Shown piece after piece: positions 1-64,000 of a stretch of 64,000 bases of DNA. The stretch lies in IMG/VR virus record IMGVR_UViG_3300026125_000001; one strand, given 5' to 3'. The position numbers were made by a program, and so were the translations under genes. Below the pieces are notes generated by a model. It searched no databases, had not been told where the DNA came from, and worked only from the letters and a program-made list of their open reading frames with translations. This DNA comes from an uncultured virus (IMG/VR IMGVR_UViG_3300026125_000001). Its lineage: Duplodnaviria > Heunggongvirae > Uroviricota > Caudoviricetes. Each line of letters starts with the position of its first letter. Positions within the stretch are counted from its first letter, which is position 1.

Positions 1-401
1 CTAGCCTCTAACCTTTTCTCTATAGCTTCTGGGCTATGAGTATTTTCGCAGTAAGGTACAGTACCAAGAGCCAAAATAGAATTTCTTATTTTCTCTATGA
101 CTTTCTTATTACCTTTAACTGGAGGCGGTATATCTCCTCCAGGTGCCTCGTTCCAACCTATTTTAGGGGAAGGTCGCAAAGACTTCTCGATATTCTTTGC
201 TGTTTCCCTATCAGGGCAAATAGCGTAGCACTCAACGATTATGTCATCATATTTATTTAAGGCGTTTTCTAGGTGTAAATTACTCGCCTTTTTCTTGTGC
301 TGCCTGATTCTTTCCAATAAGTCTTTTGTTATACCGACATACCCTTCGGAGGCTATGTCAGTATGGGCTTCCCTTCTTATCCAGTAAACATAAGTTCTCA
401 T
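1..401 (-). CDS. GIY-YIG homing endonuclease (Seg-like), truncated by window edge
   Basis: Not in ORF track; hand translation MRTYVYWIRR..EGYVGIT..ERIRQH..E..GWNEAPGG; late promoter at 434-441. Confidence 0.8.
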   Translation of the reverse strand, partial: MRTYVYWIRREAHTDIASEGYVGITKDLLERIRQHKKKASNLHLENALNKYDDIIVECYAICPDRETAKNIEKSLRPSPKIGWNEAPGGDIPPPVKGNKKVIEKIRNSILALGTVPYCENTHSPEAIEKRLEA

Positions 402-433
402 ATCCAATACCTGTATTTGTTAGCCTATACAAG

Positions 434-441
434 TATTTATA
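434..441 (-). promoter_or_regulatory. T4-type late promoter TATAAATA
   Basis: Exact consensus 32 nt upstream of the GIY-YIG ATG. Confidence 0.75.
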
Positions 442-466
442 ATAACTTCAATCTCTAAGTTATTAA

Positions 467-1930
467 CTACCGAACCTTATCAAAACCTTTCACAATATCT
501 GGATCAAAGTTGTTCATTGAAAACTCCATACGATCGACGAGCTTAACCGCTCCACCTTTCATATGGTCTATAGCAACAAACCCTTCTGCGCCAGTAACCT
601 TAAAGCCATTCTTGGTCTTAACAAAAGTATTTATATTATTTAGCTTATTTAGTTTCTTAATAACTATCATCTTGGCGTTGACGATAGCCTTCTGTAATTC
701 AAAAATCTGGACCAAAGATGGCTTGTTTTTACGATTAAAAAATTCAAGGATAGTGTCCAACTTGTCTCGTTGAGCCTGCTTACCTTTCTCAGACTTGCGC
801 TTATCAATTTCTTTTGCGTAACGTTCTTCAATGAATTTGATCAAACCTTCAACGTGATTTCTGGTATCCTTGATGACTTCACCCTTGCGTACAAAGGAGT
901 TATTATAAGTCTCAATCAAACGTGGTAAATCAGGATGAGCTTCTAGTTCTCTTAACGTAGAACCAGATATTCGCGAGAAAATCTTACCTGCGGTTGACAG
1001 CGCATCAGTAACTTCTTTTGTATCTTTTTGCGTTAGAGTTACAGTGCCCGATAAGTCTTTCAACGTAGCACTTTCCGCCCATACTGTAGGAACTGATTTG
1101 AACTTACTTACGTCTACTCCATAACTCGCTCGCATGTCGGCGAAGGAAGACCCATTGTAGGCTGTATGGAACACGACACCGATTTTGGCTTTACGAATAC
1201 TCCGAGCGGCTTCTGATTCACTAGGTACAGCGTACACAATAGTATTAGGATGAAAAGTAAGATATTTTTCGCCGTCAATTGTCTCTTCCTTGACGTCGTC
1301 AGTAAACATGATGTCACCTTGAACAACGCCTTTAATTCCTAGTTTAGATAGCTCTTCAAGAGAAACAAGCATCTTCTGAGCCAACTCTGCATTATCTATG
1401 TCGTCGTAGATATCCTGTTTAGTTTTATAGACTTTCGGGTTCTTATTAAAGATACCTTTCTTTGCCACAAAGAATTTACCGTCTTCAGGGTCTATACCAC
1501 AGAAAACGGCAGGAGCGCCATCCCATTTAACAGTTACGTCAGTCGATCCTTTACTATTACCTGCGAGCATATCGCGGAGGGACCTGAGAGCTAGGATGGC
1601 TTCCCGCGCTCCGTTAACACCACCATAGATAACCTGATCTTCGATGTGCGTCATATGGGTGTTCTTTTCTTCGGTGAGTAAAGAACTGAAAGCATCGAAA
1701 CCTTCCATTGGGGTATCTTTTTTATACTTCCTTAATAATTCCGGTGTGCCTTCTTCGCCTGCGCCATGCTCTTCATTTTTACTTTTAAAGTATTGAATCT
1801 CGCGCTCGCGCTCCTCGGCTTCATCTCTAGTATCAAATTCACCAAGGTTCTTACCTGACTTTGACACCAGACGATACTTACCATCCTTTTTAATTATAGT
1901 CTCGTTTAGGAACTGAGTGAAGCCTTTCAT
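467..1930 (-). CDS. DUF6267-like protein with ligase-type nucleotidyltransferase motifs and N-terminal capsid-targeting-like peptide
   Basis: KWDG, QGDIMF, EGFV, VKLV motifs; N-terminus MKGFTQFLNE. Confidence 0.6.
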   Translation of the reverse strand: MKGFTQFLNETIIKKDGKYRLVSKSGKNLGEFDTRDEAEEREREIQYFKSKNEEHGAGEEGTPELLRKYKKDTPMEGFDAFSSLLTEEKNTHMTHIEDQVIYGGVNGAREAILALRSLRDMLAGNSKGSTDVTVKWDGAPAVFCGIDPEDGKFFVAKKGIFNKNPKVYKTKQDIYDDIDNAELAQKMLVSLEELSKLGIKGVVQGDIMFTDDVKEETIDGEKYLTFHPNTIVYAVPSESEAARSIRKAKIGVVFHTAYNGSSFADMRASYGVDVSKFKSVPTVWAESATLKDLSGTVTLTQKDTKEVTDALSTAGKIFSRISGSTLRELEAHPDLPRLIETYNNSFVRKGEVIKDTRNHVEGLIKFIEERYAKEIDKRKSEKGKQAQRDKLDTILEFFNRKNKPSLVQIFELQKAIVNAKMIVIKKLNKLNNINTFVKTKNGFKVTGAEGFVAIDHMKGGAVKLVDRMEFSMNNFDPDIVKGFDKVR

Positions 1931-2526
1931 TAATTATCCACCTTTGCGCCAGCTCTCCATTGGTGACAACTCCAAAATTTTGCTTTCCATTTTGGACCAG
2001 GGTCTGTATCACAACCATGACGAGCGCGGAATGACTTGCGACGTTCTGGGTCATCACGTTTTATTTCCATATTAGGGTCGCCAAACTTAACCATCACGAC
2101 ATTGCCTTTGTCGTTTTTTACGTACACGCCAAACTTCTTTTTAGAACCAGAGGGCAATCGGAATGGGTTGTTAAGGGTCACTTTCTTACCTTGGTATTCA
2201 GCAGACTCTTCAAGTTCAGTATCTTCGCCGATCATAGAAGCTAATTCTCTGGCATCGACACCCTTATACATACGAGCAACGTCAGCTGCCTTTTTACCAG
2301 ATTTCTTAGCATATTCAGCCGCTGCTTTATAATTTTTCTTATTGAAGAATTTACCGACCATTGTTTTAATTTGTTGACCTGTAGAACGTTCTTCAAGTTC
2401 ATTCTCTTCAGGCACACAATTAGGTACTTCTTTGTCGCCTTTCTTCTTCATACCAAGCTGCTTGTAACCTTTCCAGCAAGGGTTGCCGTCTTTCTCTTCA
2501 GAGATAAAATCTTTAAACTTTTTCAT
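1930..2526 (-). CDS. Conserved T4-like phage protein (DUF6321-like C-terminus), probable internal head protein
   Basis: MKKFKDFISEE start; CWKGY..VPNCVP module; KFGDPNM..RRKSFRARHGCD..WSC domain. Confidence 0.6.
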   Translation of the reverse strand: MKKFKDFISEEKDGNPCWKGYKQLGMKKKGDKEVPNCVPEENELEERSTGQQIKTMVGKFFNKKNYKAAAEYAKKSGKKAADVARMYKGVDARELASMIGEDTELEESAEYQGKKVTLNNPFRLPSGSKKKFGVYVKNDKGNVVMVKFGDPNMEIKRDDPERRKSFRARHGCDTDPGPKWKAKFWSCHQWRAGAKVDN

Positions 2527-2527
2527 A

Positions 2528-3811
2528 TTACTTAATCTTCAGGTACATTGAGTTAATGTCTGAAACTTTCATAGAGGCAAAGAAGCCGAAGCGAATAGTT
2601 TCTTCGTAATTTTCCATAACGAACTTAAGGAAGTCCGCGCAGTGAATGTAGCGCTGCTTGGCTAGGTTATCCATAGAATTAAAGTCTGGAGCCCATAGGT
2701 TCTCATTATCTTTTTGTAGGATAACGTCTTTGTACTTAGTATACGTGGCAAGCGAGCGGCTCAACAAACCGTCAGTTGGCTTGATAGTCTTACCTGCCGG
2801 AACTTCACCGCGAGAGAAACGATCCCACTCAGGTTTATCAATAGCGCCCATAGAGAAGTTTTCCTTCTTCATAGTACCTTCGTAGAATAGGTTTGGATTA
2901 TCCTTAGCAGCGCGAGCGTTTGCCTTAAACTGGAAGCCTGAGTTAGTCTCAACGAATACGGACTTACAAGAACCAGCAATAATGATACGGTTCAAAGTAA
3001 AGTCATAATCAAGCTGGCGGTTTTTGTATTTGATAGGTTCGATTAGTTCGATGTGTGATTTTCCGGAAGCTTGTTTGAGGGAAATAGGGACAATGTTTTT
3101 CTTAACGTAATGGCGACGAATCCAAAGGTTCAGTTCTTGAATGTGTTCGATCTTATCCAGTTCAGTTTTCAGATTACCTTTCCAAGAATCGTTGAATAGC
3201 CAGATATCCGCAGGGTTCCAGTTGTCCGCAGACTTAGGTCCACCCAATGCTTTTGCTTTAGCGTAGATGGGAGCCGAATAGGTGTCGCCCTGAAACTCGA
3301 AGTGCATAGTACCCATACGCTTGATTTTCTTAAACGATTCAAGCTGTAGTTTGGCGCTTGTGTAGTAAGTTGAACCATATACAGATGGGTCGGCACCCCA
3401 CTTAGTTAGTTCTTTAATCGCGCTATCTTCGTCGATAAGTGAACCAGTCTCTTGCCAATGCTTGAATACAATAACGCTCATTGCTTCTTTACAACGAGTC
3501 TTTTTATGGGTATCTGATTTACCGCCACCAGCGTGATTGAACGAACCGTTGATGCCCGATTCCGAACCAACAATCTTATATACTTGTCCACCAGATTTAA
3601 CGTATACAGAAGCAGTGCCCTTACCGATAACAAGTTCAATTGCCTCTTGCGGGTCAGCCAATTCTATATCGCCTTTAAGGGCGTCTTTCAATACGTCCTT
3701 TGCGGTTTTGCGCAACTCGAGTTTATGCCCAGTCGTATAAGTCGTTTGATTGACTATCGTGGCTTCTTTGAGCTTAGAAAATTGATTGAAATGTAGCATC
3801 AGGGTTCCCAT
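2528..3811 (-). CDS. Late hypothetical protein, possible PD-(D/E)xK-like nuclease (start may be 3799)
   Basis: 427-aa ORF; WNPADIW...PISLK motif; late promoter upstream. Confidence 0.45.
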   Translation of the reverse strand: MGTLMLHFNQFSKLKEATIVNQTTYTTGHKLELRKTAKDVLKDALKGDIELADPQEAIELVIGKGTASVYVKSGGQVYKIVGSESGINGSFNHAGGGKSDTHKKTRCKEAMSVIVFKHWQETGSLIDEDSAIKELTKWGADPSVYGSTYYTSAKLQLESFKKIKRMGTMHFEFQGDTYSAPIYAKAKALGGPKSADNWNPADIWLFNDSWKGNLKTELDKIEHIQELNLWIRRHYVKKNIVPISLKQASGKSHIELIEPIKYKNRQLDYDFTLNRIIIAGSCKSVFVETNSGFQFKANARAAKDNPNLFYEGTMKKENFSMGAIDKPEWDRFSRGEVPAGKTIKPTDGLLSRSLATYTKYKDVILQKDNENLWAPDFNSMDNLAKQRYIHCADFLKFVMENYEETIRFGFFASMKVSDINSMYLKIK

Positions 3812-3830
3812 TTAAATACAAATTATATAT

Positions 3831-3838
3831 TATTTATA
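3831..3838 (-). promoter_or_regulatory. T4-type late promoter TATAAATA
   Basis: Exact consensus just downstream of a terminator. Confidence 0.8.
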
Positions 3839-3841
3839 AAC

Positions 3842-3863
3842 AAAAAAGGCTCCCGAAGGAGCC
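3842..3863 (-). terminator. Rho-independent terminator
   Basis: GGCTCC-TTCG-GGAGCC-TTTTTT on minus strand. Confidence 0.9.
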
Positions 3864-3875
3864 AAACTGGAGGAA

Positions 3876-4037
3876 TTATTCCGTTAAAAACTGTTGAGGT
3901 TTCACCCCAAAGTTAGATTCAATGATCTGGTCTACGATTTCGACCGGAATATGAAGAGCCTTAGAAATTTGGTTGACATTTCTACCGCTCTCGTACATGT
4001 TTACAACTTCTACTATATGTTTTCCCATATGACTCAT
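3876..4037 (-). CDS. Small HTH-like protein (53 aa)
   Basis: Hand translation MSHMGKHIVEVVNMYESGRNVNQISKALHIPVEIVDQIIESNFGVKPQQFLTE; AAGGAG upstream. Confidence 0.6.
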   Translation of the reverse strand: MSHMGKHIVEVVNMYESGRNVNQISKALHIPVEIVDQIIESNFGVKPQQFLTE

Positions 4038-4038
4038 A

Positions 4039-4299
4039 TTACAACTTCTCCTTTAATATTTCGTCAATCTCTTCCATAGTATAGTCTAAAATACCATGTT
4101 TCTGTAATAGTTCTATACTAACATAAGTCCCTTTTTCCAATCCTTTGTTGAATCCTTCTTCTAAACCTTTATTGAACCCGATCCTGGCTCCAACCCGAGC
4201 ACCATAATGAGAACCTTTCATGTACATAAAATACAAACCGAGTCCAAATACCGCTAGGATAAATGCCCCAAAAAGTTCTTTACTGGTTAATAAATCCAA
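4039..4299 (-). CDS. Hypothetical membrane-anchored protein with GxxxG repeats
   Basis: Hydrophobic N-terminus; GFNKGLEEGFNKGLEKG. Confidence 0.55.
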   Translation of the reverse strand: MDLLTSKELFGAFILAVFGLGLYFMYMKGSHYGARVGARIGFNKGLEEGFNKGLEKGTYVSIELLQKHGILDYTMEEIDEILKEKL

Positions 4300-4684
4300 G
4301 GTATAATTCCTCCTCTAGTTCGTACGCTTCTAATTCCCAAGGAAACTCCCTGTAGTCTTCGCCTTCCCACTTGGCTCCTCGCCAAACTTTTTCCTGTTTC
4401 TTAAGGCTGAGTTCGCCCTTATGGTACTGTTTAACGTGTACCATTTCGTGAAGAACGGTTTTAATAATATCTTCTTCGCTGAGGTCTGAGTTGACTGATA
4501 TTTCGTAGTATTTGCCGCCTACTCCGTGGCAATAACCGTGTTCCCATTCGCCCATCGGTTCTATTTCTACTTCTACGCTGAGTGCTCTAGTCTTAGGTAG
4601 TAATACTGAAATCGCGTAGTAAACTGCCTTTTCTACTTTGCTGGTAATTTCTGTATTGTCTGAATATGCGTAAACTTCTAACAT
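4280..4684 (-). CDS. HExxH zinc metallopeptidase-like early protein
   Basis: TVLHEMVHVKQ and Y..PWELEA motifs. Confidence 0.7.
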   Translation of the reverse strand: MLEVYAYSDNTEITSKVEKAVYYAISVLLPKTRALSVEVEIEPMGEWEHGYCHGVGGKYYEISVNSDLSEEDIIKTVLHEMVHVKQYHKGELSLKKQEKVWRGAKWEGEDYREFPWELEAYELEEELYLGFINQ

Positions 4685-4712
4685 TAAACTTCCCTCAATT
4701 TCAATACTACTT

Positions 4713-4741
4713 AGTATAGTACATACGTTGAGGGAAGTAAA
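4713..4741 (-). promoter_or_regulatory. Early sigma70-like promoter
   Basis: TTTACT-N17-TATACT. Confidence 0.75.
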
Positions 4742-4748
4742 GCGATTT

Positions 4749-5438
4749 TTAAATTAATTTTGCCGCATAGGGGAAGATCTTGTTGATTGCCTTTGCGCAC
4801 TCAATTGCGATCATCTGATGTTCTTTCTGAGTACCGTTGCCAGCCCTCAACTGAATGAAGTGAATCCAGCTGCGGATAGTGCCGTTCATGTAAAGGTATG
4901 AGAGGGTATTACCTTCAGGCAGCAAGGCTCTACGTTGTTCCTTAGCGATACCAAGTTCACGCGCATATCCGTACTCTTTCTTAACAAAGTTTAGTACACG
5001 CTGTTGAATACGCATCCATTCTTCCTGAATCTTAGGGTCGTCAGATACGACTGAGTTCTGACGATTCACCTCGTCCTGCATACGCGCTTCACGATAACAG
5101 AACGCTTCATCAAACTGCTCGAAAGGATCGGCATAACGCTGACTGAACTCTTGGAAAGAGAACGAGCGGTGGCGTAGAATCTGACGAGCAATATCGCGTG
5201 TAGTCACAATCTCAATGTTTGCGCTCACGACTTCTAACGGTGACCAGTGAGAGTGTTTAATCAAATAATTGATCAACTTTTCTGCTGTCTCATTGTTTAC
5301 TTGATTCTTTGGATTAGAAACCCTTGCACAATAAGCGATCAATTCTTGAACACCATCAACCCCCATGTCCTTAAACTCTTCAGTCGCCTGAGAGTAGCTA
5401 ACAAGACGGGCACTAGCTATTTCATTATAACTTTTCAT
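4749..5438 (-). CDS. thyX: Flavin-dependent thymidylate synthase
   Basis: HWSPLE and RHRSFSFQEFSQRY signature. Confidence 0.95.
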   Translation of the reverse strand: MKSYNEIASARLVSYSQATEEFKDMGVDGVQELIAYCARVSNPKNQVNNETAEKLINYLIKHSHWSPLEVVSANIEIVTTRDIARQILRHRSFSFQEFSQRYADPFEQFDEAFCYREARMQDEVNRQNSVVSDDPKIQEEWMRIQQRVLNFVKKEYGYARELGIAKEQRRALLPEGNTLSYLYMNGTIRSWIHFIQLRAGNGTQKEHQMIAIECAKAINKIFPYAAKLI

Positions 5439-5447
5439 TCATTCACC

Positions 5448-6833
5448 TTAAAATTTAAAATCAGTGTAATCTTTCTTTTCGTTTGACCCAAAGCTGTTAA
5501 TCGGTCCAGTATCCTGTTGAGGCGCAGAGCCGCCGATTAAGTTTTGAGCACTAGCTTCTACATCGTACAGTTTCATTTTAGCTCGGTCAACCCCGATAAC
5601 AAATCGCTTGTTATGTCCTGGGTCATTGTATCGGTTCTTCAGCTGCTTAACCATAATCTGACCAAGCTTCTCGAGTTCCTCGTTACTTATCAACGCAAAC
5701 ATAAAGTCAGCAGTAGCAGGAAGCCCGAAAGACTCAGACGTGTCCTCAAGTCCAACGTCAGTGTTACCATATCCGCTTCGAGTAGTTTGGGTGGCGGTGA
5801 CGATTGGGACATCGAATTCAACTGCGAGACCACGTATTTCCTCCGCAATAGATTTAATCAGAGAGTAGGTATTAACCGAGCCACCAAGACCTTTCATACG
5901 CGAAGATGAACAAATATTCAAATAGTCAATGTAAATGATATCAGGTTCAAAGTTTCGCTTAAGTTTTAGGTCATTCAGTAGAGCACGGAAGTGCCCCGTA
6001 TGAGCCGAGCCAGTTGGATATTCCTTGACGATAAGTTTGCCATTAGTCTTGTTGGCAATCTTCTGTACCTTAGTTTCGAACATCTCACGAGGCAACGTCT
6101 CAAGCTGGTCAATGGTGACGTTCATGAGGTTGGCGTCAATACGTTCAGCAATACGTTCTTCAGCCATCTCCATAGTAATATATAGCACATTCTTTCCGGC
6201 AGATAAGTTAGCGCCAGCACAATGACACATGAACAAAGATTTACCAACACCAGTGCCAGCAAGAGCCACGTTCAAAGTCTTATTCGGCAGTCCGCCTTTC
6301 GTAATGTCGTTAAACAACTCAAGGTCAAACGGCATCCGCTTCTCTTCCATATGGTAAAAATCATAACGAGATTTTGCTTCATCAAGGTAATCGTGACCAA
6401 CGCGATGATCGAACGTAACCGCCAAAGCCTGAGACAATAAGTCAGGCAATGCGTTTTTGGTTAGGGTCTTATGCTTACCATCAATGATAGAAATACCTTC
6501 CATGATAGCCAGGAAGATAGCTCTATCCTGACACCACTTCTCAGTAGAATCCATAAGCCATTTGCGATCTACTTCTTGAGGTTCAAAGATTTCGCCAACA
6601 ATCTCAGTGACTTCGGCAGCATCTACTGCGCCAGTCAATGCCTCGCCAGCATCAATAAGAAAAGCCTCCCGCGAGGGGAGACTATTATACTTGTTGACGA
6701 ACTTAACTATCTGATCAAAGACGAACCGATGAGATTCGTCAAAGTATTCAGATTTCAAAAAAGGAACAACTTGTCTGGTGAACGATTCCTCGTTAATCAG
6801 ATTCCTTAGAATTGTTGTTTCCAGATTTGCCAT
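5448..6833 (-). CDS. 41: Replicative DnaB-like helicase gp41
   Basis: AGTGVGKS Walker A, ITMEM, IDYL, SESFGLP, KNRY. Confidence 0.95.
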   Translation of the reverse strand: MANLETTILRNLINEESFTRQVVPFLKSEYFDESHRFVFDQIVKFVNKYNSLPSREAFLIDAGEALTGAVDAAEVTEIVGEIFEPQEVDRKWLMDSTEKWCQDRAIFLAIMEGISIIDGKHKTLTKNALPDLLSQALAVTFDHRVGHDYLDEAKSRYDFYHMEEKRMPFDLELFNDITKGGLPNKTLNVALAGTGVGKSLFMCHCAGANLSAGKNVLYITMEMAEERIAERIDANLMNVTIDQLETLPREMFETKVQKIANKTNGKLIVKEYPTGSAHTGHFRALLNDLKLKRNFEPDIIYIDYLNICSSSRMKGLGGSVNTYSLIKSIAEEIRGLAVEFDVPIVTATQTTRSGYGNTDVGLEDTSESFGLPATADFMFALISNEELEKLGQIMVKQLKNRYNDPGHNKRFVIGVDRAKMKLYDVEASAQNLIGGSAPQQDTGPINSFGSNEKKDYTDFKF

Positions 6834-7107
6834 CATTACCACCTATTTTGTAATTGCCTGTATCGAACGCTTCAACCAATATTTCAGAAAGGATATCGCC
6901 AATATAATTCTCGAAGTCAACATCGCCCTCTAAAGTATTATCACCTTCAATGACTTCATAGCTATATGAAAGTTGGGCTTCGTCTGTTTCTTCTATGTGT
7001 TTAAGCGAAACTCTACCGTACTCATAGACCACACCGGAGTATGGTCCATCAGTAATCTTGACAGAGTAGAAAGAATTATCTTTGTCTTCAATCAACTCGT
7101 ACGACAT
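6793..7107 (-). CDS. 40: gp40-like head vertex assembly chaperone
   Basis: Acidic 104 aa between uvsX and 41, as in T4. Confidence 0.5.
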   Translation of the reverse strand: MSYELIEDKDNSFYSVKITDGPYSGVVYEYGRVSLKHIEETDEAQLSYSYEVIEGDNTLEGDVDFENYIGDILSEILVEAFDTGNYKIGGNDGKSGNNNSKESD

Positions 7108-7108
7108 A

Positions 7109-8176
7109 TTATACCTCTTCTTCCTCGTCAGGTAAAGGAATATCTTCTAAAAAGTTTTCCCCGAGTTCAGCTTTATATCCAATCATATACTGTTTCTGAA
7201 TCGCTTCAGCAAATGGTTTATGTTCAATCAGTTTAGTCCAAAAGTCATCACCGATATCTTTGCGCCAGATTTTCTTATCGTCAATCTCACCTGTTTCAAG
7301 GTCAGTTAGTTGATATCGACTGCCAGATTTAGTGATATATCCTAGTGCTAGGGCAAGGTCAAACATACCAGAGAATCGCTCAATACCAGCATCCCATGAT
7401 ACGCTAATTGGGATTTGAGACTTCTCTTTAACGTAACGCGATTTCTCTACATTGATTACAAAGTCATAACCCGTAATCTCAGTGCCCGTCTTGTTCTGAC
7501 GGCGACCAAGGATCCAGATATTATCAGCGCTGTAGTAGATACCAGTGCCACCGCCAACAATAGCTTTCGGGAATAGACCGATTTCCATATACGTGTGGTT
7601 GATTGCTAGTAGGGGGATATCCTTCTTAGTTAGGTATGGAGTGACCATACGGAACAGTGCTTTGAGAGACTTAGCTCGAGTCATGTCAGCAACGGACTTC
7701 TCGTTGATAGCGTCTTCAACTTCTTTCTTGGAAGCCAAGTTACCGATAGAGTCTATTACAACAATGACTTTATCTTCACGGTCGATGTTTTCTAGCTGAG
7801 ACATCATATCAAATTTAAGTTCTTCGACGTTCATAACTGGAGTGTGAAGTACACGACCAGTGTCGATACCAAACGTCTCAAAGTATGCCTGAGGAGAACC
7901 AAACTCGCTATCATAGAACAGCATGATTGCGTCAGGATATTTCTTCAAATACGCCGAAGCCATAAGCAGCGCGAACGATGTTTTAAAGTGTTTAGATGGA
8001 CCAGCCAAAACAGTTAGTCCTGGGGTCAACCCACCGTCCAATCGACCAGATAACGCAACGTTGATCATCGGTACTTCGGTGACCACCATATCCTTATCAG
8101 AGAATAGTTTAGATTCGTTAAGAATCGAAGTATCTTCAATCTTCGAGTTCTTCTTCAATTTATCCATTAAACCCAT
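7109..8176 (-). CDS. uvsX: RecA-like recombinase UvsX
   Basis: GPSKHFKT, YDSEFG, DSIGNLAS, GGGTGIYYSAD. Confidence 0.95.
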   Translation of the reverse strand: MGLMDKLKKNSKIEDTSILNESKLFSDKDMVVTEVPMINVALSGRLDGGLTPGLTVLAGPSKHFKTSFALLMASAYLKKYPDAIMLFYDSEFGSPQAYFETFGIDTGRVLHTPVMNVEELKFDMMSQLENIDREDKVIVVIDSIGNLASKKEVEDAINEKSVADMTRAKSLKALFRMVTPYLTKKDIPLLAINHTYMEIGLFPKAIVGGGTGIYYSADNIWILGRRQNKTGTEITGYDFVINVEKSRYVKEKSQIPISVSWDAGIERFSGMFDLALALGYITKSGSRYQLTDLETGEIDDKKIWRKDIGDDFWTKLIEHKPFAEAIQKQYMIGYKAELGENFLEDIPLPDEEEEV

Positions 8177-8205
8177 AATGTTTCCTCATTTTTAAATACA
8201 GGTGT

Positions 8206-8234
8206 ATTATAAACTAATTTCGTTGTCAAGTAAA
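8206..8234 (-). promoter_or_regulatory. Early promoter for uvsX
   Basis: TTTACT-N17-TATAAT. Confidence 0.75.
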
Positions 8235-8662
8235 TACATTTCAAAACTTATTTTTGCTTCCCTAAACATTTCCTTCGTTATCTGATACGAATCTTGCCAC
8301 TTATTGGTAGGCAGTTCGCGTAGCTGCATAACAACTCTAGTAACCCCTGACTGAATTATACCCTTAGCGCATTCATTACAGACGGGCAAGCCATAAACGT
8401 AGAAGGTTGAACCTGCTAACGATACCCCATGATGAACTGCGTTGTAAATACAATTAGCTTCGGCATGGACGACATACTTATGTTTAATTTCCCGAACATC
8501 TAGCCTCTCATCATCAGCTACGCCTCGAGGGAAGCCATTATATCCGGTAGAAAGTATTCTTCGGTCTTTAACAGCGATTGCGCCTATTAGCGTTCTTGGG
8601 TCTTTTGACCACGTTGATATTTCTTTGGCTTGTCTAATAAACCTTTTGTCCCATTCGTTCAT
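8207..8662 (-). CDS. cd: dCMP deaminase
   Basis: GYNG, HAEAN, PVCNECAK zinc motifs. Confidence 0.9.
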   Translation of the reverse strand: MNEWDKRFIRQAKEISTWSKDPRTLIGAIAVKDRRILSTGYNGFPRGVADDERLDVREIKHKYVVHAEANCIYNAVHHGVSLAGSTFYVYGLPVCNECAKGIIQSGVTRVVMQLRELPTNKWQDSYQITKEMFREAKISFEMYLLDNEISL

Positions 8663-9594
8663 AAAACCTCACTGTTCTTATAAGCATAATTAAGCGCAGA
8701 ATTTGCCTCAAGCAGTAAAGGTCTTTTCTCATACCAATTGCCAGTTTCTCGGTCAAGCTCTCTCGCCATCATTTCAATTTCGTTTCCGGATATCGGGTAT
8801 CCACTTTTAATCGCATTAAATGCAACTGCTACCATAAATTGATACATCTTATGATACCAACCAGTCTCAGAAATAGCTCGGTATTCAACCAGCATTTTCT
8901 TATTGACAAACGGACAATCATGAATACTGCTCCATTTAAATTTTTCACGGTTGGGAAGTTTAGCTTTACGATGAGCAATAATCTCTTTCTGCATAGCCTC
9001 CGGAAGATTGTCGATGAAGTTGTTTGATTGTTTCTGGATAAAGGGGTGTTTCTTTATCAACTCATCGGGATCAATGTAATCACCGCGATTACTAAAGATG
9101 AAGTTGTTAGCGCCAGCATACTCCGCAGGTATGTAATACATCCGAGACAAATCTTTAGTCTGTTTATCTCCAATTGAATCGAGTTCGGTGTTGAGCGCAA
9201 ACCAGAATGCTTTAATCTTATCCGCTTTAACTCCTGATTTAAGTGGGAAGACCAACCTAAACTTTGGATGATCAGCGCTACTGCTAGCAGTACTGTAACA
9301 GACAAAATCCCAAGAACCAAACTTAGATCTAAGTTCATTTTCTAAGTCTCCCTCGAACTTATGTTCATCAACATCAACAGCAGCCCAACCAGCCCATTCT
9401 ATAACATTCGCATTTCGACGTTTCTCGCCTTCCAAATATACTGCTGGCGAAATTAGTTGAGCAGCCTCTTTACCTGCTAGGGGCTGCGAGGCAAGCTTAT
9501 ACAAGAGTTCTTCGAACTGTTCCCAGGTCTCGAAGTCCATGCGCTTATTTGTCTTATTATCGAAACGATTCTTGAAAATTGTTAGCGAATACAT
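8659..9594 (-). CDS. Archaeo-eukaryotic primase (AEP)-like protein
   Basis: DVD acidic motif, YSTASS..HPKFRLVFPL, KDLSRMYYIP; helical C-terminal domain. Confidence 0.6.
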   Translation of the reverse strand: MYSLTIFKNRFDNKTNKRMDFETWEQFEELLYKLASQPLAGKEAAQLISPAVYLEGEKRRNANVIEWAGWAAVDVDEHKFEGDLENELRSKFGSWDFVCYSTASSSADHPKFRLVFPLKSGVKADKIKAFWFALNTELDSIGDKQTKDLSRMYYIPAEYAGANNFIFSNRGDYIDPDELIKKHPFIQKQSNNFIDNLPEAMQKEIIAHRKAKLPNREKFKWSSIHDCPFVNKKMLVEYRAISETGWYHKMYQFMVAVAFNAIKSGYPISGNEIEMMARELDRETGNWYEKRPLLLEANSALNYAYKNSEVL

Positions 9595-10127
9595 GACATC
9601 ATATACTCCACGACTTTTTGCGTATCCTCAGGAGTCTCGTGTTTGAACTCAACAATACATCCCTCTTCTTCGCCGAATAGGGTTTGCTGATCGCCGAAAG
9701 CCTCTACTATATTTTTACATTTAGTTGCTACTGTTTGGATGAACTTATCACTCTGCTCCGAGCCACGTTCATCGTATCGACGTTGACGTTCTTTATCCGA
9801 GACCGTTAGATGGATTATGACTTTATCTTCAACAGATTCAAAAACGCCTTTGTTATTCAATCTATCACCTTCACCTATTATAACCTCTTCTGGGTTAGAA
9901 GTAAAGTATTCAATTGCTTTTGGCGCGACAGCCATAGACAAACGGTCTGTCCCTGAGAACGTTTCGCCTTCTTCGTATTTCCCGAGCACGCGCACGTTCC
10001 CGCTCACGTGCGTGTCTAGCAGGTCAATCGGACGGTCGGTTTTCCACCCATCGAATCTGCTCATAAATTCTTTCATGATTGTAGACTTACCTGTTCCTGG
10101 CACGCCAATCAAATAAATTAGTTTCAT
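9582..10127 (-). CDS. P-loop kinase, 5-hydroxymethyluridine DNA kinase (5-HMUDK)-like
   Basis: GVPGTGKST, SGTDRLSM, GEGDRL; adjacent to AA:DNA transferase. Confidence 0.8.
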   Translation of the reverse strand: MKLIYLIGVPGTGKSTIMKEFMSRFDGWKTDRPIDLLDTHVSGNVRVLGKYEEGETFSGTDRLSMAVAPKAIEYFTSNPEEVIIGEGDRLNNKGVFESVEDKVIIHLTVSDKERQRRYDERGSEQSDKFIQTVATKCKNIVEAFGDQQTLFGEEEGCIVEFKHETPEDTQKVVEYMMSCIR

Positions 10128-10134
10128 AATATCC

Positions 10135-11148
10135 TCACATAAAAGCATCAAGACCCATTGAGACTGGTTCGTCTTCTTTGAACATCCAGTCTAGTCGGTC
10201 AATATTATTAGTTTCAACGAACTCAGCCATCTTACCCTTTTGGATAACGTTTGAATCATACAGCCTAGCATCAAGAGTTTCTCTACGAGCGTCCCAAAGT
10301 ACACGCCACTCAATACCATACCAACCATCAGATTCAACCTTAGAGATCTCCTCTGCGACCCTGTCATTGTAATACCCCAAGTATCTGCCATGACGCACTC
10401 GGAATATCTTCTTAAATGAACAGAGACAGGTTTCCATTGTAAACGGATTTATCTCAGAAGTCAAGTGTGGGAAGCGACTTTTCATCTCTTCCATTATACT
10501 TTTTGCTTCTGCTTCGAGCCAAGCATATTCCCCAATAGTCTGACGTACATCGTACTGATCATCCTTACCGAGCGCCAGCAATAAGCCATTACGATGAGAG
10601 CGAGAACCGCTAAAGTCATCTAGCAATAAACTATCTGGTACGTTTGGGATATTGGCGGTATGATTTAGGTGCTGTAGAAAGAACCAAGTAGAATAGCGTC
10701 CGAACTTGTAGAACTTATCTTTGACGACTTCATATAGTTTATCGAAATTTTGTTCTTCGTTATCCCCCATATACTGCTCAAATACTTCGCGCTGGGTTTT
10801 ATCTCCAACGAAAGCATGATAGGATTTGAACATATCGGCTAAGTGTCCCTTAGACCATTTTGTGTCCGTTTGGTAGCGGAGACGTTTATAGTTCTCCGTG
10901 TTCCATTGGTTCATTCGGTCATAGGTAGCCAACTCAAAGTCAGGGAACTCATTAATAAGAACCCAAGCGGTTGGTAGGTAGTATGTATTGCCATACAACC
11001 AAGACAGCCAGATACGCTGCTCTGAGTTATGTTCAAATCTATCATTAAGGTAATTGGTCATCCAAACAGCGGGGTCGCAGTCCTTGAATTCCAAGGACCA
11101 CGCATACCACTTAATGAAAGCCTCTCTTCGGTTTTCGTTATAGTTCAT
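10135..11148 (-). CDS. Amino acid:DNA transferase (aGPT-PPlase family)
   Basis: HhH-like FYKFGRYSTWFFLQ, METCLCSFKK, RYLGYY. Confidence 0.8.
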   Translation of the reverse strand: MNYNENRREAFIKWYAWSLEFKDCDPAVWMTNYLNDRFEHNSEQRIWLSWLYGNTYYLPTAWVLINEFPDFELATYDRMNQWNTENYKRLRYQTDTKWSKGHLADMFKSYHAFVGDKTQREVFEQYMGDNEEQNFDKLYEVVKDKFYKFGRYSTWFFLQHLNHTANIPNVPDSLLLDDFSGSRSHRNGLLLALGKDDQYDVRQTIGEYAWLEAEAKSIMEEMKSRFPHLTSEINPFTMETCLCSFKKIFRVRHGRYLGYYNDRVAEEISKVESDGWYGIEWRVLWDARRETLDARLYDSNVIQKGKMAEFVETNNIDRLDWMFKEDEPVSMGLDAFM

Positions 11149-12455
11149 TAAAGATTTACTCGTTTTTGTTTCGTCTCGAATGCTTTAAGAATTCGAATCT
11201 TTATATCGCAATCGGGGTGAACACGTTTTAAAGCTTTATGTAGCTTGGCTTCAGATTCCGTCCAAAGCTCGTATTCATTAATGTTGCCGTGGTGAATAAT
11301 AAGCATTCCATTCCAATTATCCATACCGCCCATCTTGTTAAGAACCCCACCAATACCAGAGTTGTAACAAGCGCCAGAAGATACCGTAATCACTGCCAAA
11401 TCAGGGTTGCGGTCTCTAACAGATTTAGCGATAGCGTCAAGCTCCTTTGAACTGTATTTAATAAAGTTAAGGTCAGCTGTCGCCTTATCTGTTTTTACGT
11501 TAATGACTGCTTTACTGTAGTTAGAAGCGATCTCCCTTAGCGACCAAAGTGGGTAAAAAACTTCTAAACAAGTGTTTTTAAATTTTTCACTTTGTAGGAT
11601 CTCAAGGTTTGGGTCATTATCCCTAAAGTTGTTCGCCCATAAGTTTGTGATAGCTCTCTGGCAATCACGTGAACTATTTGGTTTCTTCAATTTAGGGTTG
11701 TGATTAGCAACGTTACCAAACTTATCCATATTCGACTGGCTATCATTAAACTCCGAAGAATTTAAGTATATAACTGGCGCTGATTGCCAATTAGCTACAT
11801 CTACTGCCCTGGAAGTGTGGTTTCCGTCTAGTATAGTTCGTGTACCGTCTGGGCTGACGCAAACTATAATTGGAGAAACGTTAGTACGAGCCTCTGCTGG
11901 GTCGTCTTCCATCTTCTCCGCAATAGCTTGTACGTGTTTCGGGTCTAATAATACTAAACGAACCTGGTTGTGATCAAATTTACGAATTTCCTCAATATTA
12001 GTTTCAACTACTTGGTATTTCCCCTCTTGGCAGTTTTTCCAAATCCGATTAACTAGTTTTGTATCGATTACATCGTAAGTGTCTTTTGATTCTGTGATTG
12101 GCTCTATACCCTTCTCAACCCAATCTATTCCTCCCTGAATTACGCTCTCTGAAAGTTCCTCCCAACCTTTACAACCTACTCCGCCTCCGTTTGACTTGTT
12201 GTAAAACTGCCCGTTGGTGCGTGCGTTAAAGTGGTGTAGTAGTTTGCTTTCGTATTTTATAGCTTCTTCGGGTGTACCTACAAAAAGGATTGACCTGTGT
12301 AGTAAACCTCTTGACCAATCCCTTTTAAGCTCTTTGTCTTCTGATGAAAATTTGTAGCCGTCGTTGATTTCGCTACTCTTACGAAATCCTACGTATTTCT
12401 TTTTGTTCTGAATATTATTCCAACCGTATACGAACGCTTGATTTTTTTTAGCCAT
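11148..12455 (-). CDS. GIY-YIG-like N-terminal domain fused to ParB/Srx-like domain
   Basis: FVYGW..KKYVG..Y.FSS..E..FYNKSNGG; PIIV..ILDGNHT. Confidence 0.6.
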   Translation of the reverse strand: MAKKNQAFVYGWNNIQNKKKYVGFRKSSEINDGYKFSSEDKELKRDWSRGLLHRSILFVGTPEEAIKYESKLLHHFNARTNGQFYNKSNGGGVGCKGWEELSESVIQGGIDWVEKGIEPITESKDTYDVIDTKLVNRIWKNCQEGKYQVVETNIEEIRKFDHNQVRLVLLDPKHVQAIAEKMEDDPAEARTNVSPIIVCVSPDGTRTILDGNHTSRAVDVANWQSAPVIYLNSSEFNDSQSNMDKFGNVANHNPKLKKPNSSRDCQRAITNLWANNFRDNDPNLEILQSEKFKNTCLEVFYPLWSLREIASNYSKAVINVKTDKATADLNFIKYSSKELDAIAKSVRDRNPDLAVITVSSGACYNSGIGGVLNKMGGMDNWNGMLIIHHGNINEYELWTESEAKLHKALKRVHPDCDIKIRILKAFETKQKRVNL

Positions 12456-12484
12456 GATATAGTCCTCGATCTCAATACAAGGTA

Positions 12485-12513
12485 ATTATAGGTGGATCTG
12501 GGATAAAAGTAAA
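12485..12513 (-). promoter_or_regulatory. Early promoter
   Basis: TTTACT-N17-TATAAT. Confidence 0.8.
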
Positions 12514-12543
12514 GGAAATTATTATATCAAATAGGAATAAGGA

Positions 12544-13101
12544 TCAGAAGAAATCTTCTAACCCTTTTGGTGATTCAAGAAAGACTTCGACGCAACCGCC
12601 TTTGCCTTTCTTGTGTACTGCGGAGTAGATGACAGGATCGTCTAGCTGATAATAGCTATCAGCGAAAGTATTGTTTATGCGGAAGATAGATAGCTGGCAG
12701 CCACTTTTCTGTTTACCTTGGAAAGTAAAGCCGATCTTCTCGTAGAACTTAATAGCAGGGATTTCAGAGGACACACGGAAGTATGTCGCCTGCCCCTTTA
12801 CTCGCTCAAGAGAATCTTCGCAAAGGATTCGGGCAACACCCTTACCCCTATGAGCCGCAAACGTATGGAGGAGTTGTAGGTTTGCTACTTTTGGTGAACG
12901 TTTAGACACAGTCGTTATGATAGCGCCAGCAAGCTGGTCGCCATCCCATAACCCTATACACTTATCCCATAACCCCTGCATGTTCGCCTTCGCAATAAAG
13001 GTATTGGCGAACTTATCCGCAGGGTCATCAGATATAGCGGAGGTAAACTCCTCCGCTGTCGTGCTACGCAACTTCAATGTATGCTCGCTGTTTTTTGCCA
13101 C
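12544..13101 (-). CDS. GNAT acetyltransferase (start uncertain, possibly TTG 13077)
   Basis: HRGKGVA acetyl-CoA motif, AIKFYEKIGF. Confidence 0.85.
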   Translation of the reverse strand: MAKNSEHTLKLRSTTAEEFTSAISDDPADKFANTFIAKANMQGLWDKCIGLWDGDQLAGAIITTVSKRSPKVANLQLLHTFAAHRGKGVARILCEDSLERVKGQATYFRVSSEIPAIKFYEKIGFTFQGKQKSGCQLSIFRINNTFADSYYQLDDPVIYSAVHKKGKGGCVEVFLESPKGLEDFF

Positions 13102-13936
13102 GGTCTTTGTCCCACTTTGTCTTTTGGTGCCCTATCCACTGATTCAAGTCCCACTGGAATGGCGGAAACTCATAGTCGCCATCAGCCAAAATTTCTTTAA
13201 CGCTCGGACCATCGTTTAGGGCAGCATCAATAAACGCCTCAACGAAACGGAACATAGATTCCATATGCTTACGTTCTGTGGTAGCCCGAAAACACCGAAA
13301 CTCGATTGTTCCAGTATGTTTTAGGCAGTAGGTGTTAATCGCGTAACGGAAAGGGCGACCCATCGAAACACCGTCCTTGCCAGCAGCATGGAGCTTGATG
13401 AAGTGATCAAAGTCTTTAGCCAGATTAATAATATTGTCAGCCATGTAATCAGGCATCTGGCGTCCACCGTCATATTTCATATACATGGTAGCGCCTTTCG
13501 CTTTCTTCATGGAAGCCGCTTCATGGAATAGACCGCAGTTCTCTACAACGTCAGCTTGGTTCGCTTTAATGTATTTGATCAAACGCTTAAGGGCATCTAG
13601 ATCTTTAGTTAGCTCAGGCACATACACGTGTAGATGCGAATGGCTTAGGCAGTTTGAAGTAGGCTCGCATCCCTGATCAGTAAACCACTGTTTAATCTCT
13701 TGGATTCGATCTACCTGTTCTTCCCAGGTTTTGGTCGGTTTAGTATTGACCTCTCCCCCGAACGGAGGGTCTTCGCCGAGCGGATCACAAGCAACGTATT
13801 TGTATGGTGGACGCAGGTTTACTACGTCAGTCTCTGAATATTCCCAAGAACCTAGATGCTCCGGAATCTCTAGGCGACGGTCAATATCGCCCCACTCAAT
13901 CTCGTAGCCCCAAGTAAAATCATCTTTATTGTACAT
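13064..13936 (-). CDS. Putative amidoligase (COOH-NH2 ligase, Amidoligase_2-like)
   Basis: WGYEIE, GEVN, HLHV, RY.IN, TIEFR. Confidence 0.75.
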   Translation of the reverse strand: MYNKDDFTWGYEIEWGDIDRRLEIPEHLGSWEYSETDVVNLRPPYKYVACDPLGEDPPFGGEVNTKPTKTWEEQVDRIQEIKQWFTDQGCEPTSNCLSHSHLHVYVPELTKDLDALKRLIKYIKANQADVVENCGLFHEAASMKKAKGATMYMKYDGGRQMPDYMADNIINLAKDFDHFIKLHAAGKDGVSMGRPFRYAINTYCLKHTGTIEFRCFRATTERKHMESMFRFVEAFIDAALNDGPSVKEILADGDYEFPPFQWDLNQWIGHQKTKWDKDRGKKQRAYIEVA

Positions 13937-13944
13937 AATGTATC

Positions 13945-14559
13945 CTATGGTTGTAAGTCTATACCAGCAAAACTAACTCGGTTTTTTGATTTAGTTTTGA
14001 ATTGACTTCTACTTATAATGTCAGAAGTCGAAGCAAATATACGACCGTGTTCAATGTCAGCACACCATAATGGTCTTTTACCATTACGCATATATTCTAT
14101 TCCATTTACTGTCAAAAGTAAAGCGGAAATTGAAGAATTTGCCCACTCATTTAAAGAAGGGCGATGGAAAAGAAGTTCGGTGTCGTTAGCGGTTTCGCAT
14201 TTGATTCCATAGAGTCTATACCAATTCTCCGGAAGTTCTTGCGAAATAACACCGTTATGAACAACAGATAACTTTTCGTCAGCAATAGGTTGATTAAAAC
14301 GCAAGTCAGAAGTACTGTACCGACAATGAGCGATAGCTGTTATGTTACCGTTCTCGTCAACCCAGTCGATTGGTGGATGATGTTTTATAAATTCAGATGC
14401 CTCAACAGCTTCCTTTATCGTATGTATCTTACCCTCTTTTAGGAAAGACACGCCAGTAGCGTGCCTCCCTCGGATTTGTGATTCAAAGAATAGGGTGCGG
14501 ATAGCACTTATATCATCTCTTGTTACGTTTTTTAATTCAAATCCCATTACTGCGCACAT
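13945..14559 (-). CDS. Class II (Ntn) glutamine amidotransferase
   Basis: Start re-called at MCAVMG (N-terminal Cys, GAGGA SD); RGRHATG, HCRYST, HNG, NDTE. Confidence 0.85.
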   Translation of the reverse strand: MCAVMGFELKNVTRDDISAIRTLFFESQIRGRHATGVSFLKEGKIHTIKEAVEASEFIKHHPPIDWVDENGNITAIAHCRYSTSDLRFNQPIADEKLSVVHNGVISQELPENWYRLYGIKCETANDTELLFHRPSLNEWANSSISALLLTVNGIEYMRNGKRPLWCADIEHGRIFASTSDIISRSQFKTKSKNRVSFAGIDLQP

Positions 14560-14613
14560 TAAAAGAAATCCTCTAAACCACATGTCAGGGCTAACCCCTG
14601 AAAATCGCAAAAT

Positions 14614-14621
14614 TATAAATA
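14614..14621 (+). promoter_or_regulatory. Late promoter for HNH endonuclease
   Basis: TATAAATA on plus strand upstream of the only plus-strand gene. Confidence 0.75.
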
Positions 14622-14661
14622 AAGGTATGGTTCGCGGGTCGCCCCAACCACTCTATCCGTT

Positions 14662-14690
14662 ATTATACTACAACTTAAGGAGAAAGTAAA
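14662..14690 (-). promoter_or_regulatory. Early promoter overlapping the HNH RBS, facing the GATase
   Basis: TTTACT-N17-TATAAT. Confidence 0.75.
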
Positions 14691-15430
14691 TGGACAGCAA
14701 ACTTATTTATTCAATATTAGCATCAAAACCTCACAACAAACATTACATGTCAAGATACATTCGGTTAATAGAGGCTTACAATGACTCTACCGAAGGCGAG
14801 AAGCACCACATATGTCCAAAGGCTAAGGATATGTTCCCAGAATACACAAACTTAGTGGAAAACCCTTGGAACAAAATATTGCTCCCAACTAGGGCGCATA
14901 GGTTAGCCCACTTAATACTCGCTAAAGCGTTTCCTGATGTATTATCGCAATCGTATTCGGCAGTCAAGTTCTTTAGAAAAGATATAAACTCTAAATTGTA
15001 CGAATCTTATGTCAGTAGGAAAAATTCTCTACATTCTAAAAGGATGTCCGGAGAGAATAATCCATTCTTCGGCAAAACTCACAATGAAGAATCTAAATCT
15101 AAAATGGGTTGGGCTGCCTACGACGAAGAGACAAGAAAACAAAGATTATCAAATAAAAACCTATCTGAAGAAGCAAGGGATAAATTTTCAGAAAGCGGTA
15201 AATTAAACTACCATCATATGCACACAGAAGAAGCTAGGGAAACACACAAGCAATCTATGAAAGATTTCTATAATGACAAAGATAAACGTTTAGCCCGAAT
15301 ACAGAAATATAGAGGAACTTTCAACAGCAGAGAAGATATAACTTGCCCTCATTGCGGAGTGGTATCCAAACACAAAGGTAACATGAATAGATACCACTTC
15401 GACAATTGTAAAACCCTAAGAGAAAAATGA
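14690..15430 (+). mobile_element. Free-standing HNH homing endonuclease (Mob-like; NUMOD3 and Zn finger)
   Basis: EKHHICP..N..H..AH; GENNPFFGKTH; CPHC..HFDNC; inverted orientation. Confidence 0.85.
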
Positions 15431-16864
15431 TTCTAAATCATTAGAGTTGTTGAAATGATCCCATAACCCTGGTTGGTTTTCTTTCATCAACTCTTCGCCT
15501 CCATGTTCTAAAAGGTATTGATACCATTCTTCTGAATTATCGTTCATAAAACCAGGACTCACGCCATTCCAACGCTCTTTCCATAACGGATGTTCTTTGT
15601 TGGTTCGACGATCGTCAACAAACTTACGACGCAGCGCCTCATAATCCCAAGAACCTAGTTGTAACATATCCTCACGGAAGTAGAAAACAAGGGACATACG
15701 AAGTAGGTCTTCTTCGCCAGAGTCAGGGGCTTCAATAGGCTGATTGCCGTGAATTATTCGCATATTATCAATAAGGAGTAGATCTCCTGGTCGAACATCA
15801 ATAGCTGCGCGAACTTCCGGAGCAGTAAGGTATCCGCCCTTCCATGATTTACCTTTCGGAGCAATTACAGTAAGGTTAGAGAAACCCTCATTTAATGAAC
15901 CAGCATCCTTATGACAAGCCATACGAGCATTTCGGTCAGACTGAGTTGTATTGACTGTAACGGTCGTAAAGGTAGTATCCTCGCCAATCAAGAATTTAGG
16001 GTCGATACTGTCAGCACATCTTTTTTGGTACGCATAACGCTGCGGAAGTAAGCGAGCAAACTCTTGGTCGAGTTTACGGGCAAACGGGTAGCACTTCTCA
16101 AAGTCTTCTCGGTTATGCTCTACATGGCTAGTAGCACGACCATAAGGGATACGAGGGTAGCGTCCATAGAAGCCAGTGATTCCGGACCACAGCGGAGTAG
16201 CGTAGGAAGTTCCGCTGATCATCGTATCGCGAACGTGTATAGCATATTCCCGAGCTTCATCTACCGGAAGGGAACGGAGTTTGGCTAGGCACTGATCAAA
16301 GAAATTGCGGTAATCCTCATATTCTTTCTCGACCTTTTGAACCAACCAAACTTCGCCACGTGTTTCGTACTGCTTGGTTTCATGTTTCTTGATAATGTCC
16401 TCAACTGGGTCAGTACCCATAACGTTCTGCGGAGAACCCTTAGCAAAGAAGTCCAGGATATCGCGCTGGAACGGAGTAACCCATTCGCGACCCTGACTTG
16501 TTTCGGCTCGAGGACCAGCAGCCATACCACGGTTGTTAGACTCAGCAGCAGCGCTGTAAAGACCAGCATAAGCACCGTCTTGTTCTTCCTGCGTGAATAC
16601 GTTCTTACGGAATTTGAACGCAACACGGTCTTCACCTATACAGTTGATACATTGCTTATCGCAGTCAGTAGAAGCGACTACATCACACGATGGCGGTAGA
16701 TAAAAGTCAGCGTCTTTGTCAATGAGAATATCGAATGAATCCTCATCAGCGTATTTGCCGATGAGGTTCTCTTGGTCTTCAACGAAGAGGGCAACATAAA
16801 CATCTTGCCCTTCGTCACCGATATACTTTTGCCATTGCCGACCGTTAATTGTAACTTTTTCCAT
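15416..16864 (-). CDS. TET/JBP-like 2OG-Fe(II) dioxygenase (5-methylpyrimidine oxidase)
   Basis: TFTTVTVN, HKDAG (HxD), HGN, RMSLVFYFRE. Confidence 0.8.
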   Translation of the reverse strand: MEKVTINGRQWQKYIGDEGQDVYVALFVEDQENLIGKYADEDSFDILIDKDADFYLPPSCDVVASTDCDKQCINCIGEDRVAFKFRKNVFTQEEQDGAYAGLYSAAAESNNRGMAAGPRAETSQGREWVTPFQRDILDFFAKGSPQNVMGTDPVEDIIKKHETKQYETRGEVWLVQKVEKEYEDYRNFFDQCLAKLRSLPVDEAREYAIHVRDTMISGTSYATPLWSGITGFYGRYPRIPYGRATSHVEHNREDFEKCYPFARKLDQEFARLLPQRYAYQKRCADSIDPKFLIGEDTTFTTVTVNTTQSDRNARMACHKDAGSLNEGFSNLTVIAPKGKSWKGGYLTAPEVRAAIDVRPGDLLLIDNMRIIHGNQPIEAPDSGEEDLLRMSLVFYFREDMLQLGSWDYEALRRKFVDDRRTNKEHPLWKERWNGVSPGFMNDNSEEWYQYLLEHGGEELMKENQPGLWDHFNNSNDLESFFS

Positions 16865-16911
16865 AATTTTAGATCCTAATAGTTTACGAAATCTCCCGAA
16901 GGTTCCGAATA

Positions 16912-17301
16912 TTATACTAAATCTTCCTGGGTTTGTAAAGTACTTTTTAAGTCTGGCTCTGAATAATTTGGACCTTTCATTACTTTACCGTCTTCACGAT
17001 ACATCGGCTTTCCGTCAGCGCCAAGTTTACTCATGTTAGAGCGTTGAACCTCATCGAAGCAAGCGTCAAGGTCAATACCAAACGCAGCGCCAGCACCGTA
17101 TGTTACATAAAGAATATCAGTCAGAGCGTCCGCAACTTCAACGATATCTTTATCGGCTAGGGCTTCAATCAATTCATCGAGTTCTTCTTTAATCAGGTCT
17201 ACTCGAAGAGCCTGAATGTCAATAGAAGGTAGCTCAGGTTGAGGCTTAACTTCCTGACCGAATGTGTTCATGAATTTTACAACTTTATCAAAATTAGTCA
17301 T
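16912..17301 (-). CDS. MazG-like/PRA-PH all-alpha NTP pyrophosphohydrolase
   Basis: LIKEELDEL, EVADALTDILYV, SNMSK, GKVMKGP. Confidence 0.85.
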   Translation of the reverse strand: MTNFDKVVKFMNTFGQEVKPQPELPSIDIQALRVDLIKEELDELIEALADKDIVEVADALTDILYVTYGAGAAFGIDLDACFDEVQRSNMSKLGADGKPMYREDGKVMKGPNYSEPDLKSTLQTQEDLV

Positions 17302-18587
17302 TACAACTTTTCTCCTGGCTCAAAGCCTCTAAATGATTTAAATCGTGGGAATCTTAGTGAGTATGTCCCGTCTTGGTTTTGGGTTACAGCGTCCGCTTTT
17401 ATCTCAACCAGCTGACCTACCACAGAATCTTTGTCAGCCCATATATCACTGCGCATAGCATCAGATAGACCACTACCGACATTGACCAGAATGTCTTTTC
17501 CGGCATCTCGACCAGCGCATACAAGAGCTCCCGTATTGTTTTCATATTTACCAGTCCCCTCTTGAACATCTGTTACTGTTAATGTTACTTCTATGAATGG
17601 CTTAATTTTTAGCCAAGACTTGGTACGCTTGGTTTCGTATGGAGCCTCGGGATCTTTGATCATCACACCTTCGTAGCCATTTTTAATAGCCATTCTATTA
17701 ATTTCCGCAAAGTGTTTCTGACCTAAATCGGTATCTAAGTCAATAGGCGTTTGGTTTACTACTCGAATACAATATTCAGGTTGTACGGTGTTACGCAAGA
17801 GTTCCGAACGTACACGCTGGGGTGTGGACGAATACCCTGCCGTGAACTCATCAAGAGATACGCAATCGAACAGATATAGGACAGCATCGTCAGTCTGTAC
17901 ATCATCCTTACGGTGTACTTGCTTCATCAAGTCTTGGAATGATGAACTCATCACCTCACCGTCAAAAACAAGGGGGCAACTTTCTACAGCATATTTAGAC
18001 AAAGCTTCTTCTATTTTAGGGAAATTCTCCAAACGCTTTCCGTTCCTTGAGTGTAGGGAAACGCGACCGTCGCTGTACACAATAGCAATAACACGCACAC
18101 CATCAAGCTTGATTTCAACGAGTTTTTCGCCAGACATATTATCGACTTTCGCGCCATCATACGCTAGTTGACAAGAAAACACCGGAACCACTAAAGATTT
18201 ATCCACCTTTTTTGCGACCTTATTCCAAGTGGTAACGTTAACACCGCAGTCCATATTTTTTAGTAGAACACGTCGATAGAACATATTCCATTCAACGTCA
18301 TCTATTGAGGTAGACATCGCCTTGATTTTATCTCGGGCTTCGTTACCAGTCAAACGTCTTGCCGCAAGATTATCAAGCATATGGTAGTAGGATTCGATGT
18401 CAAGGGTATCGTTATCGTGATAGACTTCTTCAACTTTCTTGACTCCGAATGTTTCGAAGGTGTCCAGAGCTCGTTTAAATCCGCGAACAAACTCATTGTT
18501 GGACATAGCGTCAGCTAGGATAGACTCTTTCTCAAGACGGGAGTTGGTTTTACAAAGTTCAATAATGTAGTCAGAAGGCTTCTTCAT
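17301..18587 (-). CDS. 30: ATP-dependent DNA ligase gp30
   Basis: KLDGVR, FDGE, EGVMIK, WLKIK, SLRFPRF. Confidence 0.95.
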   Translation of the reverse strand: MKKPSDYIIELCKTNSRLEKESILADAMSNNEFVRGFKRALDTFETFGVKKVEEVYHDNDTLDIESYYHMLDNLAARRLTGNEARDKIKAMSTSIDDVEWNMFYRRVLLKNMDCGVNVTTWNKVAKKVDKSLVVPVFSCQLAYDGAKVDNMSGEKLVEIKLDGVRVIAIVYSDGRVSLHSRNGKRLENFPKIEEALSKYAVESCPLVFDGEVMSSSFQDLMKQVHRKDDVQTDDAVLYLFDCVSLDEFTAGYSSTPQRVRSELLRNTVQPEYCIRVVNQTPIDLDTDLGQKHFAEINRMAIKNGYEGVMIKDPEAPYETKRTKSWLKIKPFIEVTLTVTDVQEGTGKYENNTGALVCAGRDAGKDILVNVGSGLSDAMRSDIWADKDSVVGQLVEIKADAVTQNQDGTYSLRFPRFKSFRGFEPGEKL

Positions 18588-18753
18588 TGTCAATATCTCT
18601 TTCATCAATTGCGCGATAACAAAGTTTATTATACTCTGCTTTATCATTAAAGTAAAGTTCAGCGAAATCTAAATCAGCAAATCGGATTATATTACCTCGA
18701 TCGTCGCAGTAAGTTTGCCAACCAGCCTCAGTGTATATCTGGACAACATACAT
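18571..18753 (-). CDS. Hypothetical protein (60 aa)
   Basis: Fills the gap with a 17-nt overlap of the ligase start. Confidence 0.5.
   Translation of the reverse strand: MYVVQIYTEAGWQTYCDDRGNIIRFADLDFAELYFNDKAEYNKLCYRAIDERDIDNEEAF
18628..18656 (-). promoter_or_regulatory. Early promoter for ligase
   Basis: TTTACT-N17-TATAAT. Confidence 0.7.
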
Positions 18754-18756
18754 TGC

Positions 18757-18960
18757 CTACCCCCGTTTTGGTTTGAATTTGTAGAAAACCCGCCTCGCGT
18801 CATACGCCAAATACATCAAACATATTGGCGACAGCAAAACAAATATAGGTTCAGCCACAGGGTTTTTGAGGCGATCGACGATAGTTGATCCGATCACAAC
18901 TATTGAAACGAACCATAGAACATCAGGATGAGTCAAAGATTTAATCACGTTTTTCATCAA
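18757..18960 (-). CDS. Small membrane protein
   Basis: Two hydrophobic segments; ATGA overlap. Confidence 0.55.
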   Translation of the reverse strand: MMKNVIKSLTHPDVLWFVSIVVIGSTIVDRLKNPVAEPIFVLLSPICLMYLAYDARRVFYKFKPKRG

Positions 18961-19418
18961 TCTAGCTCCACTAGTTCTACCACAATCGGTCCTTCAATAC
19001 AGTATGTGACTTCTTCATAGTCGTATTCATATTTCTCTTCAGCGTAACTAATAAAGTCAAAATAATCGTCTTCTTCTAGCGACTCATATTCTTCGATTAG
19101 TTCTTCGACCTTTGCCAGATTTTCCGCATCACCAGATTCATACTCTTCCGAATAGCCATCCCATGATGAATCGAACTCAACCTCTTCGAATTCATCAAAA
19201 TCAAAGTTGTCGCAATCATCACCAGCATCTAACATCTCTTGTAGATATTCAACTTCATACTCGTGTATTGGCGTCACCTTAATTGTGCCTGAACGCCATA
19301 CAGTAATTCGGTCAAATGACGGCATGCCTTCCATCGTTGAGGTGAGGAAGTTATCCTCAACAAAAGTCTTTTTGTATTTGTTTGATACAGAGTAGGTTTT
19401 ACCGAGTTCGATTTTCAT
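18957..19418 (-). CDS. Highly acidic hypothetical protein
   Basis: D/E-rich ORF in early cluster. Confidence 0.65.
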   Translation of the reverse strand: MKIELGKTYSVSNKYKKTFVEDNFLTSTMEGMPSFDRITVWRSGTIKVTPIHEYEVEYLQEMLDAGDDCDNFDFDEFEEVEFDSSWDGYSEEYESGDAENLAKVEELIEEYESLEEDDYFDFISYAEEKYEYDYEEVTYCIEGPIVVELVELD

Positions 19419-19432
19419 AATATTATACCTTC

Positions 19433-19840
19433 TCAAAGATTAAAAAATTTGTTCACGATTTCTTCGCGTTTGGCATAACCGATACCCAAACTCCAGAGGA
19501 AGTATTCGACGTTGTCTTCTTCAGTTTCTTTCATCATACAACGAAGTGCTGCTTTCCAATCACCCACACCTGATGCCATCAGATTCTGGAGGTCAGCCTT
19601 GAACGATTCAAGAGCTTCAGCTTCGCGCTGTTCTTCAAGGGCAATGTCGGCTTGCATCTTATCCATCATTCTATCAAGCGCATTGTTGAAACCCCACTCG
19701 CTCATGTTCACCCAAGAATCCCACTCAACACCACGAGGACGGTATCCGTAGACATCTTTGTGGAAGTCAGAGAAGCAGATATCCTCCATCTCAGCAATAC
19801 GAGCGTGGGACATTGCTGGGGTAGTAATTTTCATAGTCAT
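19433..19840 (-). CDS. Hypothetical early protein
   Basis: SDFHKDVYGYRPR motif; SD and early promoter. Confidence 0.7.
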   Translation of the reverse strand: MTMKITTPAMSHARIAEMEDICFSDFHKDVYGYRPRGVEWDSWVNMSEWGFNNALDRMMDKMQADIALEEQREAEALESFKADLQNLMASGVGDWKAALRCMMKETEEDNVEYFLWSLGIGYAKREEIVNKFFNL

Positions 19841-19870
19841 AACAAAGTTCCTCAATCAATTTATACATGT

Positions 19871-19899
19871 ATTATAGCAATTGATCGATAAAAAGTAAA
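19871..19899 (-). promoter_or_regulatory. Early promoter
   Basis: TTTACT-N17-TATAAT. Confidence 0.8.
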
Positions 19900-19928
19900 G
19901 CTTTTTGTTATATCAATTTAGAATATGT

Positions 19929-20165
19929 CTATTCTCTTTTATACCATTTGTACCTAATATGGTTAGGGTCATAGAACTCGACGACATCTTCGGTGACAGA
20001 GATAATCTCATCAACTTCTATGACTTCGTTATCTAACCTTAGTTTACATTCTTGGATGGGAGGGGAATCGTATGAGTATTGGTATACATCATTTTCTTTG
20101 TGGATTTCGGTGGATTCTTTTGTTTCTATGTGAGTGAATCGACTCTCAACTATGTACATTTTCAA
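19929..20165 (-). CDS. Hypothetical protein
   Basis: Co-oriented ORF filling the gap. Confidence 0.5.
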   Translation of the reverse strand: MKMYIVESRFTHIETKESTEIHKENDVYQYSYDSPPIQECKLRLDNEVIEVDEIISVTEDVVEFYDPNHIRYKWYKRE

Positions 20166-20193
20166 TGCCCTTAATTCAGATACGGTACATTCC

Positions 20194-20439
20194 CTATTTA
20201 GGGATAGGCAAGTTTGACCACTTCCGGAGTTTCAGCAATTTCTTATGAGCATTTGCCTGTAGCTCTTCGTCCGTGATCAACCCACACTCAAGGAACAATC
20301 CCAACATAGCAGCAACGTCACCTAGCTCCTGTTTGATGTTATCCATATTACCGCCAAAGCGCATACGTTTGGAGAGCGCCATTTGTAGCTCGGCGCACTC
20401 CTCCATGGTTATAATCATTAATTCATCTTCTACGTTCAT
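20194..20439 (-). CDS. Small MazG-like NTP pyrophosphohydrolase
   Basis: EECAEL..SK..QELGDV. Confidence 0.75.
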   Translation of the reverse strand: MNVEDELMIITMEECAELQMALSKRMRFGGNMDNIKQELGDVAAMLGLFLECGLITDEELQANAHKKLLKLRKWSNLPIPK

Positions 20440-22970
20440 CCAAAGAAATCCTCAATACTTACACGCTCTTCAGCAGACCAGCCAATCGCATCTAGAATCG
20501 GAGTAATCGCATCGAGGAACGTTTTGTTAAACATCGTCTCATAGTCCACATACTTGTGAAGCTGAAGCTCTTCGGGCAAGTAATCAGGATAAGAGATAAC
20601 GTTCTCGCCTATCGGGTTTGGTTTCTTCAAGTAACAGAACTTGACCTTATCGCCATTCTGTATTTTTGGATAAACCTTCAACCCTTTTTGCTCAAGCGTA
20701 TGGTTATACATCAAAGCACCGCGAACGTGGATCGGAGTGCCCTTCTTGTAGATATTACTACGATCGCGCCACTTAATAACGTCAGAGACGCCTCGAGGGA
20801 AGCTTACAGACTCTGGCGGCTGATTCGTAAAGTAACCCTTAAACTGAGCAATCGCCTTCTGAGTATTGCTCTCGGAGCCTGTCATGATGACTTTGAATAG
20901 TTCCTTCATAGCATCGCGACAAATCCCTGGGGTCGAAGACTTGACCGCCTCAATACCCATCATCTTAAGTTTAGGTTCTTTGTACTCGACGCCTTCAGAG
21001 TTATGAACGTTCAGGATATAACGTTTCTTGGCTACCCATACACCACGGTCGGCAATTACCTCACGTTCCATAACCATCTTATCTTCATAAGCGTTCATGT
21101 ACTCGGCGAGCTCTTTGTATGCCTTCGCAATCATTGGTTCAAACTGATCTTTACAAATCTTATCGATCAGCGCGACTGTTTCTTTGACTGGTTTGTCTTT
21201 GTAACCAAGCTTCTCAACCAGAGGACCAAAGTCAACGTAGTTAGAATCAGTATCAATAGCGATGACATAATCATAATTCTTAGTCCCCACGACTTTATTC
21301 ATGAAGCCATTAAATGCCTTTTCAGCCCACTTGATAGCCAGCTGACCGTACAACGTAATCGCCTCCGCCATACGCAGGTCAAAGTGACGGAAGTAACGGT
21401 TGCCCAATGCGCCATAAAGTGAGTTCATCAAGATCTTAATAGCCATCTGTTTATTATTCAGAGTCGATATCTTTTTCTCGAGTTGGTACACGTCATCCTT
21501 CGTATATCCGCTCGTTTGTTTAAGGTCAACCAATTCTTGCTCAGCGCGAAGCATTTCCTTCTTAGCCATTTTACGTTCAGCGTACATCTCTTCGATTATT
21601 GTAGGGATAACGCCACGCTGATCCTTCCGGAACATCGCACCATTAGGGGCAACGGCATACTCTCCTGGGTTCATCTCAACTTTGTCGAGGCAGCTTTCTA
21701 CGCTGATCGACCCCATCGTACCATCATGAATAGTCTCGGGAGACATATTGCCCTGCATGATAAGGTGGGGGTACAGAGAGTTCAAGTCAAAAGAAACGAC
21801 CCAGTTATGTAGACCAACCTTTGGTGCTTTAACGTAACCACCCGCAAATTCAGTCTTGAACTTCTCTTCGTTGGGCTGAAGGACAACGCCTTTGTCGTGA
21901 AGGTCTCGGTATATGATAGAGTCCCAAATACCAGTAGTCCCGAGCGTTTCGGAGTAGTTCACGCCACCGCGATAAGCCAGTGTCATAGCTAGGGTAATCA
22001 AGCCCATCTTATCTTCAAGTCGCTGAACAAGGAGCACGTCCTTGACGTTGTAGTCAATGAACAGCTGATGGTCTTCGACGTATAGGTTGAACAAGTTACC
22101 GAACTCTTCATAACTCAGTTTCTTTTCGCCCAGGATTACGTGAGCAATGTGGTCAAGCTTGTAGCTTTCCTGGGCTGAGTATGTGAACTTCTTGAACAGT
22201 TCTAGGAAGTCTAGCTCGGCGATACCAGAGAGCTCGTATCGCTGTACATCGCGACCGTTGATCTTAGAATTACGCTCGTTGACTAACCCCCATGGACTTA
22301 GTTTCTTCACCATGTCTGAACCGAGGACTTTGCCTATACGGTTCACAAGGTACGGAATATCAAAGAAACGGGTGTTCCAACCAGTCACTACATCTGGACA
22401 ATGTAGCGGGGATGACCAATGCGACACGAACTGCATAAGTAGGGTTGCTTCGTCTTTACACTGGCGGTATTCAATCTTCACGTCTTTCAGGTCTTCGTGA
22501 CGTTTGCTGTAGTCATAGTCCTTAGTACCCCAAACGATATATGTGTCATCCTTAGAAGATTTCATACAAATTGCGGTTACAGGATAAGCAGCTTCATCTG
22601 GTTCCGGAAACCCATCTGCTGAGTAGACCTCGATGTCGATTGAGGCAACGTCAATATCTTCACGAGAGAACGCAATGTTCTTGCCTGGGAATTTCTCTTG
22701 GATATACTGTACAACGTAATTTGTATTGCCATAGACTTTAAAGTTAGGCATATCACGGTACTGCTCCATGAACTCTTTTGCGTCTCGCATAGAGTCAAAG
22801 TTCACGTGAGATACGGGGCAACCATCTAGGGCGAAAGTACTAGACTTCGCGTCTGGGACAAATAGGGTCGGCTTGAACTTAATCTTATCCTGTACACGCT
22901 GACCGTTCTTGTATCCTCGGTAGAGAAGGGAATTACCAAAGCGTTCAACTGATGTGTAAAATTCAGACAA
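20436..22970 (-). CDS. 43: Family B DNA polymerase gp43 (probable TTG start)
   Basis: DIE exonuclease, FDLNSLYP, KILMNSLYG, IDTDS, KKRY. Confidence 0.97.
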   Translation of the reverse strand: MSEFYTSVERFGNSLLYRGYKNGQRVQDKIKFKPTLFVPDAKSSTFALDGCPVSHVNFDSMRDAKEFMEQYRDMPNFKVYGNTNYVVQYIQEKFPGKNIAFSREDIDVASIDIEVYSADGFPEPDEAAYPVTAICMKSSKDDTYIVWGTKDYDYSKRHEDLKDVKIEYRQCKDEATLLMQFVSHWSSPLHCPDVVTGWNTRFFDIPYLVNRIGKVLGSDMVKKLSPWGLVNERNSKINGRDVQRYELSGIAELDFLELFKKFTYSAQESYKLDHIAHVILGEKKLSYEEFGNLFNLYVEDHQLFIDYNVKDVLLVQRLEDKMGLITLAMTLAYRGGVNYSETLGTTGIWDSIIYRDLHDKGVVLQPNEEKFKTEFAGGYVKAPKVGLHNWVVSFDLNSLYPHLIMQGNMSPETIHDGTMGSISVESCLDKVEMNPGEYAVAPNGAMFRKDQRGVIPTIIEEMYAERKMAKKEMLRAEQELVDLKQTSGYTKDDVYQLEKKISTLNNKQMAIKILMNSLYGALGNRYFRHFDLRMAEAITLYGQLAIKWAEKAFNGFMNKVVGTKNYDYVIAIDTDSNYVDFGPLVEKLGYKDKPVKETVALIDKICKDQFEPMIAKAYKELAEYMNAYEDKMVMEREVIADRGVWVAKKRYILNVHNSEGVEYKEPKLKMMGIEAVKSSTPGICRDAMKELFKVIMTGSESNTQKAIAQFKGYFTNQPPESVSFPRGVSDVIKWRDRSNIYKKGTPIHVRGALMYNHTLEQKGLKVYPKIQNGDKVKFCYLKKPNPIGENVISYPDYLPEELQLHKYVDYETMFNKTFLDAITPILDAIGWSAEERVSIEDFFG

Positions 22971-23008
22971 TGTTTTATCTCCATAATGAAAAAGGGCATA
23001 TACCGATA

Positions 23009-23037
23009 AGTATACGCCCATTGAGTTCAAAAGTAAA
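23009..23037 (-). promoter_or_regulatory. Early promoter for gp43
   Basis: TTTACT-N17-TATACT. Confidence 0.75.
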
Positions 23038-23042
23038 GCACT

Positions 23043-23324
23043 TTATACAATTATTTTCTTGTCCGGAACCTTGATACCAGTAGTGGCTTCACGGTAGTGG
23101 TCAGCCATCTCAGTGACTGGCTCGAACATAAACATAACAGTATTCAAGTTAATGTCAAGCGTCTTATCGCGCATGTACGGGATCCAAGTCGCAAAGGTCA
23201 GCTTTCCGTCCTCGGTGGGGAGGAGAATTAGCGGGGATTCAATGTTTAGATTAACACCCTCAACAGCATTAACTTTCGCGATGATTTCTTCACCAGTGGT
23301 CAAGCGGATTACTTTAGTTGTCAT
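23043..23324 (-). CDS. Conserved small beta-barrel (Sm/SH3-like) phage protein
   Basis: VIRLTTGEEIIA; similar to 37776..38162. Confidence 0.6.
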   Translation of the reverse strand: MTTKVIRLTTGEEIIAKVNAVEGVNLNIESPLILLPTEDGKLTFATWIPYMRDKTLDINLNTVMFMFEPVTEMADHYREATTGIKVPDKKIIV

Positions 23325-23333
23325 AATAATTCC

Positions 23334-23852
23334 TTATAGTCGTTCAATTACATATTCAGGCGAAGATACGTCATATGGGTCGATTGGACAGTTATCCATA
23401 ATATCGGCTTCTTGCCAAATGTTTTTAATTTCTAGATCTTCTACGAGCATAGCGTAACGCCAGCTGCGCTTACCGAACCCAAGATTAGTTTTATCCACAA
23501 GCATACCCAGCCCATCAGCAAAGTCACCATTGCCATCTGGTAGCAGCTTAACGTTATCTAGCCCTTGAGCCTTTCCCCACTGGTACATAACAAACGCATC
23601 GTTTACTGAGGTACACCAGATTTCATCTACACCCTTTGCTGTAAATTCATCGTACATTTCTTCATAGCCAGGAAGCTGTGAGTTGGAACAGGTAGGGGTA
23701 AATGCTCCAGGGAGTCCAAAGATTACTACTTTCTTATTAGCAAATAGGTCTTTGGTTGTTTTGTAAACCCACTTGAACGGGTTTTCACCGCCAATGGATT
23801 CATCACGTTCACGCATATAAAAAGTCACATCAGGTAGTAGCATATTATTCAC
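23334..23852 (-). CDS. Peroxiredoxin (Prx5 type)
   Basis: PGAFTPTCS, SVNDAFVM, RSWRYAM. Confidence 0.9.
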   Translation of the reverse strand: MNNMLLPDVTFYMRERDESIGGENPFKWVYKTTKDLFANKKVVIFGLPGAFTPTCSNSQLPGYEEMYDEFTAKGVDEIWCTSVNDAFVMYQWGKAQGLDNVKLLPDGNGDFADGLGMLVDKTNLGFGKRSWRYAMLVEDLEIKNIWQEADIMDNCPIDPYDVSSPEYVIERL

Positions 23853-23859
23853 CTATAAT

Positions 23860-23880
23860 AAAAACCCCGCTTGGCGGGGT
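23860..23880 (-). terminator. Rho-independent terminator
   Basis: ACCCCGC-CAA-GCGGGGT-TTTT. Confidence 0.8.
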
Positions 23881-23897
23881 GTGGGTTTAAGGGTTTA

Positions 23898-24104
23898 TTA
23901 GTCTTTCTTAGAAACGAAAGAATAGAACTCTTTAGCCTTTTCCATGAGGTCTTCAACAGTATACATTGTTGGCATAGCAGTAGAGCCGACTGCTTCGCTC
24001 ATCTTCTGCGCCACCTCAAGGTTGAGGGCATACTGTTTGTCCATGTAATCCTTAGCCATTGCTAGGATTTCTGTACGAATTTCAAACGGGTTTTTAGTTG
24101 ACAT
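23898..24104 (-). CDS. Conserved hypothetical protein
   Basis: AAGGAG SD; KNPFEIR.EIL.MAK. Confidence 0.7.
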   Translation of the reverse strand: MSTKNPFEIRTEILAMAKDYMDKQYALNLEVAQKMSEAVGSTAMPTMYTVEDLMEKAKEFYSFVSKKD

Positions 24105-24137
24105 ATTAGTCTCCTTGTGTGTGTTGTGTATTATATA

Positions 24138-24290
24138 TTAAAGTTTTACTTCGCCGCGTTCAATCTGACGTATTCTGTTTTCCAGTTCAACCATAGATGA
24201 CGAGGAAGCAAGATATTCTTCAACACGGTCGCGATAGCGCTCGTATGAATCTTTGCTCAATTCTTTAAGAACAGCTTTCAACCAGTTCAT
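24138..24290 (-). CDS. DUF3563-like small protein
   Basis: EEYLASS..ELENR.RQIERG; ATGA overlap. Confidence 0.55.
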   Translation of the reverse strand: MNWLKAVLKELSKDSYERYRDRVEEYLASSSSMVELENRIRQIERGEVKL

Positions 24291-24478
24291 TTCAGTGCCC
24301 CTTCTTTCTGTTTGACTTTGATGTCTGCTACAATCTGGTGCAGAGACCAATCAGAAGGATATTCATGAGCCATGTAATGCGCTAGTTTAAAGTAGGCTTC
24401 TTCTTTTCTAGAACGGACTGCCGCAATAGCAGCCCGTTTGATAGTGTGTTTAACACTGCGTTTAATTTTACCGAACAT
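24287..24478 (-). CDS. Hypothetical protein
   Basis: SD and late promoter upstream. Confidence 0.6.
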   Translation of the reverse strand: MFGKIKRSVKHTIKRAAIAAVRSRKEEAYFKLAHYMAHEYPSDWSLHQIVADIKVKQKEGALK

Positions 24479-24517
24479 TTTGAGTTTCCTTGTGTGTTGT
24501 GTTCGTTACGATAAAAT

Positions 24518-24525
24518 TATTTATA
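24518..24525 (-). promoter_or_regulatory. Late promoter TATAAATA
   Basis: Exact consensus, intergenic. Confidence 0.75.
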
Positions 24526-24536
24526 CTTTAGTATAA

Positions 24537-24989
24537 CTATTCAGTGAGATATATTGATTCTGTTTTCTTATCTACATCATTACTTATACTAATGTATCGA
24601 GGCTTGTCCTCTTCCGGTACAAACTTATGAAGTTCAATTTGAAGCATACCGTTTGTCATGCTGGCACCGATAACTTCGATGTTATCAGCAATTGTAAACG
24701 TTTTGCGGAACTTCTTAGTCGATACGCCTTTGTGTAGGAATACCACACCGTCAACATTTGAACCGTAGTCCTTAGTTGTTTGAACGGTTAGGGTATCTTT
24801 CTCGAGAACGATTTCAATATCCTCTTGACGGTAGCCAGCAAGCGCGAGCTCAAGAACGAAGTCTTCGTCATTGTCGTCAAACTTTAGGATATTGTGTGGA
24901 GGGTAGCCTGGATTCTGCTGATGAGCCATACGGTCAATTTTGTCAAACAGAGTTTCGAAGCCAACGAATGATGGGTGATTGATTGTCAT
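24537..24989 (-). CDS. hsp20: Small heat shock protein (Hsp20/IbpA-like)
   Basis: YPPHNI, LALAGY, LHKGVS..F.KTF, NGML.I.L. Confidence 0.92.
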   Translation of the reverse strand: MTINHPSFVGFETLFDKIDRMAHQQNPGYPPHNILKFDDNDEDFVLELALAGYRQEDIEIVLEKDTLTVQTTKDYGSNVDGVVFLHKGVSTKKFRKTFTIADNIEVIGASMTNGMLQIELHKFVPEEDKPRYISISNDVDKKTESIYLTE

Positions 24990-24995
24990 AAGACA

Positions 24996-25017
24996 TTCTC
25001 CTTTTATTAAGCAAGAA
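24996..25017 (-). promoter_or_regulatory. ROSE-like RNA thermometer hairpin
   Basis: UUCUUGCUU pairs with SD AAGGAGAA leaving a bulged G. Confidence 0.65.
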
Positions 25018-25059
25018 TTTAATTTTAAATGGTGAGCCGGACTATTCCGCACTCACCTT

Positions 25060-25067
25060 TATTTATA
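25060..25067 (-). promoter_or_regulatory. Late promoter TATAAATA for hsp20
   Basis: Exact consensus. Confidence 0.75.
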
Positions 25068-25068
25068 C

Positions 25069-25323
25069 TCAATCGAAGTATGCTAGAACACTTTTTTCTG
25101 AAATAAATGCTCCAATTTGTCCTTCGTGAGTCACTGGTACAGCGTCAGACCATTTGACGTAACACTTCATACCAGCTTTGACGCCTTTAGCGTCCGGACC
25201 AGCAGCCAGTACAACTGCTGGTTTATTACCTGTCTCAATATCTCGAGACAGTACGATACCGCTTGCTGTAGTGGTATCCTTTTTCATTTCCGCGATAAAC
25301 AAATTATCATATGTAGGTTTCAT
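25069..25323 (-). CDS. GroES-like co-chaperonin (gp31 counterpart)
   Basis: KP.YD, TTASGIVL mobile loop, VLAAGP. Confidence 0.8.
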   Translation of the reverse strand: MKPTYDNLFIAEMKKDTTTASGIVLSRDIETGNKPAVVLAAGPDAKGVKAGMKCYVKWSDAVPVTHEGQIGAFISEKSVLAYFD

Positions 25324-25733
25324 TTCGCAATTCCAATATTATATTTTGGGCATAGTTCCCAGTTATGTTTATCTTTGAATGAGATCACTTTAATCTGGCG
25401 AAGCGGAGCAACATTTTTAGACTGCTCTTTATCTACCACATCAATAAGACCCCAATCACTCAAAAGCGTAGCTATAGTGTTTCTTCGCTGAACATCATTC
25501 TCTAGTAAGTTGCTCGACTTTCCGTCTAGCAAGAATAGTTCCTTAAAATGAACAATAAAGTACCTGCCCTGCTTATGTAGGATATGGCATGACTGATATA
25601 GTTTATTGTCTTTGCGGGATGCTACGCCAATTCGGGTTAAGGTTTCGCGAACCTTAAGGAAGTCATCCGGCTCATTTAGTGTTACTTCAAGTAACATGGC
25701 TGGAGACCATTCTATTGTTTTATTTTCTTCCAC
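25320..25733 (-). CDS. regA: Translational repressor RegA
   Basis: DFLKVRETLTRIG, LYQSCHILHK, HFKELF.LDG. Confidence 0.95.
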   Translation of the reverse strand: MEENKTIEWSPAMLLEVTLNEPDDFLKVRETLTRIGVASRKDNKLYQSCHILHKQGRYFIVHFKELFLLDGKSSNLLENDVQRRNTIATLLSDWGLIDVVDKEQSKNVAPLRQIKVISFKDKHNWELCPKYNIGIAK

Positions 25734-26103
25734 CCTTATACGTCCTTCTCTTTAACTCTTCAATTTGTTCATTAGTTAGTAAGGTCAAAGCGTGACGAGC
25801 TTTTTCGGTGCTATATCCATAATATTCTTTGACCACTTCAAGGTCGGAAGACTTCTCAGGTTTAAACCATTTAGAGAATCTCTTCCGTTTCCTAATAATA
25901 TTTATAAGAAAATCGTTCTGAAGTTTCTTATCTATTTTGTGGTGCATGTTCATAACATTAGCGAGCCTAACAGTGTCATCAAAGTACGACAACCCCATAT
26001 TAACCTTGAAGGGGACGTACTGTTTCTCGGTTTCAGCATCAACAATAAGTTGTTCTTTGCTGTAGTTTATTGCGTTCAAAAAATCAAAAGGTGAATATGC
26101 CAT
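25720..26103 (-). CDS. 62: Clamp loader small subunit gp62
   Basis: RKRKRFSKW, VKEYYGYS.EKA; upstream of regA. Confidence 0.9.
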   Translation of the reverse strand: MAYSPFDFLNAINYSKEQLIVDAETEKQYVPFKVNMGLSYFDDTVRLANVMNMHHKIDKKLQNDFLINIIRKRKRFSKWFKPEKSSDLEVVKEYYGYSTEKARHALTLLTNEQIEELKRRTYKGGRK

Positions 26104-26105
26104 AA

Positions 26106-26711
26106 TCAATCCCAAGGTGGTTCATCAGAATACAACAACCGAATAATGTATTGCATACGCATAACGTCCATAGAGATATCGTGACGAGGGTCATGCGCAT
26201 CAAACTTTTCTTTCAGGTCATCGGGTATAAAGCTATTTGAAATATCAGAACCGTATGTCAGCCCGTCTATAAACGAACGGGTGTCCCGAATATTCCACCA
26301 GCTGTAAGGGTAATTATACTCTTCTAATTGACGAAAGTAAATATCAGTGATAACAGGATCGAAAGTATTTCCTCGAGTCCATATAGTTGTTTTCTTATCT
26401 ACTAACGAATTAAAAATCGAAGGTATATTAGAAACCGATAAGTCATCCTGGCTAGGTTTTAACTGAGCATCGCGGACTTCCTTAGGGACGTTCTGCCACC
26501 AGTCTAACGTTTCTTTATCAATAACCCTTTTGTATCGCTCAATTTGTTCAGCAACATTAAACTTGTACAGAACACATGACTCTACTAGCTCAGGGAAAGT
26601 ATACGGATTGGTTTTGAACCTTTCCCTGTCGAACTTTAGTGTCGCCAGCGTAACCACCGGAACCGACTCAACTTTAGCTGAGAGGGTCTCATAATCATAT
26701 ATTAAGTCCAT
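26106..26711 (-). CDS. dexA: DexA-like 3'-5' exonuclease
   Basis: DYET, W.RGNTFD, RDTRS, HDP.HD. Confidence 0.85.
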   Translation of the reverse strand: MDLIYDYETLSAKVESVPVVTLATLKFDRERFKTNPYTFPELVESCVLYKFNVAEQIERYKRVIDKETLDWWQNVPKEVRDAQLKPSQDDLSVSNIPSIFNSLVDKKTTIWTRGNTFDPVITDIYFRQLEEYNYPYSWWNIRDTRSFIDGLTYGSDISNSFIPDDLKEKFDAHDPRHDISMDVMRMQYIIRLLYSDEPPWD

Positions 26712-27649
26712 CACTTCCACCTTACATCAGACATAAGTTCAGTCATACAAGCAACAACATTCAATTCATGGTCAGCAACGAATGCGTTTTTGTACTGGTA
26801 CTCGGCAAGGGTTACAACGGTTTGAGGGATAGATTGCGGTTCAATCTTATCGTACATCGTGTCATAAATCTTACGGAAGATAGCCTGTGGTTCAATGTCA
26901 ATATTGTCAGCAACCCACTTGCGCATCACCTTAAAGTCTTTGTCCTTCAGCGAATTGGTCAGTACATTGAAGTTGTCATCAGACAGGTCAACAATAGAGC
27001 CAGCATCGATTTTGCCCGTAATAGAGTGACGCTGAACTTCATTCAACACTCGACGCCAATCAGGAAAATGCTTCTCAACCAGTACAGCCAGTGCCTTCTG
27101 GTCAAACTCAATGTTTTCGATATTGAGGATTTCCTGGAGGCGCTTAAAGAACTGAGCCGCAATCTTAGGTTTCTGATCCTTAGGAATAGCAAACTCATAA
27201 ACCGAACAACGAGAGTGGAGCGGTTCAATAATCTTGTTCTTGAAGTTACAGGTTAGAATGAATCGGCAGTTATTAGAGAACTCCTCGATAAACCCACGGA
27301 GAGCAGGCTGCGTTGACTGAGCATTAAGGTAGTCAGCCTCATCGAGGATAACAACTTTGTACCCGCCAGACAGAGAAACGGAGGAAGCGAACTGACGGAT
27401 TTTGGTACGCAGGGTATCAATGTTGCCGTCTTCAGAAGCGTTGATCAAGATGTAATCTAGGTCAAGCTCATTACATAACGCTTTTGCTACAGTAGTCTTA
27501 CCAACACCAGCCGAACCAGCGAACATCATGTTAGGCAGTTCACCGCCATTCACGATAGACTTAAACGTTTGCTTCAGGGAGTTAGGAAGGATACACTCGT
27601 CGATAGTTTTTGGACGGTAGCGTTCAACGAAGAGAAATTCATCAGCCAT
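26711..27649 (-). CDS. 44: Clamp loader large subunit gp44
   Basis: ERYRP, GSAGVGKT, DEAD, SRC. Confidence 0.95.
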   Translation of the reverse strand: MADEFLFVERYRPKTIDECILPNSLKQTFKSIVNGGELPNMMFAGSAGVGKTTVAKALCNELDLDYILINASEDGNIDTLRTKIRQFASSVSLSGGYKVVILDEADYLNAQSTQPALRGFIEEFSNNCRFILTCNFKNKIIEPLHSRCSVYEFAIPKDQKPKIAAQFFKRLQEILNIENIEFDQKALAVLVEKHFPDWRRVLNEVQRHSITGKIDAGSIVDLSDDNFNVLTNSLKDKDFKVMRKWVADNIDIEPQAIFRKIYDTMYDKIEPQSIPQTVVTLAEYQYKNAFVADHELNVVACMTELMSDVRWK

Positions 27650-27683
27650 TTGGCACCTCATAATATAGTAGATTAGAAAGGGT

Positions 27684-27712
27684 ATTGTACCCTATCTAAA
27701 TGGGAAAGTAAA
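27684..27712 (-). promoter_or_regulatory. Early promoter for gp44
   Basis: TTTACT-N17-TACAAT. Confidence 0.7.
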
Positions 27713-27723
27713 GCGTTTTTTAA

Positions 27724-27798
27724 TGGTGGGACGTACTGGGAACGATCCAGTGACCTGCCGATTATGAGTCGGATGCTCTACCACTGAGCTAACGTCCC
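27724..27798 (-). tRNA. tRNA with CAT anticodon (Ile2-like; Met not excluded)
   Basis: Cloverleaf, loop CTCATAA, encoded CCA; atypical T-loop. Confidence 0.85.
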
Positions 27799-27802
27799 AT
27801 AA

Positions 27803-27879
27803 TGGTCTCCCGAGAAGGATTCGAACCTTCAACCTACAGCTTAGAAGGCTGTTGCTCTATCCAATTAAGCTATCAGGAG
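27803..27879 (-). tRNA. tRNA-Arg(TCT)
   Basis: ACAGC-CTTCTAA-GCTGT arm, TTCGAAT, CCA. Confidence 0.95.
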
Positions 27880-27883
27880 ATAA

Positions 27884-27959
27884 TGGCTCCTCGACCTGGA
27901 CTCGAACCAGGGACCAATAGATTAACAGTCTACTGCTCTACCAACTGAGCTATCGAGGA
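27884..27959 (-). tRNA. tRNA-Asn(GTT)
   Basis: Loop CTGTTAA, TTCGAGT, CCA. Confidence 0.95.
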
Positions 27960-27963
27960 ATTA

Positions 27964-28047
27964 TGGTGGAGGAGGGTGGGTTCGAACCACCGAAGCTTTC
28001 GCGACAAATTTACAGTCTGTTCCATTTGGCCACTCTGGAACTCCTCC
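27964..28047 (-). tRNA. tRNA-Tyr(GTA)
   Basis: Loop CTGTAAA, long variable arm, CCA. Confidence 0.95.
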
Positions 28048-28144
28048 GATTGGAACTTTTATACAGAGTTCCTCAACTGTTGACAGTTTTCGGCTGGGTG
28101 TAGTAGGAGAGTAAGATCCCCAGCCTGTGGTCTGCCTTCCGTAT

Positions 28145-28229
28145 TGGTGCGGGATGAGAGACTCGAACTCTCAAGCCTTGCGGCACTAGAACCTAAATCT
28201 AGCGTGTATACCAATTCCACCAATCCCGC
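28145..28229 (-). tRNA. tRNA-Leu(TAG)
   Basis: CTAGA-TTTAGGT-TCTAG arm, long variable arm, CCA. Confidence 0.95.
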
Positions 28230-28285
28230 AGAGCTAGTTTTGATATCGTAGTCTAGCAAACTACGTCACGGGCGTGTCAGAACTT

Positions 28286-28293
28286 TATTTATA
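28286..28293 (-). promoter_or_regulatory. Late promoter for the tRNA cluster
   Basis: TATAAATA overlapping the upstream stop codon. Confidence 0.7.
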
Positions 28294-28498
28294 CATCGTT
28301 ATAATCGCGAACCCAACCACCTTCGTCAATGATAGCTAGGACCTCATTCGTATGGTCAACCTCCATCATAAGGTTGAAGCAATCAGGTTCTGTCACCTGA
28401 CTCAAACGAACGTCTTCGGCTCCAAGATTAATAGCTTCCGCAAAGGTTTTGGTCGCTTCTTCTACCGAGGCTGTGTATACATCAACTGATACTTTCAT
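28289..28498 (-). CDS. Hypothetical protein
   Basis: SD AGGGG; co-oriented. Confidence 0.6.
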   Translation of the reverse strand: MKVSVDVYTASVEEATKTFAEAINLGAEDVRLSQVTEPDCFNLMMEVDHTNEVLAIIDEGGWVRDYNDV

Positions 28499-28509
28499 TA
28501 TATTTCCCC

Positions 28510-28821
28510 TTAACCGAATAGATCTTCGTATAGCGATTCGACTTCTTCTCGCGCAGTTTGTACCTGAGTGAAAGTCTGTTTATGGTACATAGCAGCGATT
28601 TGCTTAACATACTTTTTCTCAACACCAGTTTCGTCAGCAACCTTCTCGATTGCGTCTTTCTGGAAATCTCGTTCAGCGTCGATACGAGTCATGCTGTTAG
28701 AGATTTCTTTGATTGCGTTCTGGAGCTTTTCTTTGTCTTTCGGATTAGTAATCATTTCAAAAATTATCCCAAATTGTTTACGAATTTCAGTTTGTACAAT
28801 ATCATTCTGCGCGTCAGTCAT
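28510..28821 (-). CDS. dsbA: T4 DsbA-like dsDNA-binding protein
   Basis: IKEISNSMTRID.E..KD..YHKQ.F pattern. Confidence 0.7.
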   Translation of the reverse strand: MTDAQNDIVQTEIRKQFGIIFEMITNPKDKEKLQNAIKEISNSMTRIDAERDFQKDAIEKVADETGVEKKYVKQIAAMYHKQTFTQVQTAREEVESLYEDLFG

Positions 28822-28837
28822 AATATATCAGGGAGGC

Positions 28838-29053
28838 TTATTCAGCCTCCGCTTCTCCTTCTTCAGCTTCTTCTTCAGGCTCTTCATCTGGGCGGTTGGC
28901 TTGAGCGAACTGCGCTAGACGGTCACGCAATGCGCCAACCTGTGCTAGTTCTTGCCCCTCGAACGCACCGCGCTTTGAACAAATGTCGATAATTTGAACA
29001 GCACCGATGATATCGCCGAGGCTTAGTTGTACTGGGGTTGTTTCTTCGGTCAT
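28838..29053 (-). CDS. Conserved hypothetical protein with acidic tail
   Basis: IID.CS.RGAF.G.EL..VG. Confidence 0.7.
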   Translation of the reverse strand: MTEETTPVQLSLGDIIGAVQIIDICSKRGAFEGQELAQVGALRDRLAQFAQANRPDEEPEEEAEEGEAEAE

Positions 29054-29055
29054 GA

Positions 29056-29724
29056 TTATGCTCCGTAAGTTGATGATTTTTCAAGTGCGATAAAGTATTC
29101 CAAGCCACTTTCATTAGCAAACTTGGAGATTAGTTTAGAAGAGATTTCCACGTCATAGTCGCCAGAGATCATCTTCAGGTTAGCAACGTTGAACACAAGA
29201 GAGTATTCTTCGTCACTTGATACGCCAAGGTCGATAGAAAACGAGTTAGCGGTTTTGTCTTTCACATCAGTAACAGTAGCATGTACGATACCGTCCACTG
29301 GCGATATTACAAGGTCATTTACACCCAGCGCAGAAGTAGCCTTGCGGATAGCAGCAAGGTCAGCTGCAGTCAGTTTGAATGAAACGTCAGCAGCTGGCAT
29401 TTTAACTGGCTTGGATGGCGTAGTAAGGATGCCTGGGTCAGAGAAGAAATATTTAACTTTAGAGGTTCCTTCCTTGACTTCAACATAGTTCATGTCATCG
29501 TCGAAGTCCAACTCCGGATCTTCGAACATACTTAGTACACCCAGGAACTCGCCCAAATCGTAAATACCAAACTCAGCCGGAAACTTTTCCGCAACCGTAG
29601 CATTCGCAAGAACGTTCTTAGCTTCAGCCATAGTTTTTAGTTGGTTACCAGCAGAGATAACGATATTCGAATTGATTGAAGAGAAGTTCTTCAGGATGTT
29701 AACAGTTTCGGTCGATAGTTTCAT
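29056..29724 (-). CDS. 45: Sliding clamp gp45
   Basis: MKLS..T..ILKNFSSIN, FGIYDL.EFL, YFIALE. Confidence 0.95.
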   Translation of the reverse strand: MKLSTETVNILKNFSSINSNIVISAGNQLKTMAEAKNVLANATVAEKFPAEFGIYDLGEFLGVLSMFEDPELDFDDDMNYVEVKEGTSKVKYFFSDPGILTTPSKPVKMPAADVSFKLTAADLAAIRKATSALGVNDLVISPVDGIVHATVTDVKDKTANSFSIDLGVSSDEEYSLVFNVANLKMISGDYDVEISSKLISKFANESGLEYFIALEKSSTYGA

Positions 29725-29751
29725 AGATAACTCCATAATTTAAGAGAGGGT

Positions 29752-29780
29752 ATTATAACAAATTTTAAATCAAAAGTAAA
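29752..29780 (-). promoter_or_regulatory. Early promoter for gp45
   Basis: TTTACT-N17-TATAAT. Confidence 0.8.
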
Positions 29781-29797
29781 GGGATATTTTAAATTAT

Positions 29798-30076
29798 TTA
29801 TCCAGCAGGGTTATATGGATTCAACCTTTTCTGTTGGATACGGTACATAATCAAGTAACCAAGAAGGTCAAGGATTACGTCTTCGCCTGCGTCGCTCCCA
29901 CGGCTCAGTCTACTTAGCTTGTCGTCGATACGAACATTCAGCTGCTCTAGCACATCTGCCTTTGAAAAGATGCGTACAGGATTTAGAGCAGAATCGCCAT
30001 ACGCTTTGTTTTTAGATATTAGAAGGGAGGCGATCTCATCGACCACCTCACTAACTTCATTCTCAAATGTCATCAA
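29798..30076 (-). CDS. DUF1599/Nmad1-like all-alpha nucleotide pyrophosphatase-fold protein
   Basis: KN..YGDS, RIDDKLSR, ED...DL.GY. Confidence 0.7.
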   Translation of the reverse strand: MMTFENEVSEVVDEIASLLISKNKAYGDSALNPVRIFSKADVLEQLNVRIDDKLSRLSRGSDAGEDVILDLLGYLIMYRIQQKRLNPYNPAG

Positions 30077-31249
30077 TTAACCTCCGATTGCTTCACGAAT
30101 TGCTTCATCAATACCTTCTTCACGGTCTACTTCCTGGGCTGGCGCTTCACCGATAGAAGCATCAACTTTCTCGTAGAGGTCAAGGAAAGCGTCTTTAGTA
30201 TCTTCCTCAAAGCGGTTGATACACAGTTCAATAGAACGCTTGCGGTCACCGAAGATAGAGAACGTTTCGGCGATATGGCAAAGGCGACGAGTGGTAATCA
30301 ACTCTTCAATACCGTCATCAAAGTAGGTCTTACGAATAGTTTCAGACCAAGTAACGAGCATCTCAGCGAACTCAGCGTCAACAGCGTTGAACTTCTCCAT
30401 ATGCTTCAGGAGTATTTTACGCTCAACCGCAAGCGATGGGTAGGGTTGCTCAAGAGTAACAGGGAAACGCTCGAGGAATGCGTCATCCATCACTGAAGCT
30501 GATACATAGCGACCATCATCGGAACCACGTCCTTTAGTATTAGCGGTCGCAACAACCGTAAAGCCAGGAGCCGGAGTAATTAGCTCACCTGTCTTCTTGA
30601 GCAAAACTGGTTTGCCTTCGAGGACGCCCTGCAGACACATGATCTTGTCAGTGCCACGGTCAATTTCGTCGATCAGTAATACAGCGCCAGCTTTCATAGC
30701 TTTGACGACTGGACCATAGTTAAAAACGGTCTCACCATTGATCAGACGGAAACCACCGAGCAGGTCGTCCTCGTCAGTTTGTGGACTAATCTGTACACGG
30801 ATATACTCACGGTTCAACTTAGCGCAGGTCTGTTCGACCATAGTCGTTTTACCGTTGCCAGACAGACCACTGATAAACATAGGGAAGAAAGATTTGGAGC
30901 TCAGGATAGTCTGAACGTCTTTCGAGTAACCCCAAGCAACATAGCAAGAGTTTGTCGCTGGAACGTAAACATCTTCGTTTACGATAGATTGAATCTTAGC
31001 AGACAATTTCTGTTCCTCAAATTCTGGAGTTGGTTCAACCGCAACCGCAGCGTTGCCACGGAAAGGTACAACAGCTGAAGCCATGTCATAGATACCGCGA
31101 CGAACGCTCGGGAAAGACTTCACGTATTTAATCGCGTCTTTCTTATCCATACCAAGCGATTCAGCAGTTTCGATAACCTGCTTTGGAGCGAATTCAGTTG
31201 TATCTGGGTATGTAGCAGCCAGAACTGAAGCAAGTTTAGTATTCATCAT
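30077..31249 (-). CDS. cobS: CobS/MoxR-like AAA+ ATPase
   Basis: GLSGNGKT, DEID, ANTKG.GS.DGRY, AFLERF. Confidence 0.9.
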   Translation of the reverse strand: MMNTKLASVLAATYPDTTEFAPKQVIETAESLGMDKKDAIKYVKSFPSVRRGIYDMASAVVPFRGNAAVAVEPTPEFEEQKLSAKIQSIVNEDVYVPATNSCYVAWGYSKDVQTILSSKSFFPMFISGLSGNGKTTMVEQTCAKLNREYIRVQISPQTDEDDLLGGFRLINGETVFNYGPVVKAMKAGAVLLIDEIDRGTDKIMCLQGVLEGKPVLLKKTGELITPAPGFTVVATANTKGRGSDDGRYVSASVMDDAFLERFPVTLEQPYPSLAVERKILLKHMEKFNAVDAEFAEMLVTWSETIRKTYFDDGIEELITTRRLCHIAETFSIFGDRKRSIELCINRFEEDTKDAFLDLYEKVDASIGEAPAQEVDREEGIDEAIREAIGG

Positions 31250-31289
31250 AATATAGTCTCCGTTAGGACGTTCATCAATTTATACATGT

Positions 31290-31318
31290 ATTATAGTCGT
31301 TATGCCCAAAGAAGTAAA
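31290..31318 (-). promoter_or_regulatory. Early promoter
   Basis: TTTACT-N17-TATAAT. Confidence 0.8.
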
Positions 31319-31370
31319 GCTAATCGGCAAATTATTTTTGTTATTTTTATACCGATTAGCTATATCCTTA

Positions 31371-33533
31371 TTACGAAATCGCTTCAGCGAATTTCTTAGC
31401 AAGGACTTTGTTACCTTTCTTAGACTTAGCGAACTTCTTGAACGCTCGGGCGATATCGCCTTTCTTAGCATTATCCTTCACTTCAAACTCGTCAGCGGTA
31501 GCAGACTGACGTCCATCGATAATGAAGTATTCGTTGTAACCGTGGTGATCTCCGATAGAAACGACTTTGTCTTGGCGGAATTGCTTCATCAGCATATCCT
31601 GGTTTCGGCAATAGTACGTTTTGTACTTCGCATCACGGGAATTACTAACGATGAAGTAGTTGATACAGTTGTAACCTTTTTTACGAAGATTCTCTAGGAG
31701 TTTCTCAGTAAAGTCACGTCCGTACATATCGCCAGTGCGGATGTATTTACCCTGAACCTTGAAGAAGGTTGAACGGTACGAATCATAGCAATTAGTTCCC
31801 TGGGCATCGCCATCAGTGATAGCAACGAAGTTCACTTTCTGCAGGTTATGCTTGCGTTTGAAGTTATCAAGAACATCATGCATAACAATCAGCGTTTCGT
31901 TAAGAGGAGTACCTCCCAGGCTATCTAACTCACAACAAAAGCTGTTGAAGTAGGCATTTTTGCTTTTGTGAGTAGCACGGTACAGCGTCTCGCAGGCAGT
32001 TTTAAAGGTAGCCTTATTCATAGTAGAAGAAAGCTGCTGGATTATGCACAGCGAGCGGACGTCAATGCTATTGTTTTCACGACGGATTTCGTACCCTTCT
32101 TTAGAAAGGTCCTCGCCATAAGCCGAACCGTTTGTAGTGAACGAGTAGATCTCAAACGGCAAATTAACTTTGCGGCAGAACATTGCCAGAGTGATAGCCT
32201 GCTCAACTACATTACCAACAACCTGATTCATAGAGCCAGAGAAGTCGATGATAGAAACTAGACCGTGGCTCTTGGCATCAGGCGTAATAGTATGACGCAG
32301 GAACAAGTCATCGTTGAACTTGTAGCTGTGTAGTTTGTTTACGTCAATTACACCAGACTTGCCTTCGCTTGAGCGATTGTGCTGATCTGCAGCTTTTTTA
32401 CGCTCAAACTCTTTAGCCATAGCATTGGCGGTTTTCGTAGTTTCAGCCATGAAGTCAACGAAATCCTGACCAATTTCTTCGTAAGCGCTGATGTCCCAGC
32501 TGTCGCCGCGTTCCAAAGCTTTTTGGGTAATTTTCTGACGTCTAGCAATCACATCAGAAGCCGGAATGATTATATCTTTAATGTCATCAGCAAAGATACC
32601 CTGAGAAACTACTGGGGCATCGCCCCAGCGTCCAGTTTCAGCTAGAGACTCTTCGTTTTTACGGAAAGCATCGTCAGTGTAAGAATCGTTCCAGTCATCA
32701 CCAGCACCCAGAGAATCTACAAGCTGATCTTCTGGTGCATCTCCCTCAGAATTTCCCTCACTCTGAGTTGGAAGGCTATCCTGACCCTCGGATCCTGACT
32801 TTTCATCCTGTTCTGGTGAAGCTTCTCCAGCGCTCGAAGTTTCTTCCTCCTCTTGTCCTCTTCCACTTTCTTCAGAAGAAGGAGCTTCAATTGGATTTCC
32901 GCTTTCAAGAGTTTGACCTGAATCTTGTTCGTCAGAGCCTTCACCTTCTTGTTCAGAAGGCATAGTATTTGACTGTTTGTTTTCATTTTTTTCCTTCAAA
33001 AAATCTAAGATTTCTTTACAAACCTCGATGACGTCTTCGAAAGTCTCAACAGCCATCGCCTTATTTAGTAGCGGAGATTCATCGTCCAGGAATGGAACTT
33101 CAACCAATCCACGAGTCTTAGAAGAAACGTTGATGCGGTCGATAAAACCTAGAGAAGATACTGGTCGCTTAGAAAGTCCAAAGAAGTCGCGATCAAGCAA
33201 TTCCTGGTAGCCTTTCATGAAGTTTTTCTTCAGACCAGGGTAAGTCTCGAGGATTTTACGCTCGATACGGATATCTTCAATGATGTTAACCAGAGCACGT
33301 GGGATACCCAAGTCTACAACAGACTCGTGCCAACCTTCAGCTGGGGTGTAAAGAGCGTGGCCAACTTCGTGCCCTTCCAGCAGGTCGTAGAGGTCGTTAG
33401 ACATCTCTTTCCACATAGGTAGGTAAAGTGTACGATTGACCACATCAAACGCTGCAGTGCGCTCGCCTCGACGGACAACATTGATGTTTTCCTTAGCGAG
33501 TAGTTTAGCAAGTATAGATTTGCGTTCAAACAT
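31371..33533 (-). CDS. CobT-like peptidase-VWA protein
   Basis: HEVGH; acidic linker; MIDAS DFSGS, GTPL, TDG. Confidence 0.85.
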   Translation of the reverse strand: MFERKSILAKLLAKENINVVRRGERTAAFDVVNRTLYLPMWKEMSNDLYDLLEGHEVGHALYTPAEGWHESVVDLGIPRALVNIIEDIRIERKILETYPGLKKNFMKGYQELLDRDFFGLSKRPVSSLGFIDRINVSSKTRGLVEVPFLDDESPLLNKAMAVETFEDVIEVCKEILDFLKEKNENKQSNTMPSEQEGEGSDEQDSGQTLESGNPIEAPSSEESGRGQEEEETSSAGEASPEQDEKSGSEGQDSLPTQSEGNSEGDAPEDQLVDSLGAGDDWNDSYTDDAFRKNEESLAETGRWGDAPVVSQGIFADDIKDIIIPASDVIARRQKITQKALERGDSWDISAYEEIGQDFVDFMAETTKTANAMAKEFERKKAADQHNRSSEGKSGVIDVNKLHSYKFNDDLFLRHTITPDAKSHGLVSIIDFSGSMNQVVGNVVEQAITLAMFCRKVNLPFEIYSFTTNGSAYGEDLSKEGYEIRRENNSIDVRSLCIIQQLSSTMNKATFKTACETLYRATHKSKNAYFNSFCCELDSLGGTPLNETLIVMHDVLDNFKRKHNLQKVNFVAITDGDAQGTNCYDSYRSTFFKVQGKYIRTGDMYGRDFTEKLLENLRKKGYNCINYFIVSNSRDAKYKTYYCRNQDMLMKQFRQDKVVSIGDHHGYNEYFIIDGRQSATADEFEVKDNAKKGDIARAFKKFAKSKKGNKVLAKKFAEAIS

Positions 33534-33562
33534 GGGTAACTCCTTCAATTCAGTATACATGT

Positions 33563-33591
33563 ATTATAGTTGGAGTCTACTCGAAAGTAAA
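33563..33591 (-). promoter_or_regulatory. Early promoter
   Basis: TTTACT-N17-TATAAT. Confidence 0.8.
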
Positions 33592-33620
33592 CCCCATTTT
33601 TATACTTCTTTACTATATCC

Positions 33621-33899
33621 TTATAACTGAATTGCCTTTCTGGTTACTATAACTGAAGCGTTCTTGCTTAGGTCTACTAAACCTTTGTAACGCTCTTTGA
33701 GTTCCTTACCTAACTCCTGCGCTCGCGCTTCGCTGAATGGTTCTACTTCTATTTCGTTGAGGTACGCTATTTCTTCGTAAAGCTTCTTGCTGATCGCCTG
33801 ACCTATGCGTAGGTGTGTTAATCCTGGGTCGCTGATTAATACTACTTCGCTTGGCTGAAAACCTTGGTATGCTGCGCGCTCGGTAAAATTAACTTTCAT
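33621..33899 (-). CDS. Hypothetical early protein (coding strand TG-free)
   Basis: GAGGAG SD, own early promoter. Confidence 0.75.
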   Translation of the reverse strand: MKVNFTERAAYQGFQPSEVVLISDPGLTHLRIGQAISKKLYEEIAYLNEIEVEPFSEARAQELGKELKERYKGLVDLSKNASVIVTRKAIQL

Positions 33900-33926
33900 T
33901 TGACTCTCCTCAATTTCAATACATGT

Positions 33927-33955
33927 ATTATAGATGATGAAATGAAGGAAGTAAA
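33927..33955 (-). promoter_or_regulatory. Early promoter
   Basis: TTTACT-N17-TATAAT. Confidence 0.8.
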
Positions 33956-34003
33956 ATACCGATTTAGAATATGGATAGAACTGGAAAGAATAAGCGGTGG
34001 CTG

Positions 34004-35725
34004 TTACGCCACCACCATCTTAGAGAAATTGCGTTCTTTAGTGAACTCAATCTTAGACCGGAATTTGCCGTCAAGCTCATCCCGTTTATGTGAGATAACG
34101 AACACGTTGGTGTCGTCTTCAAGCGTACCCAGGATTTTGAGGAGGTTATCCACGCCATCCGAGTCAAGGGAACTATCAAACGTCTCGTCGAGGAGAAGTA
34201 GGTTAGTCGATACGCTGTTTTTCATTTTAGCAATTTGACGCCAAGCAAATAGCAAGGCAAGGTCAATTCGTTGTTTTTCACCTTCCGAGAAAGAACTATA
34301 GTTGAACTTGTCACGGTGGCGAGATTTAATCTCCTCATTGAATGATTCATCAAGGTTAAAGGACACGAAGAAGTCCAGCACCTGAAGATAATTATTGATC
34401 AACTTATTCATGACTGGCAGGTACTGCTTAATGACTTTGGTTTTAATACCCGTATCTTTAAGCATTTCAGCACAGGCTTCCGAATAAGTCTTATCGTCAA
34501 GCAACTCAAGTTTACGTTCGGTCAATGTATCCCTGTCAGCTATAAGTGATTCAAGACCTTCTCGGATAACTTTAACGTCGCCATCACCAACATTCATCGA
34601 ATGAATTTCTTGCTCAAGCGTTTTAATCTCCTCCTGTAATCTATCAATCTCACGGTTATTGCCGTTTATATCATTTTGAGCGGATCGGATCTTTTCATGA
34701 ATATCCTCTAGCCTTTGGATCTCACTATTAACGGCAGATATTTCCTTTTCTGCCTTATTCATAACCTCCTGAAGTTCCTTTGCCTTTACCTTTGCCTGTT
34801 CAACTTTAGATTCTTTGAACTCTGCCTCAAGCCCCTGCTCGCAAGTAGGACATTGATCATGTTCAGAAAAGAACTGAGCCTCCTTAGCGATAGACCGCAT
34901 CTTTTCCTTAAACTGCGCTCCATACTCAATCATCTTGCTTTGTTTCTTCAAAGCCTTCGCCATTTCACGGGAAGCGTCTTCCTGGTACTCTTCAATATAT
35001 TGTGAAGAGACACCATTAGAACTTTGGAGTTCAGCTACCTGAGCTCGGATGGTTAAGATCTTTTCGTTACGGATACGGACTTGTTCTTCATTCAAGTCCG
35101 TTACGTCTTTCAGGTATTTACGTTGAAGCGATATCTTTTCCTTGATCAAGTCAACGTTATAGGTCACATCTTTTATTTCCTCCTTAATCTTGGCGACCTT
35201 TTCCTTGAGGAGAACGTTCATTTTGGTGAATATATTGATATCGAGTAGATCTTCAATAACACCACGGCGAGCTCCGGTGGGCAACTGCATAAACGGAATA
35301 AACGATGAAGACCCCAAAACAACAACTTGGTGAAAAGACTTATGGTTCAATTTCAATATGTTTGATTCAAGGAATTTCTGGTAGTCTTTGACAGCAGCCG
35401 ACTGGTCTATCATTTTATCGTTTTGCCATATTTCAAATATGTTAGGTTTAATCCCCCGAACAACTTTGAACTTATGGTTACCAATTTCAAACTCTACCTC
35501 AACAACGCAGTCTTTATTATTGATAGAGTTTATCAACTGCCCCTTAGTGATATTTCGGTGAGGTTTACCAAATAGCCCAAACGAAATTGCGTCTAGGATA
35601 GTCGATTTACCCGCACCGTTGTGCCCGACAATCAAAGTTGTCGGTGCACGGTCTAGCTGTATATGAGTAAAGTTCTTCCCCGTTGAGAGGAAGTTCTTAT
35701 ATTTTACGGATTTAAAGAGGATCAT
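34004..35725 (-). CDS. 46: Rad50/SbcC-like recombination nuclease subunit gp46
   Basis: GHNGAGKS, CPTC hook, FSEGEK, LDE. Confidence 0.95.
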   Translation of the reverse strand: MILFKSVKYKNFLSTGKNFTHIQLDRAPTTLIVGHNGAGKSTILDAISFGLFGKPHRNITKGQLINSINNKDCVVEVEFEIGNHKFKVVRGIKPNIFEIWQNDKMIDQSAAVKDYQKFLESNILKLNHKSFHQVVVLGSSSFIPFMQLPTGARRGVIEDLLDINIFTKMNVLLKEKVAKIKEEIKDVTYNVDLIKEKISLQRKYLKDVTDLNEEQVRIRNEKILTIRAQVAELQSSNGVSSQYIEEYQEDASREMAKALKKQSKMIEYGAQFKEKMRSIAKEAQFFSEHDQCPTCEQGLEAEFKESKVEQAKVKAKELQEVMNKAEKEISAVNSEIQRLEDIHEKIRSAQNDINGNNREIDRLQEEIKTLEQEIHSMNVGDGDVKVIREGLESLIADRDTLTERKLELLDDKTYSEACAEMLKDTGIKTKVIKQYLPVMNKLINNYLQVLDFFVSFNLDESFNEEIKSRHRDKFNYSSFSEGEKQRIDLALLFAWRQIAKMKNSVSTNLLLLDETFDSSLDSDGVDNLLKILGTLEDDTNVFVISHKRDELDGKFRSKIEFTKERNFSKMVVA

Positions 35726-36786
35726 GCTATCTCCAAATTCGAAGCTTCAGTATACAACGAACGCATCATACCTTTAATACGATCGGCATCAAGGTCAGTC
35801 TCAACAGCCTCAACATATGAATCAAGAAGGGTAGTCGTTTCCTCTACGCTTATCTCATCATCATTTACGTTTTCGCCCATGTACTCATCAAACGTTTCCG
35901 CTATCTTAAGTTCATGAATGTCTAGACCTTGTACTTTATCAACGAAACGGTCAAAATCAAATGTATTAGTTTTCTTCGTAACCACTATCTTGACGAACTT
36001 GCCAAGGAGTTTATCGGTATCGAACTCACTATTATAATCTAATTTGGTGTCGTCGTAAAGTACTTTTTCATGAAGCGTGTAAGGATTGCGAACAGCCGTT
36101 ACTTCCCGAGTCTCGGTATCAAACACGTGGAAGTATTTCGGGTCGTTAGCATCAGACCAGTTGAATTCCATCTGAGCGCCAAAGTATGTAATATTACCTT
36201 GACTTGATTTAGTATGGAAGTGGCCAGACCAAACTTGCTCAAATCGTTTGAACGGTTCAATACCCATACCGTGAGTCGTCGGTATACCCTTATACATCTC
36301 AAAGCCCGCAAACTCAAAATGTCCTCCGACAATATCAGCCTTACACTGCTTAAGGAAACCCATTGTATCAGCATAATTCTGGTTGTTGATCCAAGGGACT
36401 AGGGCAATCTTACAACCGTCATAGTCCATTACACGTGGTTCCATAATGATATTGACGTTTGCGGTGTAGTAACCCAGGAGCTCTTTGAGCGAACAAAGTT
36501 CATTAGTATTCTTGTGAAAAACGTCATGGTTGCCAGGGATTATATCCATTACAATACCCTGTTCTTTGAGGACGTTCAAGAATACCTTTCGGTTGTGGTT
36601 CAAAGCTTGAAAGTTTACATACTTACGGTGCTCATAATAATCGCCAAGATGGATAATATTCTTGATACCATGTTCCTTCAAATAAGGAAAGAAGCATTCA
36701 CTGTAGAACTTCTCTTGGTATTCCATGAATATCTTAGAGCTATTGCGCGCACCCGCGTGCGTATCATTAAGGACAGCGATTTTCAT
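35722..36786 (-). CDS. 47: Mre11/SbcD-like nuclease gp47
   Basis: DTH, GD, GNHD, GHFH. Confidence 0.95.
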   Translation of the reverse strand: MKIAVLNDTHAGARNSSKIFMEYQEKFYSECFFPYLKEHGIKNIIHLGDYYEHRKYVNFQALNHNRKVFLNVLKEQGIVMDIIPGNHDVFHKNTNELCSLKELLGYYTANVNIIMEPRVMDYDGCKIALVPWINNQNYADTMGFLKQCKADIVGGHFEFAGFEMYKGIPTTHGMGIEPFKRFEQVWSGHFHTKSSQGNITYFGAQMEFNWSDANDPKYFHVFDTETREVTAVRNPYTLHEKVLYDDTKLDYNSEFDTDKLLGKFVKIVVTKKTNTFDFDRFVDKVQGLDIHELKIAETFDEYMGENVNDDEISVEETTTLLDSYVEAVETDLDADRIKGMMRSLYTEASNLEIA

Positions 36787-36995
36787 TAAACTAATCTCTC
36801 ATATTCAGTTTCAAACGCCTTTCGGGTTACAGCCCAGTAATCGGCATGACCACGTTTAACTATCCAATCGCCCTTTTTTATCTCATGGAAATTACGCGAT
36901 GATCCGGCAAACAGTTCCAATCTAGTGTGATTTTTACCAGTAAACTGTATTGCTGTAACAACCTTGCCAGTCTCTATATGTTCATATTGCATCAA
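36786..36995 (-). CDS. Hypothetical protein
   Basis: Coupled by start/stop overlaps on both sides; AIQFTG, GDWIVK. Confidence 0.65.
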   Translation of the reverse strand: MMQYEHIETGKVVTAIQFTGKNHTRLELFAGSSRNFHEIKKGDWIVKRGHADYWAVTRKAFETEYERLV

Positions 36996-37567
36996 TAACC
37001 TCCCATGAACAACTCGATGCCTTCCGGATCTTTATCTTCCTTGCCAGTATATTCTTTGAGGGCACGGTCATGACGGTGTACCTGTTCAATACGAGTACGC
37101 AGTTCATCAACAAAAGTATACTCATCAGAAGCCATGTAGTCTTCGTCGTCGTTAAACATGAACTCTTCAAATCCGCCTTGTTCAATAAACTTGAAGCGGA
37201 TATCCTGTTGCTTTTTCTCTTTCTGTAGTCGACGCAGGAAAGCGTACCAGCTGATTTGAGTAAAGTAAGCAAAGGCATTAGGGTTCTTAGTTCGAGTCGC
37301 CCTTTCGATATCGTAGTTATGAATTGCTTTCAGACAGTTCTCAACCGCATCCATCACCATCTCTTCGCGATATGTGTAGCGAATAAAATTAGGTTTGTAA
37401 GACAAGCCTTCTGCGATTTTGAGGAAACATGAAGCAATGTAATCAGGGACAACTAGATCTCGACCTTCAGCCTTTGCCTCCTGATACTTATGAACATAGT
37501 CGTGAACAGCTTGAGAGAACTCTTTATTGTTCACGTAATGTTTGGTATTTTTCTTTTCAGTAGCCAT
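36992..37567 (-). CDS. 55: Late transcription sigma factor gp55
   Basis: HYVNNKEF, PNF..YTYREEM..D, NAFAYFTQI. Confidence 0.95.
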   Translation of the reverse strand: MATEKKNTKHYVNNKEFSQAVHDYVHKYQEAKAEGRDLVVPDYIASCFLKIAEGLSYKPNFIRYTYREEMVMDAVENCLKAIHNYDIERATRTKNPNAFAYFTQISWYAFLRRLQKEKKQQDIRFKFIEQGGFEEFMFNDDEDYMASDEYTFVDELRTRIEQVHRHDRALKEYTGKEDKDPEGIELFMGGY

Positions 37568-37598
37568 AATATATCCTTAAGTTTTAACTTACAACTGT

Positions 37599-37627
37599 AT
37601 TATAGACTATCAGCACTCAAAAGTAAA
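37599..37627 (-). promoter_or_regulatory. Early promoter for gp55
   Basis: TTTACT-N17-TATAAT. Confidence 0.8.
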
Positions 37628-37683
37628 GTCCGTAGGGATAAATTATTTTTATTAAGATAGAAGCAGCGATTGGTTTTTATTAC

Positions 37684-37712
37684 TTTACGAATCGCTGTTT
37701 TCATAGTATAAT
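37684..37712 (+). promoter_or_regulatory. Divergent promoter with no downstream ORF
   Basis: TTTACG-N17-TATAAT on plus strand. Confidence 0.55.
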
Positions 37713-37775
37713 AGAACTACTGTTTGGGGCGGGGTGAATATACCCATTCCAGAGGAAGTACCCTTCGGGCACGTA

Positions 37776-38162
37776 TTAGTGTAAAGTAGCTTCGGAGAGA
37801 GGTACATCATCATAGTAATCATCCTCTTCATCAGCGATAGCTTCTGGCGGCTGAGCCAGATTTATAATTGTATTTAGGTAGTGTTCTTTTGCGTCTAGGT
37901 TAGCTTTAGAATAGCCAACGATATTTGAACGAATAACTGCCACCAAATTATCCTCAGATGTAGGCATCCACTCTTCAAAGTTTAACGTGTAGCTGTTGCT
38001 ATGTCCATTATAAACTTTAATCATCGCCAAAGGCTGTTCAAGGAGTAGGACAGATTCTTTGGGATTATTACGGTTGACGAGACCGATAACCTCGTCACCG
38101 TTATTAAGCTTTAACGTCATAATGTTAAGCGATTCTGCTTCTTGCCTAAGATGGTCACTCAT
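37776..38162 (-). CDS. Conserved Sm/SH3-like phage protein
   Basis: LKLNNGDEVIG, EQP, WMP. Confidence 0.65.
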   Translation of the reverse strand: MSDHLRQEAESLNIMTLKLNNGDEVIGLVNRNNPKESVLLLEQPLAMIKVYNGHSNSYTLNFEEWMPTSEDNLVAVIRSNIVGYSKANLDAKEHYLNTIINLAQPPEAIADEEDDYYDDVPLSEATLH

Positions 38163-39655
38163 AATTCTACCTCATATATTTTGTAGGAGAACTTCTCACG
38201 AGCATAAATTTTTATTCGCTCGCCTGCGTGGTTTAACGTATAGTTTTTCTTAGACTTCCAATGTAAGTCATCAGCAATATCATAAAGGGTTGCCCCCTTA
38301 CCATCATCAGACTTACGTAAGCCTCGACCAATACTCTGTAGAACCTTTACTTGGGACTTAGAAGGACTAGCAAAAATAATGTTATGGAGGTTACGGATAT
38401 TGACGCCAGTAGAAAACACACCCAAACTAGCGACAATAATCGCGTCTTTTTCCTTTTCTGTAATCCTACGAACTTCTTCGCGAGTGTCAACATCTGTAGC
38501 TCCTGATACAAAGAACACCTTCCGACGGCTGTGTGCCTTTTCCTTTATCATATTATATAGCGGTTTGCCGTGTTTCTCAACAAAATTAAACAGAACAAGC
38601 GTATTGCCTTCCTGGTCAAGCGCAAGGTTTCGGATGAACTTATTCCGCTTCTCGTGTTGTACGATAAAGTCGACTTCTGCTTGATACTTCTGTTTAATAA
38701 CCTTTTGGCATTCTTCATCGGTGTACTTCAGAAGCAATACGTTGATTTTCAGGTCTGATAAGGCACCAGAGTCCATTAGATCTTTGGTTGACGTGACCTT
38801 ATAGCTTGGTCCAAAATGCCCTTCGAGGACGAGCTTATGGACCTGAGAACCGTCTAGTGTCCCTGTTGTGCCGAAACGGTATTCCGCCTCTTTACACTTA
38901 CTCAGTATATCGGATAGGGACTTTGCCTTGAAGTTATGAGCTTCGTCTCCGATTACCATTCCGTACTGTTCAAACCACGGAGTATGTAGCTTGTAGATCG
39001 ACTGCCATGTTGAGATAACAATTCGCTCGTCCTTAGCGATCTTAGGTTGCCCACCGTAAATACAGTGGATAAGATTACCCGCATCGAACCCCTCATCATG
39101 CTCGCTGTAATCAGCAAAATCAGAATACATCTGTTTAACAAGCGAGGTTGTAGGAACTACCAACAATATCTTCTTGTTATGATTCTCGAGGTAATAACGG
39201 ACAAGGGAATAAATTATAAACGACTTGCCCGATGCGGTCGGACTAATCAGCAACGCTCTCTTGTTGGATAACCCATGGTGAATGGCGTTAAGCTGATAGT
39301 CACGGTGTTCTATTGGTTCCCCACGGCTAGTGAAAGTACAATCTTCGAGGTAATCGAGATTGATATCCATTGAACCGTCCGGAACACCATAATAGTTATC
39401 TATTTCAACTTCTACTTTATAGTCGCGTACATTGGCGAACTCATAGAGGTACTTATATAGACCTCCTGGGAGCTCGCGCTCGCGAGACTGGAATAATCTA
39501 ACTTTGCCGTCCCACATCTTGTTTTTATACGAAGGCATGAACTGGTAGCCTTCAGCGTAGAAACAGAAGAAGTCGGTCAATTCGTTAAGTATTCCTGGTT
39601 CGGCATCGATGTGTAGAAAAGCGTGATTTTTTTTGCGGACTTTGATCACGTCCAT
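38159..39655 (-). CDS. uvsW: SF2 helicase UvsW
   Basis: PTASGKS, DEAH, TGT, QSIGRGLR. Confidence 0.95.
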   Translation of the reverse strand: MDVIKVRKKNHAFLHIDAEPGILNELTDFFCFYAEGYQFMPSYKNKMWDGKVRLFQSRERELPGGLYKYLYEFANVRDYKVEVEIDNYYGVPDGSMDINLDYLEDCTFTSRGEPIEHRDYQLNAIHHGLSNKRALLISPTASGKSFIIYSLVRYYLENHNKKILLVVPTTSLVKQMYSDFADYSEHDEGFDAGNLIHCIYGGQPKIAKDERIVISTWQSIYKLHTPWFEQYGMVIGDEAHNFKAKSLSDILSKCKEAEYRFGTTGTLDGSQVHKLVLEGHFGPSYKVTSTKDLMDSGALSDLKINVLLLKYTDEECQKVIKQKYQAEVDFIVQHEKRNKFIRNLALDQEGNTLVLFNFVEKHGKPLYNMIKEKAHSRRKVFFVSGATDVDTREEVRRITEKEKDAIIVASLGVFSTGVNIRNLHNIIFASPSKSQVKVLQSIGRGLRKSDDGKGATLYDIADDLHWKSKKNYTLNHAGERIKIYAREKFSYKIYEVEL

Positions 39656-39660
39656 AATTA

Positions 39661-40113
39661 TTATACTCCGCTGGTGAAGCGTCTCCAATCTATCGCATTT
39701 TTAATATTTTGGTGTCGCCATTTAATATTTTCTAGTATTTCTTTCAGTGTATCTATCGTAATTTTAAGTTCTTCAATATCTAGCTCAATATCTTTTAGTT
39801 GATCATCCTTTTGTAGCCAACGTTCGGTTTCAGCTTTTGATTTAGGCGCTGATAAGCCTTCGGTCGGGTCATACCCCCAACCAAGTTCATCCATTTCTTC
39901 CTTAGACATTTTAGCCTGATACCAACGAACTTTCTTCTCAAGAAGTTTCTCGAAAGAGCGCTCTTTGCGTTTTAAGAAGATACGGTGTGCTGAATATATT
40001 TCAAGGTATTTAGAGTGAAGCTTTGCGCCTTTGATTGAAGCGTCATCTAGATCGTTTTCTTCAATGACGCTATCTTTTTTCCACATTTCAATAATCTTTT
40101 CGATTGTAAGCAT
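39661..40113 (-). CDS. uvsY: Recombination mediator UvsY
   Basis: LHSKYL, IKNAIDWRRF.SG; upstream of uvsW. Confidence 0.9.
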   Translation of the reverse strand: MLTIEKIIEMWKKDSVIEENDLDDASIKGAKLHSKYLEIYSAHRIFLKRKERSFEKLLEKKVRWYQAKMSKEEMDELGWGYDPTEGLSAPKSKAETERWLQKDDQLKDIELDIEELKITIDTLKEILENIKWRHQNIKNAIDWRRFTSGV

Positions 40114-40127
40114 AATATAGTAACCTT

Positions 40128-40637
40128 TTAAACGAATTTGTAGTATGAATAGTTGAACGACACGTTTGCGGTCAAATATTCGGTATCTCCTGATGAAGAG
40201 TCAAACGGTAGCGAAGAGATGTTGGTCGGATATGCGTCAACAAATCTTATCTGCCGCCCAACGTTATTATGGGAGGTCAGTATACTTAGGGTCATATCCC
40301 TTGTAGTCTTTTCGCCGTCTTGGATAACTTGGGATAACACCCAATCATGAATCTCTCTGTAGTTGACCAAGTATTCGTCAACCAAAAAAGTACACTCAAG
40401 CGTAGCATATTCGATTTTATCGGACGCTATCATTAAGTTCCTATTAGGAGTGGCAAAGTTAGCTCCTGGGGCAGAGATATCTGGAATAGAAACCATTTGA
40501 ACGAAGAATTCGGCATTCTTAAAACGTTGGTTGTCTATATCCAACCTAAAGCCGACTGGCGAAAGGTAGTTTGCTGGTTGTTGTTGGGAAACAGTATTAT
40601 CGCCCAGCAACAAGTTGTATTCTGGAGTATATGGCAT
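40128..40637 (-). CDS. 3: Tail tube terminator/completion protein gp3
   Basis: F.Q.V.IP.I, FLVDE...NY.EIH.W, F.Y.YY. Confidence 0.8.
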   Translation of the reverse strand: MPYTPEYNLLLGDNTVSQQQPANYLSPVGFRLDIDNQRFKNAEFFVQMVSIPDISAPGANFATPNRNLMIASDKIEYATLECTFLVDEYLVNYREIHDWVLSQVIQDGEKTTRDMTLSILTSHNNVGRQIRFVDAYPTNISSLPFDSSSGDTEYLTANVSFNYSYYKFV

Positions 40638-40662
40638 AATTCACCTCTAGACATTATACCGT

Positions 40663-40670
40663 TATTTATA
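40663..40670 (-). promoter_or_regulatory. Late promoter TATAAATA
   Basis: Exact consensus after gp23 terminator. Confidence 0.8.
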
Positions 40671-40675
40671 GGCGC

Positions 40676-40699
40676 AAAAAAGGGGAGCCGAAGCTCCCC
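40676..40699 (-). terminator. gp23 terminator
   Basis: GGGGAGC-TTCG-GCTCCCC-TTTTTT. Confidence 0.9.
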
Positions 40700-40741
40700 A
40701 GAACGGTCCCTAAGGTAGTAGGGAAACCAGTGTTACATCAA

Positions 40742-42052
40742 TTACGCAGCAGCGTCAAGGATGTTAGCAACTTTGAAAGAACGGTAGTAAACGTTGTTAC
40801 GAGCGTTAGCAGAAAGCGCACCAGTGAATGGGTTAGCAATCATGCCGTAACGAGTCTTGAAGCCGATCTTAGGCTGGAAAGTATTTTCACCAACCGCACG
40901 AACCATAGTGAGTGGTACGTATGGGCAGTAGAACATACCAGCGTCGTATGCGTTAGAACCTTTGTAACCAACAGTTACGTAGTTAACACCAGCGTATGGG
41001 TCAAGGTAAACTTTCATACCACCAGTGATAGTACCAACGAAAGTAGTACCAGTAACGTCAGAAGCAACGCCAGCATTGCCAGAAAGCGCTGGAGTGTTGT
41101 CTAGCATGCCAGAAGCTGAAAGTACAGCAGCAACGTCAGCAGATACTAGGATGAAGTTACCTTTACCGCGACGAGTTTCGATAGCGATCTGGTTAGCTTC
41201 ACGCTGTAGGTGAACTAGAAGACCTTTGTAACGCTCTACAGACCAACGACCATCAGCATCAGCAGCAAGGTCGAAAGTACCTTTAACAGCGATTTCAGCC
41301 TGCTGTGCGCCAAGGATAGAACGGCTGTTGATAGTACGAACTACTTCACGGTTGATTTCAGCAAGGATCTCAGCAGAAAGGATAGTAGCAAGTTCAGACT
41401 CAGCGTCGAGACCGTGAACAGCTTTAAGATCCTGAGCAAGTTCCATAGTGTACTCAGCTTTCAATGCACGAGTCTTAGCTTCAACAGAAGTTTTCTCGAT
41501 GCTGAAAGACATCTCAGCGAAATCTGGACCCTGACCGTCACCTAGAGCTTCACCAGCTGCAGTAGACATACCAGTACCTGGGAAGTAATCGCCCACGTCA
41601 GGAGTACCGTCAGTATCAGCTGCGAACGGATCGTTAGAAGAAGTAGCAGTAGCAGAAGCGCCAGAGAAAGCAGAATTTGCTTCGTTGAATAGAGCTTCAG
41701 CACCCTGATTACCGTAACGAGATTTCATTGCGAACACAAGACCAGTAGGACCAGTCATTGGCTGTACGCCACAAAGATCGTAAGCAATAAGGTTAGGCAT
41801 TGCACGACGAACCAAAGAGATTAGGATTGGATCCCAAGTGTCGATAGCGCCAGTACCAGCGTTGCCGATGTTGTTAGTTGGAGCAGCTTCAGAAAGGTAA
41901 CGAGCTTGGCCACGCTCTTCAGCAAGTGCACGCTCAGTGTTTTCTAGAAGAACTGCAGTTACCGCTTTACGGTGTGCGTCAGCGAAAGCAGGAGCTTCAG
42001 CAGCTTCCATTACAGGAGACCATTTCTCCATAAGTTGTTCAGATTTAAACAT
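40742..42052 (-). CDS. 23: Major capsid protein gp23
   Basis: LIAYDLCGVQPMTGPTGL, ELAQDLKAVHG, FQPKIGFKTRYG. Confidence 0.98.
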   Translation of the reverse strand: MFKSEQLMEKWSPVMEAAEAPAFADAHRKAVTAVLLENTERALAEERGQARYLSEAAPTNNIGNAGTGAIDTWDPILISLVRRAMPNLIAYDLCGVQPMTGPTGLVFAMKSRYGNQGAEALFNEANSAFSGASATATSSNDPFAADTDGTPDVGDYFPGTGMSTAAGEALGDGQGPDFAEMSFSIEKTSVEAKTRALKAEYTMELAQDLKAVHGLDAESELATILSAEILAEINREVVRTINSRSILGAQQAEIAVKGTFDLAADADGRWSVERYKGLLVHLQREANQIAIETRRGKGNFILVSADVAAVLSASGMLDNTPALSGNAGVASDVTGTTFVGTITGGMKVYLDPYAGVNYVTVGYKGSNAYDAGMFYCPYVPLTMVRAVGENTFQPKIGFKTRYGMIANPFTGALSANARNNVYYRSFKVANILDAAA

Positions 42053-42076
42053 TTTTGTTATTCCTCGATCAATCGA

Positions 42077-43063
42077 TTAGTGAGATTTTTTAATTGCAGC
42101 AAGGTAAGCAGACATACGAGCATCAACAACTTTTTCTTCAGTTGATTCTGTTAGTTCTTCTTCCTGTGGAGCAGCAACTTTAGTCTTAAAGTAAGATTCT
42201 TTGATGGTTTCAACTTTCTCAGCGAAAGAATCAGCATCAGTAAAATCTACGTCTTCAACTAGTGATTTAAGTTTTTCAGCCTGAGCCTGTGAAAGACCTT
42301 CAGCAGCTTCAACGATGATAGCTTGACGGGTTAGTTCAGCAACAGCTTCAGATAGCTCGAGAGCTTCTTCAACTTTAGCATTGTAACCTTCTTCAAGTTC
42401 TTCAATTTTCTGAGCAAGCTCTTCAACTAGATCAGCCTTACCTTCTGGTACAGCGATGTAGTGATCAGCGAATACACCGTGAAGTGCGCCCATGAAAGAT
42501 TCTGCGATTTCAGAACGTAGACCAGTTTCAACTGCTAGTTTATTTTCTTCCATCCAAGACTCAACAACGTAGTTAAGGTATGAATCAACCTTTTCTACTA
42601 GTTCAGCTTTGATGGTAGCAGTCTGCTCTTCTAGCTGTTCAGCGTAAGATTCTTCTAGACGCTCAACGTGCTCAGCAAGTTTAGACTTGAGAGCAGCTTC
42701 AAAGATAACACCAGCTTTGTTGCGGAAACCTTCAGACAAAGTAGCTTCGTCTTCTACAAGTGCGTCAAGGTCTTCAGCGAACGTATCTTCTTTTACGTAA
42801 GAATCGGTTGCCATTTTGCCTTTAGCGCCTTTTGGTAGAGCTTTAGCTTTTTTGTTCGCAGAAGCTTTAACAGCAGCAGTCGTAGCGGCAGCAGCTTCAG
42901 TGCTGTCTTTGTCTACAGACTCTTCCATTTCGTCTTCTTCGTCTTCGTCTTCATCTTCTTCTTCAGCTAATTCAGCTGCAGCTTCCAAAAGTTCCTCGTC
43001 AGTAACTTCAACGTCCTCAACGAGTTCATCTTGGAGCTGTTCTTCAACGTCATATTTAGACAT
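42077..43063 (-). CDS. 22: Prohead core scaffold gp22
   Basis: Acidic coiled coil, IFEAA, VDSYL.YVVE.W. Confidence 0.9.
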   Translation of the reverse strand: MSKYDVEEQLQDELVEDVEVTDEELLEAAAELAEEEDEDEDEEDEMEESVDKDSTEAAAATTAAVKASANKKAKALPKGAKGKMATDSYVKEDTFAEDLDALVEDEATLSEGFRNKAGVIFEAALKSKLAEHVERLEESYAEQLEEQTATIKAELVEKVDSYLNYVVESWMEENKLAVETGLRSEIAESFMGALHGVFADHYIAVPEGKADLVEELAQKIEELEEGYNAKVEEALELSEAVAELTRQAIIVEAAEGLSQAQAEKLKSLVEDVDFTDADSFAEKVETIKESYFKTKVAAPQEEELTESTEEKVVDARMSAYLAAIKKSH

Positions 43064-43149
43064 TTTATACTCCTATTGAGTTAAAGTTTGAGAGGAAAGC
43101 TAAATTGCGTTTCAGTCTCACTTAATCAATGATCCCATAATTATTCAAA

Positions 43150-43157
43150 TATTTATA
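43150..43157 (-). promoter_or_regulatory. Late promoter for gp22-gp23
   Basis: Exact TATAAATA. Confidence 0.8.
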
Positions 43158-43162
43158 TAATT

Positions 43163-43333
43163 TTATTCTTCAGCTTGGGAAGCGCCCATAGACTGAGAAA
43201 TAGCTTGGCCAACTTCAACACGACGAGCGTCAATAGCTTCTAACGTGCGTGATTGAAGTTCAGCTTTAAATTCTTGTTCAGCGGATTTATAATCGCCGGA
43301 TTCCAATGCATCAATAAAATTTTCTACAGACAT
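43163..43333 (-). CDS. 67: Prohead core protein gp67-like (56 aa)
   Basis: Hand translation MSVENFIDALESGDYKSAEQEFKAELQSRTLEAIDARRVEVGQAI; GAGGTG SD; TAATG coupling to gp21. Confidence 0.7.
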   Translation of the reverse strand: MSVENFIDALESGDYKSAEQEFKAELQSRTLEAIDARRVEVGQAISQSMGASQAEE

Positions 43334-43995
43334 TATTTCACCTCAATTGAATTTAAGAAGTTCTTGAACATACGAATAGAACTATCAGTGTCAAGCTTCT
43401 TATAGTTTTCTTTAATGTATTTAGCCTGTGTTTCTACGACTTCTTGAGTCCATATACCGAGCTTGTCATTGTATATCCACTCAGCGCCTTCCATGATACC
43501 GTTTACGAAAGCTTCATGAGCAGATGGGTCTTGTACAATATCAACGGTATTTAGCATGAAGTCTTCACCGACCATCATAGTGCCGTCTTTGCCTCGAACA
43601 ACCGAACCCATACCACGAGAAGATACACCTAGCTGTACACCGCCTTCCATTAGTCCGCGAGCAATCTGACCCATCGGAGTATTTAGTATCTTGGCTTTAC
43701 CGATGACGTTGTTACCTTCCCACTTCAATTCAGTGATCAAGTGAGATACTTTGTCAAGGTTTACGGTTGGTCCATCCGGATGATTCAACTCACCAACAGC
43801 ACGACCCTTAGAAACTTGCTCGGTGACATATTTATCGACAGCACGTTCCATAGTTGCTTTAGGGTAGATACGTCCATTTCGGTTCTTAGCATCTGACTGC
43901 ATAAAGATACCTTCAATGTACATAGTCTTTTCGCCATTTTTAGCTTCAGTGATATACTCAAGCTGTTGGTCGAAGTGTTCTGTGATGAGCTTCAT
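43333..43995 (-). CDS. 21: Prohead protease gp21
   Basis: NRNGRIYP, GELNHP, GVSSRGMGS, DIVQDPSA. Confidence 0.95.
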   Translation of the reverse strand: MKLITEHFDQQLEYITEAKNGEKTMYIEGIFMQSDAKNRNGRIYPKATMERAVDKYVTEQVSKGRAVGELNHPDGPTVNLDKVSHLITELKWEGNNVIGKAKILNTPMGQIARGLMEGGVQLGVSSRGMGSVVRGKDGTMMVGEDFMLNTVDIVQDPSAHEAFVNGIMEGAEWIYNDKLGIWTQEVVETQAKYIKENYKKLDTDSSIRMFKNFLNSIEVK

Positions 43996-43998
43996 ACA

Positions 43999-44274
43999 TT
44001 ACCCCTTAGGATTCTGAATACTGGTGAAGAATACTGTAGCAGCACCAGCAAATAGATATTCGTCAGCGCCTTTATGAATCACCAATTCCCCGTTACCAGC
44101 CACTGACATAGAGCCGACAACAGTAGTTTGATCGTTCGCTACCAATGTGACTAGAGCAGGAGTGGTTGTAGTATTGATTACCCGAACCACCTTTGCGTTG
44201 CTGACGGTAGAAGAAGAACCAATGACAGTAGCAGCAGCTTCTTCTGCGCTGATTGGTCTGTAGATATTTGCCAT
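43999..44274 (-). CDS. Small beta-rich virion protein
   Basis: Position in head module. Confidence 0.6.
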   Translation of the reverse strand: MANIYRPISAEEAAATVIGSSSTVSNAKVVRVINTTTTPALVTLVANDQTTVVGSMSVAGNGELVIHKGADEYLFAGAATVFFTSIQNPKG

Positions 44275-44276
44275 GT

Positions 44277-44480
44277 TTATTTACCCATTAGTTCTGTGAA
44301 ATCTTTAATGGCTTTTTCAGCTTCAGCAGCAGACTTGAAAACGTCTAGCTTCTCGCCGTCAATATAGCCAACGAATTTACCGCCTTCTTTTTTGATAACA
44401 GCTTTGTAGCCTTTACCAACTTTGAAGCTTTTGACTTCTTCCTTTGCTTCGGAGATAAATTCTTTAAATTTGATAGCCAT
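44277..44480 (-). CDS. Small internal head protein
   Basis: N-terminal KFKEFISE capsid-targeting-like motif. Confidence 0.6.
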   Translation of the reverse strand: MAIKFKEFISEAKEEVKSFKVGKGYKAVIKKEGGKFVGYIDGEKLDVFKSAAEAEKAIKDFTELMGK

Positions 44481-44495
44481 TAGTTCTATACCTTA

Positions 44496-44503
44496 TATTT
44501 ATA
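44496..44503 (-). promoter_or_regulatory. Late promoter TATAAATA
   Basis: Exact consensus. Confidence 0.8.
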
Positions 44504-44510
44504 AGTTTTA

Positions 44511-45977
44511 TTATTTCTGGAGAGCCAAGTACTTATTAACTGTTAACAACGCTTGTAATCTTTCACCAGCGCTTCCTGCCACAACCATATCAGCAATAAG
44601 TTTATTCCACACTGCATCAGAAATAGCATCTGCCGCGCCAGCATCAATCTGTACAGAAGTAGCAAGCGATTCACGGTTAAGAGTTTCGTCTATGACAGTG
44701 GCACCGTTAGTCTCATCAACAAACTTACCTGTACCACGAGCAACCATTGTACCGAGCACACAAGACGAATCGAATGTTAGACTACCAGCAAGCAATTCAA
44801 CCGTAACACGATCGTCTACATTATCACAGTCTTTGATTGTCAGACCACCGCTGTATCCACGAACGCTCAACTGAGAAGCACCGCCAGAGTTCATACTAAT
44901 AGTTGGACGGTTTGTTCCAGGGATACCCGAAGCACAATCTTTCATGAAGATATTGCCACCTTCAATAGCGAACAAGTCTCCGCCAAGAGCACAGTTCTCA
45001 AAGAAGCCTTCAAGATAAGCGCCATTAAGTAATAACGAATCACGCACGATTACACCGCCACGAGTGTTCTGATTACCTGACGTATATAGTCCTTTAAATT
45101 TAATCTCTGAGAAGTGACATCCTTGAATACTAAAGCCATTACAGTCAAACTCTGGTAATCCTATACCCTTAATATCAAAGTTCTTAATATTACGATCTAG
45201 TTGAACATCGCCACTTATTTGTAGCTCACGAATACCGTCAATCTCAGCACGGTCAATGGCTGACGACAAGTTGTTGAACGGATGTTCTTGAGATCCATCG
45301 CCATTAACTTCAGCATCAACATCAATATACAAACGCTTGTGAAGTTCTTTAATGTAATTGACAAGATGCCCGAACGTACCATCACCATCGTGAGAAGCAT
45401 ATGCCCTATCCCAAACAGATGTAGCAACTTCTTCAGCTGTAGGACCAGACGGTGACGTTAGGGTACGATTCTCAGCATTCCAAACAGTAGTTGAGATAGA
45501 CTCACTAGACAAACCAAATGCGCTGAGGTCTGGTGTAATTTGGTCAACGAGGGATGCCCTTGTCAACGATACAGAAGCGCCAACAGCAAACAAGAATGGT
45601 GAATCACCTTCTCGGGTGTATAGGTTTCCGATAACATTTAACAGATAAGAACCGCCTGATGCATATGGCTGAATACGCCACCCATTCTCGAGGAAGAACG
45701 TAGAACCCAACGATGATGTTTGAGATATGGCGTCACCACCGATAGCAGTGAATGCTATCGGAAAACCAGCAGCAACCTGTTTATCTTTAGAACCCGCTAT
45801 CCACTCTTTCCAAGCAGAGTATAGATCCCGTTTGACATCAAGTTCAGTCACTCCAATATTAACATAAATGACTTTATTAGGTCCATCAAATGCGACCTTC
45901 TGGTCACCATACAACCCATTGGCAGGATCGTATACTGACCAGAATTCATAATGTCCGTAATGGAGCGAAGACCACAT
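44511..45977 (-). CDS. Virion structural protein with beta-helix-like region
   Basis: TAATG coupling; repeated A..VW; GDGSQEHPF..L..AI. Confidence 0.6.
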   Translation of the reverse strand: MWSSLHYGHYEFWSVYDPANGLYGDQKVAFDGPNKVIYVNIGVTELDVKRDLYSAWKEWIAGSKDKQVAAGFPIAFTAIGGDAISQTSSLGSTFFLENGWRIQPYASGGSYLLNVIGNLYTREGDSPFLFAVGASVSLTRASLVDQITPDLSAFGLSSESISTTVWNAENRTLTSPSGPTAEEVATSVWDRAYASHDGDGTFGHLVNYIKELHKRLYIDVDAEVNGDGSQEHPFNNLSSAIDRAEIDGIRELQISGDVQLDRNIKNFDIKGIGLPEFDCNGFSIQGCHFSEIKFKGLYTSGNQNTRGGVIVRDSLLLNGAYLEGFFENCALGGDLFAIEGGNIFMKDCASGIPGTNRPTISMNSGGASQLSVRGYSGGLTIKDCDNVDDRVTVELLAGSLTFDSSCVLGTMVARGTGKFVDETNGATVIDETLNRESLATSVQIDAGAADAISDAVWNKLIADMVVAGSAGERLQALLTVNKYLALQK

Positions 45978-48088
45978 TACTGCTGAATCTCCGACCAACC
46001 AAGGTTGAAGTGGATAGTCACATCACCCGCAGTTGCTTGTTTAGCAATAGTAGGCGGAAGAGGTTTACATACAGCAACGAAGTACATTTGATCCCCATAG
46101 TCGCCACCCATCATACCAAAATTAGTAGCAGTCAATCCTTGTGTGATTACAGGATTCTTGAACTCAATGTCGTGATACAATTCTGCTTGGTTAACAGCAG
46201 TGATTCGTAGGTAATAGCGATTCTCGCGCGCGGCTGTGATATTAAGACCGTTAGTAGCATCTGTACCTAATGTGCCTTCAATACCTTTAAATGCGACTGG
46301 ATAGCCTTCACGGTGTCGCATACCCGTTGCCATAGTAACAACTGTCGGTGTTGTACCATCTGGGCTAGGGGTAATGCTATCAACAGGATGAATTGTAGAT
46401 CCACCCTGTTCAGCATAGTTCTTAAATGAACCATCCTGTAGGTTAGTATATACGTTTGAAATGTCGACACGAGCGTAACCTTTCATGTATTGAGCATGAA
46501 CGTGTATACCACCACCCCAGAACTTAGGACGATCCGCGAATGTGTAACTAGCAGGTTTAAACACTTCAATACCGTTATCTTCCAAAGGAGTAACAGGTAC
46601 CATCCAAGCAGTGGCTCCATCGGTGATCTGGTCTTGATTGATTGGGAATGACTTAGTTCCACCACCAATAATAGAATCCGCATATACTTCAAGTTCAACG
46701 AATGCCTCTGATCCATCAGCGTGATATGCCAATGCTTCCATATAGTTAGGGAGGTATACCGATCTATTTGATTTATCAGCGGATAAAGTTCCCGCAGGAA
46801 TAGATTTAACAGGCGATAATACACCGATTAACTCATACTCACTATTATTTTCAATGTTAGTTGGATCAAATGTTTTTGTCATTGTTTCCAAACGGTTTTT
46901 ACCTAGAGCAGACACATCAACTGCATGCTCTGTATGAACAGATGCACACCACGCAAGCATTACAGATTCTGATATCTGAGTCTGAGTGGTAGTCTGAGCA
47001 AACTTAATTGGCAATGAAGCAGTTTGTGTATGTGGTTTACCGTTATTCAATTCACCTTCATGATAATATTCGTGAATTACAATACGTTCTCCGCGATGGT
47101 ACGTACCAAAACGAACACGACCAGCGCCAAGCCACTGAACGTCAATCCAGTAGATATTGTCATTAGTCAGGTGGAGATTCATCTGAGAATCGCCCGTACC
47201 GTCTACTGGATCACCGTTAAAGTCTGCGCTGGTTATAACAGTTTCAGTAACAGTTCCAGATGTTGATGTACGAACAACACATTTTAAACCATTCGTAGAG
47301 TCATCACAACGGAAGAAGTATCCATTAAATCGGTCAAAGTAACCCCATTCACGGTCGACACCATCTCGTCCTGTATCACCAAGCGCAACAGTCATCATTG
47401 CTACTTGTGAAAAGCCAGGGAAGTAATGATGGTATGTGTTAGAAACGTGAGCAACTTTGTCAAGACCTGCATTAGGGTCAAACGAACCAGCGGCAGGAAC
47501 ACCAGCGGGGTTGATTAGTTTAATTGCTCTTAGATTAGAATCATGCTCTAAAGATGCATTGCCTATAATCTTTGTGGAAAAGTCAGCTGGTGATCGATTA
47601 TATGTAAACGTGTAATCACCTAATGATGTACCAGAAGAAACACGTAATGATCCGAATGCGTCCAGCTGCGGAAGACCTTCCGAGAACCGCACGTTCATTG
47701 AACCTGTGTTATCGACTTCTACAGTATTATCAGGCTTACTACCACCTACAATAGCACCATAAGGGATATAAATCATGTCAACATTTGCGCCTATAGTAGC
47801 GACCTGTTGACCTTCATAACTAATGATATCACCCTGAATAGGAAGAGGTGCATTGTTGATAATATCAGACTGTTTTAGTTTTATTCCAACATTACCAGTC
47901 TCGCCATTTAACCCTTTGAACACTGTGACAGTAAGGGTGGTGCTTCCGGTGATGGTGTATGTGCCACCTTCTTCCCATACGTGACCGCCTGTGTTTCCGG
48001 TAAAATTAACACGTAGATAAGGGTTATGTCTAATCTTTTTACCAGTGCTGTCAGGTGGGACTTGAACCCATGTTTGTTCGCCTGCCAT
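45977..48088 (-). CDS. Large virion protein with lectin/jelly-roll-like domain
   Basis: VQVPPDSTGKK, DAFG.LRVS, IYWID.QWLGAGRVRFG. Confidence 0.6.
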   Translation of the reverse strand: MAGEQTWVQVPPDSTGKKIRHNPYLRVNFTGNTGGHVWEEGGTYTITGSTTLTVTVFKGLNGETGNVGIKLKQSDIINNAPLPIQGDIISYEGQQVATIGANVDMIYIPYGAIVGGSKPDNTVEVDNTGSMNVRFSEGLPQLDAFGSLRVSSGTSLGDYTFTYNRSPADFSTKIIGNASLEHDSNLRAIKLINPAGVPAAGSFDPNAGLDKVAHVSNTYHHYFPGFSQVAMMTVALGDTGRDGVDREWGYFDRFNGYFFRCDDSTNGLKCVVRTSTSGTVTETVITSADFNGDPVDGTGDSQMNLHLTNDNIYWIDVQWLGAGRVRFGTYHRGERIVIHEYYHEGELNNGKPHTQTASLPIKFAQTTTQTQISESVMLAWCASVHTEHAVDVSALGKNRLETMTKTFDPTNIENNSEYELIGVLSPVKSIPAGTLSADKSNRSVYLPNYMEALAYHADGSEAFVELEVYADSIIGGGTKSFPINQDQITDGATAWMVPVTPLEDNGIEVFKPASYTFADRPKFWGGGIHVHAQYMKGYARVDISNVYTNLQDGSFKNYAEQGGSTIHPVDSITPSPDGTTPTVVTMATGMRHREGYPVAFKGIEGTLGTDATNGLNITAARENRYYLRITAVNQAELYHDIEFKNPVITQGLTATNFGMMGGDYGDQMYFVAVCKPLPPTIAKQATAGDVTIHFNLGWSEIQQ

Positions 48089-48123
48089 ATAAAAATCTCT
48101 TATAAATTAGTTCATTATGTAGT

Positions 48124-48131
48124 TATTTATA
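48124..48131 (-). promoter_or_regulatory. Late promoter TATAAATA
   Basis: Exact consensus abutting a hairpin. Confidence 0.75.
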
Positions 48132-48153
48132 AGGGGGCTTTCGCCCCCTTTTT
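48131..48153. terminator. Terminator-like hairpin
   Basis: AAGGGGGC-TTTC-GCCCCCTT. Confidence 0.7.
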
Positions 48154-48162
48154 CATACCCAA

Positions 48163-49812
48163 TTAGGCTGGGTTATCGTAGTTACGTTCCTGAGCCGGAG
48201 CAAGTAGGATCGACTGACCAGTAGCTTTGGTGATAGTAGACGTTACAGAAGCAAACTGACCGCTTTCCAAACCGATACCAACTACAATTACATCAGCATC
48301 TTGGTCCGCAGTACGTAGACCACCCGCAGTTTCCTGAGTGTACTTGAATGTAAATGGTACAGAAGAACCGCTGTATGTGCCAGCAATGTCAACACCATCT
48401 CTATCCTTAACGATAGTAGCGTTAGCGCCACCATACTCATCAGCCGCTGTACCAAGATCAAGCGAACCAGAGTTGTAGAACATCCAGTACTTGTAAACGC
48501 CTGAACCAGCGTTCGCACCGAAGTTAATTACACCAGATGCAATGAATGGGTAGATGATTGGGGTTGATTTAGCAGTATCAGTAGATTCGTAGAATGTTAC
48601 TGAGTTCAAGAAGGCACTGTTAAGGTTACTGATGTATGTACCAGGTTCACCAACAAGCGTACTACCTACGAAGCCAAGCAATTGTGCCTGAGTGTCACCA
48701 ATAACTGTACCAGCGCCAGTGTCAATATCAGTCGGAGAAGGCTGACGTAGCAAGTACTGAACTTTCTCGTAGATCTCGTTTGTTGTAGCAGTACCAGCAG
48801 AATCGTTCACATCTACTGTGTATGACTCATCAGTTGTATCTTCGTTTACGTCGATACCAGTGATTGCTGTTGTGAAGTCAATCGTGATGTTAGCGTGAAC
48901 AGAAGTGACAGCTGTACCAGAGACGAATGCTCCTGGATCGTTAGTGATAGCTACCGAGAAGTGAGTACCGTCACTCTTAGCAGTTACAGCGTATGTTCCA
49001 TCGTAAGTTGACGGAGTCATACCGCTAATGTATACGCGAGAACCAATTTCAAGATCAGCTGAACTTGTTACTGTAAACTCAGCAACACCACCTGTCCAAG
49101 TCGCGCCTGTAATAGTATCGCTGTACTCAATGTGAGCATCAGATGCGGTGATGTTTAGGTCAGTAGCATTTGATAGTGGGAATCGGTATACGATATATGA
49201 CAGTAAGTTCGCACCGATCGAAGCGTTAGTAGCAGATGAGTAAGTCTTACCCTGAATGCGGTTAAACAATGTTAAGTCTGCACCAGTGCTCTGCTGGAAG
49301 TAGTTGACGTTTCCGTTAGAAACATCGCCGAAGATCTGAATACCTTCGTTGATAGGACCAGGGAATGTGAAGTCGTCTTTTACATCAGTGTTCCACTGGA
49401 AGTAAGATGTATCAGTTTCTGCCAATGTACCCAACGTCACCACGCCCATGTAGCGACGAATTACGTTCTGACCATTGGTGTCATACTCAGTCCAACCACA
49501 AGTACGAAGTGCTTTACGAGTTACATCGTTAGCAAGAGTCCAACCATTGATGAAGTCGAACTGTTCTGGTGTGATTGCTTCCATTGGGAATGGATATTTA
49601 ATGTAGGTTGAAGAGTTACGCCACAAGATCTTGAGGGCAGAGTAAAGTGCCTGACCAGTGATACCATCAGATGACGCTGGCAGGATACCTGATCCAGGGG
49701 TGATAGTAATAGTTTTAGTTGTTTCATCAACGACAAGAGGTGCTAATGGTGTTGTACCAGTATCCCCGCCGCTAATAAGATCCGTAGGATCTGTTAGAAT
49801 AAGTGTTGCCAT
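48163..49812 (-). CDS. T/G/S-rich virion structural protein
   Basis: Own late promoter and downstream hairpin; beta-rich. Confidence 0.65.
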   Translation of the reverse strand: MATLILTDPTDLISGGDTGTTPLAPLVVDETTKTITITPGSGILPASSDGITGQALYSALKILWRNSSTYIKYPFPMEAITPEQFDFINGWTLANDVTRKALRTCGWTEYDTNGQNVIRRYMGVVTLGTLAETDTSYFQWNTDVKDDFTFPGPINEGIQIFGDVSNGNVNYFQQSTGADLTLFNRIQGKTYSSATNASIGANLLSYIVYRFPLSNATDLNITASDAHIEYSDTITGATWTGGVAEFTVTSSADLEIGSRVYISGMTPSTYDGTYAVTAKSDGTHFSVAITNDPGAFVSGTAVTSVHANITIDFTTAITGIDVNEDTTDESYTVDVNDSAGTATTNEIYEKVQYLLRQPSPTDIDTGAGTVIGDTQAQLLGFVGSTLVGEPGTYISNLNSAFLNSVTFYESTDTAKSTPIIYPFIASGVINFGANAGSGVYKYWMFYNSGSLDLGTAADEYGGANATIVKDRDGVDIAGTYSGSSVPFTFKYTQETAGGLRTADQDADVIVVGIGLESGQFASVTSTITKATGQSILLAPAQERNYDNPA

Positions 49813-49853
49813 TCGAATGACTCCGTTTTGAGTGTTTTGTTATATAACGTCTA

Positions 49854-49861
49854 TATTTATA
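49854..49861 (-). promoter_or_regulatory. Late promoter TATAAATA
   Basis: Exact consensus. Confidence 0.8.
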
Positions 49862-49865
49862 AAAA

Positions 49866-50066
49866 TTAACCTTCCTCGGGGACGTATTGTACAAACATTA
49901 CAGCAGTTTCTGAAGAAGCGCCTACAACGCCTCCACCTAACTGTGTAATGGTTACTTGCTGTCCAAGGATGTTAACTGAGTCACCCACCTTATACGGTGA
50001 AAAATCAAATTCAAATTCTATGTTTTTAAGAAATTCAACAGTAGATTCTACCACTCTATACTTCAT
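49866..50066 (-). CDS. Hypothetical protein
   Basis: AGGA SD; co-oriented. Confidence 0.6.
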   Translation of the reverse strand: MKYRVVESTVEFLKNIEFEFDFSPYKVGDSVNILGQQVTITQLGGGVVGASSETAVMFVQYVPEEG

Positions 50067-50074
50067 ATTTATTC

Positions 50075-51664
50075 CTATGGATTAAAGAAATTTCGGTCAA
50101 CAGTTTGAGTTGCCAAGAAAGTCTGACCACTGATTGACGGTAATGTAAATGGCTGGTAGATATCACTCCACCCCTCAGAGAATACCACTATGTTAACAGC
50201 AGTACCGCCTTGAGTGTGGCTAATCGTGTGTTGGAAACGAGGATCACCGGCAGTGCTGTTTACAGTATCTGATACAGCAGCGGACTCTGTGCCAGTACCA
50301 ACTTCAACGCCATCACTCTGACGGAATATACGAACCTCAGAGTCAGGTTTCAAGTTGTTGACTGTAAATGAAAGTGACGGAGCATTTACAACAATCGTAC
50401 CACCACCTGAAGCAGTAACATTTGCTTGCGCAACGTTACCGCCATTTGTTGGGTTGATAGTACAAGTGCCTGTACCTGTAAAGTCAACAGTCGCTGTTCC
50501 GATATTAGTGAAGTTCAGGTTATCGAACGTGTATGTGCCGGCAGAGGTGATCTTAATAGCAATGTTATTATTGTCAAAATTACAATCCGAAACTCCAGAA
50601 ATCTCAGTATCAGCATCAAGAGTCATTGCTCCTGTAGTATCGTTACTTGAGTTGAAGTTACAGTTTGTCATCGTAGCACCTTTCGGCGAAACGCTATTAC
50701 AACGACGGAATGTAGTTTCGTTGTTTACGGTGGTATTAGACGCAAATATGAATGTGCCCATGTCAGCAAAGGTACAACCACTTAGAGCAACAGTAGCGTT
50801 ATCGACACATTCCCAGTTACCGCGAGATACAGTACTCAAAGAAGATATCGAAACGTTTGTTAACGCAACATTTGAGCTCGCGTTATTGACTTCTATCCTA
50901 TTAAAGTTGGATGATACAAATTCTGTATTATCGATAGTTAAAACTTTGTTCTGGTCGCGGAAGTCTACAAGGGCAGCTGTTGTACCTAATGATAATAACC
51001 CTTTGAACAGATAAGAACCACCAACGTCCTGAAGAATACCCCAACGTCCAGTTGTAGGATTATCGTTAGCTATAGACGCGCCTGTAAAGTTTGCTGGGTT
51101 GTTTGTAGGGTCAGTATCGCCGCCTGTAATCTCTAGCGCCCCACGACCCCATCGAATATGGTCGATATTGTATGAGTTACCCTTAGCAATACCAACCGAT
51201 AGATCGCAACCAATACCAACGCCAGCGAAGGTAGTTCCTCCAGGGTTGCCTGTAGTCTGCGAAGGAGTTACGCGAGGGTCAACTGCATAATTTACCCAAC
51301 CGCCATAGGCATAGGTATCGCTACCCGAAATAAAAAATCGACGGAAGTTAGCGTTATTGTCGCCTATTAGAGCCTGTAAACCACCATTCGCTTTAGTGAG
51401 AAGAGCGTTAGGCGCAAAGAACTTAAACCATATAAAGAAAGCACCATCAGTCGGTAGAGTACGAGCAGTACCTGTATAAAACAAAGAACCTGCTCCAGAT
51501 TTACGCTGAGACTCTGTAACACAGACTGATCCATAGATTGCCAAGTCGGTATCAGCAACACCCGTGCCGTCAGTCGAGGTGAACCCCGATGCCTCTGAGA
51601 ATCCAGTTACAGACGAGCAATCTGTCTGTGTCGCTAGGTCTGTTGAATATGCAGGATTTGCCAT
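50075..51664 (-). CDS. Beta-helix-containing virion/fibre protein
   Basis: N/T/C-F repeats (NCNF, DCNF, NLNF). Confidence 0.6.
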   Translation of the reverse strand: MANPAYSTDLATQTDCSSVTGFSEASGFTSTDGTGVADTDLAIYGSVCVTESQRKSGAGSLFYTGTARTLPTDGAFFIWFKFFAPNALLTKANGGLQALIGDNNANFRRFFISGSDTYAYGGWVNYAVDPRVTPSQTTGNPGGTTFAGVGIGCDLSVGIAKGNSYNIDHIRWGRGALEITGGDTDPTNNPANFTGASIANDNPTTGRWGILQDVGGSYLFKGLLSLGTTAALVDFRDQNKVLTIDNTEFVSSNFNRIEVNNASSNVALTNVSISSLSTVSRGNWECVDNATVALSGCTFADMGTFIFASNTTVNNETTFRRCNSVSPKGATMTNCNFNSSNDTTGAMTLDADTEISGVSDCNFDNNNIAIKITSAGTYTFDNLNFTNIGTATVDFTGTGTCTINPTNGGNVAQANVTASGGGTIVVNAPSLSFTVNNLKPDSEVRIFRQSDGVEVGTGTESAAVSDTVNSTAGDPRFQHTISHTQGGTAVNIVVFSEGWSDIYQPFTLPSISGQTFLATQTVDRNFFNP

Positions 51665-52089
51665 TAGTTTTTATACCTTAGTGCTATCTCAAGCACTTTA
51701 TTAATATCGTGTCCTTTAGCACAACGAATATCTGTTATACCAGTTGAGAATGCTGCGATAACAACTGAGATACCTTTAGCATTCAACGACTTTATATACT
51801 CGCCCATTTGTATGGTATCCCAAGTATTAATTCTTCTCTCAGAAACCAACCCATAATAGATCTTGGTTGTAATCCTATCAAATATAACGCCTGAGCGATC
51901 TGGTCTTAGAGATTCGTTATATCCTTCATCGATGTAAACACAATTAAAGTTTACACATGACTCTGGGCGTTCTTCGTATATTGTACAACCTTTATCACAG
52001 AATGTACATTTGCTGTTTTCAGGTTTTGTCAGGGCTGTATCGTTTATAGGTAAAGAAATACAGCACTCATAACAACCATCACAATTCAT
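51664..52089 (-). CDS. YkgJ-like CxxCxxCC metal/Fe-S cluster protein
   Basis: CDGCYECC, C.IYE.RP.SC..F.C. Confidence 0.75.
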   Translation of the reverse strand: MNCDGCYECCISLPINDTALTKPENSKCTFCDKGCTIYEERPESCVNFNCVYIDEGYNESLRPDRSGVIFDRITTKIYYGLVSERRINTWDTIQMGEYIKSLNAKGISVVIAAFSTGITDIRCAKGHDINKVLEIALRYKN

Positions 52090-52441
52090 AATATAACTCT
52101 CTTAGATCTAAACTTGCTAGCAGTATTTATAGCCAGCTTTATAACTCTTATTCTAAAATCGCTTATGTCGCAGTATTCGAGCTCTTCGTAGAATACTCTA
52201 TTGGCTTCATCCCAGTTACCGTTGTTCTTGTCTATTAGATAGTCGTGAACAATAGCTGCTTTGAATATAGGTCCAGTCGGAGACATCAGTGTATGGAGGA
52301 ATACTGGAACACTCGCACCGTCAGTAACATAACCTTTCGGTACAAGTACTCCAGTATATGAAGTATAATCTTCAACCAACTCCCACTTTGCTCGTTTGTA
52401 GGGGTTTGACGGTTGAATGTATTTTACAATCACTTCATTCA

Positions 52442-52442
<1 letters not shown>
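52086..52442 (-). CDS. DUF1353-like protein
   Basis: VP.GYVTDGASVP, AAIVHDYL. Confidence 0.75.
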
Positions 52443-53632
<1,190 letters not shown>

Positions 53633-53638
53633 ATTATA

Positions 53639-55297
53639 TTACTCTTGTTCAATAAACTTAGTCATGCTCTGGATAAGCTTTAATTGCTCTGCTTCTAGCT
53701 CTTCATTACGCTGCGGTGTTTCAACCACCGGAGTTTCTTCCTCAACTATAGCAGGCTGAGTGTATTGAACGCTATCCGCAAAGCCATCGTCGTCTTCATC
53801 TTCAAGACCAGAACCTTCTTGTTCAATCTGCTTGACAATTTCTTCGATCTCTTCGTCGGTTTGCATAAGAACATTCTTACGAACCCACTCAACGCTGTAG
53901 TAGCGACCAACATATTCGTCAATCTCACGTAAAGTTGCTGCGCGGTTCATTAGCAATTCAGAGTTCTTCATCTCCGAAAAGTGAGAATCAGATATGAAGT
54001 CGATTGTAATATCTTGACTAATATCGTTCCATTCTTCTTCGGTCACGATACCCTTAAGAATCAGTTGAGTCTTTAGAATATCAATAAACAAGGCAGAGAA
54101 CTTCTTACGGAGACGATTGATAAACTTCTGAAATTTGAGTTCGTCGCGAGTAGTTTCCTGTGCACGCCCAAGAGATACCATAGCCTGCTGTTCAGGGTCT
54201 AGGCGAGAAATAGGAACGTTAAGCGCCTTGTAAAGTTTCTTCTGGAAGTACATGATGTCATCAATCTGACCAAGGTTTTCGCCGCCTGGAAGCGTGGTAA
54301 TTTCCGTACCACGACCGCCTTCACGACGAGGCAACCAGAAATCTTCAAGCATGGACATATGCTTGCGGTCATCCTTCATTTCGCCTGTAGTTGCGTCATA
54401 TACCATTTTGTTACGGTAGCGATTCATGATACCACGGAGGTATTCTTCCGCTTTACCCTTCGGCAAGTTACCAACATCGATATAGAAAATACGACGTTCT
54501 GGGGCGCGACTTAAACGGTAGATTACCAATGAATCTTCCATCATACGCAACTGGTTAACAGCTTTAACAGCTTTGTGTAGGTATGACTGAACTTGCGTAC
54601 GAGTAGGATCTAGTAGACCGCTTGTCACGTAGGTGACAGAATCCTTTGATATTTTTAATCCAGTACCAGAAGCAACACCATTGCCGCCAATACCTTGTTT
54701 CTCGTAGATGTAGTATTCTTCAGCACCGACTACTATTTCAGTTCCGGTTTTAGGGTCTTTGTCTTTTATTAGTTCTTTGACTTTACGGATTTTAGTTGCG
54801 TCGATAGGACGAAGTTCAACAATTCCGTTTTTAGGGTTCTTATCGTCAATAACTTTATGATAGTACAAGCGACCGTCAACGTACCATCTCCGGAAGATAT
54901 CGTGCCCATACCAGTTGATATTAAGCATTGAAACGATGTGTTCAAACTCAGCACGAATCATCTTCTTGATTTTATCGGGCTGGTCTAAGTCATCCATTAT
55001 AATATCGACTGGGGCTGAATCATCATCGGAAACTATGGCTTCCGAGACGATATCTTCAATAGCCATGTCGCATTCGGCTTGCTGCGCTGCGTCACGGTAT
55101 TTTAAAATCTGTTCCCTTTCATTCTTAGCGCGACCGCCTTCCATATCAACATAGGAGCCATAATGCCCCCCAGCGTCAACAACGTATCCGCCATCGTAAT
55201 CTTCTTTTGGAACAAACGATTGCTTTTTCTTTTCTTCCTTTTCGATCGACTTCGAGCGTGTAATTTCAAAACCGAAAAGGTTGATTCCGTCTGCCAT
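53639..55297 (-). CDS. 20: Portal protein gp20
   Basis: WYVDGR, RAPERRIFYIDVGN, EDFWLPRR. Confidence 0.97.
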   Translation of the reverse strand: MADGINLFGFEITRSKSIEKEEKKKQSFVPKEDYDGGYVVDAGGHYGSYVDMEGGRAKNEREQILKYRDAAQQAECDMAIEDIVSEAIVSDDDSAPVDIIMDDLDQPDKIKKMIRAEFEHIVSMLNINWYGHDIFRRWYVDGRLYYHKVIDDKNPKNGIVELRPIDATKIRKVKELIKDKDPKTGTEIVVGAEEYYIYEKQGIGGNGVASGTGLKISKDSVTYVTSGLLDPTRTQVQSYLHKAVKAVNQLRMMEDSLVIYRLSRAPERRIFYIDVGNLPKGKAEEYLRGIMNRYRNKMVYDATTGEMKDDRKHMSMLEDFWLPRREGGRGTEITTLPGGENLGQIDDIMYFQKKLYKALNVPISRLDPEQQAMVSLGRAQETTRDELKFQKFINRLRKKFSALFIDILKTQLILKGIVTEEEWNDISQDITIDFISDSHFSEMKNSELLMNRAATLREIDEYVGRYYSVEWVRKNVLMQTDEEIEEIVKQIEQEGSGLEDEDDDGFADSVQYTQPAIVEEETPVVETPQRNEELEAEQLKLIQSMTKFIEQE

Positions 55298-55318
55298 AGT
55301 TTATAAACCTCTTTCATT

Positions 55319-55342
55319 AAAAAGGGTGCCGAAGCACCCTTT
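55319..55342 (-). terminator. Terminator after gp19
   Basis: AAAGGGTGC-TTCG-GCACCCTTTTT. Confidence 0.85.
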
Positions 55343-55359
55343 ACACATATGCTTTAAGG

Positions 55360-55367
55360 TATTTATA
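55360..55367 (-). promoter_or_regulatory. Late promoter TATAAATA inside an inverted repeat
   Basis: Exact consensus. Confidence 0.6.
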
Positions 55368-55370
55368 ACC

Positions 55371-55895
55371 TTAAATTGTAGTGTTTGAAGTCCAGTACTG
55401 AACCTGCAGTTCAACGGTGAACTCTTCAATAGTGTTTTCAGAGTCGTAACTTACGTCAATTGCAGATACGTTAGTTGGGAAACAACCACGCATATCGTAA
55501 GTCTTGACAGTAACACCATTCTTATCAAGCTGATCAATTGCTAGATCTGCTTGGTAAAGAAGAGGATTAACCTGACCAAAGTTAGACGTGTGTCCATTGA
55601 TTAGGTTCATCCAGCTTTCAAACGCATTACGAACAGCAAAGTTTGTATCGTTGATTACAGTGATAGTCCACGGCTCGAATTCACGGTCGCCAGCAATCTT
55701 CAATTTACGTCCACGGAATGGGATTTCAATTGGGCTGATTACCGAAGCAGGTAGAGACGCAGCCTTACACATGTAAGACGTTAGGTCAACGTTGCCTGAA
55801 ACTCCAGGTGGAAAATTAACACGAACTTTAAACAGGTTCGCACGGGCACCGCCACCGATGAGACGGGCTTTAAACTGATCTACTTCCATTACCAT
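55371..55895 (-). CDS. 19: Tail tube protein gp19
   Basis: GGARANLF, GDREFEPWTITV.ND, IEEFTV. Confidence 0.95.
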   Translation of the reverse strand: MVMEVDQFKARLIGGGARANLFKVRVNFPPGVSGNVDLTSYMCKAASLPASVISPIEIPFRGRKLKIAGDREFEPWTITVINDTNFAVRNAFESWMNLINGHTSNFGQVNPLLYQADLAIDQLDKNGVTVKTYDMRGCFPTNVSAIDVSYDSENTIEEFTVELQVQYWTSNTTI

Positions 55896-55901
55896 GGTCT
55901 A

Positions 55902-57497
55902 TTAACCTCCTACTAGTTCGCTGAACTCAACGCCAGTACGAGTAGCGATGAAGTTAAGAGTAATGAAGTTGATTGAACGCGCAGGTTTGACATAGATGTC
56001 AGCCACAAAGCGGTTGGTATCAATAACTTCTGGTGTATTGTTAGTCTCATCGCACACAACTTTAAAGTCGTACATGCCTCGGCGACCTTTGATGTCGCGT
56101 AGGTATGGCTCAACCAATGCTACGAACTGACCGCGAGTGAATTCGTCGTTTAGTTCGAATAGAGTTGATTTAGCAGCAGTAGAGATTGCTTTTTCGATTG
56201 TATTGAATAGGCGACGAACGTTGATACGGTCAAACGCAGAAGCGCGAGTAAGAGAAGTCTTATCTCCGTATAGAACGATACCTTCACCTGGGAAAGATAC
56301 GATTGGGTTAACACGTTTCTTGTACAGGCTATCGCGAGCAGCATTGTCAGGATTGAAAGCAATCTTAACAACAGTGTTTAGGCGACCACGGTTAAAGCCA
56401 GCTGGAGAGAACCATGGGTCAGCAACTTCGTCTGTACGAGCACATAGACCAGCAATGTGACCAGAAGCTGGAATCCAACGGTAGTCATCATTGTACTTGT
56501 CGTAAACGTACAAAGCGGTTGAGTCCATTACACCGTAAGAAGATGAATCAACTTCGTTAGCCCAAGAAAGGACATTTGCCAAAGCAGTAGAAGAAGAAAC
56601 GCCAACAGTTTCGGCGGTTGGAGGAGAAACAAATGCCACAGCGTCCTTACGGAATTCTGCAACAGCGATAACAGTATCAGCATCAGCAGCGTCAAAATCA
56701 CCACCAATGATTAGGTTACATTCATACACTTCAACATCTTTGAACACTTCGTAAGCAGCAGCAAGATCGTTAGAACCGCCCGCAGCACCGTCAGCGCCAT
56801 GATTAAGAGTTGTCTCACCAGAAGCCAAGCTTGCGTTCACATAAACGTAGCTTGATCTTTCGTTGATAACATATACGAAGTAATTGTTTGTTCCGTCTGC
56901 TAGTTTATCACCTTTGGTATCGCCCAAGAAAGCATAAGTTTCTAGGACAGAGCCCGCAGTTCCGGTAAATTCGCCGCCAGCATCGATAACAGCAACGTGC
57001 ATTTCGCCAGCGCCAGGAGCACCGTCAAAGCGAGAAGCTACTGTTTTCTGAAGGGCAGTGCCAGCTTCGTAAGTGGTGAAGTTTGTTGAATCGAGTACGT
57101 GAACAGCAATGCTATTACCAAGAACGCCTTGGTAGCGAGCAGTTACAGTATCAGTGAAAACTACGCCTTCAGCAGACTTTTCGTTAGGGTATTCTGCGCC
57201 AGCAGCACCGCTTGTAGCGTTGTATGCAGGCGTACCAGTGTCAGCAGTGTAACGGACAACGCGAAGATCAGAACCGTATTTTAGGAACTGAGCAGCGTTT
57301 AGGAAATCTTTATACATGGAGTCGGTCGGAGTACCGAATAGAGCAGCAAGTTGTTTTTCATTTGAAACTTGCGTCGGTACAAAAGCCGGACCCCAACGAA
57401 AGTTACCAGCGATCGCACCGATAGATGTCGATACCGCAGGCACTACGTTAGTGAGGTCAATTTCCTTAACCTCAATGCCAGGAGATACTAATGCCAT
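55902..57497 (-). CDS. 18: Tail sheath protein gp18
   Basis: SPGIEVKE.D, WFSPAG.NRG, FDRINVRRLF. Confidence 0.97.
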   Translation of the reverse strand: MALVSPGIEVKEIDLTNVVPAVSTSIGAIAGNFRWGPAFVPTQVSNEKQLAALFGTPTDSMYKDFLNAAQFLKYGSDLRVVRYTADTGTPAYNATSGAAGAEYPNEKSAEGVVFTDTVTARYQGVLGNSIAVHVLDSTNFTTYEAGTALQKTVASRFDGAPGAGEMHVAVIDAGGEFTGTAGSVLETYAFLGDTKGDKLADGTNNYFVYVINERSSYVYVNASLASGETTLNHGADGAAGGSNDLAAAYEVFKDVEVYECNLIIGGDFDAADADTVIAVAEFRKDAVAFVSPPTAETVGVSSSTALANVLSWANEVDSSSYGVMDSTALYVYDKYNDDYRWIPASGHIAGLCARTDEVADPWFSPAGFNRGRLNTVVKIAFNPDNAARDSLYKKRVNPIVSFPGEGIVLYGDKTSLTRASAFDRINVRRLFNTIEKAISTAAKSTLFELNDEFTRGQFVALVEPYLRDIKGRRGMYDFKVVCDETNNTPEVIDTNRFVADIYVKPARSINFITLNFIATRTGVEFSELVGG

Positions 57498-57557
57498 TTG
57501 TTTTTCCTCATGGAGTTAATAAGAGATTCATAACAAGTAAATTTTATCAATTACAAT

Positions 57558-57565
57558 TATTTATA
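57558..57565 (-). promoter_or_regulatory. Late promoter for gp18
   Basis: Exact TATAAATA. Confidence 0.8.
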
Positions 57566-57568
57566 AAT

Positions 57569-59185
57569 TTACCAATCTCTGGAGCTTTTTATAGTCCCGT
57601 CCCACATTTGTTCTTCAAATGATTGGATCGGTTCTTCGTATGAGTCGCCGCCTATAACGCCAAAGGGAACAACATCATCTTCAATCATACGGATATTCTC
57701 TGCGTGGATCATATCACGGATGTTGATATCAGTTAAGTTTAGGAAATAAGGAGTGGTTGCGAAATATCCAAACATCACCAAGTTCATAACCAAATCGTCG
57801 TGGTTTCCTGGAGTCGCCTCGTAGGAAGAACCTCTTGCCTCAAATTGAGATAATTCTATTATAGTCTCTGCGTCGACAATAGTCAACTTATCTTCTTCAA
57901 TTAAGTCTTTTAGATTGGAGCAGCCGATGCGCTTGACCTTCTTGGTCATGTTAACACCAAGGGCATTTGCCTTTACTGCCGACTCTACGAATACGTTTTC
58001 ATACTCAAGTTCATAGTAGAGTCCGTTACAAACAACAGAGCCTTGGTCATTAGATTCGATTATGACATAAGCATCGTTGTAGGTTTTGGCGTACTTGTAT
58101 ATATGGTCAGGGAATAACAAAGGCGATATAAGGTTATCTCTGAAAGTCGCCACCTGTTTAAAAGGTCTACTTGTTATATCAATAATATTGAATGTAGAAT
58201 AGTCTTGCCCTCGCCCTTTGGCCACGTCGACAAACATCATATAATTGTGCTCGGGGTTTGGCTTTTCGTACACGCAAACTGAGCCTTGACGATAAACAGG
58301 ATTATCAGCCTTTAGGGATAATAGTTTGTCGCCTGAGATTAGCGTGTTACCAGCGCCCAAGAAAGAGTTACCGAACTCCTGCATAAACTGCAGTTCTGAC
58401 GTGTTCTCGATTGTCTGTTTCTTCCATTCTTCATCTCGCCCAGGAACGTCCCACCAGTCTACGCGGAATGGTTTGTAAGAGTTAGTACCCTGAACTGCGC
58501 CCTCGTATATCTTGTGGAATGTGTTGCCCAAACCATTGGCGGTAGAAGTAACAATTACCCTTGAAGACTTACCAGAAGATACAACAGGGTAGGTTGAGGT
58601 GTAGAACTCAACGTCATTCTCAACGAACGCAAACTCGTCTAGGAACAGTAGGTTAATAGACAAACCACGAATAGAAGAACCTGACGTAGCAGCCGCTAAT
58701 ATCTTCGAGTTGTTGCTGAACTCAATAGAACCTTTGTTGAGCGACTTACATCCTGGCTGTAGAAAGAAAGGTAAGTTCTCGAGCATCAACGTGATGCGCG
58801 AAAGCATCTCCCTAGCAGTTGCGCCTTTGTTCGCAAGGATAGCGATATTCTTTTCAGAATGGAATAATGCGTACCAAAGTAGATAAGCACAAGAACTGAT
58901 AGACTTACCAGATTGTCGACAAGCCAAAACGATACTAAATCTGTTGGAATTAAAATGGTCAAACATCCTCTCTTGATAAGGGTAAAGGTTAAAGGGGACC
59001 AAACCCTTATCTAGATGTATTACTTTTAGATATGTGCGCGCGAAGTAAGCGGGATCCTTCATACACTTAGCGTATTCAGTAATCTCTTCTTTGGTAAAGT
59101 TTGTTACAACGCCATCGCGCTTTACATGAGGGTTGCCGAGATAGTGGTGCTCTCTTGGTGGAACATTAGTCGGTATCTGGCTCAA
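57569..59185 (-). CDS. 17: Terminase large subunit gp17
   Basis: RQSGKS, LDEFAF, DVAKGRGQDYS, HDDLVM. Confidence 0.97.
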   Translation of the reverse strand: MSQIPTNVPPREHHYLGNPHVKRDGVVTNFTKEEITEYAKCMKDPAYFARTYLKVIHLDKGLVPFNLYPYQERMFDHFNSNRFSIVLACRQSGKSISSCAYLLWYALFHSEKNIAILANKGATAREMLSRITLMLENLPFFLQPGCKSLNKGSIEFSNNSKILAAATSGSSIRGLSINLLFLDEFAFVENDVEFYTSTYPVVSSGKSSRVIVTSTANGLGNTFHKIYEGAVQGTNSYKPFRVDWWDVPGRDEEWKKQTIENTSELQFMQEFGNSFLGAGNTLISGDKLLSLKADNPVYRQGSVCVYEKPNPEHNYMMFVDVAKGRGQDYSTFNIIDITSRPFKQVATFRDNLISPLLFPDHIYKYAKTYNDAYVIIESNDQGSVVCNGLYYELEYENVFVESAVKANALGVNMTKKVKRIGCSNLKDLIEEDKLTIVDAETIIELSQFEARGSSYEATPGNHDDLVMNLVMFGYFATTPYFLNLTDINIRDMIHAENIRMIEDDVVPFGVIGGDSYEEPIQSFEEQMWDGTIKSSRDW

Positions 59186-59510
59186 CTTTTACGTCCTTCA
59201 TCTTATTAGCTAACATCTTTTGTAGATCTGTCGTAGAACCAACAAAAAGGTTGTTATTTGTCACTGGAGCATTTAGAGAAGGGGATGCCTTCTCTTCTTT
59301 TTCAATATCTTTCTTTTTCTTTTGAAGGTCCATCAATTTATCAGTTATGTCTGCGTTTTGCTTAAGCATACCAGCCAATACTTCGAACGCACGCGGGTGC
59401 TCGCTCTCGCGTGCGAGCTCCATCATCATTTCAATCGCCTCTTGCCCTTGTTCCGCCAATCTGTAGTATTGGCTTCGGGCGTATCCGTAATCATCATCAA
59501 TATCAGACAT
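59166..59510 (-). CDS. 16: Terminase small subunit gp16
   Basis: SEHPRAFEV, FVGSTTDLQ. Confidence 0.9.
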   Translation of the reverse strand: MSDIDDDYGYARSQYYRLAEQGQEAIEMMMELARESEHPRAFEVLAGMLKQNADITDKLMDLQKKKKDIEKEEKASPSLNAPVTNNNLFVGSTTDLQKMLANKMKDVKVEPDTD

Positions 59511-59511
59511 G

Positions 59512-60483
59512 TTAAGACACCGTGTACTCGTTTATAACAAAGGTTTGACCGCTAGTGCTTCCGGTTAAGGTTTCACCAACTGTAAAATATCCATCAAGAT
59601 TATTTATAACCACAGTTGTTTCGTCGGCTTGCTCATCGTAGGTTATAGATTCTATTCTACCGCCAACCGCACTATCCGCTCCGATTACAACCTCATTATC
59701 CGTTACGCCAACGGTTCCTGATACCACAGCAGATATAAAGTTCTCTGGAGCGATATAGTTAAAGGTCTTGACGACCGAGTAATCGTCAGATGAAGATGAC
59801 GATATTGGATCTACGACTTGACTGACACCTTGTAGGTATGAGTCGATGTTTTTACGGTAGTTGACCAAAGTGTCTTTAATAATTTTAGATTTTACTACCT
59901 GACCGAAGAAGTGCACTCTCATAGTAAAATCTAGGGTGTACATGATCACACGCCTAGTTTGGAAGTCGCTTTCATAGTCGTCATTGATTGTGACACTTTG
60001 AAGCGTGATCGGAACGTCAAAAGAATTTTCTACACCGTCAATCAACTTAGCAGATACTGAGTAAGTCGGTTCAAAGGTCGGTAGAATTTGTTCTAATATT
60101 TGTAGAGCGTCATCCTGACTTTTCGCCAAGATGTTAAGTTGCATCCCTATAATGTAAGGAACGTTACCTATGGTGTCTGCTTCTTCGCCGTCATCAGATA
60201 GGCGCAAACGTTGAACCTTGCTGGTCTTTATTTGATTGTTATACTCAACGCTAGTAATCTCGAAAGACATACGAGGTAGCTTGATTGCTACCTTCTGGTC
60301 GGTTAAATCAGCCTGTTGGTCTATACGGGCAAGGAACTTTTGTTTCGGTCCATAAGCAAGGGGGACGCTAGTGATAATAGATTCAGAACCGCTTTTCCGC
60401 ATTATATTGATGTTATTGAATACAGTTCCGAATATAGAAACACTCTTTCGCAAAATACCGTGGTAAAAATGAGACCCAAACAT
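59512..60483 (-). CDS. 15: Tail sheath stabiliser gp15
   Basis: FG.VFN.I, VPLAYGPKQKF, LPRMSFE, QILEQILP.F. Confidence 0.92.
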   Translation of the reverse strand: MFGSHFYHGILRKSVSIFGTVFNNINIMRKSGSESIITSVPLAYGPKQKFLARIDQQADLTDQKVAIKLPRMSFEITSVEYNNQIKTSKVQRLRLSDDGEEADTIGNVPYIIGMQLNILAKSQDDALQILEQILPTFEPTYSVSAKLIDGVENSFDVPITLQSVTINDDYESDFQTRRVIMYTLDFTMRVHFFGQVVKSKIIKDTLVNYRKNIDSYLQGVSQVVDPISSSSSDDYSVVKTFNYIAPENFISAVVSGTVGVTDNEVVIGADSAVGGRIESITYDEQADETTVVINNLDGYFTVGETLTGSTSGQTFVINEYTVS

Positions 60484-61385
60484 TAGAATCCTCCTGGCTC
60501 ACCGAATGGATTTGCTTCAGAGAAATCCAAAATTTCATTAGCTTCTCTCTCAAATGTATCGTTGGCAGCATAAGTTGATTCAGCGCCTGAACCGTCAACA
60601 CTTCCTAGTTGATTAAACGATACGAGAGTACAAATATTGTTACCGACAGTAATATTCTGCCCCTTCAAGAACTCATGGTAGAGCCCGTCCGAAGTCTTAA
60701 CATTAATGACGTTAATTGTAGCGCCACCGCTGATTATATCGCTGCGAGAAACTACCTCAGCTGTAATATCTACATCGCTTATAGTTTGAGATACAGTATC
60801 GCCAAGGTTGATTGTAGCGCCTTCGATTAGACCCGATAGGGTTAGTTTTAGACGGGTGTTAAATACCGTTTCGACCGCATCAATGTCATTAATACCAGTT
60901 TTGAAAGTTTCTTCGCCAAACTCAAACATAGAACACTGAAGCTTGTATGTAGGCAAATTACTGAGTTGGTAGAAAGGCGATTCATGCTCAACATGATCAA
61001 TCTGAAACATTGACTTTGACAGGGGCAAGTAAATCAAATCGCCTTCATTTGGACGGATCTGTTCAGATTCCCACTGACCTACTGCCTGTTCCCAACGTCT
61101 ACGTGAAACAATAAAGGTTGCCTGATCTCGAATTTCCAGACCGAATTTAGAAAGTAGATTTCCTTCGCCTTCAAACCCTTCGGTATTTTCGATATAAGAC
61201 TCTATGATGTATGCGTCGTCAAACTGAGACTCAACCGCCTCTCCGAACACATAATCCCGTTCAACTATATTCCTCGGAAGGTAATAAACGTCTTGGCCAT
61301 ATATCTTCAAAGATTCTATTATTAGATCTTCGTAGAGGTTTTGTTCAGAGACAACCTTTTGTGAGATGTAAACGCTAGTTGCCAT
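60483..61385 (-). CDS. 14: Neck protein gp14
   Basis: ESLKIYGQDVYYLPR, SKFGLEIRD, RPNEGDLIY. Confidence 0.92.
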   Translation of the reverse strand: MATSVYISQKVVSEQNLYEDLIIESLKIYGQDVYYLPRNIVERDYVFGEAVESQFDDAYIIESYIENTEGFEGEGNLLSKFGLEIRDQATFIVSRRRWEQAVGQWESEQIRPNEGDLIYLPLSKSMFQIDHVEHESPFYQLSNLPTYKLQCSMFEFGEETFKTGINDIDAVETVFNTRLKLTLSGLIEGATINLGDTVSQTISDVDITAEVVSRSDIISGGATINVINVKTSDGLYHEFLKGQNITVGNNICTLVSFNQLGSVDGSGAESTYAANDTFEREANEILDFSEANPFGEPGGF

Positions 61386-61389
61386 TGTA

Positions 61390-62160
61390 TTATCCTATCA
61401 TGAAGTCAGCTGGCATTTCGTAGCGTAGCTGCATCTCTTCTTCGATCTTATCGATTTCTAAATTGGCATCATCGAACATTTGACGTCCATTAAACGTTAC
61501 GCCACCTGGAAGCAACATGCCGTCAAATTTCATCATGTTCGTGCCCCACTGACGTTTGATCAATGCAGTCGCATAACGTTTAAGGAACATATCGTTGTAA
61601 ACGTCAGTAAACGTTTCTGGGTCTACAACTTTACTTCCCTCAACAATAATCCAATCGCCTTCTTTGAGGTCAGTTTCCCAATCGAGGTATAGGTTAATCC
61701 TGTCCATATGGCGGTTGAATACGGTATTGGTTGTCCCATTACCGAAAGTCATATTGAGCATTTCAATATAACTTTTTGTCATTGTGTATGATGTCAAATC
61801 CATCCAAATACCACCACCGTTGCGGAGTAGGTATGCGTCGGATAACATCATTTGGTATTGGACATTGAACATACCGCTACCCATACCAACGCCGCCTGCT
61901 GTAGTGTTGATAGGCATTACTCGTTTAACAACTTGAAGTTCTTCCGGAACGGTAATGTATTTGTTGGCGATATCCTCAGCCGTCATCTGATATTTGAAAT
62001 ACGTATTTACGATAGCATCAGAGTGATATTCTTGATAGAATTGTAGAGCTTCGTCTATACGATCTTCAATTTGGTCTTCGTCTACGTTTATTTCTACAAC
62101 TGGTGCGCCCAGTTTTCGTAGACAAAAATCAATTAAGTCTTGTCTTGATGCTATAGCCAT
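61390..62160 (-). CDS. 13: Neck protein gp13
   Basis: LRKLGAPVVEINV, KRQWG, LPGGV..NG. Confidence 0.92.
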   Translation of the reverse strand: MAIASRQDLIDFCLRKLGAPVVEINVDEDQIEDRIDEALQFYQEYHSDAIVNTYFKYQMTAEDIANKYITVPEELQVVKRVMPINTTAGGVGMGSGMFNVQYQMMLSDAYLLRNGGGIWMDLTSYTMTKSYIEMLNMTFGNGTTNTVFNRHMDRINLYLDWETDLKEGDWIIVEGSKVVDPETFTDVYNDMFLKRYATALIKRQWGTNMMKFDGMLLPGGVTFNGRQMFDDANLEIDKIEEEMQLRYEMPADFMIG

Positions 62161-62187
62161 GTTGGTACCTGTTATGATAGTTTACTA

Positions 62188-62195
62188 TATTTATA
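62188..62195 (-). promoter_or_regulatory. Late promoter for gp13
   Basis: Exact TATAAATA. Confidence 0.8.
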
Positions 62196-62196
62196 A

Positions 62197-62841
62197 TCAG
62201 AAATAAACCACGTTACACTCAAGTTCTGTATCGTACGCATAATGGCACTGCAGAGTAATCCTGAACTGATCCGGTCCATCAACCTGAGTCCTACCAACCC
62301 TATGGACAACATGACCACTCCATTCACTTAGTTTGTAATATTCGTAATGATATTGCTTTATTTCATCGCCATCATAATAGTCCAACCAAGTACCGTTTGT
62401 TGGTTTCTCGATTATTAGGTTTGCCGACCTTATAGTACTCGCGTCAATAGTCGGTCTATATTCTATTATACTTGTATCGGTGTGGAAACCAGGAATATAA
62501 TTTATTGGTAGATTTATTACATGAAATCCAGGACATGATAGAACAGGGTCTATTATGGTCTTTATTCCGCTGCGCTCTTCTATACTACTAAGGATTCTGT
62601 CATATATCCACCCAAACTTTTCAATCATCCTATTCTTTAAATCATAATCCGTTTGTGCGTGATTTTCGTGGTGGTATAATGCCCAACCAAGATGACAGAA
62701 TCCTTCTTTATGAATGCCGTAAGCGGCATGTAGTTCTGGGCTAATTTGTTTCCATTCATTACGAAACGATAATACATCTTCCCTTATTTTGAGGCGTTCT
62801 TCCTCAGTAATAAAGTCTTCAATCACATTTATCAAATTCAT
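62197..62841 (-). CDS. 2OG-Fe(II) oxygenase-like protein
   Basis: PGFHV, HTD, H (VVHRV), RITLQCH. Confidence 0.7.
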   Translation of the reverse strand: MNLINVIEDFITEEERLKIREDVLSFRNEWKQISPELHAAYGIHKEGFCHLGWALYHHENHAQTDYDLKNRMIEKFGWIYDRILSSIEERSGIKTIIDPVLSCPGFHVINLPINYIPGFHTDTSIIEYRPTIDASTIRSANLIIEKPTNGTWLDYYDGDEIKQYHYEYYKLSEWSGHVVHRVGRTQVDGPDQFRITLQCHYAYDTELECNVVYF

Positions 62842-63998
62842 TTTAAATCCGTTGTTATGTCGTTAACGAGTCTATCCACAAGCTCAATTGGGTCAACCCC
62901 TTTTATTTCCGTTACCGCAAATCCACCATACCTATATAACGGATCGAAAGTACCATCGGTAATCCTAGGTCTGGAGAAAACTACCCTATCTTTATACATA
63001 TTAATAGAAGCAAAGTCAAAGACGTTAGCATCAAATGTTATCTCAAAATAAGCGTTGGATGGTCTGTTTATGTAATTTGTGTTTATTTCATAAACACTGC
63101 TTCTACTAACGTGATTTGGCGACGCCCGACCTAACCTAACAACCTTAACCATTTCATCTCTTGAGTCTTCTGTATACGCTACGATGTTATCACCCAGCGC
63201 AAAGTGGTTGAAGTATCGTACCGCATTGCCTGTAGATATAGATATTTCATAATCTGGCGCTGTCTTAATACCAGAATCTGTAGCATAAAAAAGAAGTGAC
63301 CAATTCCTTGGCGTGGTAGCTCCATTTCCTCTGTAACAAGAAGTAGCTATCAAACCGTTCTTAAAGTCTAATTTCCACCCAAACTTTTGATTTGGATTCG
63401 AAATGTCGGTGGTGTCTCCCAGAGATGCAGGCGGAGTTATCTTATGCATAAGCCTTTGGTCAGGGTTGCCAGTAGTCCCGACCTGATATGATATACTGTA
63501 AATGTATATTGCCTCGCTGGCATTATCAGCTTCATTGAAAGCGGACATACCAATCGCGATACAACCCCCGTCTATCTTAAACCCCCGATAAGGATCTTCA
63601 AGGTTAGCGCCAACTTGAAGTGTTGGTTTTCTGATACTAATGTAAGGACCGACGTCGTCATTGGCGTATTGAACGTTAGCGGATTCGTTCGAATCCGGTG
63701 AAGGGAATCTAAACCATCCCATAAAGGAATTAGCGCCACCAATAGCCTGATCCCATACAGGGGAGTATAAGTTCCAACTACCATTAATATATGCGACATC
63801 AACAGCACAGCCAATCAAATAATTTGGTGCGGTGTTAGATGCTTTAAACGTTTCCACAAGGTTTCCGTCCCAATCATAGTATTTTACGCAACCTTGATAA
63901 ATATTTACACTGGATGAGTACCAACCTGGAACTCCGACGGCAATACCTTCTCTAAACAGCTTTATTGAATACCCAAAAAATGGCGCATCAGCGTAGCC
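62838..63998 (-). CDS. FG-GAP-like beta-propeller (tail/receptor-binding) protein, 5' end beyond window
   Basis: Frame stays open to the edge: FFGYSI..IAVGVPG..G.VKYYDWDG. Confidence 0.55.
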   Translation of the reverse strand, partial: GYADAPFFGYSIKLFREGIAVGVPGWYSSSVNIYQGCVKYYDWDGNLVETFKASNTAPNYLIGCAVDVAYINGSWNLYSPVWDQAIGGANSFMGWFRFPSPDSNESANVQYANDDVGPYISIRKPTLQVGANLEDPYRGFKIDGGCIAIGMSAFNEADNASEAIYIYSISYQVGTTGNPDQRLMHKITPPASLGDTTDISNPNQKFGWKLDFKNGLIATSCYRGNGATTPRNWSLLFYATDSGIKTAPDYEISISTGNAVRYFNHFALGDNIVAYTEDSRDEMVKVVRLGRASPNHVSRSSVYEINTNYINRPSNAYFEITFDANVFDFASINMYKDRVVFSRPRITDGTFDPLYRYGGFAVTEIKGVDPIELVDRLVNDITTDLK

Positions 63999-64000
63999 CG

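Follow-up and report, generated by a model that had tools for sequence, protein, structure and literature searches.

Three promoter-proximal genes of an uncultured aquatic T4-like phage are recoded such that one DNA strand of each avoids TG, and avoids TC where the next base is C, G or T (TC[CGT]), with TCA exempt from the rule. These genes lie in the window analysed here, which covers the opening 64 kb of a linear virus record 77,938 bases long (the 78-kb contig). By inspection of their translations, the genes of the window are of the T4-like phage type, and nearly all occupy the minus strand. Sequence comparisons indicate that the clearing is probably linked to the phage's own DNA modification. 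More tentatively, we propose that thymine-hypermodifying phages may write hemi-modified safe harbours, wherein an open reading frame (ORF) is recoded so that one strand or the other lacks the modification context and the gene is spared the cost of the phage's own chemistry, a generalization that we regard as somewhat more doubtful than credible.

The most completely analysed case is a gene encoding a 134-aa HExxH zincin-like predicted metallopeptidase (positions 4280–4684, minus strand), whose coding strand carries almost no avoidable TG or TC[CGT]. The gene lies directly after thyX (4749–5438, minus strand; Pfam Thy1, E = 3e-37) and overlaps a downstream 86-aa ORF that begins with TTG (4039–4299, minus strand). 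An earlier note, made from the sequence alone, had claimed that eight of nine TG dinucleotides on the coding strand are forced by the protein, that the ninth belongs to the probable start codon of the next gene and that nine of 11 TC dinucleotides are TCA. An exact recount bears out each of these counts: three TG occur in ATG codons, four in TGG, one in TGC and one at a CTT|GGA codon junction, where the TTG (4299–4297) starts the overlapping ORF with a GAGGAGG sequence 9 nt before it, and TCA makes up 9 of the 11 TC. Only this one TG is avoidable. Among the residues behind the eight forced TG, M44, W47 and W106 are at positions that are not conserved in the protein family.

The synonymous-shuffle check suggested in the earlier note supports the reality of this avoidance, in that none of 20,000 draws fell as low as the observed values for either motif. 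With the start codon excluded and genome codon usage applied, TG occurs 8 times against a mean of 27.2 (lowest draw 14), and TC[CGT] occurs twice against 11.9 (lowest draw 3). Codon bias alone was ruled out as the cause because TG at codon junctions is still depleted when the gene's own codons are permuted (1 versus 6.1, p = 0.0014). The template strand of the gene is not cleared, as CA (equivalent to TG on the template) occurs 26 times versus 19 expected. Neighbouring thyX lies outside the rule (TG 46 versus 40), as the note had stated, and the overlapping 86-aa ORF is not cleared either (TG 14 versus 15). An assembly error was also rejected, since contigs from three sequencing runs, which are possibly the source of this DNA, span the gene without a listed difference. 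The IMG/VR copies of the peptidase have 100% protein identity.

The same rule recurs 28.9 kb away in a gene for an unrelated protein, a 92-aa orphan (33621–33899, minus strand) that has no TG after the start codon (0 versus 12.6) and no TC[CGT] (0 versus 10.8). Homologue searches with this protein matched only itself, and Atlas gave nothing usable. No close relative of either the peptidase or the 92-aa gene is among the matches listed in the collections searched, and for the peptidase no relative above about 45% identity is among the matches listed in two collection scans. A third gene, missed in the earlier note, encodes a protein with GIY-YIG-like and ParB-fold parts (11148–12455, minus strand). 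Its clearing is partial (TG 52 versus 80.5) and is strongest in codons 1–120. When the contig was scanned on both strands in 150-base windows, three stretches this low were seen, all on the minus strand, which correspond to 4280–4684, 33621–33899 and the 5′ part of 11148–12455.

A single penalty on TG plus TC[CGT] brings all 16 dinucleotide counts of the peptidase gene to within 1.3 SD. The excess of CA is a by-product of this one rule, and selection for CA or for template-strand marks was rejected on that basis. When five cleared stretches are pooled, TCA is retained (37 versus 27.6), in contrast to TCC (2 versus 13.9), TCG (2 versus 19.7) and TCT (1 versus 26.1), and TGA is nearly eliminated (2 versus 27.3). 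For TC, only the 3′ neighbour matters. Two other candidate causes were set aside. The folding energy of the peptidase gene (−81.7) is near that of the constrained model (−77.7, SD 5.8), which speaks against avoidance of RNA structure, and CC occurs at a normal frequency (12 versus 9), which speaks against avoidance of Rho-type YC sites. Clearing extends from the start to the stop of the ORF, and sites reappear soon after the stop codon. Promoter spacers and leaders have an ordinary density of sites and are not cleared.

All three cleared genes are located directly behind sigma70-type promoters matching TTTACT-N17-TA[CT]A[AC]T. The promoter in front of the peptidase gene is TTTACT-N17-TATACT (4713–4741, minus strand), and the others are at 33927–33955 for the 92-aa gene and 12485–12513 for the ParB-like gene. 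The avoidance is real, is common to unrelated proteins and occurs directly behind sigma70-type promoters. This promoter position is not sufficient for clearing, because 9 of 12 contig genes with such a promoter within 90 bases are not cleared. On the strength of the promoter consensus, the peptidase gene may be expressed early. A leader motif, GTATTGARATYGAGG, follows each of the three promoters (4693–4707 on the minus strand, 33908–33922 and 12464–12478) and is found in the window only before the cleared genes. It has three exact occurrences; three matches appeared in 3 of 100 shuffles when two mismatches were allowed. The leader contains two TG, and the retention of sites in the leaders could, as a guess, reflect exchange among near-identical promoter boxes. 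The leader was rejected as the cause of clearing, as four promoters of other phages carry the same leader and none of them has a cleared gene.

The promoter region of the peptidase gene also carries an inverted repeat (4688–4738) that links the promoter spacer to the ribosome-binding site, and its plus strand folded as RNA yields −23.6 kcal/mol (z = −5.3). In PeSL-type promoter cassettes of T4-like phages, a promoter and a stem-loop recur together as a mobile unit; in the window, promoter and leader are common to three loci, and one hairpin was seen. At the other end of the gene, a perfect TTTACT-N17-TATAAT sequence (4279–4307, plus strand) faces the peptidase gene in antisense orientation, so that it and the sense promoter converge; it is the sole plus-strand match among 19 in the 78-kb contig. 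No ORF of at least 40 aa follows on that strand, and an antisense RNA is possible.

The partly cleared third gene belongs to a seven-gene cassette (9582–16864) consisting of a kinase, an amino acid:DNA transferase (AADT), the ParB-like gene itself, a GNAT acetyltransferase, an amidoligase-like gene, a class II glutamine amidotransferase (GATase) and a dioxygenase. The dioxygenase is a TET/JBP-family protein predicted to act on T (15416–16864, minus strand; Pfam Tet_JBP, PF12851, E = 1.3e-12, above cut-off). Matches to ADDT for the AADT (10135–11148, minus strand; E = 9e-22), to Ploopntkinase3 for a P-loop kinase of the 5-hmU DNA kinase type (9582–10151, minus strand; E = 6e-17) and to GATase_6 are likewise above the Pfam cut-off. 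The GNAT, amidoligase-like and GATase genes span 12544–14610 (minus strand), and the amidoligase match is weak (E = 3e-4). A lone plus-strand ORF of 246 aa (14690–15430) splits the cassette between the GATase and dioxygenase genes; it has, by eye, the look of a homing endonuclease, and its TG count is low (25 versus 35, z = −3.1). Elsewhere in the window, a further protein of 92 aa (29798–30076, minus strand) presumably resembles nucleotide-modification-associated domain 1.

The N-terminus of the partly cleared gene product (residues 2–117) matches a PHROG homing endonuclease family. The protein gives no Pfam match, but its middle portion has a ParB fold: all seven profile matches are to ParB, Noc or SbnI (E = 0.02–0.24). 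At the level of fold, all ten matches at E ≤ 0.001 are to ParB or Noc, with a best E of 6e-5. Judged by its gene content, the cassette layout is that of the ParB-dependent T-dioxygenase clusters. In PMC13229309, clade C1 clusters combine a dioxygenase, a ParB-fold partner, GATase, P-loop kinase and AADT as the window does, and the most thoroughly studied ParB-dependent T-dioxygenase, 5mYOX176, prefers NTG, then NTA, in assays with oligonucleotides in which activity was low. The NTG preference corresponds to the motif cleared here. The ParB-fold protein of the window differs in having the extra GIY-YIG-like N-terminus ('GIY' is absent from the main text of PMC13229309), and recoded genes are not mentioned in the parts of that paper examined. 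As a separate observation, the cassette ParB-fold genes of the window and of three related loci (L185 1355–2653, L275 7742–9028 and L088 8698–9975) have a GIY-YIG-like N-terminus and are 23–51% identical, versus 60–90% for their neighbours.

Published data on hypermodified thymine in other phages agree with the cleared motif. Such bases have been reported mainly at TG, less at TC and rarely at TT or TA (PMC13458397, PMC6449724), and the kinase and AADT chemistry is described in PMC8989533. Phages M6, ViI, phiW-14 and SH-Ab 15599 thus have the TG > TC context and AADT/kinase chemistry in common with the window phage (PMC6449724, PMC8989533, PMC13458397). The phages of PMC8989533 are described as making 5-hmU at the nucleotide-pool stage, whereas the window phage has thyX plus a dioxygenase. 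For the TCA exemption, we found no published data in the literature examined. A cultured phage in which the pathway could be studied is Caulobacter phage Cr30, which carries a 37%-identical dioxygenase (annotated as an SNF2 repair protein), AADT and kinase at 56426–60681 and has no cleared gene.

We scanned loci drawn from AADT and dioxygenase alignments, twelve larger cassette records (G001, G002 and G013–G022, of which G019 and G020 show only the dioxygenase) and seven cultured phages. Controls were six records (two complete, none with an AADT match) plus peptidase loci. With the motif fixed from the window beforehand, a gene qualified if its discretionary ratio was at most 0.3. This threshold was reached by 2 of 93 window genes and by 6 of 3,027 genes in other phages carrying the dioxygenase or AADT, compared with none of 3,567 control genes, some of which are on fragments that may derive from cassette carriers. 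None of 1,264 genes of the seven cultured phages, which include ViI, M6, phiW-14 and SH-Ab 15599, qualified. The difference between cassette phages and controls has a Fisher p value of 0.009, and that from cultured phages 0.19, with genes treated as independent even though they are related. A strand-blind window scan gave a similar picture: genic stretches with at most one site occur only in cassette material, and the minimum in controls and in most cultured-phage stretches is two sites.

Three of the six additional genes are clean on the coding strand, as in the window (L288, L311 and a 41-aa gene of G014). The other three are clean on the template strand (L275, L266 and G001 128–310), and their motif is the exact reverse complement of that in the window. 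These three were chosen on CA alone, before the trinucleotide check, and were then found to lack AGA, CGA and GGA and to retain TGA. Read on their template strands, TG occurs 2 times versus 24.8, TC[CGT] 6 versus 30.2 and TCA 30 versus 17.3, and the trinucleotide profile is like that of the coding strand of the window genes (Spearman 0.71). One further gene (L252) was left uncounted because it has no CA but retains AGA. The earlier note had described the rule as one of the coding strand, which holds for the window genes and fails in these three related phages, where it is the template strand that is clean. The two strand types occur close together: in the kinase tree, the template-clean L275 sits next to the coding-clean L311. 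The cleared 71-aa ORF of L311 has no ATG; in the stretch 12640–12660, a GAGGAG sequence falls shortly after the beginning of the called TTG frame and precedes an in-frame ATC by 7 bases, and from this arrangement a rare start codon without TG is possible.

The cassette itself is not sufficient for cleared genes. G001 has all seven cassette genes (26–90% identity), yet its syntenic peptidase (TG 37 versus 32) and ParB-like (84 versus 74) genes are uncleared, and no gene qualifies in 10 of the 12 larger cassette records, among them the complete G013. Among ParB-like genes, that of L185 is 23–27% identical to the window gene and has a cleared coding strand (65 versus 109), and the 51%-identical orthologue in L275 is not cleared. 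Relative to this orthologue, 20 of the 21 avoidable sites in codons 1–240 have been lost in the window gene by mixed changes.

Several partial cases were seen in the same scan. Two long adjacent genes in each of G001 (60172–63522), L266 (15492–18961) and L273 (14164–17643) are moderately poor in CA plus [ACG]GA (z = −5 to −6.7) and rich in TG plus TC[CGT], which amounts to a partial template-strand version of the rule. A 279-aa gene of Vibrio phage 1.255.O (125938–126777), with CA plus [ACG]GA at 48 versus 84 (ratio 0.43) and 36 TGA, may be a partial case on the template strand; this phage is cultured and carries an AADT. The L266 contig has a dioxygenase match and no AADT match. There (10263–14638) and in L273 (10328–13340), the genes after the dioxygenase are not those for AADT and kinase but look by eye like genes for nucleotide-sugar enzymes, and the motif is still cleared or depleted. 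Motif loss without AADT and kinase genes after the dioxygenase suggests that the dioxygenase may set the sequence context.

The mirror-image motif with the same exemption points to a rule that concerns duplex DNA rather than mRNA or an RNA factor. We propose that selection keeps one strand of a cleared gene free of the hypermodified thymine predicted from the phage's cassette. First, the cassette would mark both strands of virion DNA at the T of TG and TC[CGT]; the T of TCA would stay unmarked, perhaps since the mark goes to the TGA opposite. Second, the cost would require marks on both strands together, as suggested by the observation that either strand being clean suffices, and clearing either strand would remove it. 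The agent would be an enzyme of the host that either excises modified thymine or cuts the DNA there; lesions confined to one strand would produce no double-strand break, and the clean strand would serve as the repair template. Third, recoding would pay off only for genes required during an attack on the entering genome, and the cleared genes would then likely be counter-defence or takeover genes.

Host enzymes of the kind required by this scheme have been described. Brig2 is a glycosylase directed against modified thymine (10.1101/2025.10.29.685425), and END nucleases also act against modified thymine and are countered by phage inhibitors (PMC12191111). Such enzymes are patchily spread, which would explain recoding in some lineages only. 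Several considerations count against the host-enzyme reading: a break elsewhere in the genome would do harm anyway, the protection of a ParB-like cassette gene is left without a reason, promoters and leaders are uncleared, eight forced TG persist in the peptidase gene, three of them at non-conserved positions, and most cassette phages have no such gene, nor do the seven cultured phages, four of which have published TG/TC modification. We judge the whole chain, host enzyme included, to be finely balanced and tilted slightly towards doubt.

The main rival to the host-enzyme chain is a direct block of transcription, wherein host RNA polymerase is slowed by bulky thymine, most severely when both strands are marked, and one-strand clearing would serve genes that are read from the entering genome. 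The same motif and cassette evidence fits this explanation, as does the location of the three window genes directly behind consensus promoters with one leader in common. Biochemical data cut both ways. Bulky or charged uracil modifications in the promoter template strand were reported to inhibit T7 polymerase, which suits the template-clean genes, yet the non-template strand tolerated modifications in the same study (PMC11550810) and it is the non-template strand that is cleared in the window. Moreover, Escherichia coli and Bacillus subtilis polymerases were reported to be affected by major-groove groups at initiation and not at elongation (PMC4838386), whereas the promoters and leaders here are uncleared. 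Given also that ViI, M6, phiW-14 and SH-Ab 15599 manage without cleared genes and that most promoter-proximal genes of the contig (9/12) are uncleared, we consider a polymerase block unlikely. PMC6449724 lists the effect of modified T on transcription among matters that remain to be studied.

Transcription-linked mutational erosion is improbable. In this scheme, modified T would be highly mutable on one strand of strongly transcribed genes until only protein-forced sites remain. The cleared genes have indeed diverged fast relative to G001 (26% identity for the ParB-like protein and 30% for the peptidase, versus 60–90% for neighbours), and the ParB-like gene (11148–12455) displays a gradient from its 5′ end. 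However, clearing ends at the stop codon even though the next gene overlaps or adjoins, the same type of promoter also precedes genes that are untouched, and related phages exhibit both strand directions. The TG losses relative to the 51%-identical orthologue are also mixed (five to AG, six to CG, three to TA and one to TT), although changes may be saturated at this level of identity.

There is only a small chance that the message is what is protected, with a host or phage factor cutting or modifying RNA at UG and UC[CGU] and cleared messages lacking its site. In the window phage, clearing affects the coding strand alone and is confined to the ORF, which is what such a factor would leave behind, and a dinucleotide-specific mRNA modifier does exist in CmdT, which acts on GA (10.1101/2024.02.24.581662). 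The template-clean genes speak against it, as they keep or gain UG in the message (TG 18 versus 15 in L275 and 22 versus 14 in L266), and an exact reverse complement with the same exemption would need two RNA factors of mirrored specificity. Furthermore, the motif is a DNA-modification context found only with the cassette, and the leaders retain UG.

A similarly small chance attaches to an antisense switch, in which the 4279–4307 promoter drives an antisense RNA templated by the cleared coding strand. Antisense transcription would win on modified incoming DNA and silence the peptidase, and sense transcription would win on unmodified new DNA. Under this idea the template strand would again be the sensitive one, as is usually expected (PMC11550810). 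It draws on the perfect consensus promoter that borders the cleared stretch, the only plus-strand match among 19, on the strong hairpin at the far end of the peptidase gene and on the presence of such a promoter in 1 of 152 peptidase genes, namely the focal one. Against this, no antisense promoter matching at least 10 of 12 positions occurs at the 92-aa gene, L288 or L311, and one 10/12 match is inside the ParB-like gene. The hexamers at 4279–4307 overlap the stop codon and the spacer between the Shine–Dalgarno sequence and start codon of the next gene, which are AT-rich anyway, and perfect gene-opposing promoters without clearing exist in G001, G002 and a control.

Import of ORFs from a donor with a strand-wide TG/TC bias, whose composition was then retained, would explain why clearing is bounded by the ORF and why no close relative of the peptidase or 92-aa gene is among the matches listed, but it is very improbable given that the peptidase gene follows thyX as in G001, that the ParB-like gene sits in the usual cassette slot, that the distant ParB-like genes are cleared in two lineages while the closer orthologue is not, and that the strand-blind scan revealed no donor with such a bias.

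The pattern resembles two known kinds of motif avoidance in part. Phage genomes avoid restriction sites, and in the first-entering DNA of T5 and T7 a short motif is purged from DNA that must work first. In that case, the motif is the recognition site of a host enzyme, and a continuous region is free of it on both strands. Here, the motif is the context in which the phage is predicted to place its own mark, and the loss affects one strand only, in three scattered single ORFs of the window. Among mRNA toxins, MazF acts on ACA in mRNA. Messages without an mRNA-toxin site, such as GA for CmdT, would exhibit a strand-specific, gene-bounded loss of a very short motif as seen here (10.1101/2024.02.24.581662), but this kind of escape cannot yield the reverse-complement version on template strands, and in other phages it is the template strand, instead of the message strand, that is clean in 3 of the 6 instances. 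In the open-licence PMC and bioRxiv literature, we found no published description of single-strand loss of a modification context from phage genes; PMC13716836 was rejected as a prior description because it concerns transposon TA sites. Cassettes of this type have been published and the peptidases belong to a widespread family; what is new is the recoding.

The earlier identification of the flagged gene product as an HExxH peptidase holds in the form of a predicted zincin metallopeptidase, based on motif conservation and the modelled fold. The HEMVH motif (residues 79–83; 4436–4450, minus strand) is invariant in 48 of 48 aligned sequences, with E117, E119 and A120 further on; H79, E80, H83, E117 and E119 are each invariant in all 48. 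In the structure model (pLDDT 95), HExxH is on a helix comprising residues 70–88. Matches to zincin folds, ranked by VIA Z, include YbeY (11.2; rmsd 2.7, 109 aligned residues), the ERAP1 catalytic domain (10.8) and PprI (8.5), followed by Wss1 (7.7), SPRTN (6.8) and CapP (6.4). Foldseek gave no match to the model at E ≤ 0.001, and Pfam gave SprT-like and DUF6782 only below cut-off. The SprT-like score (PF10263) is 19.6 bits versus a cut-off of 25.6, and IrrE/ImmA (PF06114) gave no match at E ≤ 0.01. The Atlas neighbours of the peptidase include an M78 cluster (TM 0.82), so the resemblance stands. The protein has the HExxH motif on a zincin fold in common with small zincins (IrrE/PprI, CapP and Wss1/SPRTN) and with the YbeY and M1 aminopeptidase folds; it differs from the small zincins in being a lone 134-aa domain of a family that is phage-only in the Atlas clusters listed.

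Clearing is not a trait of this peptidase family, which is found too in phages without the cassette. Among 152 distinct peptidase genes from the loci found, focal gene included, none of the 151 homologues is cleared, and the median discretionary-TG ratio is 1.12 compared with 0.05 for the focal gene. The next-lowest ratio (0.42) belongs to a gene that had been extracted in truncated form; its full frame contains 26 TG. Four other peptidase genes with cassette genes in the same locus have ratios of 0.87 to 1.21. The amino acid composition of the focal protein differs as well: Met, Trp and Cys make up 5.3% of residues versus a family median of 8.5%, and four positions that are often M or C in the family hold other residues.

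The cleared genes provide a natural experiment on the cost of DNA hypermodification to a phage and make a precise prediction for each of three templates, namely one with a clean coding strand, one with a clean template strand and one with both strands marked. The pattern also predicts a sequence context, with TCA exempt, for an uncharacterised enzyme set and offers an inexpensive way to pick out candidate counter-defence genes from orphan ORFs. If the safe-harbour reading is true, the signature would point directly to genes that counter modification-directed defence, and the context of the enzymes (TG and TC[CGT], not TCA) would be readable from sequence alone.

Opposed site pairs were also assessed genome-wide. 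TGCA is depleted in the window phage (observed/expected (O/E) 0.43, rank 2 of 256 and thus the second rarest 4-mer), M6 (0.34), phiW-14 (0.63) and ViI (0.75), compared with 0.80–1.07 in six controls; it is rare in Zemanar too. No depletion is seen in SH-Ab 15599, Cr30 and Vibrio phage 1.255.O (0.92–0.98), and depletion is slight in several cassette genomes (0.80–0.90). TGCA is also a restriction palindrome, and non-palindromic TGGA is barely depleted in the window phage (0.92). In keeping with a cost that requires marks on both strands, opposed sites 3 bp apart are scarce in ViI and four cassette genomes (0.78–0.88), compared with 0.96–0.99 in four controls; opposite-strand sites 7–25 bp apart display no consistent depletion. 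TGCA values of 0.31–0.43 characterize the whole contig, G010, G020 and G022, with no cassette gene found in the 59 kb of G010 examined. TGCA scarcity may be a marker for thymine-modifying phages.

Other compositional biases were encountered during these scans. TA-poor genes of phiW-14, M6 and Cr30 are mostly long, and TA is self-complementary. Genes of the capsid and scaffold type (40742–43063 in the window and their equivalents in T4-like genomes) avoid GG, including at codon junctions, in cassette phages and controls alike. In G014, the rarest 4-mers are AGCC, AGCT and GGCT, with AGCT practically absent (O/E 0.00), which suggests that this phage avoids RGCY.

Follow-up and report, generated by a model that had tools for sequence, protein, structure and literature searches.

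One strand of a few early-type genes is depleted of TG and TC[CGT] in an uncultured T4-like phage with a probable thymine-hypermodification pathway

Why should a phage gene lack a dinucleotide on one of its two strands, and which property of the phage DNA might such a gap reflect? The question is posed by gene 1, a small ORFan in a 64-kb stretch of DNA from an uncultured T4-like myovirus, the whole of which is referred to as the window. Sequencing runs that contain the window sequence (three DNA runs, no RNA run being listed) are labelled as freshwater metagenome. The gp46-like protein of the window reaches at most ~51% identity to proteins of cultured phages, the best being those of Phage C48C1, Methylophilales phage Melnitz and cyanophages, a near-DNA search for the window sequence in a phage collection gave no match, and IMG/VR contains one contig that is near-identical at gene 1. 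The minus strand carries 74 of the 78 ORFs used.

Gene 1 and its surroundings

Gene 1 is flanked by the gp46/gp47-like recombination nuclease genes on one side and by a CobT-like/CobS-like pair on the other, and the following features define the locus.

33621..33899, minus strand: gene 1, 92-aa ORFan; sense strand without TG past the ATG and without TC[CGT]
33595..33897, plus strand: CA-free gap of 302 nt (no TG on the minus strand), reaching from the start codon to a point 26 nt beyond the stop
33927..33955, minus strand: promoter-like site, sigma-70/T4-early-like (TTTACT-17-TATAAT), serving gene 1
33993..34016, minus strand: terminator-like hairpin closing the gp46-like gene, located before the gene 1 promoter
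33563..33591, minus strand: following promoter of this type, that of the unpurged CobT-like gene, ~30 nt past the gene 1 stop

The original prediction had described a gap of about 300 nt without CA on the plus strand, which agrees with the 302 nt found; the window contains 4411 CA, its second-longest CA gap has 129 nt, and for the gap at gene 1 length x CA frequency amounts to 20.8. A recount also confirmed that no TG follows the ATG, that all nine TC are TCA, that the protein is devoid of Cys, Trp and internal Met, that CTG, TTG and GTG codons are missing, and that none of the 13 T-ending codons precedes a G. The expectation of 15-20 TG that had been put forward is close to the value derived from window frequencies, according to which gene 1 should contain 19.0 TG (0 found), 10.9 TC[CGT] (0 found) and 4.6 TCA (9 found). 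The depletion survives codon-preserving controls: with the protein fixed and the codon usage of the window 12.7 TG are expected (P = 4.4e-8) and 24.3 TG and TC[CGT] together, of which none is seen (analytic P = 1.2e-15), TC[CGT] alone giving P = 6e-7. The absence of Cys, Trp and Met from 91 residues has a probability of 0.015. Gene 1 is the extreme outlier among the 78 ORFs of the window, and its purge, i.e. the local absence of TG and TC[CGT], is real and far beyond chance.

T-ending codons are retained in gene 1 exactly where A, T or CA comes next, and TG is also missing from the codon junctions (P = 0.017 in a synonymous-codon shuffle inside the gene, P = 0.0017 in a codon-order shuffle). 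As the junction TGs are absent, the purge acts on nucleotides, not on codons, and it is the rule of no TG and no TC[CGT] that accounts for the odd codon usage of gene 1 (GTA, ATA, TTA, AGC, TAC). The antisense, i.e. template, strand is rich in the motif, with 24 TG vs 14.6 expected and 19 TC[CGT] vs 13.8. The window also contains five consecutive phage tRNA genes (27724-28229), which are Met(CAT), Arg(TCT), Asn(GTT), Tyr(GTA) and Leu(TAG); a codon bias via these tRNAs was considered and rejected, since it leaves the absent junction TGs unaccounted for.

Stop-codon counts, a promoter-like site and a Shine-Dalgarno sequence (GAGGAG) argue that gene 1 is a real ORF: its own frame has a single stop, the terminal one, while there are 14 and 2 stops in the other sense frames and 8, 5 and 8 in those of the opposite strand. 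The promoter is followed by ACATGTAT and then by the leader GTATTGAAATTGAGGAGAGTCAA, and its type suggests that gene 1 is expressed early. Because the hairpin at 33993..34016 closes the gp46-like gene, gene 1 forms a separate unit; the hairpin lies upstream of the promoter, and none was found downstream of gene 1. The purge ends at the borders given above, i.e. promoter and leader retain TGs, three of them located in the leader. Additionally, TATAATACATGTAT occurs in four exact copies on the minus strand (19863-19876, 31282-31295, 33555-33568 and 33919-33932), and the palindrome ATACATGTAT after the -10 box is a possible operator common to four early units.

The protein encoded by gene 1 has no match in Pfam or PHROG, and a phage tblastn, a word search of 5.8e9 clustered proteins and a full HMMER search of 1.84e9 representatives each recovered only the protein itself. 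A protein atlas yielded no usable match, the atlas's own model having a pLDDT of 0.42, an AlphaFold2 single-sequence model (pLDDT 47) was too poor for a fold search, and Rfam had no match on 33300-34100. Among contigs from the three samples no variant was found inside gene 1. Contigs of relatives from the same three samples match the window up to 33908 and 31296 and then diverge, and since these points lie beside promoter modules, the early units behave as exchangeable cassettes.

Further purged genes and the thymine-modification cluster

If the 78 ORFs are ranked by observed/expected dispensable TG, genes 1 and 2 stand far from the rest, and the purge of TG and TC[CGT] is the property of a class of genes, not of a single gene. 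Its other members in the window are listed here.

4280..4684, minus strand: gene 2, HExxH/SprT-like, 134 aa; 8 TG vs 27.2 expected
11148..12455, minus strand: gene 3, 435 aa, GIY-YIG-like N-terminus and putative ParB_N-like domain; 5' third depleted

Seven of the eight TG in gene 2 are Met, Trp or Cys codons, and 9/11 TC are TCA. The eighth TG, the only one that looks dispensable, is the TTG start codon of the overlapping next ORF (4039-4299), which begins inside the 3' end of gene 2. The gene downstream of gene 2 is co-transcribed and not purged. In the first 330 nt of gene 3 there are six TG, i.e. the start ATG, four Trp/Cys codons and one codon junction, internal NTG codons (ATG, CTG, GTG, TTG) are absent until nt 544, and the depletion wanes toward the 3' end.

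Genes 1, 2 and 3 all lie behind a common early-type promoter and a GTATTGARATYGAGG leader. The same promoter type and GTATTGARATYGAGG leader precede two unpurged genes, the CobT-like gene (31371-33560; 152 TG vs 134.5 expected, ratio 1.17) and the ORF at 19433-19855 (42 TG vs 36.4 expected, ratio 1.31), and the dioxygenase, kinase and transferase genes described below are unpurged as well (TG ratios 1.06, 0.92 and 1.06). In five purged segments taken together 17 TG remain vs 103 expected, 14 of which are Met/Trp/Cys codons or a needed start, the other three being two codon junctions and one Leu TTG. TCC, TCG and TCT add up to 5 vs 62.5 expected, TCA occurs 37 times vs 26.5, and neither TA nor TT is avoided. 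On the other strand of the purged genes the motif is present at ~1.4 times expectation.

The window contains a cluster of genes whose products point to a modification of thymine:

15416..16864, minus strand: TET/JBP-family dioxygenase (5mYOX), Pfam PF12851, E 1.3e-12
13945..14610, minus strand: glutamine amidotransferase (GATase)
12544..13101, minus strand: GNAT acetyltransferase
10135..11148, minus strand: amino acid:DNA transferase, PF18724, E 9e-22
9582..10151, minus strand: P-loop nucleotide kinase 3 (5-hmdU DNA kinase type), E 3.9e-17

A NUMOD3 homing-endonuclease-like gene (14690-15430, plus strand; TG ratio 0.53) is inserted between the dioxygenase and GATase genes. The gene 3 product is likely to be the activator of the dioxygenase. 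A profile of nine gene 3 homologues gave weak PDB matches to Noc (E 0.002) and ParB (E 0.07), and two of the nine family members match Pfam ParB_N (best E 4e-4), whereas the gene 3 protein of the window, searched alone, had no match. No methyltransferase family was found within the 64-kb window, either among the PHROG matches of the 78 ORFs or among the Pfam matches of the ORFs scanned. Given this gene content, the base modified by the phage is most likely thymine.

The original prediction had named TG and TC as hypermodified contexts of phages M6, ViI and phiW-14, and these are indeed in print, TS (TG/TC) being the inferred modified context in the available text of Flodman et al. 2019 (PMC6449724); the accessible part of a preprint by Yee et al. 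2025 (PMC12191111) gives TG for Pbunavirus. According to the portion of O'Toole et al. 2026 (PMC13229309) at hand, the ParB-dependent 5mYOX176 prefers NTG, then NTA, 5mYOX97, of the ParB-independent type, prefers NTC, and the reason for the partial, post-replicative modification is named as an open question. The TCA exception was not found in the available parts of published accounts of modified thymine contexts. We infer that TG and TC[CGT] form the context modified in this phage. Since the other strand of the purged genes is motif-rich, their duplex would not be free of modification.

The same gap could be due to an adenine, as the original prediction had noted: a T followed by G on one strand and an A preceded by C on the other are indistinguishable by sequence, and an enzyme marking the adenines of CA and VGA on the complementary strand would be avoided by the same rule. 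Mom-type adenine modifiers have a GNAT-like fold, and a GNAT-fold enzyme is present in the cluster. However, no adenine-modifying enzyme was identified in the window, the same rule holds in a contig (G005, see below) whose dioxygenase is paired with a TET-associated glycosyltransferase, and all enzymes of the cluster that can be assigned are those of thymine pathways (PMC13229309). We thus give very little credence to adenine avoidance.

Relatives and mirror-image purges

Homologues of gene 2 were compared at 80 IMG/VR loci, and depletion is confined to the identical copy (L082). The remaining 79 (25-41% identity) have 5.9-11.0 TG per 100 nt, like their flanks, i.e. none of the non-identical homologues shares the depletion, a result that favours the original prediction. 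Gene 2 itself has seven Met, Trp and Cys residues, the range among the homologues being 5-20. For gene 3, 14 homologue loci are listed, and the depleted ones are that of this phage (L163) and L182, with 27% identity and a similar leader, while the closest homologue (50%, L174) is not depleted. As the homologues of both genes are mostly undepleted, the purge seems to have arisen in place, within lineages.

The alternative would be that the cassettes were acquired from an unsampled phage whose codon usage avoids these steps throughout its genome. Gene 1 being an ORFan, the divergence of the relatives' contigs beside promoter modules, and the promoter/leader modules common to several genes are all compatible with such an origin. 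Yet among the loci and contigs examined none shows an overall depletion, with 0.91 as the lowest TG ratio of a locus, and depletion is seen in the gene 3 homologue with 27% identity instead of that with 50%; these two observations disfavour an import from a depleted donor. Moreover, the gene 2 homologue adjoins a DnaB-like helicase gene in 9/80 loci, as it does in the window, and T-ending codons appear in every context that permits them, as expected of a direct rule and not of a different codon regime. A foreign origin is therefore highly improbable in our view.

A scan for purged segments (210-nt scan windows, TG+TC[CGT], P < 1e-6) found four of them, from three lineages, in 990 kb of dioxygenase-homologue loci and none in 791 kb of gp46 and gene 2 loci of other T4-like phages, a comparison in which the control loci were chosen by gp46 or gene 2 regardless of dioxygenase content, the lineages are related and 4 vs 0 is a small count. 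The purged segments are as follows.

L203 and L204: ORF of ~70 codons adjoining a CobS-like gene; 233-nt TG-free run, 0 TC[CGT]
L207: ORF of 104 codons between the kinase gene and a GIY-YIG gene
L182: 5' end of the gene 3 homologue

Gene 1 and the purged ORF of L203 cannot be aligned, and an 88-aa ORF of L300 that shares 'MKV.F' with gene 1 was discarded as a relative, as it gives no alignment and is itself not purged. In the purged ORF of L203 (12640-12855; L204 6553-6768) no ATG, GTG or TTG is correctly spaced from the GAGGAG; an in-frame ATC is located 7 nt downstream, and the start codon itself may thus avoid TG. A gp55-like late sigma factor gene in L203 (2075-2677) and L205 (6171-6773) contains 18 TG (8 of them obligatory) vs ~32 expected, whereas the gp55-like gene of the window is not TG-depleted.

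Several candidates were dismissed. L175 19641-19847 is probably a spurious antisense ORF, a TC-poor region of 5 kb in G005 belongs to an acid-poor fibre-like gene and a TG desert at 21.7 kb in G002 to a repeat protein, both being compositional; AA, TT and TA deserts occur frequently in genes of low complexity, and marginal TG/CA deserts with a score of 12-13.5 are at about chance level for 1 Mb. A 259-nt AA-free run in the collagen-like tail-fibre gene of the window (53032-53291) is likewise compositional and serves as negative control for the desert scans. At 19900-20167 the window has 267 nt without GC on either strand (~12 expected), which is borderline after multiple testing; the stretch covers an ORF of 78 aa (19929-20165).

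A further ten, larger contigs from phages with the dioxygenase, together 1.02 Mb, were scanned for dinucleotide deserts, and the strongest is a TG-free run of 510 nt in G005 (gap x frequency = 33.2). This run lies on the template strand of a 115-aa gene, which has its own promoter (TTGCTA-17-GATAAT) and Shine-Dalgarno sequence and is a called protein in public data. On its sense strand CA is absent (22.9 expected) and 23/28 GA are part of TGA, i.e. the rule is the exact reverse complement of that in gene 1. A homologue with 86% identity (P0003) also lacks Gln and His and its changes resemble those of a real protein; viral and metagenome contigs yielded no DNA for it. A second case is a unit of 346-348 nt without CA on the sense strand in G004, L300 and L301, which runs from an early promoter through a 55-aa gene and a terminator into the next promoter, the mirror purge of L300 and L301 covering the distance from promoter to next promoter. 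These phages have a dioxygenase 61% identical to that of the window and a gene 3 homologue. The clean strand is thus the sense strand in the window, L203, L207 and L182, and the template strand in G005 and G004.

In G005 the dioxygenase gene is followed by a TET-associated glycosyltransferase gene (PF20691; L232, 9893-12048), genes for a peptide deformylase and a MazG-like protein lying upstream, and from its genes the locus looks like a base-J-like variant of the pathway. Here the dioxygenase is coupled to the glycosyltransferase, not to a kinase and a transferase, and as the same rule is found despite the different later chemistry, it may be the dioxygenase step that sets the modified context.

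The two orientations bear directly on whether DNA or RNA is the target. An mRNA-level cause, raised as an RNase in the original prediction, would be an RNase or RNA-modifying enzyme, either of the host or belonging to the phage's own shut-off, that attacks UG and UC[CGU], the proteins of the purged genes being made while this enzyme is active. Such an enzyme would fit the purge of the sense strand in 3/3 genes of the window and its beginning directly after the start codon, and an mRNA defence enzyme specific for a dinucleotide exists, namely CmdT, which targets GA (bioRxiv 10.1101/2024.02.24.581662, in its available text). However, in G005, G004, L300 and L301 the sense strand follows the reverse complement (no CA, GA almost only as TGA), which would require a second RNA enzyme with complementary specificity, and these mirror-image cases weaken the idea considerably. 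Furthermore, the leader of gene 1 retains three UG, the gene that follows gene 2 on the same transcript is unpurged, and the window revealed no candidate RNase. Avoidance at the mRNA level is therefore quite unlikely, and since the rule is obeyed by the sense strand in some lineages and by its reverse complement in others, the target should be a DNA motif on one strand rather than RNA.

A DNA-level cause does not necessarily imply selection. A modified or over-oxidised T may mutate fast if its strand is often single-stranded, e.g. in a transcription bubble, an R-loop or at an origin, and TG and TC[CGT] would then simply decay. The effect is strand-specific and gene 3 shows a gradient from 5' to 3', Met, Trp and Cys are lost only where this is tolerated, the seven of gene 2 being near the low end of the range of its homologues, and, according to the available text of PMC13229309, dioxygenases can oxidise iteratively and act on ssDNA, all of which a mutational by-product would explain. 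On the other hand, the depletion is total and not merely skewed, the boundaries of the purge match the limits of the cassettes, and both strand orientations exist. The CobT-like gene directly downstream of gene 1 has a normal TG content behind the same promoter, and a by-product of transcription is disfavoured for this reason, so that we regard mutational decay as unlikely.

A one-strand purge and its possible meaning

We prefer, with a probability of roughly 0.55, the reading that selection strips the phage's own thymine-modification context from one strand of a few early cassettes. Recoding of the gene 1 cassette would have affected synonymous positions, codon junctions and the amino-acid make-up of the gene product, and the context removed, T-G or T-C-(C/G/T), would be the one at which a post-replicative pathway installs a bulky thymine derivative. 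In this pathway a ParB-assisted TET/JBP thymine dioxygenase might be followed by the 5-hmdU kinase and then by the amino-acid:DNA transferase and tailoring enzymes. A purged stretch could be modified on its other strand only, i.e. it would constitute a permanently hemi-modified unit, and selection maintaining it would act on the DNA, not on mRNA or protein. The purpose may be to free the function of a few early cassettes, including that of the ParB-like partner of the dioxygenase, from any dependence on whether that strand is modified.

The original prediction had arrived at a related view, in which the gene is kept free of the phage's own bulky base on the non-template strand to allow its expression by host RNA polymerase upon entry. 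The connection with thymine hypermodification is supported by the cluster and the published TG/TC contexts, whereas the proposed mechanism is not: other genes with early promoters, i.e. the CobT-like gene and the ORF at 19433-19855, are unpurged, the template strand of gene 1 is motif-rich, and in relatives small genes are purged on the template strand. No single transcription-based purpose fits both the sense-strand and the template-strand cases.

A bolder version of the preferred reading, which we put forward only tentatively and hold to be rather doubtful, is that phages modifying thymine after replication 'blank' single strands of chosen early cassettes, the ParB-like gene among them, and that the clean strand of the hemi-modified unit, which is the sense strand in some lineages and the template strand in others, is a signal in cis for a machine that works strand-specifically. 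Its reader might be a defence sensor, a helicase or clamp loader, or RNA polymerase aided by an accessory factor. The core of RNA polymerase makes contact with a T-G step of the non-template strand, and T4 Alc senses modification; one idea is a factor that senses exposed non-template bases in the elongation complex; another is a strand-tracking helicase, clamp or packaging motor. It is also conceivable that protection is kept on one strand while the other is cleared. For the transcription of modified templates the available text of PMC4838386 contains no strand-specific data for gene bodies.

Phage thymine dioxygenases have been described only in 2021-2026, and context-specific thymine hypermodification is already known. 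If this bolder version is true, the pattern of the purge also provides the specificity in vivo from sequence alone, i.e. TG and TC[CGT] but not TCA, TA or TT, and purged genes would be a route to the modified context in uncultured phages. Moreover, recoding of one strand at a real cost to the protein would mean that the mark affects the phage itself locally, beyond shielding from restriction, and the purged genes would make up a short list of small unknown genes, together with a ParB-like gene, whose function is tied to the modification state.

The gene set of the window, i.e. TET/JBP dioxygenase, ParB-like protein, GATase, P-loop kinase and amino-acid:DNA transferase, is that of the ParB-dependent 5mYOX clade C1 pathways (O'Toole et al. 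2026, PMC13229309), for which the available text describes enzymes and neighbourhoods, not motif-purged genes. The rule of the window, TG and TC[CGT] but not TA or TCA, differs from the preference published there, as 5mYOX176 also takes NTA, and the ParB-like protein of the window has a GIY-YIG-like N-terminus, unlike the ParB partner in the accessible part of that paper. Such clusters are further marked by a co-located ParB homologue with an N-terminal nucleotide-binding domain and by the lack of a neighbouring C5-cytosine methyltransferase, the latter in agreement with the window, where no methyltransferase family was found. The TG/TC contexts are the same as in M6, ViI, phiW-14 and Pbunavirus, whose thymine hypermodification is kinase-based; there they come from whole-genome restriction resistance, and the available texts report no local or strand-specific absence (PMC6449724, PMC12191111). 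Enzymes and TG/TC contexts are thus already in print, whereas the new elements here are the restriction to a single strand, the mirror-image cases and the inclusion of a ParB-like gene. Literature judged from titles and the beginnings of abstracts, supplements aside, contained no report of local purges of a modification context.

T4-type mobile early-promoter cassettes, which undergo PeSL-type modular shuffling, carry ORFans between conserved modules and have a stem-loop next to the promoter. The window resembles them in that its ORFans lie behind shared promoter/leader modules and relatives differ at the module borders. Classical avoidance of restriction sites or motifs is genome-wide, concerns both strands and is aimed at host enzymes. 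The purge described here is like restriction-site avoidance in phage genomes in that selection would remove a short DNA word, but it is local and single-stranded, and would be aimed at the phage's own mark.
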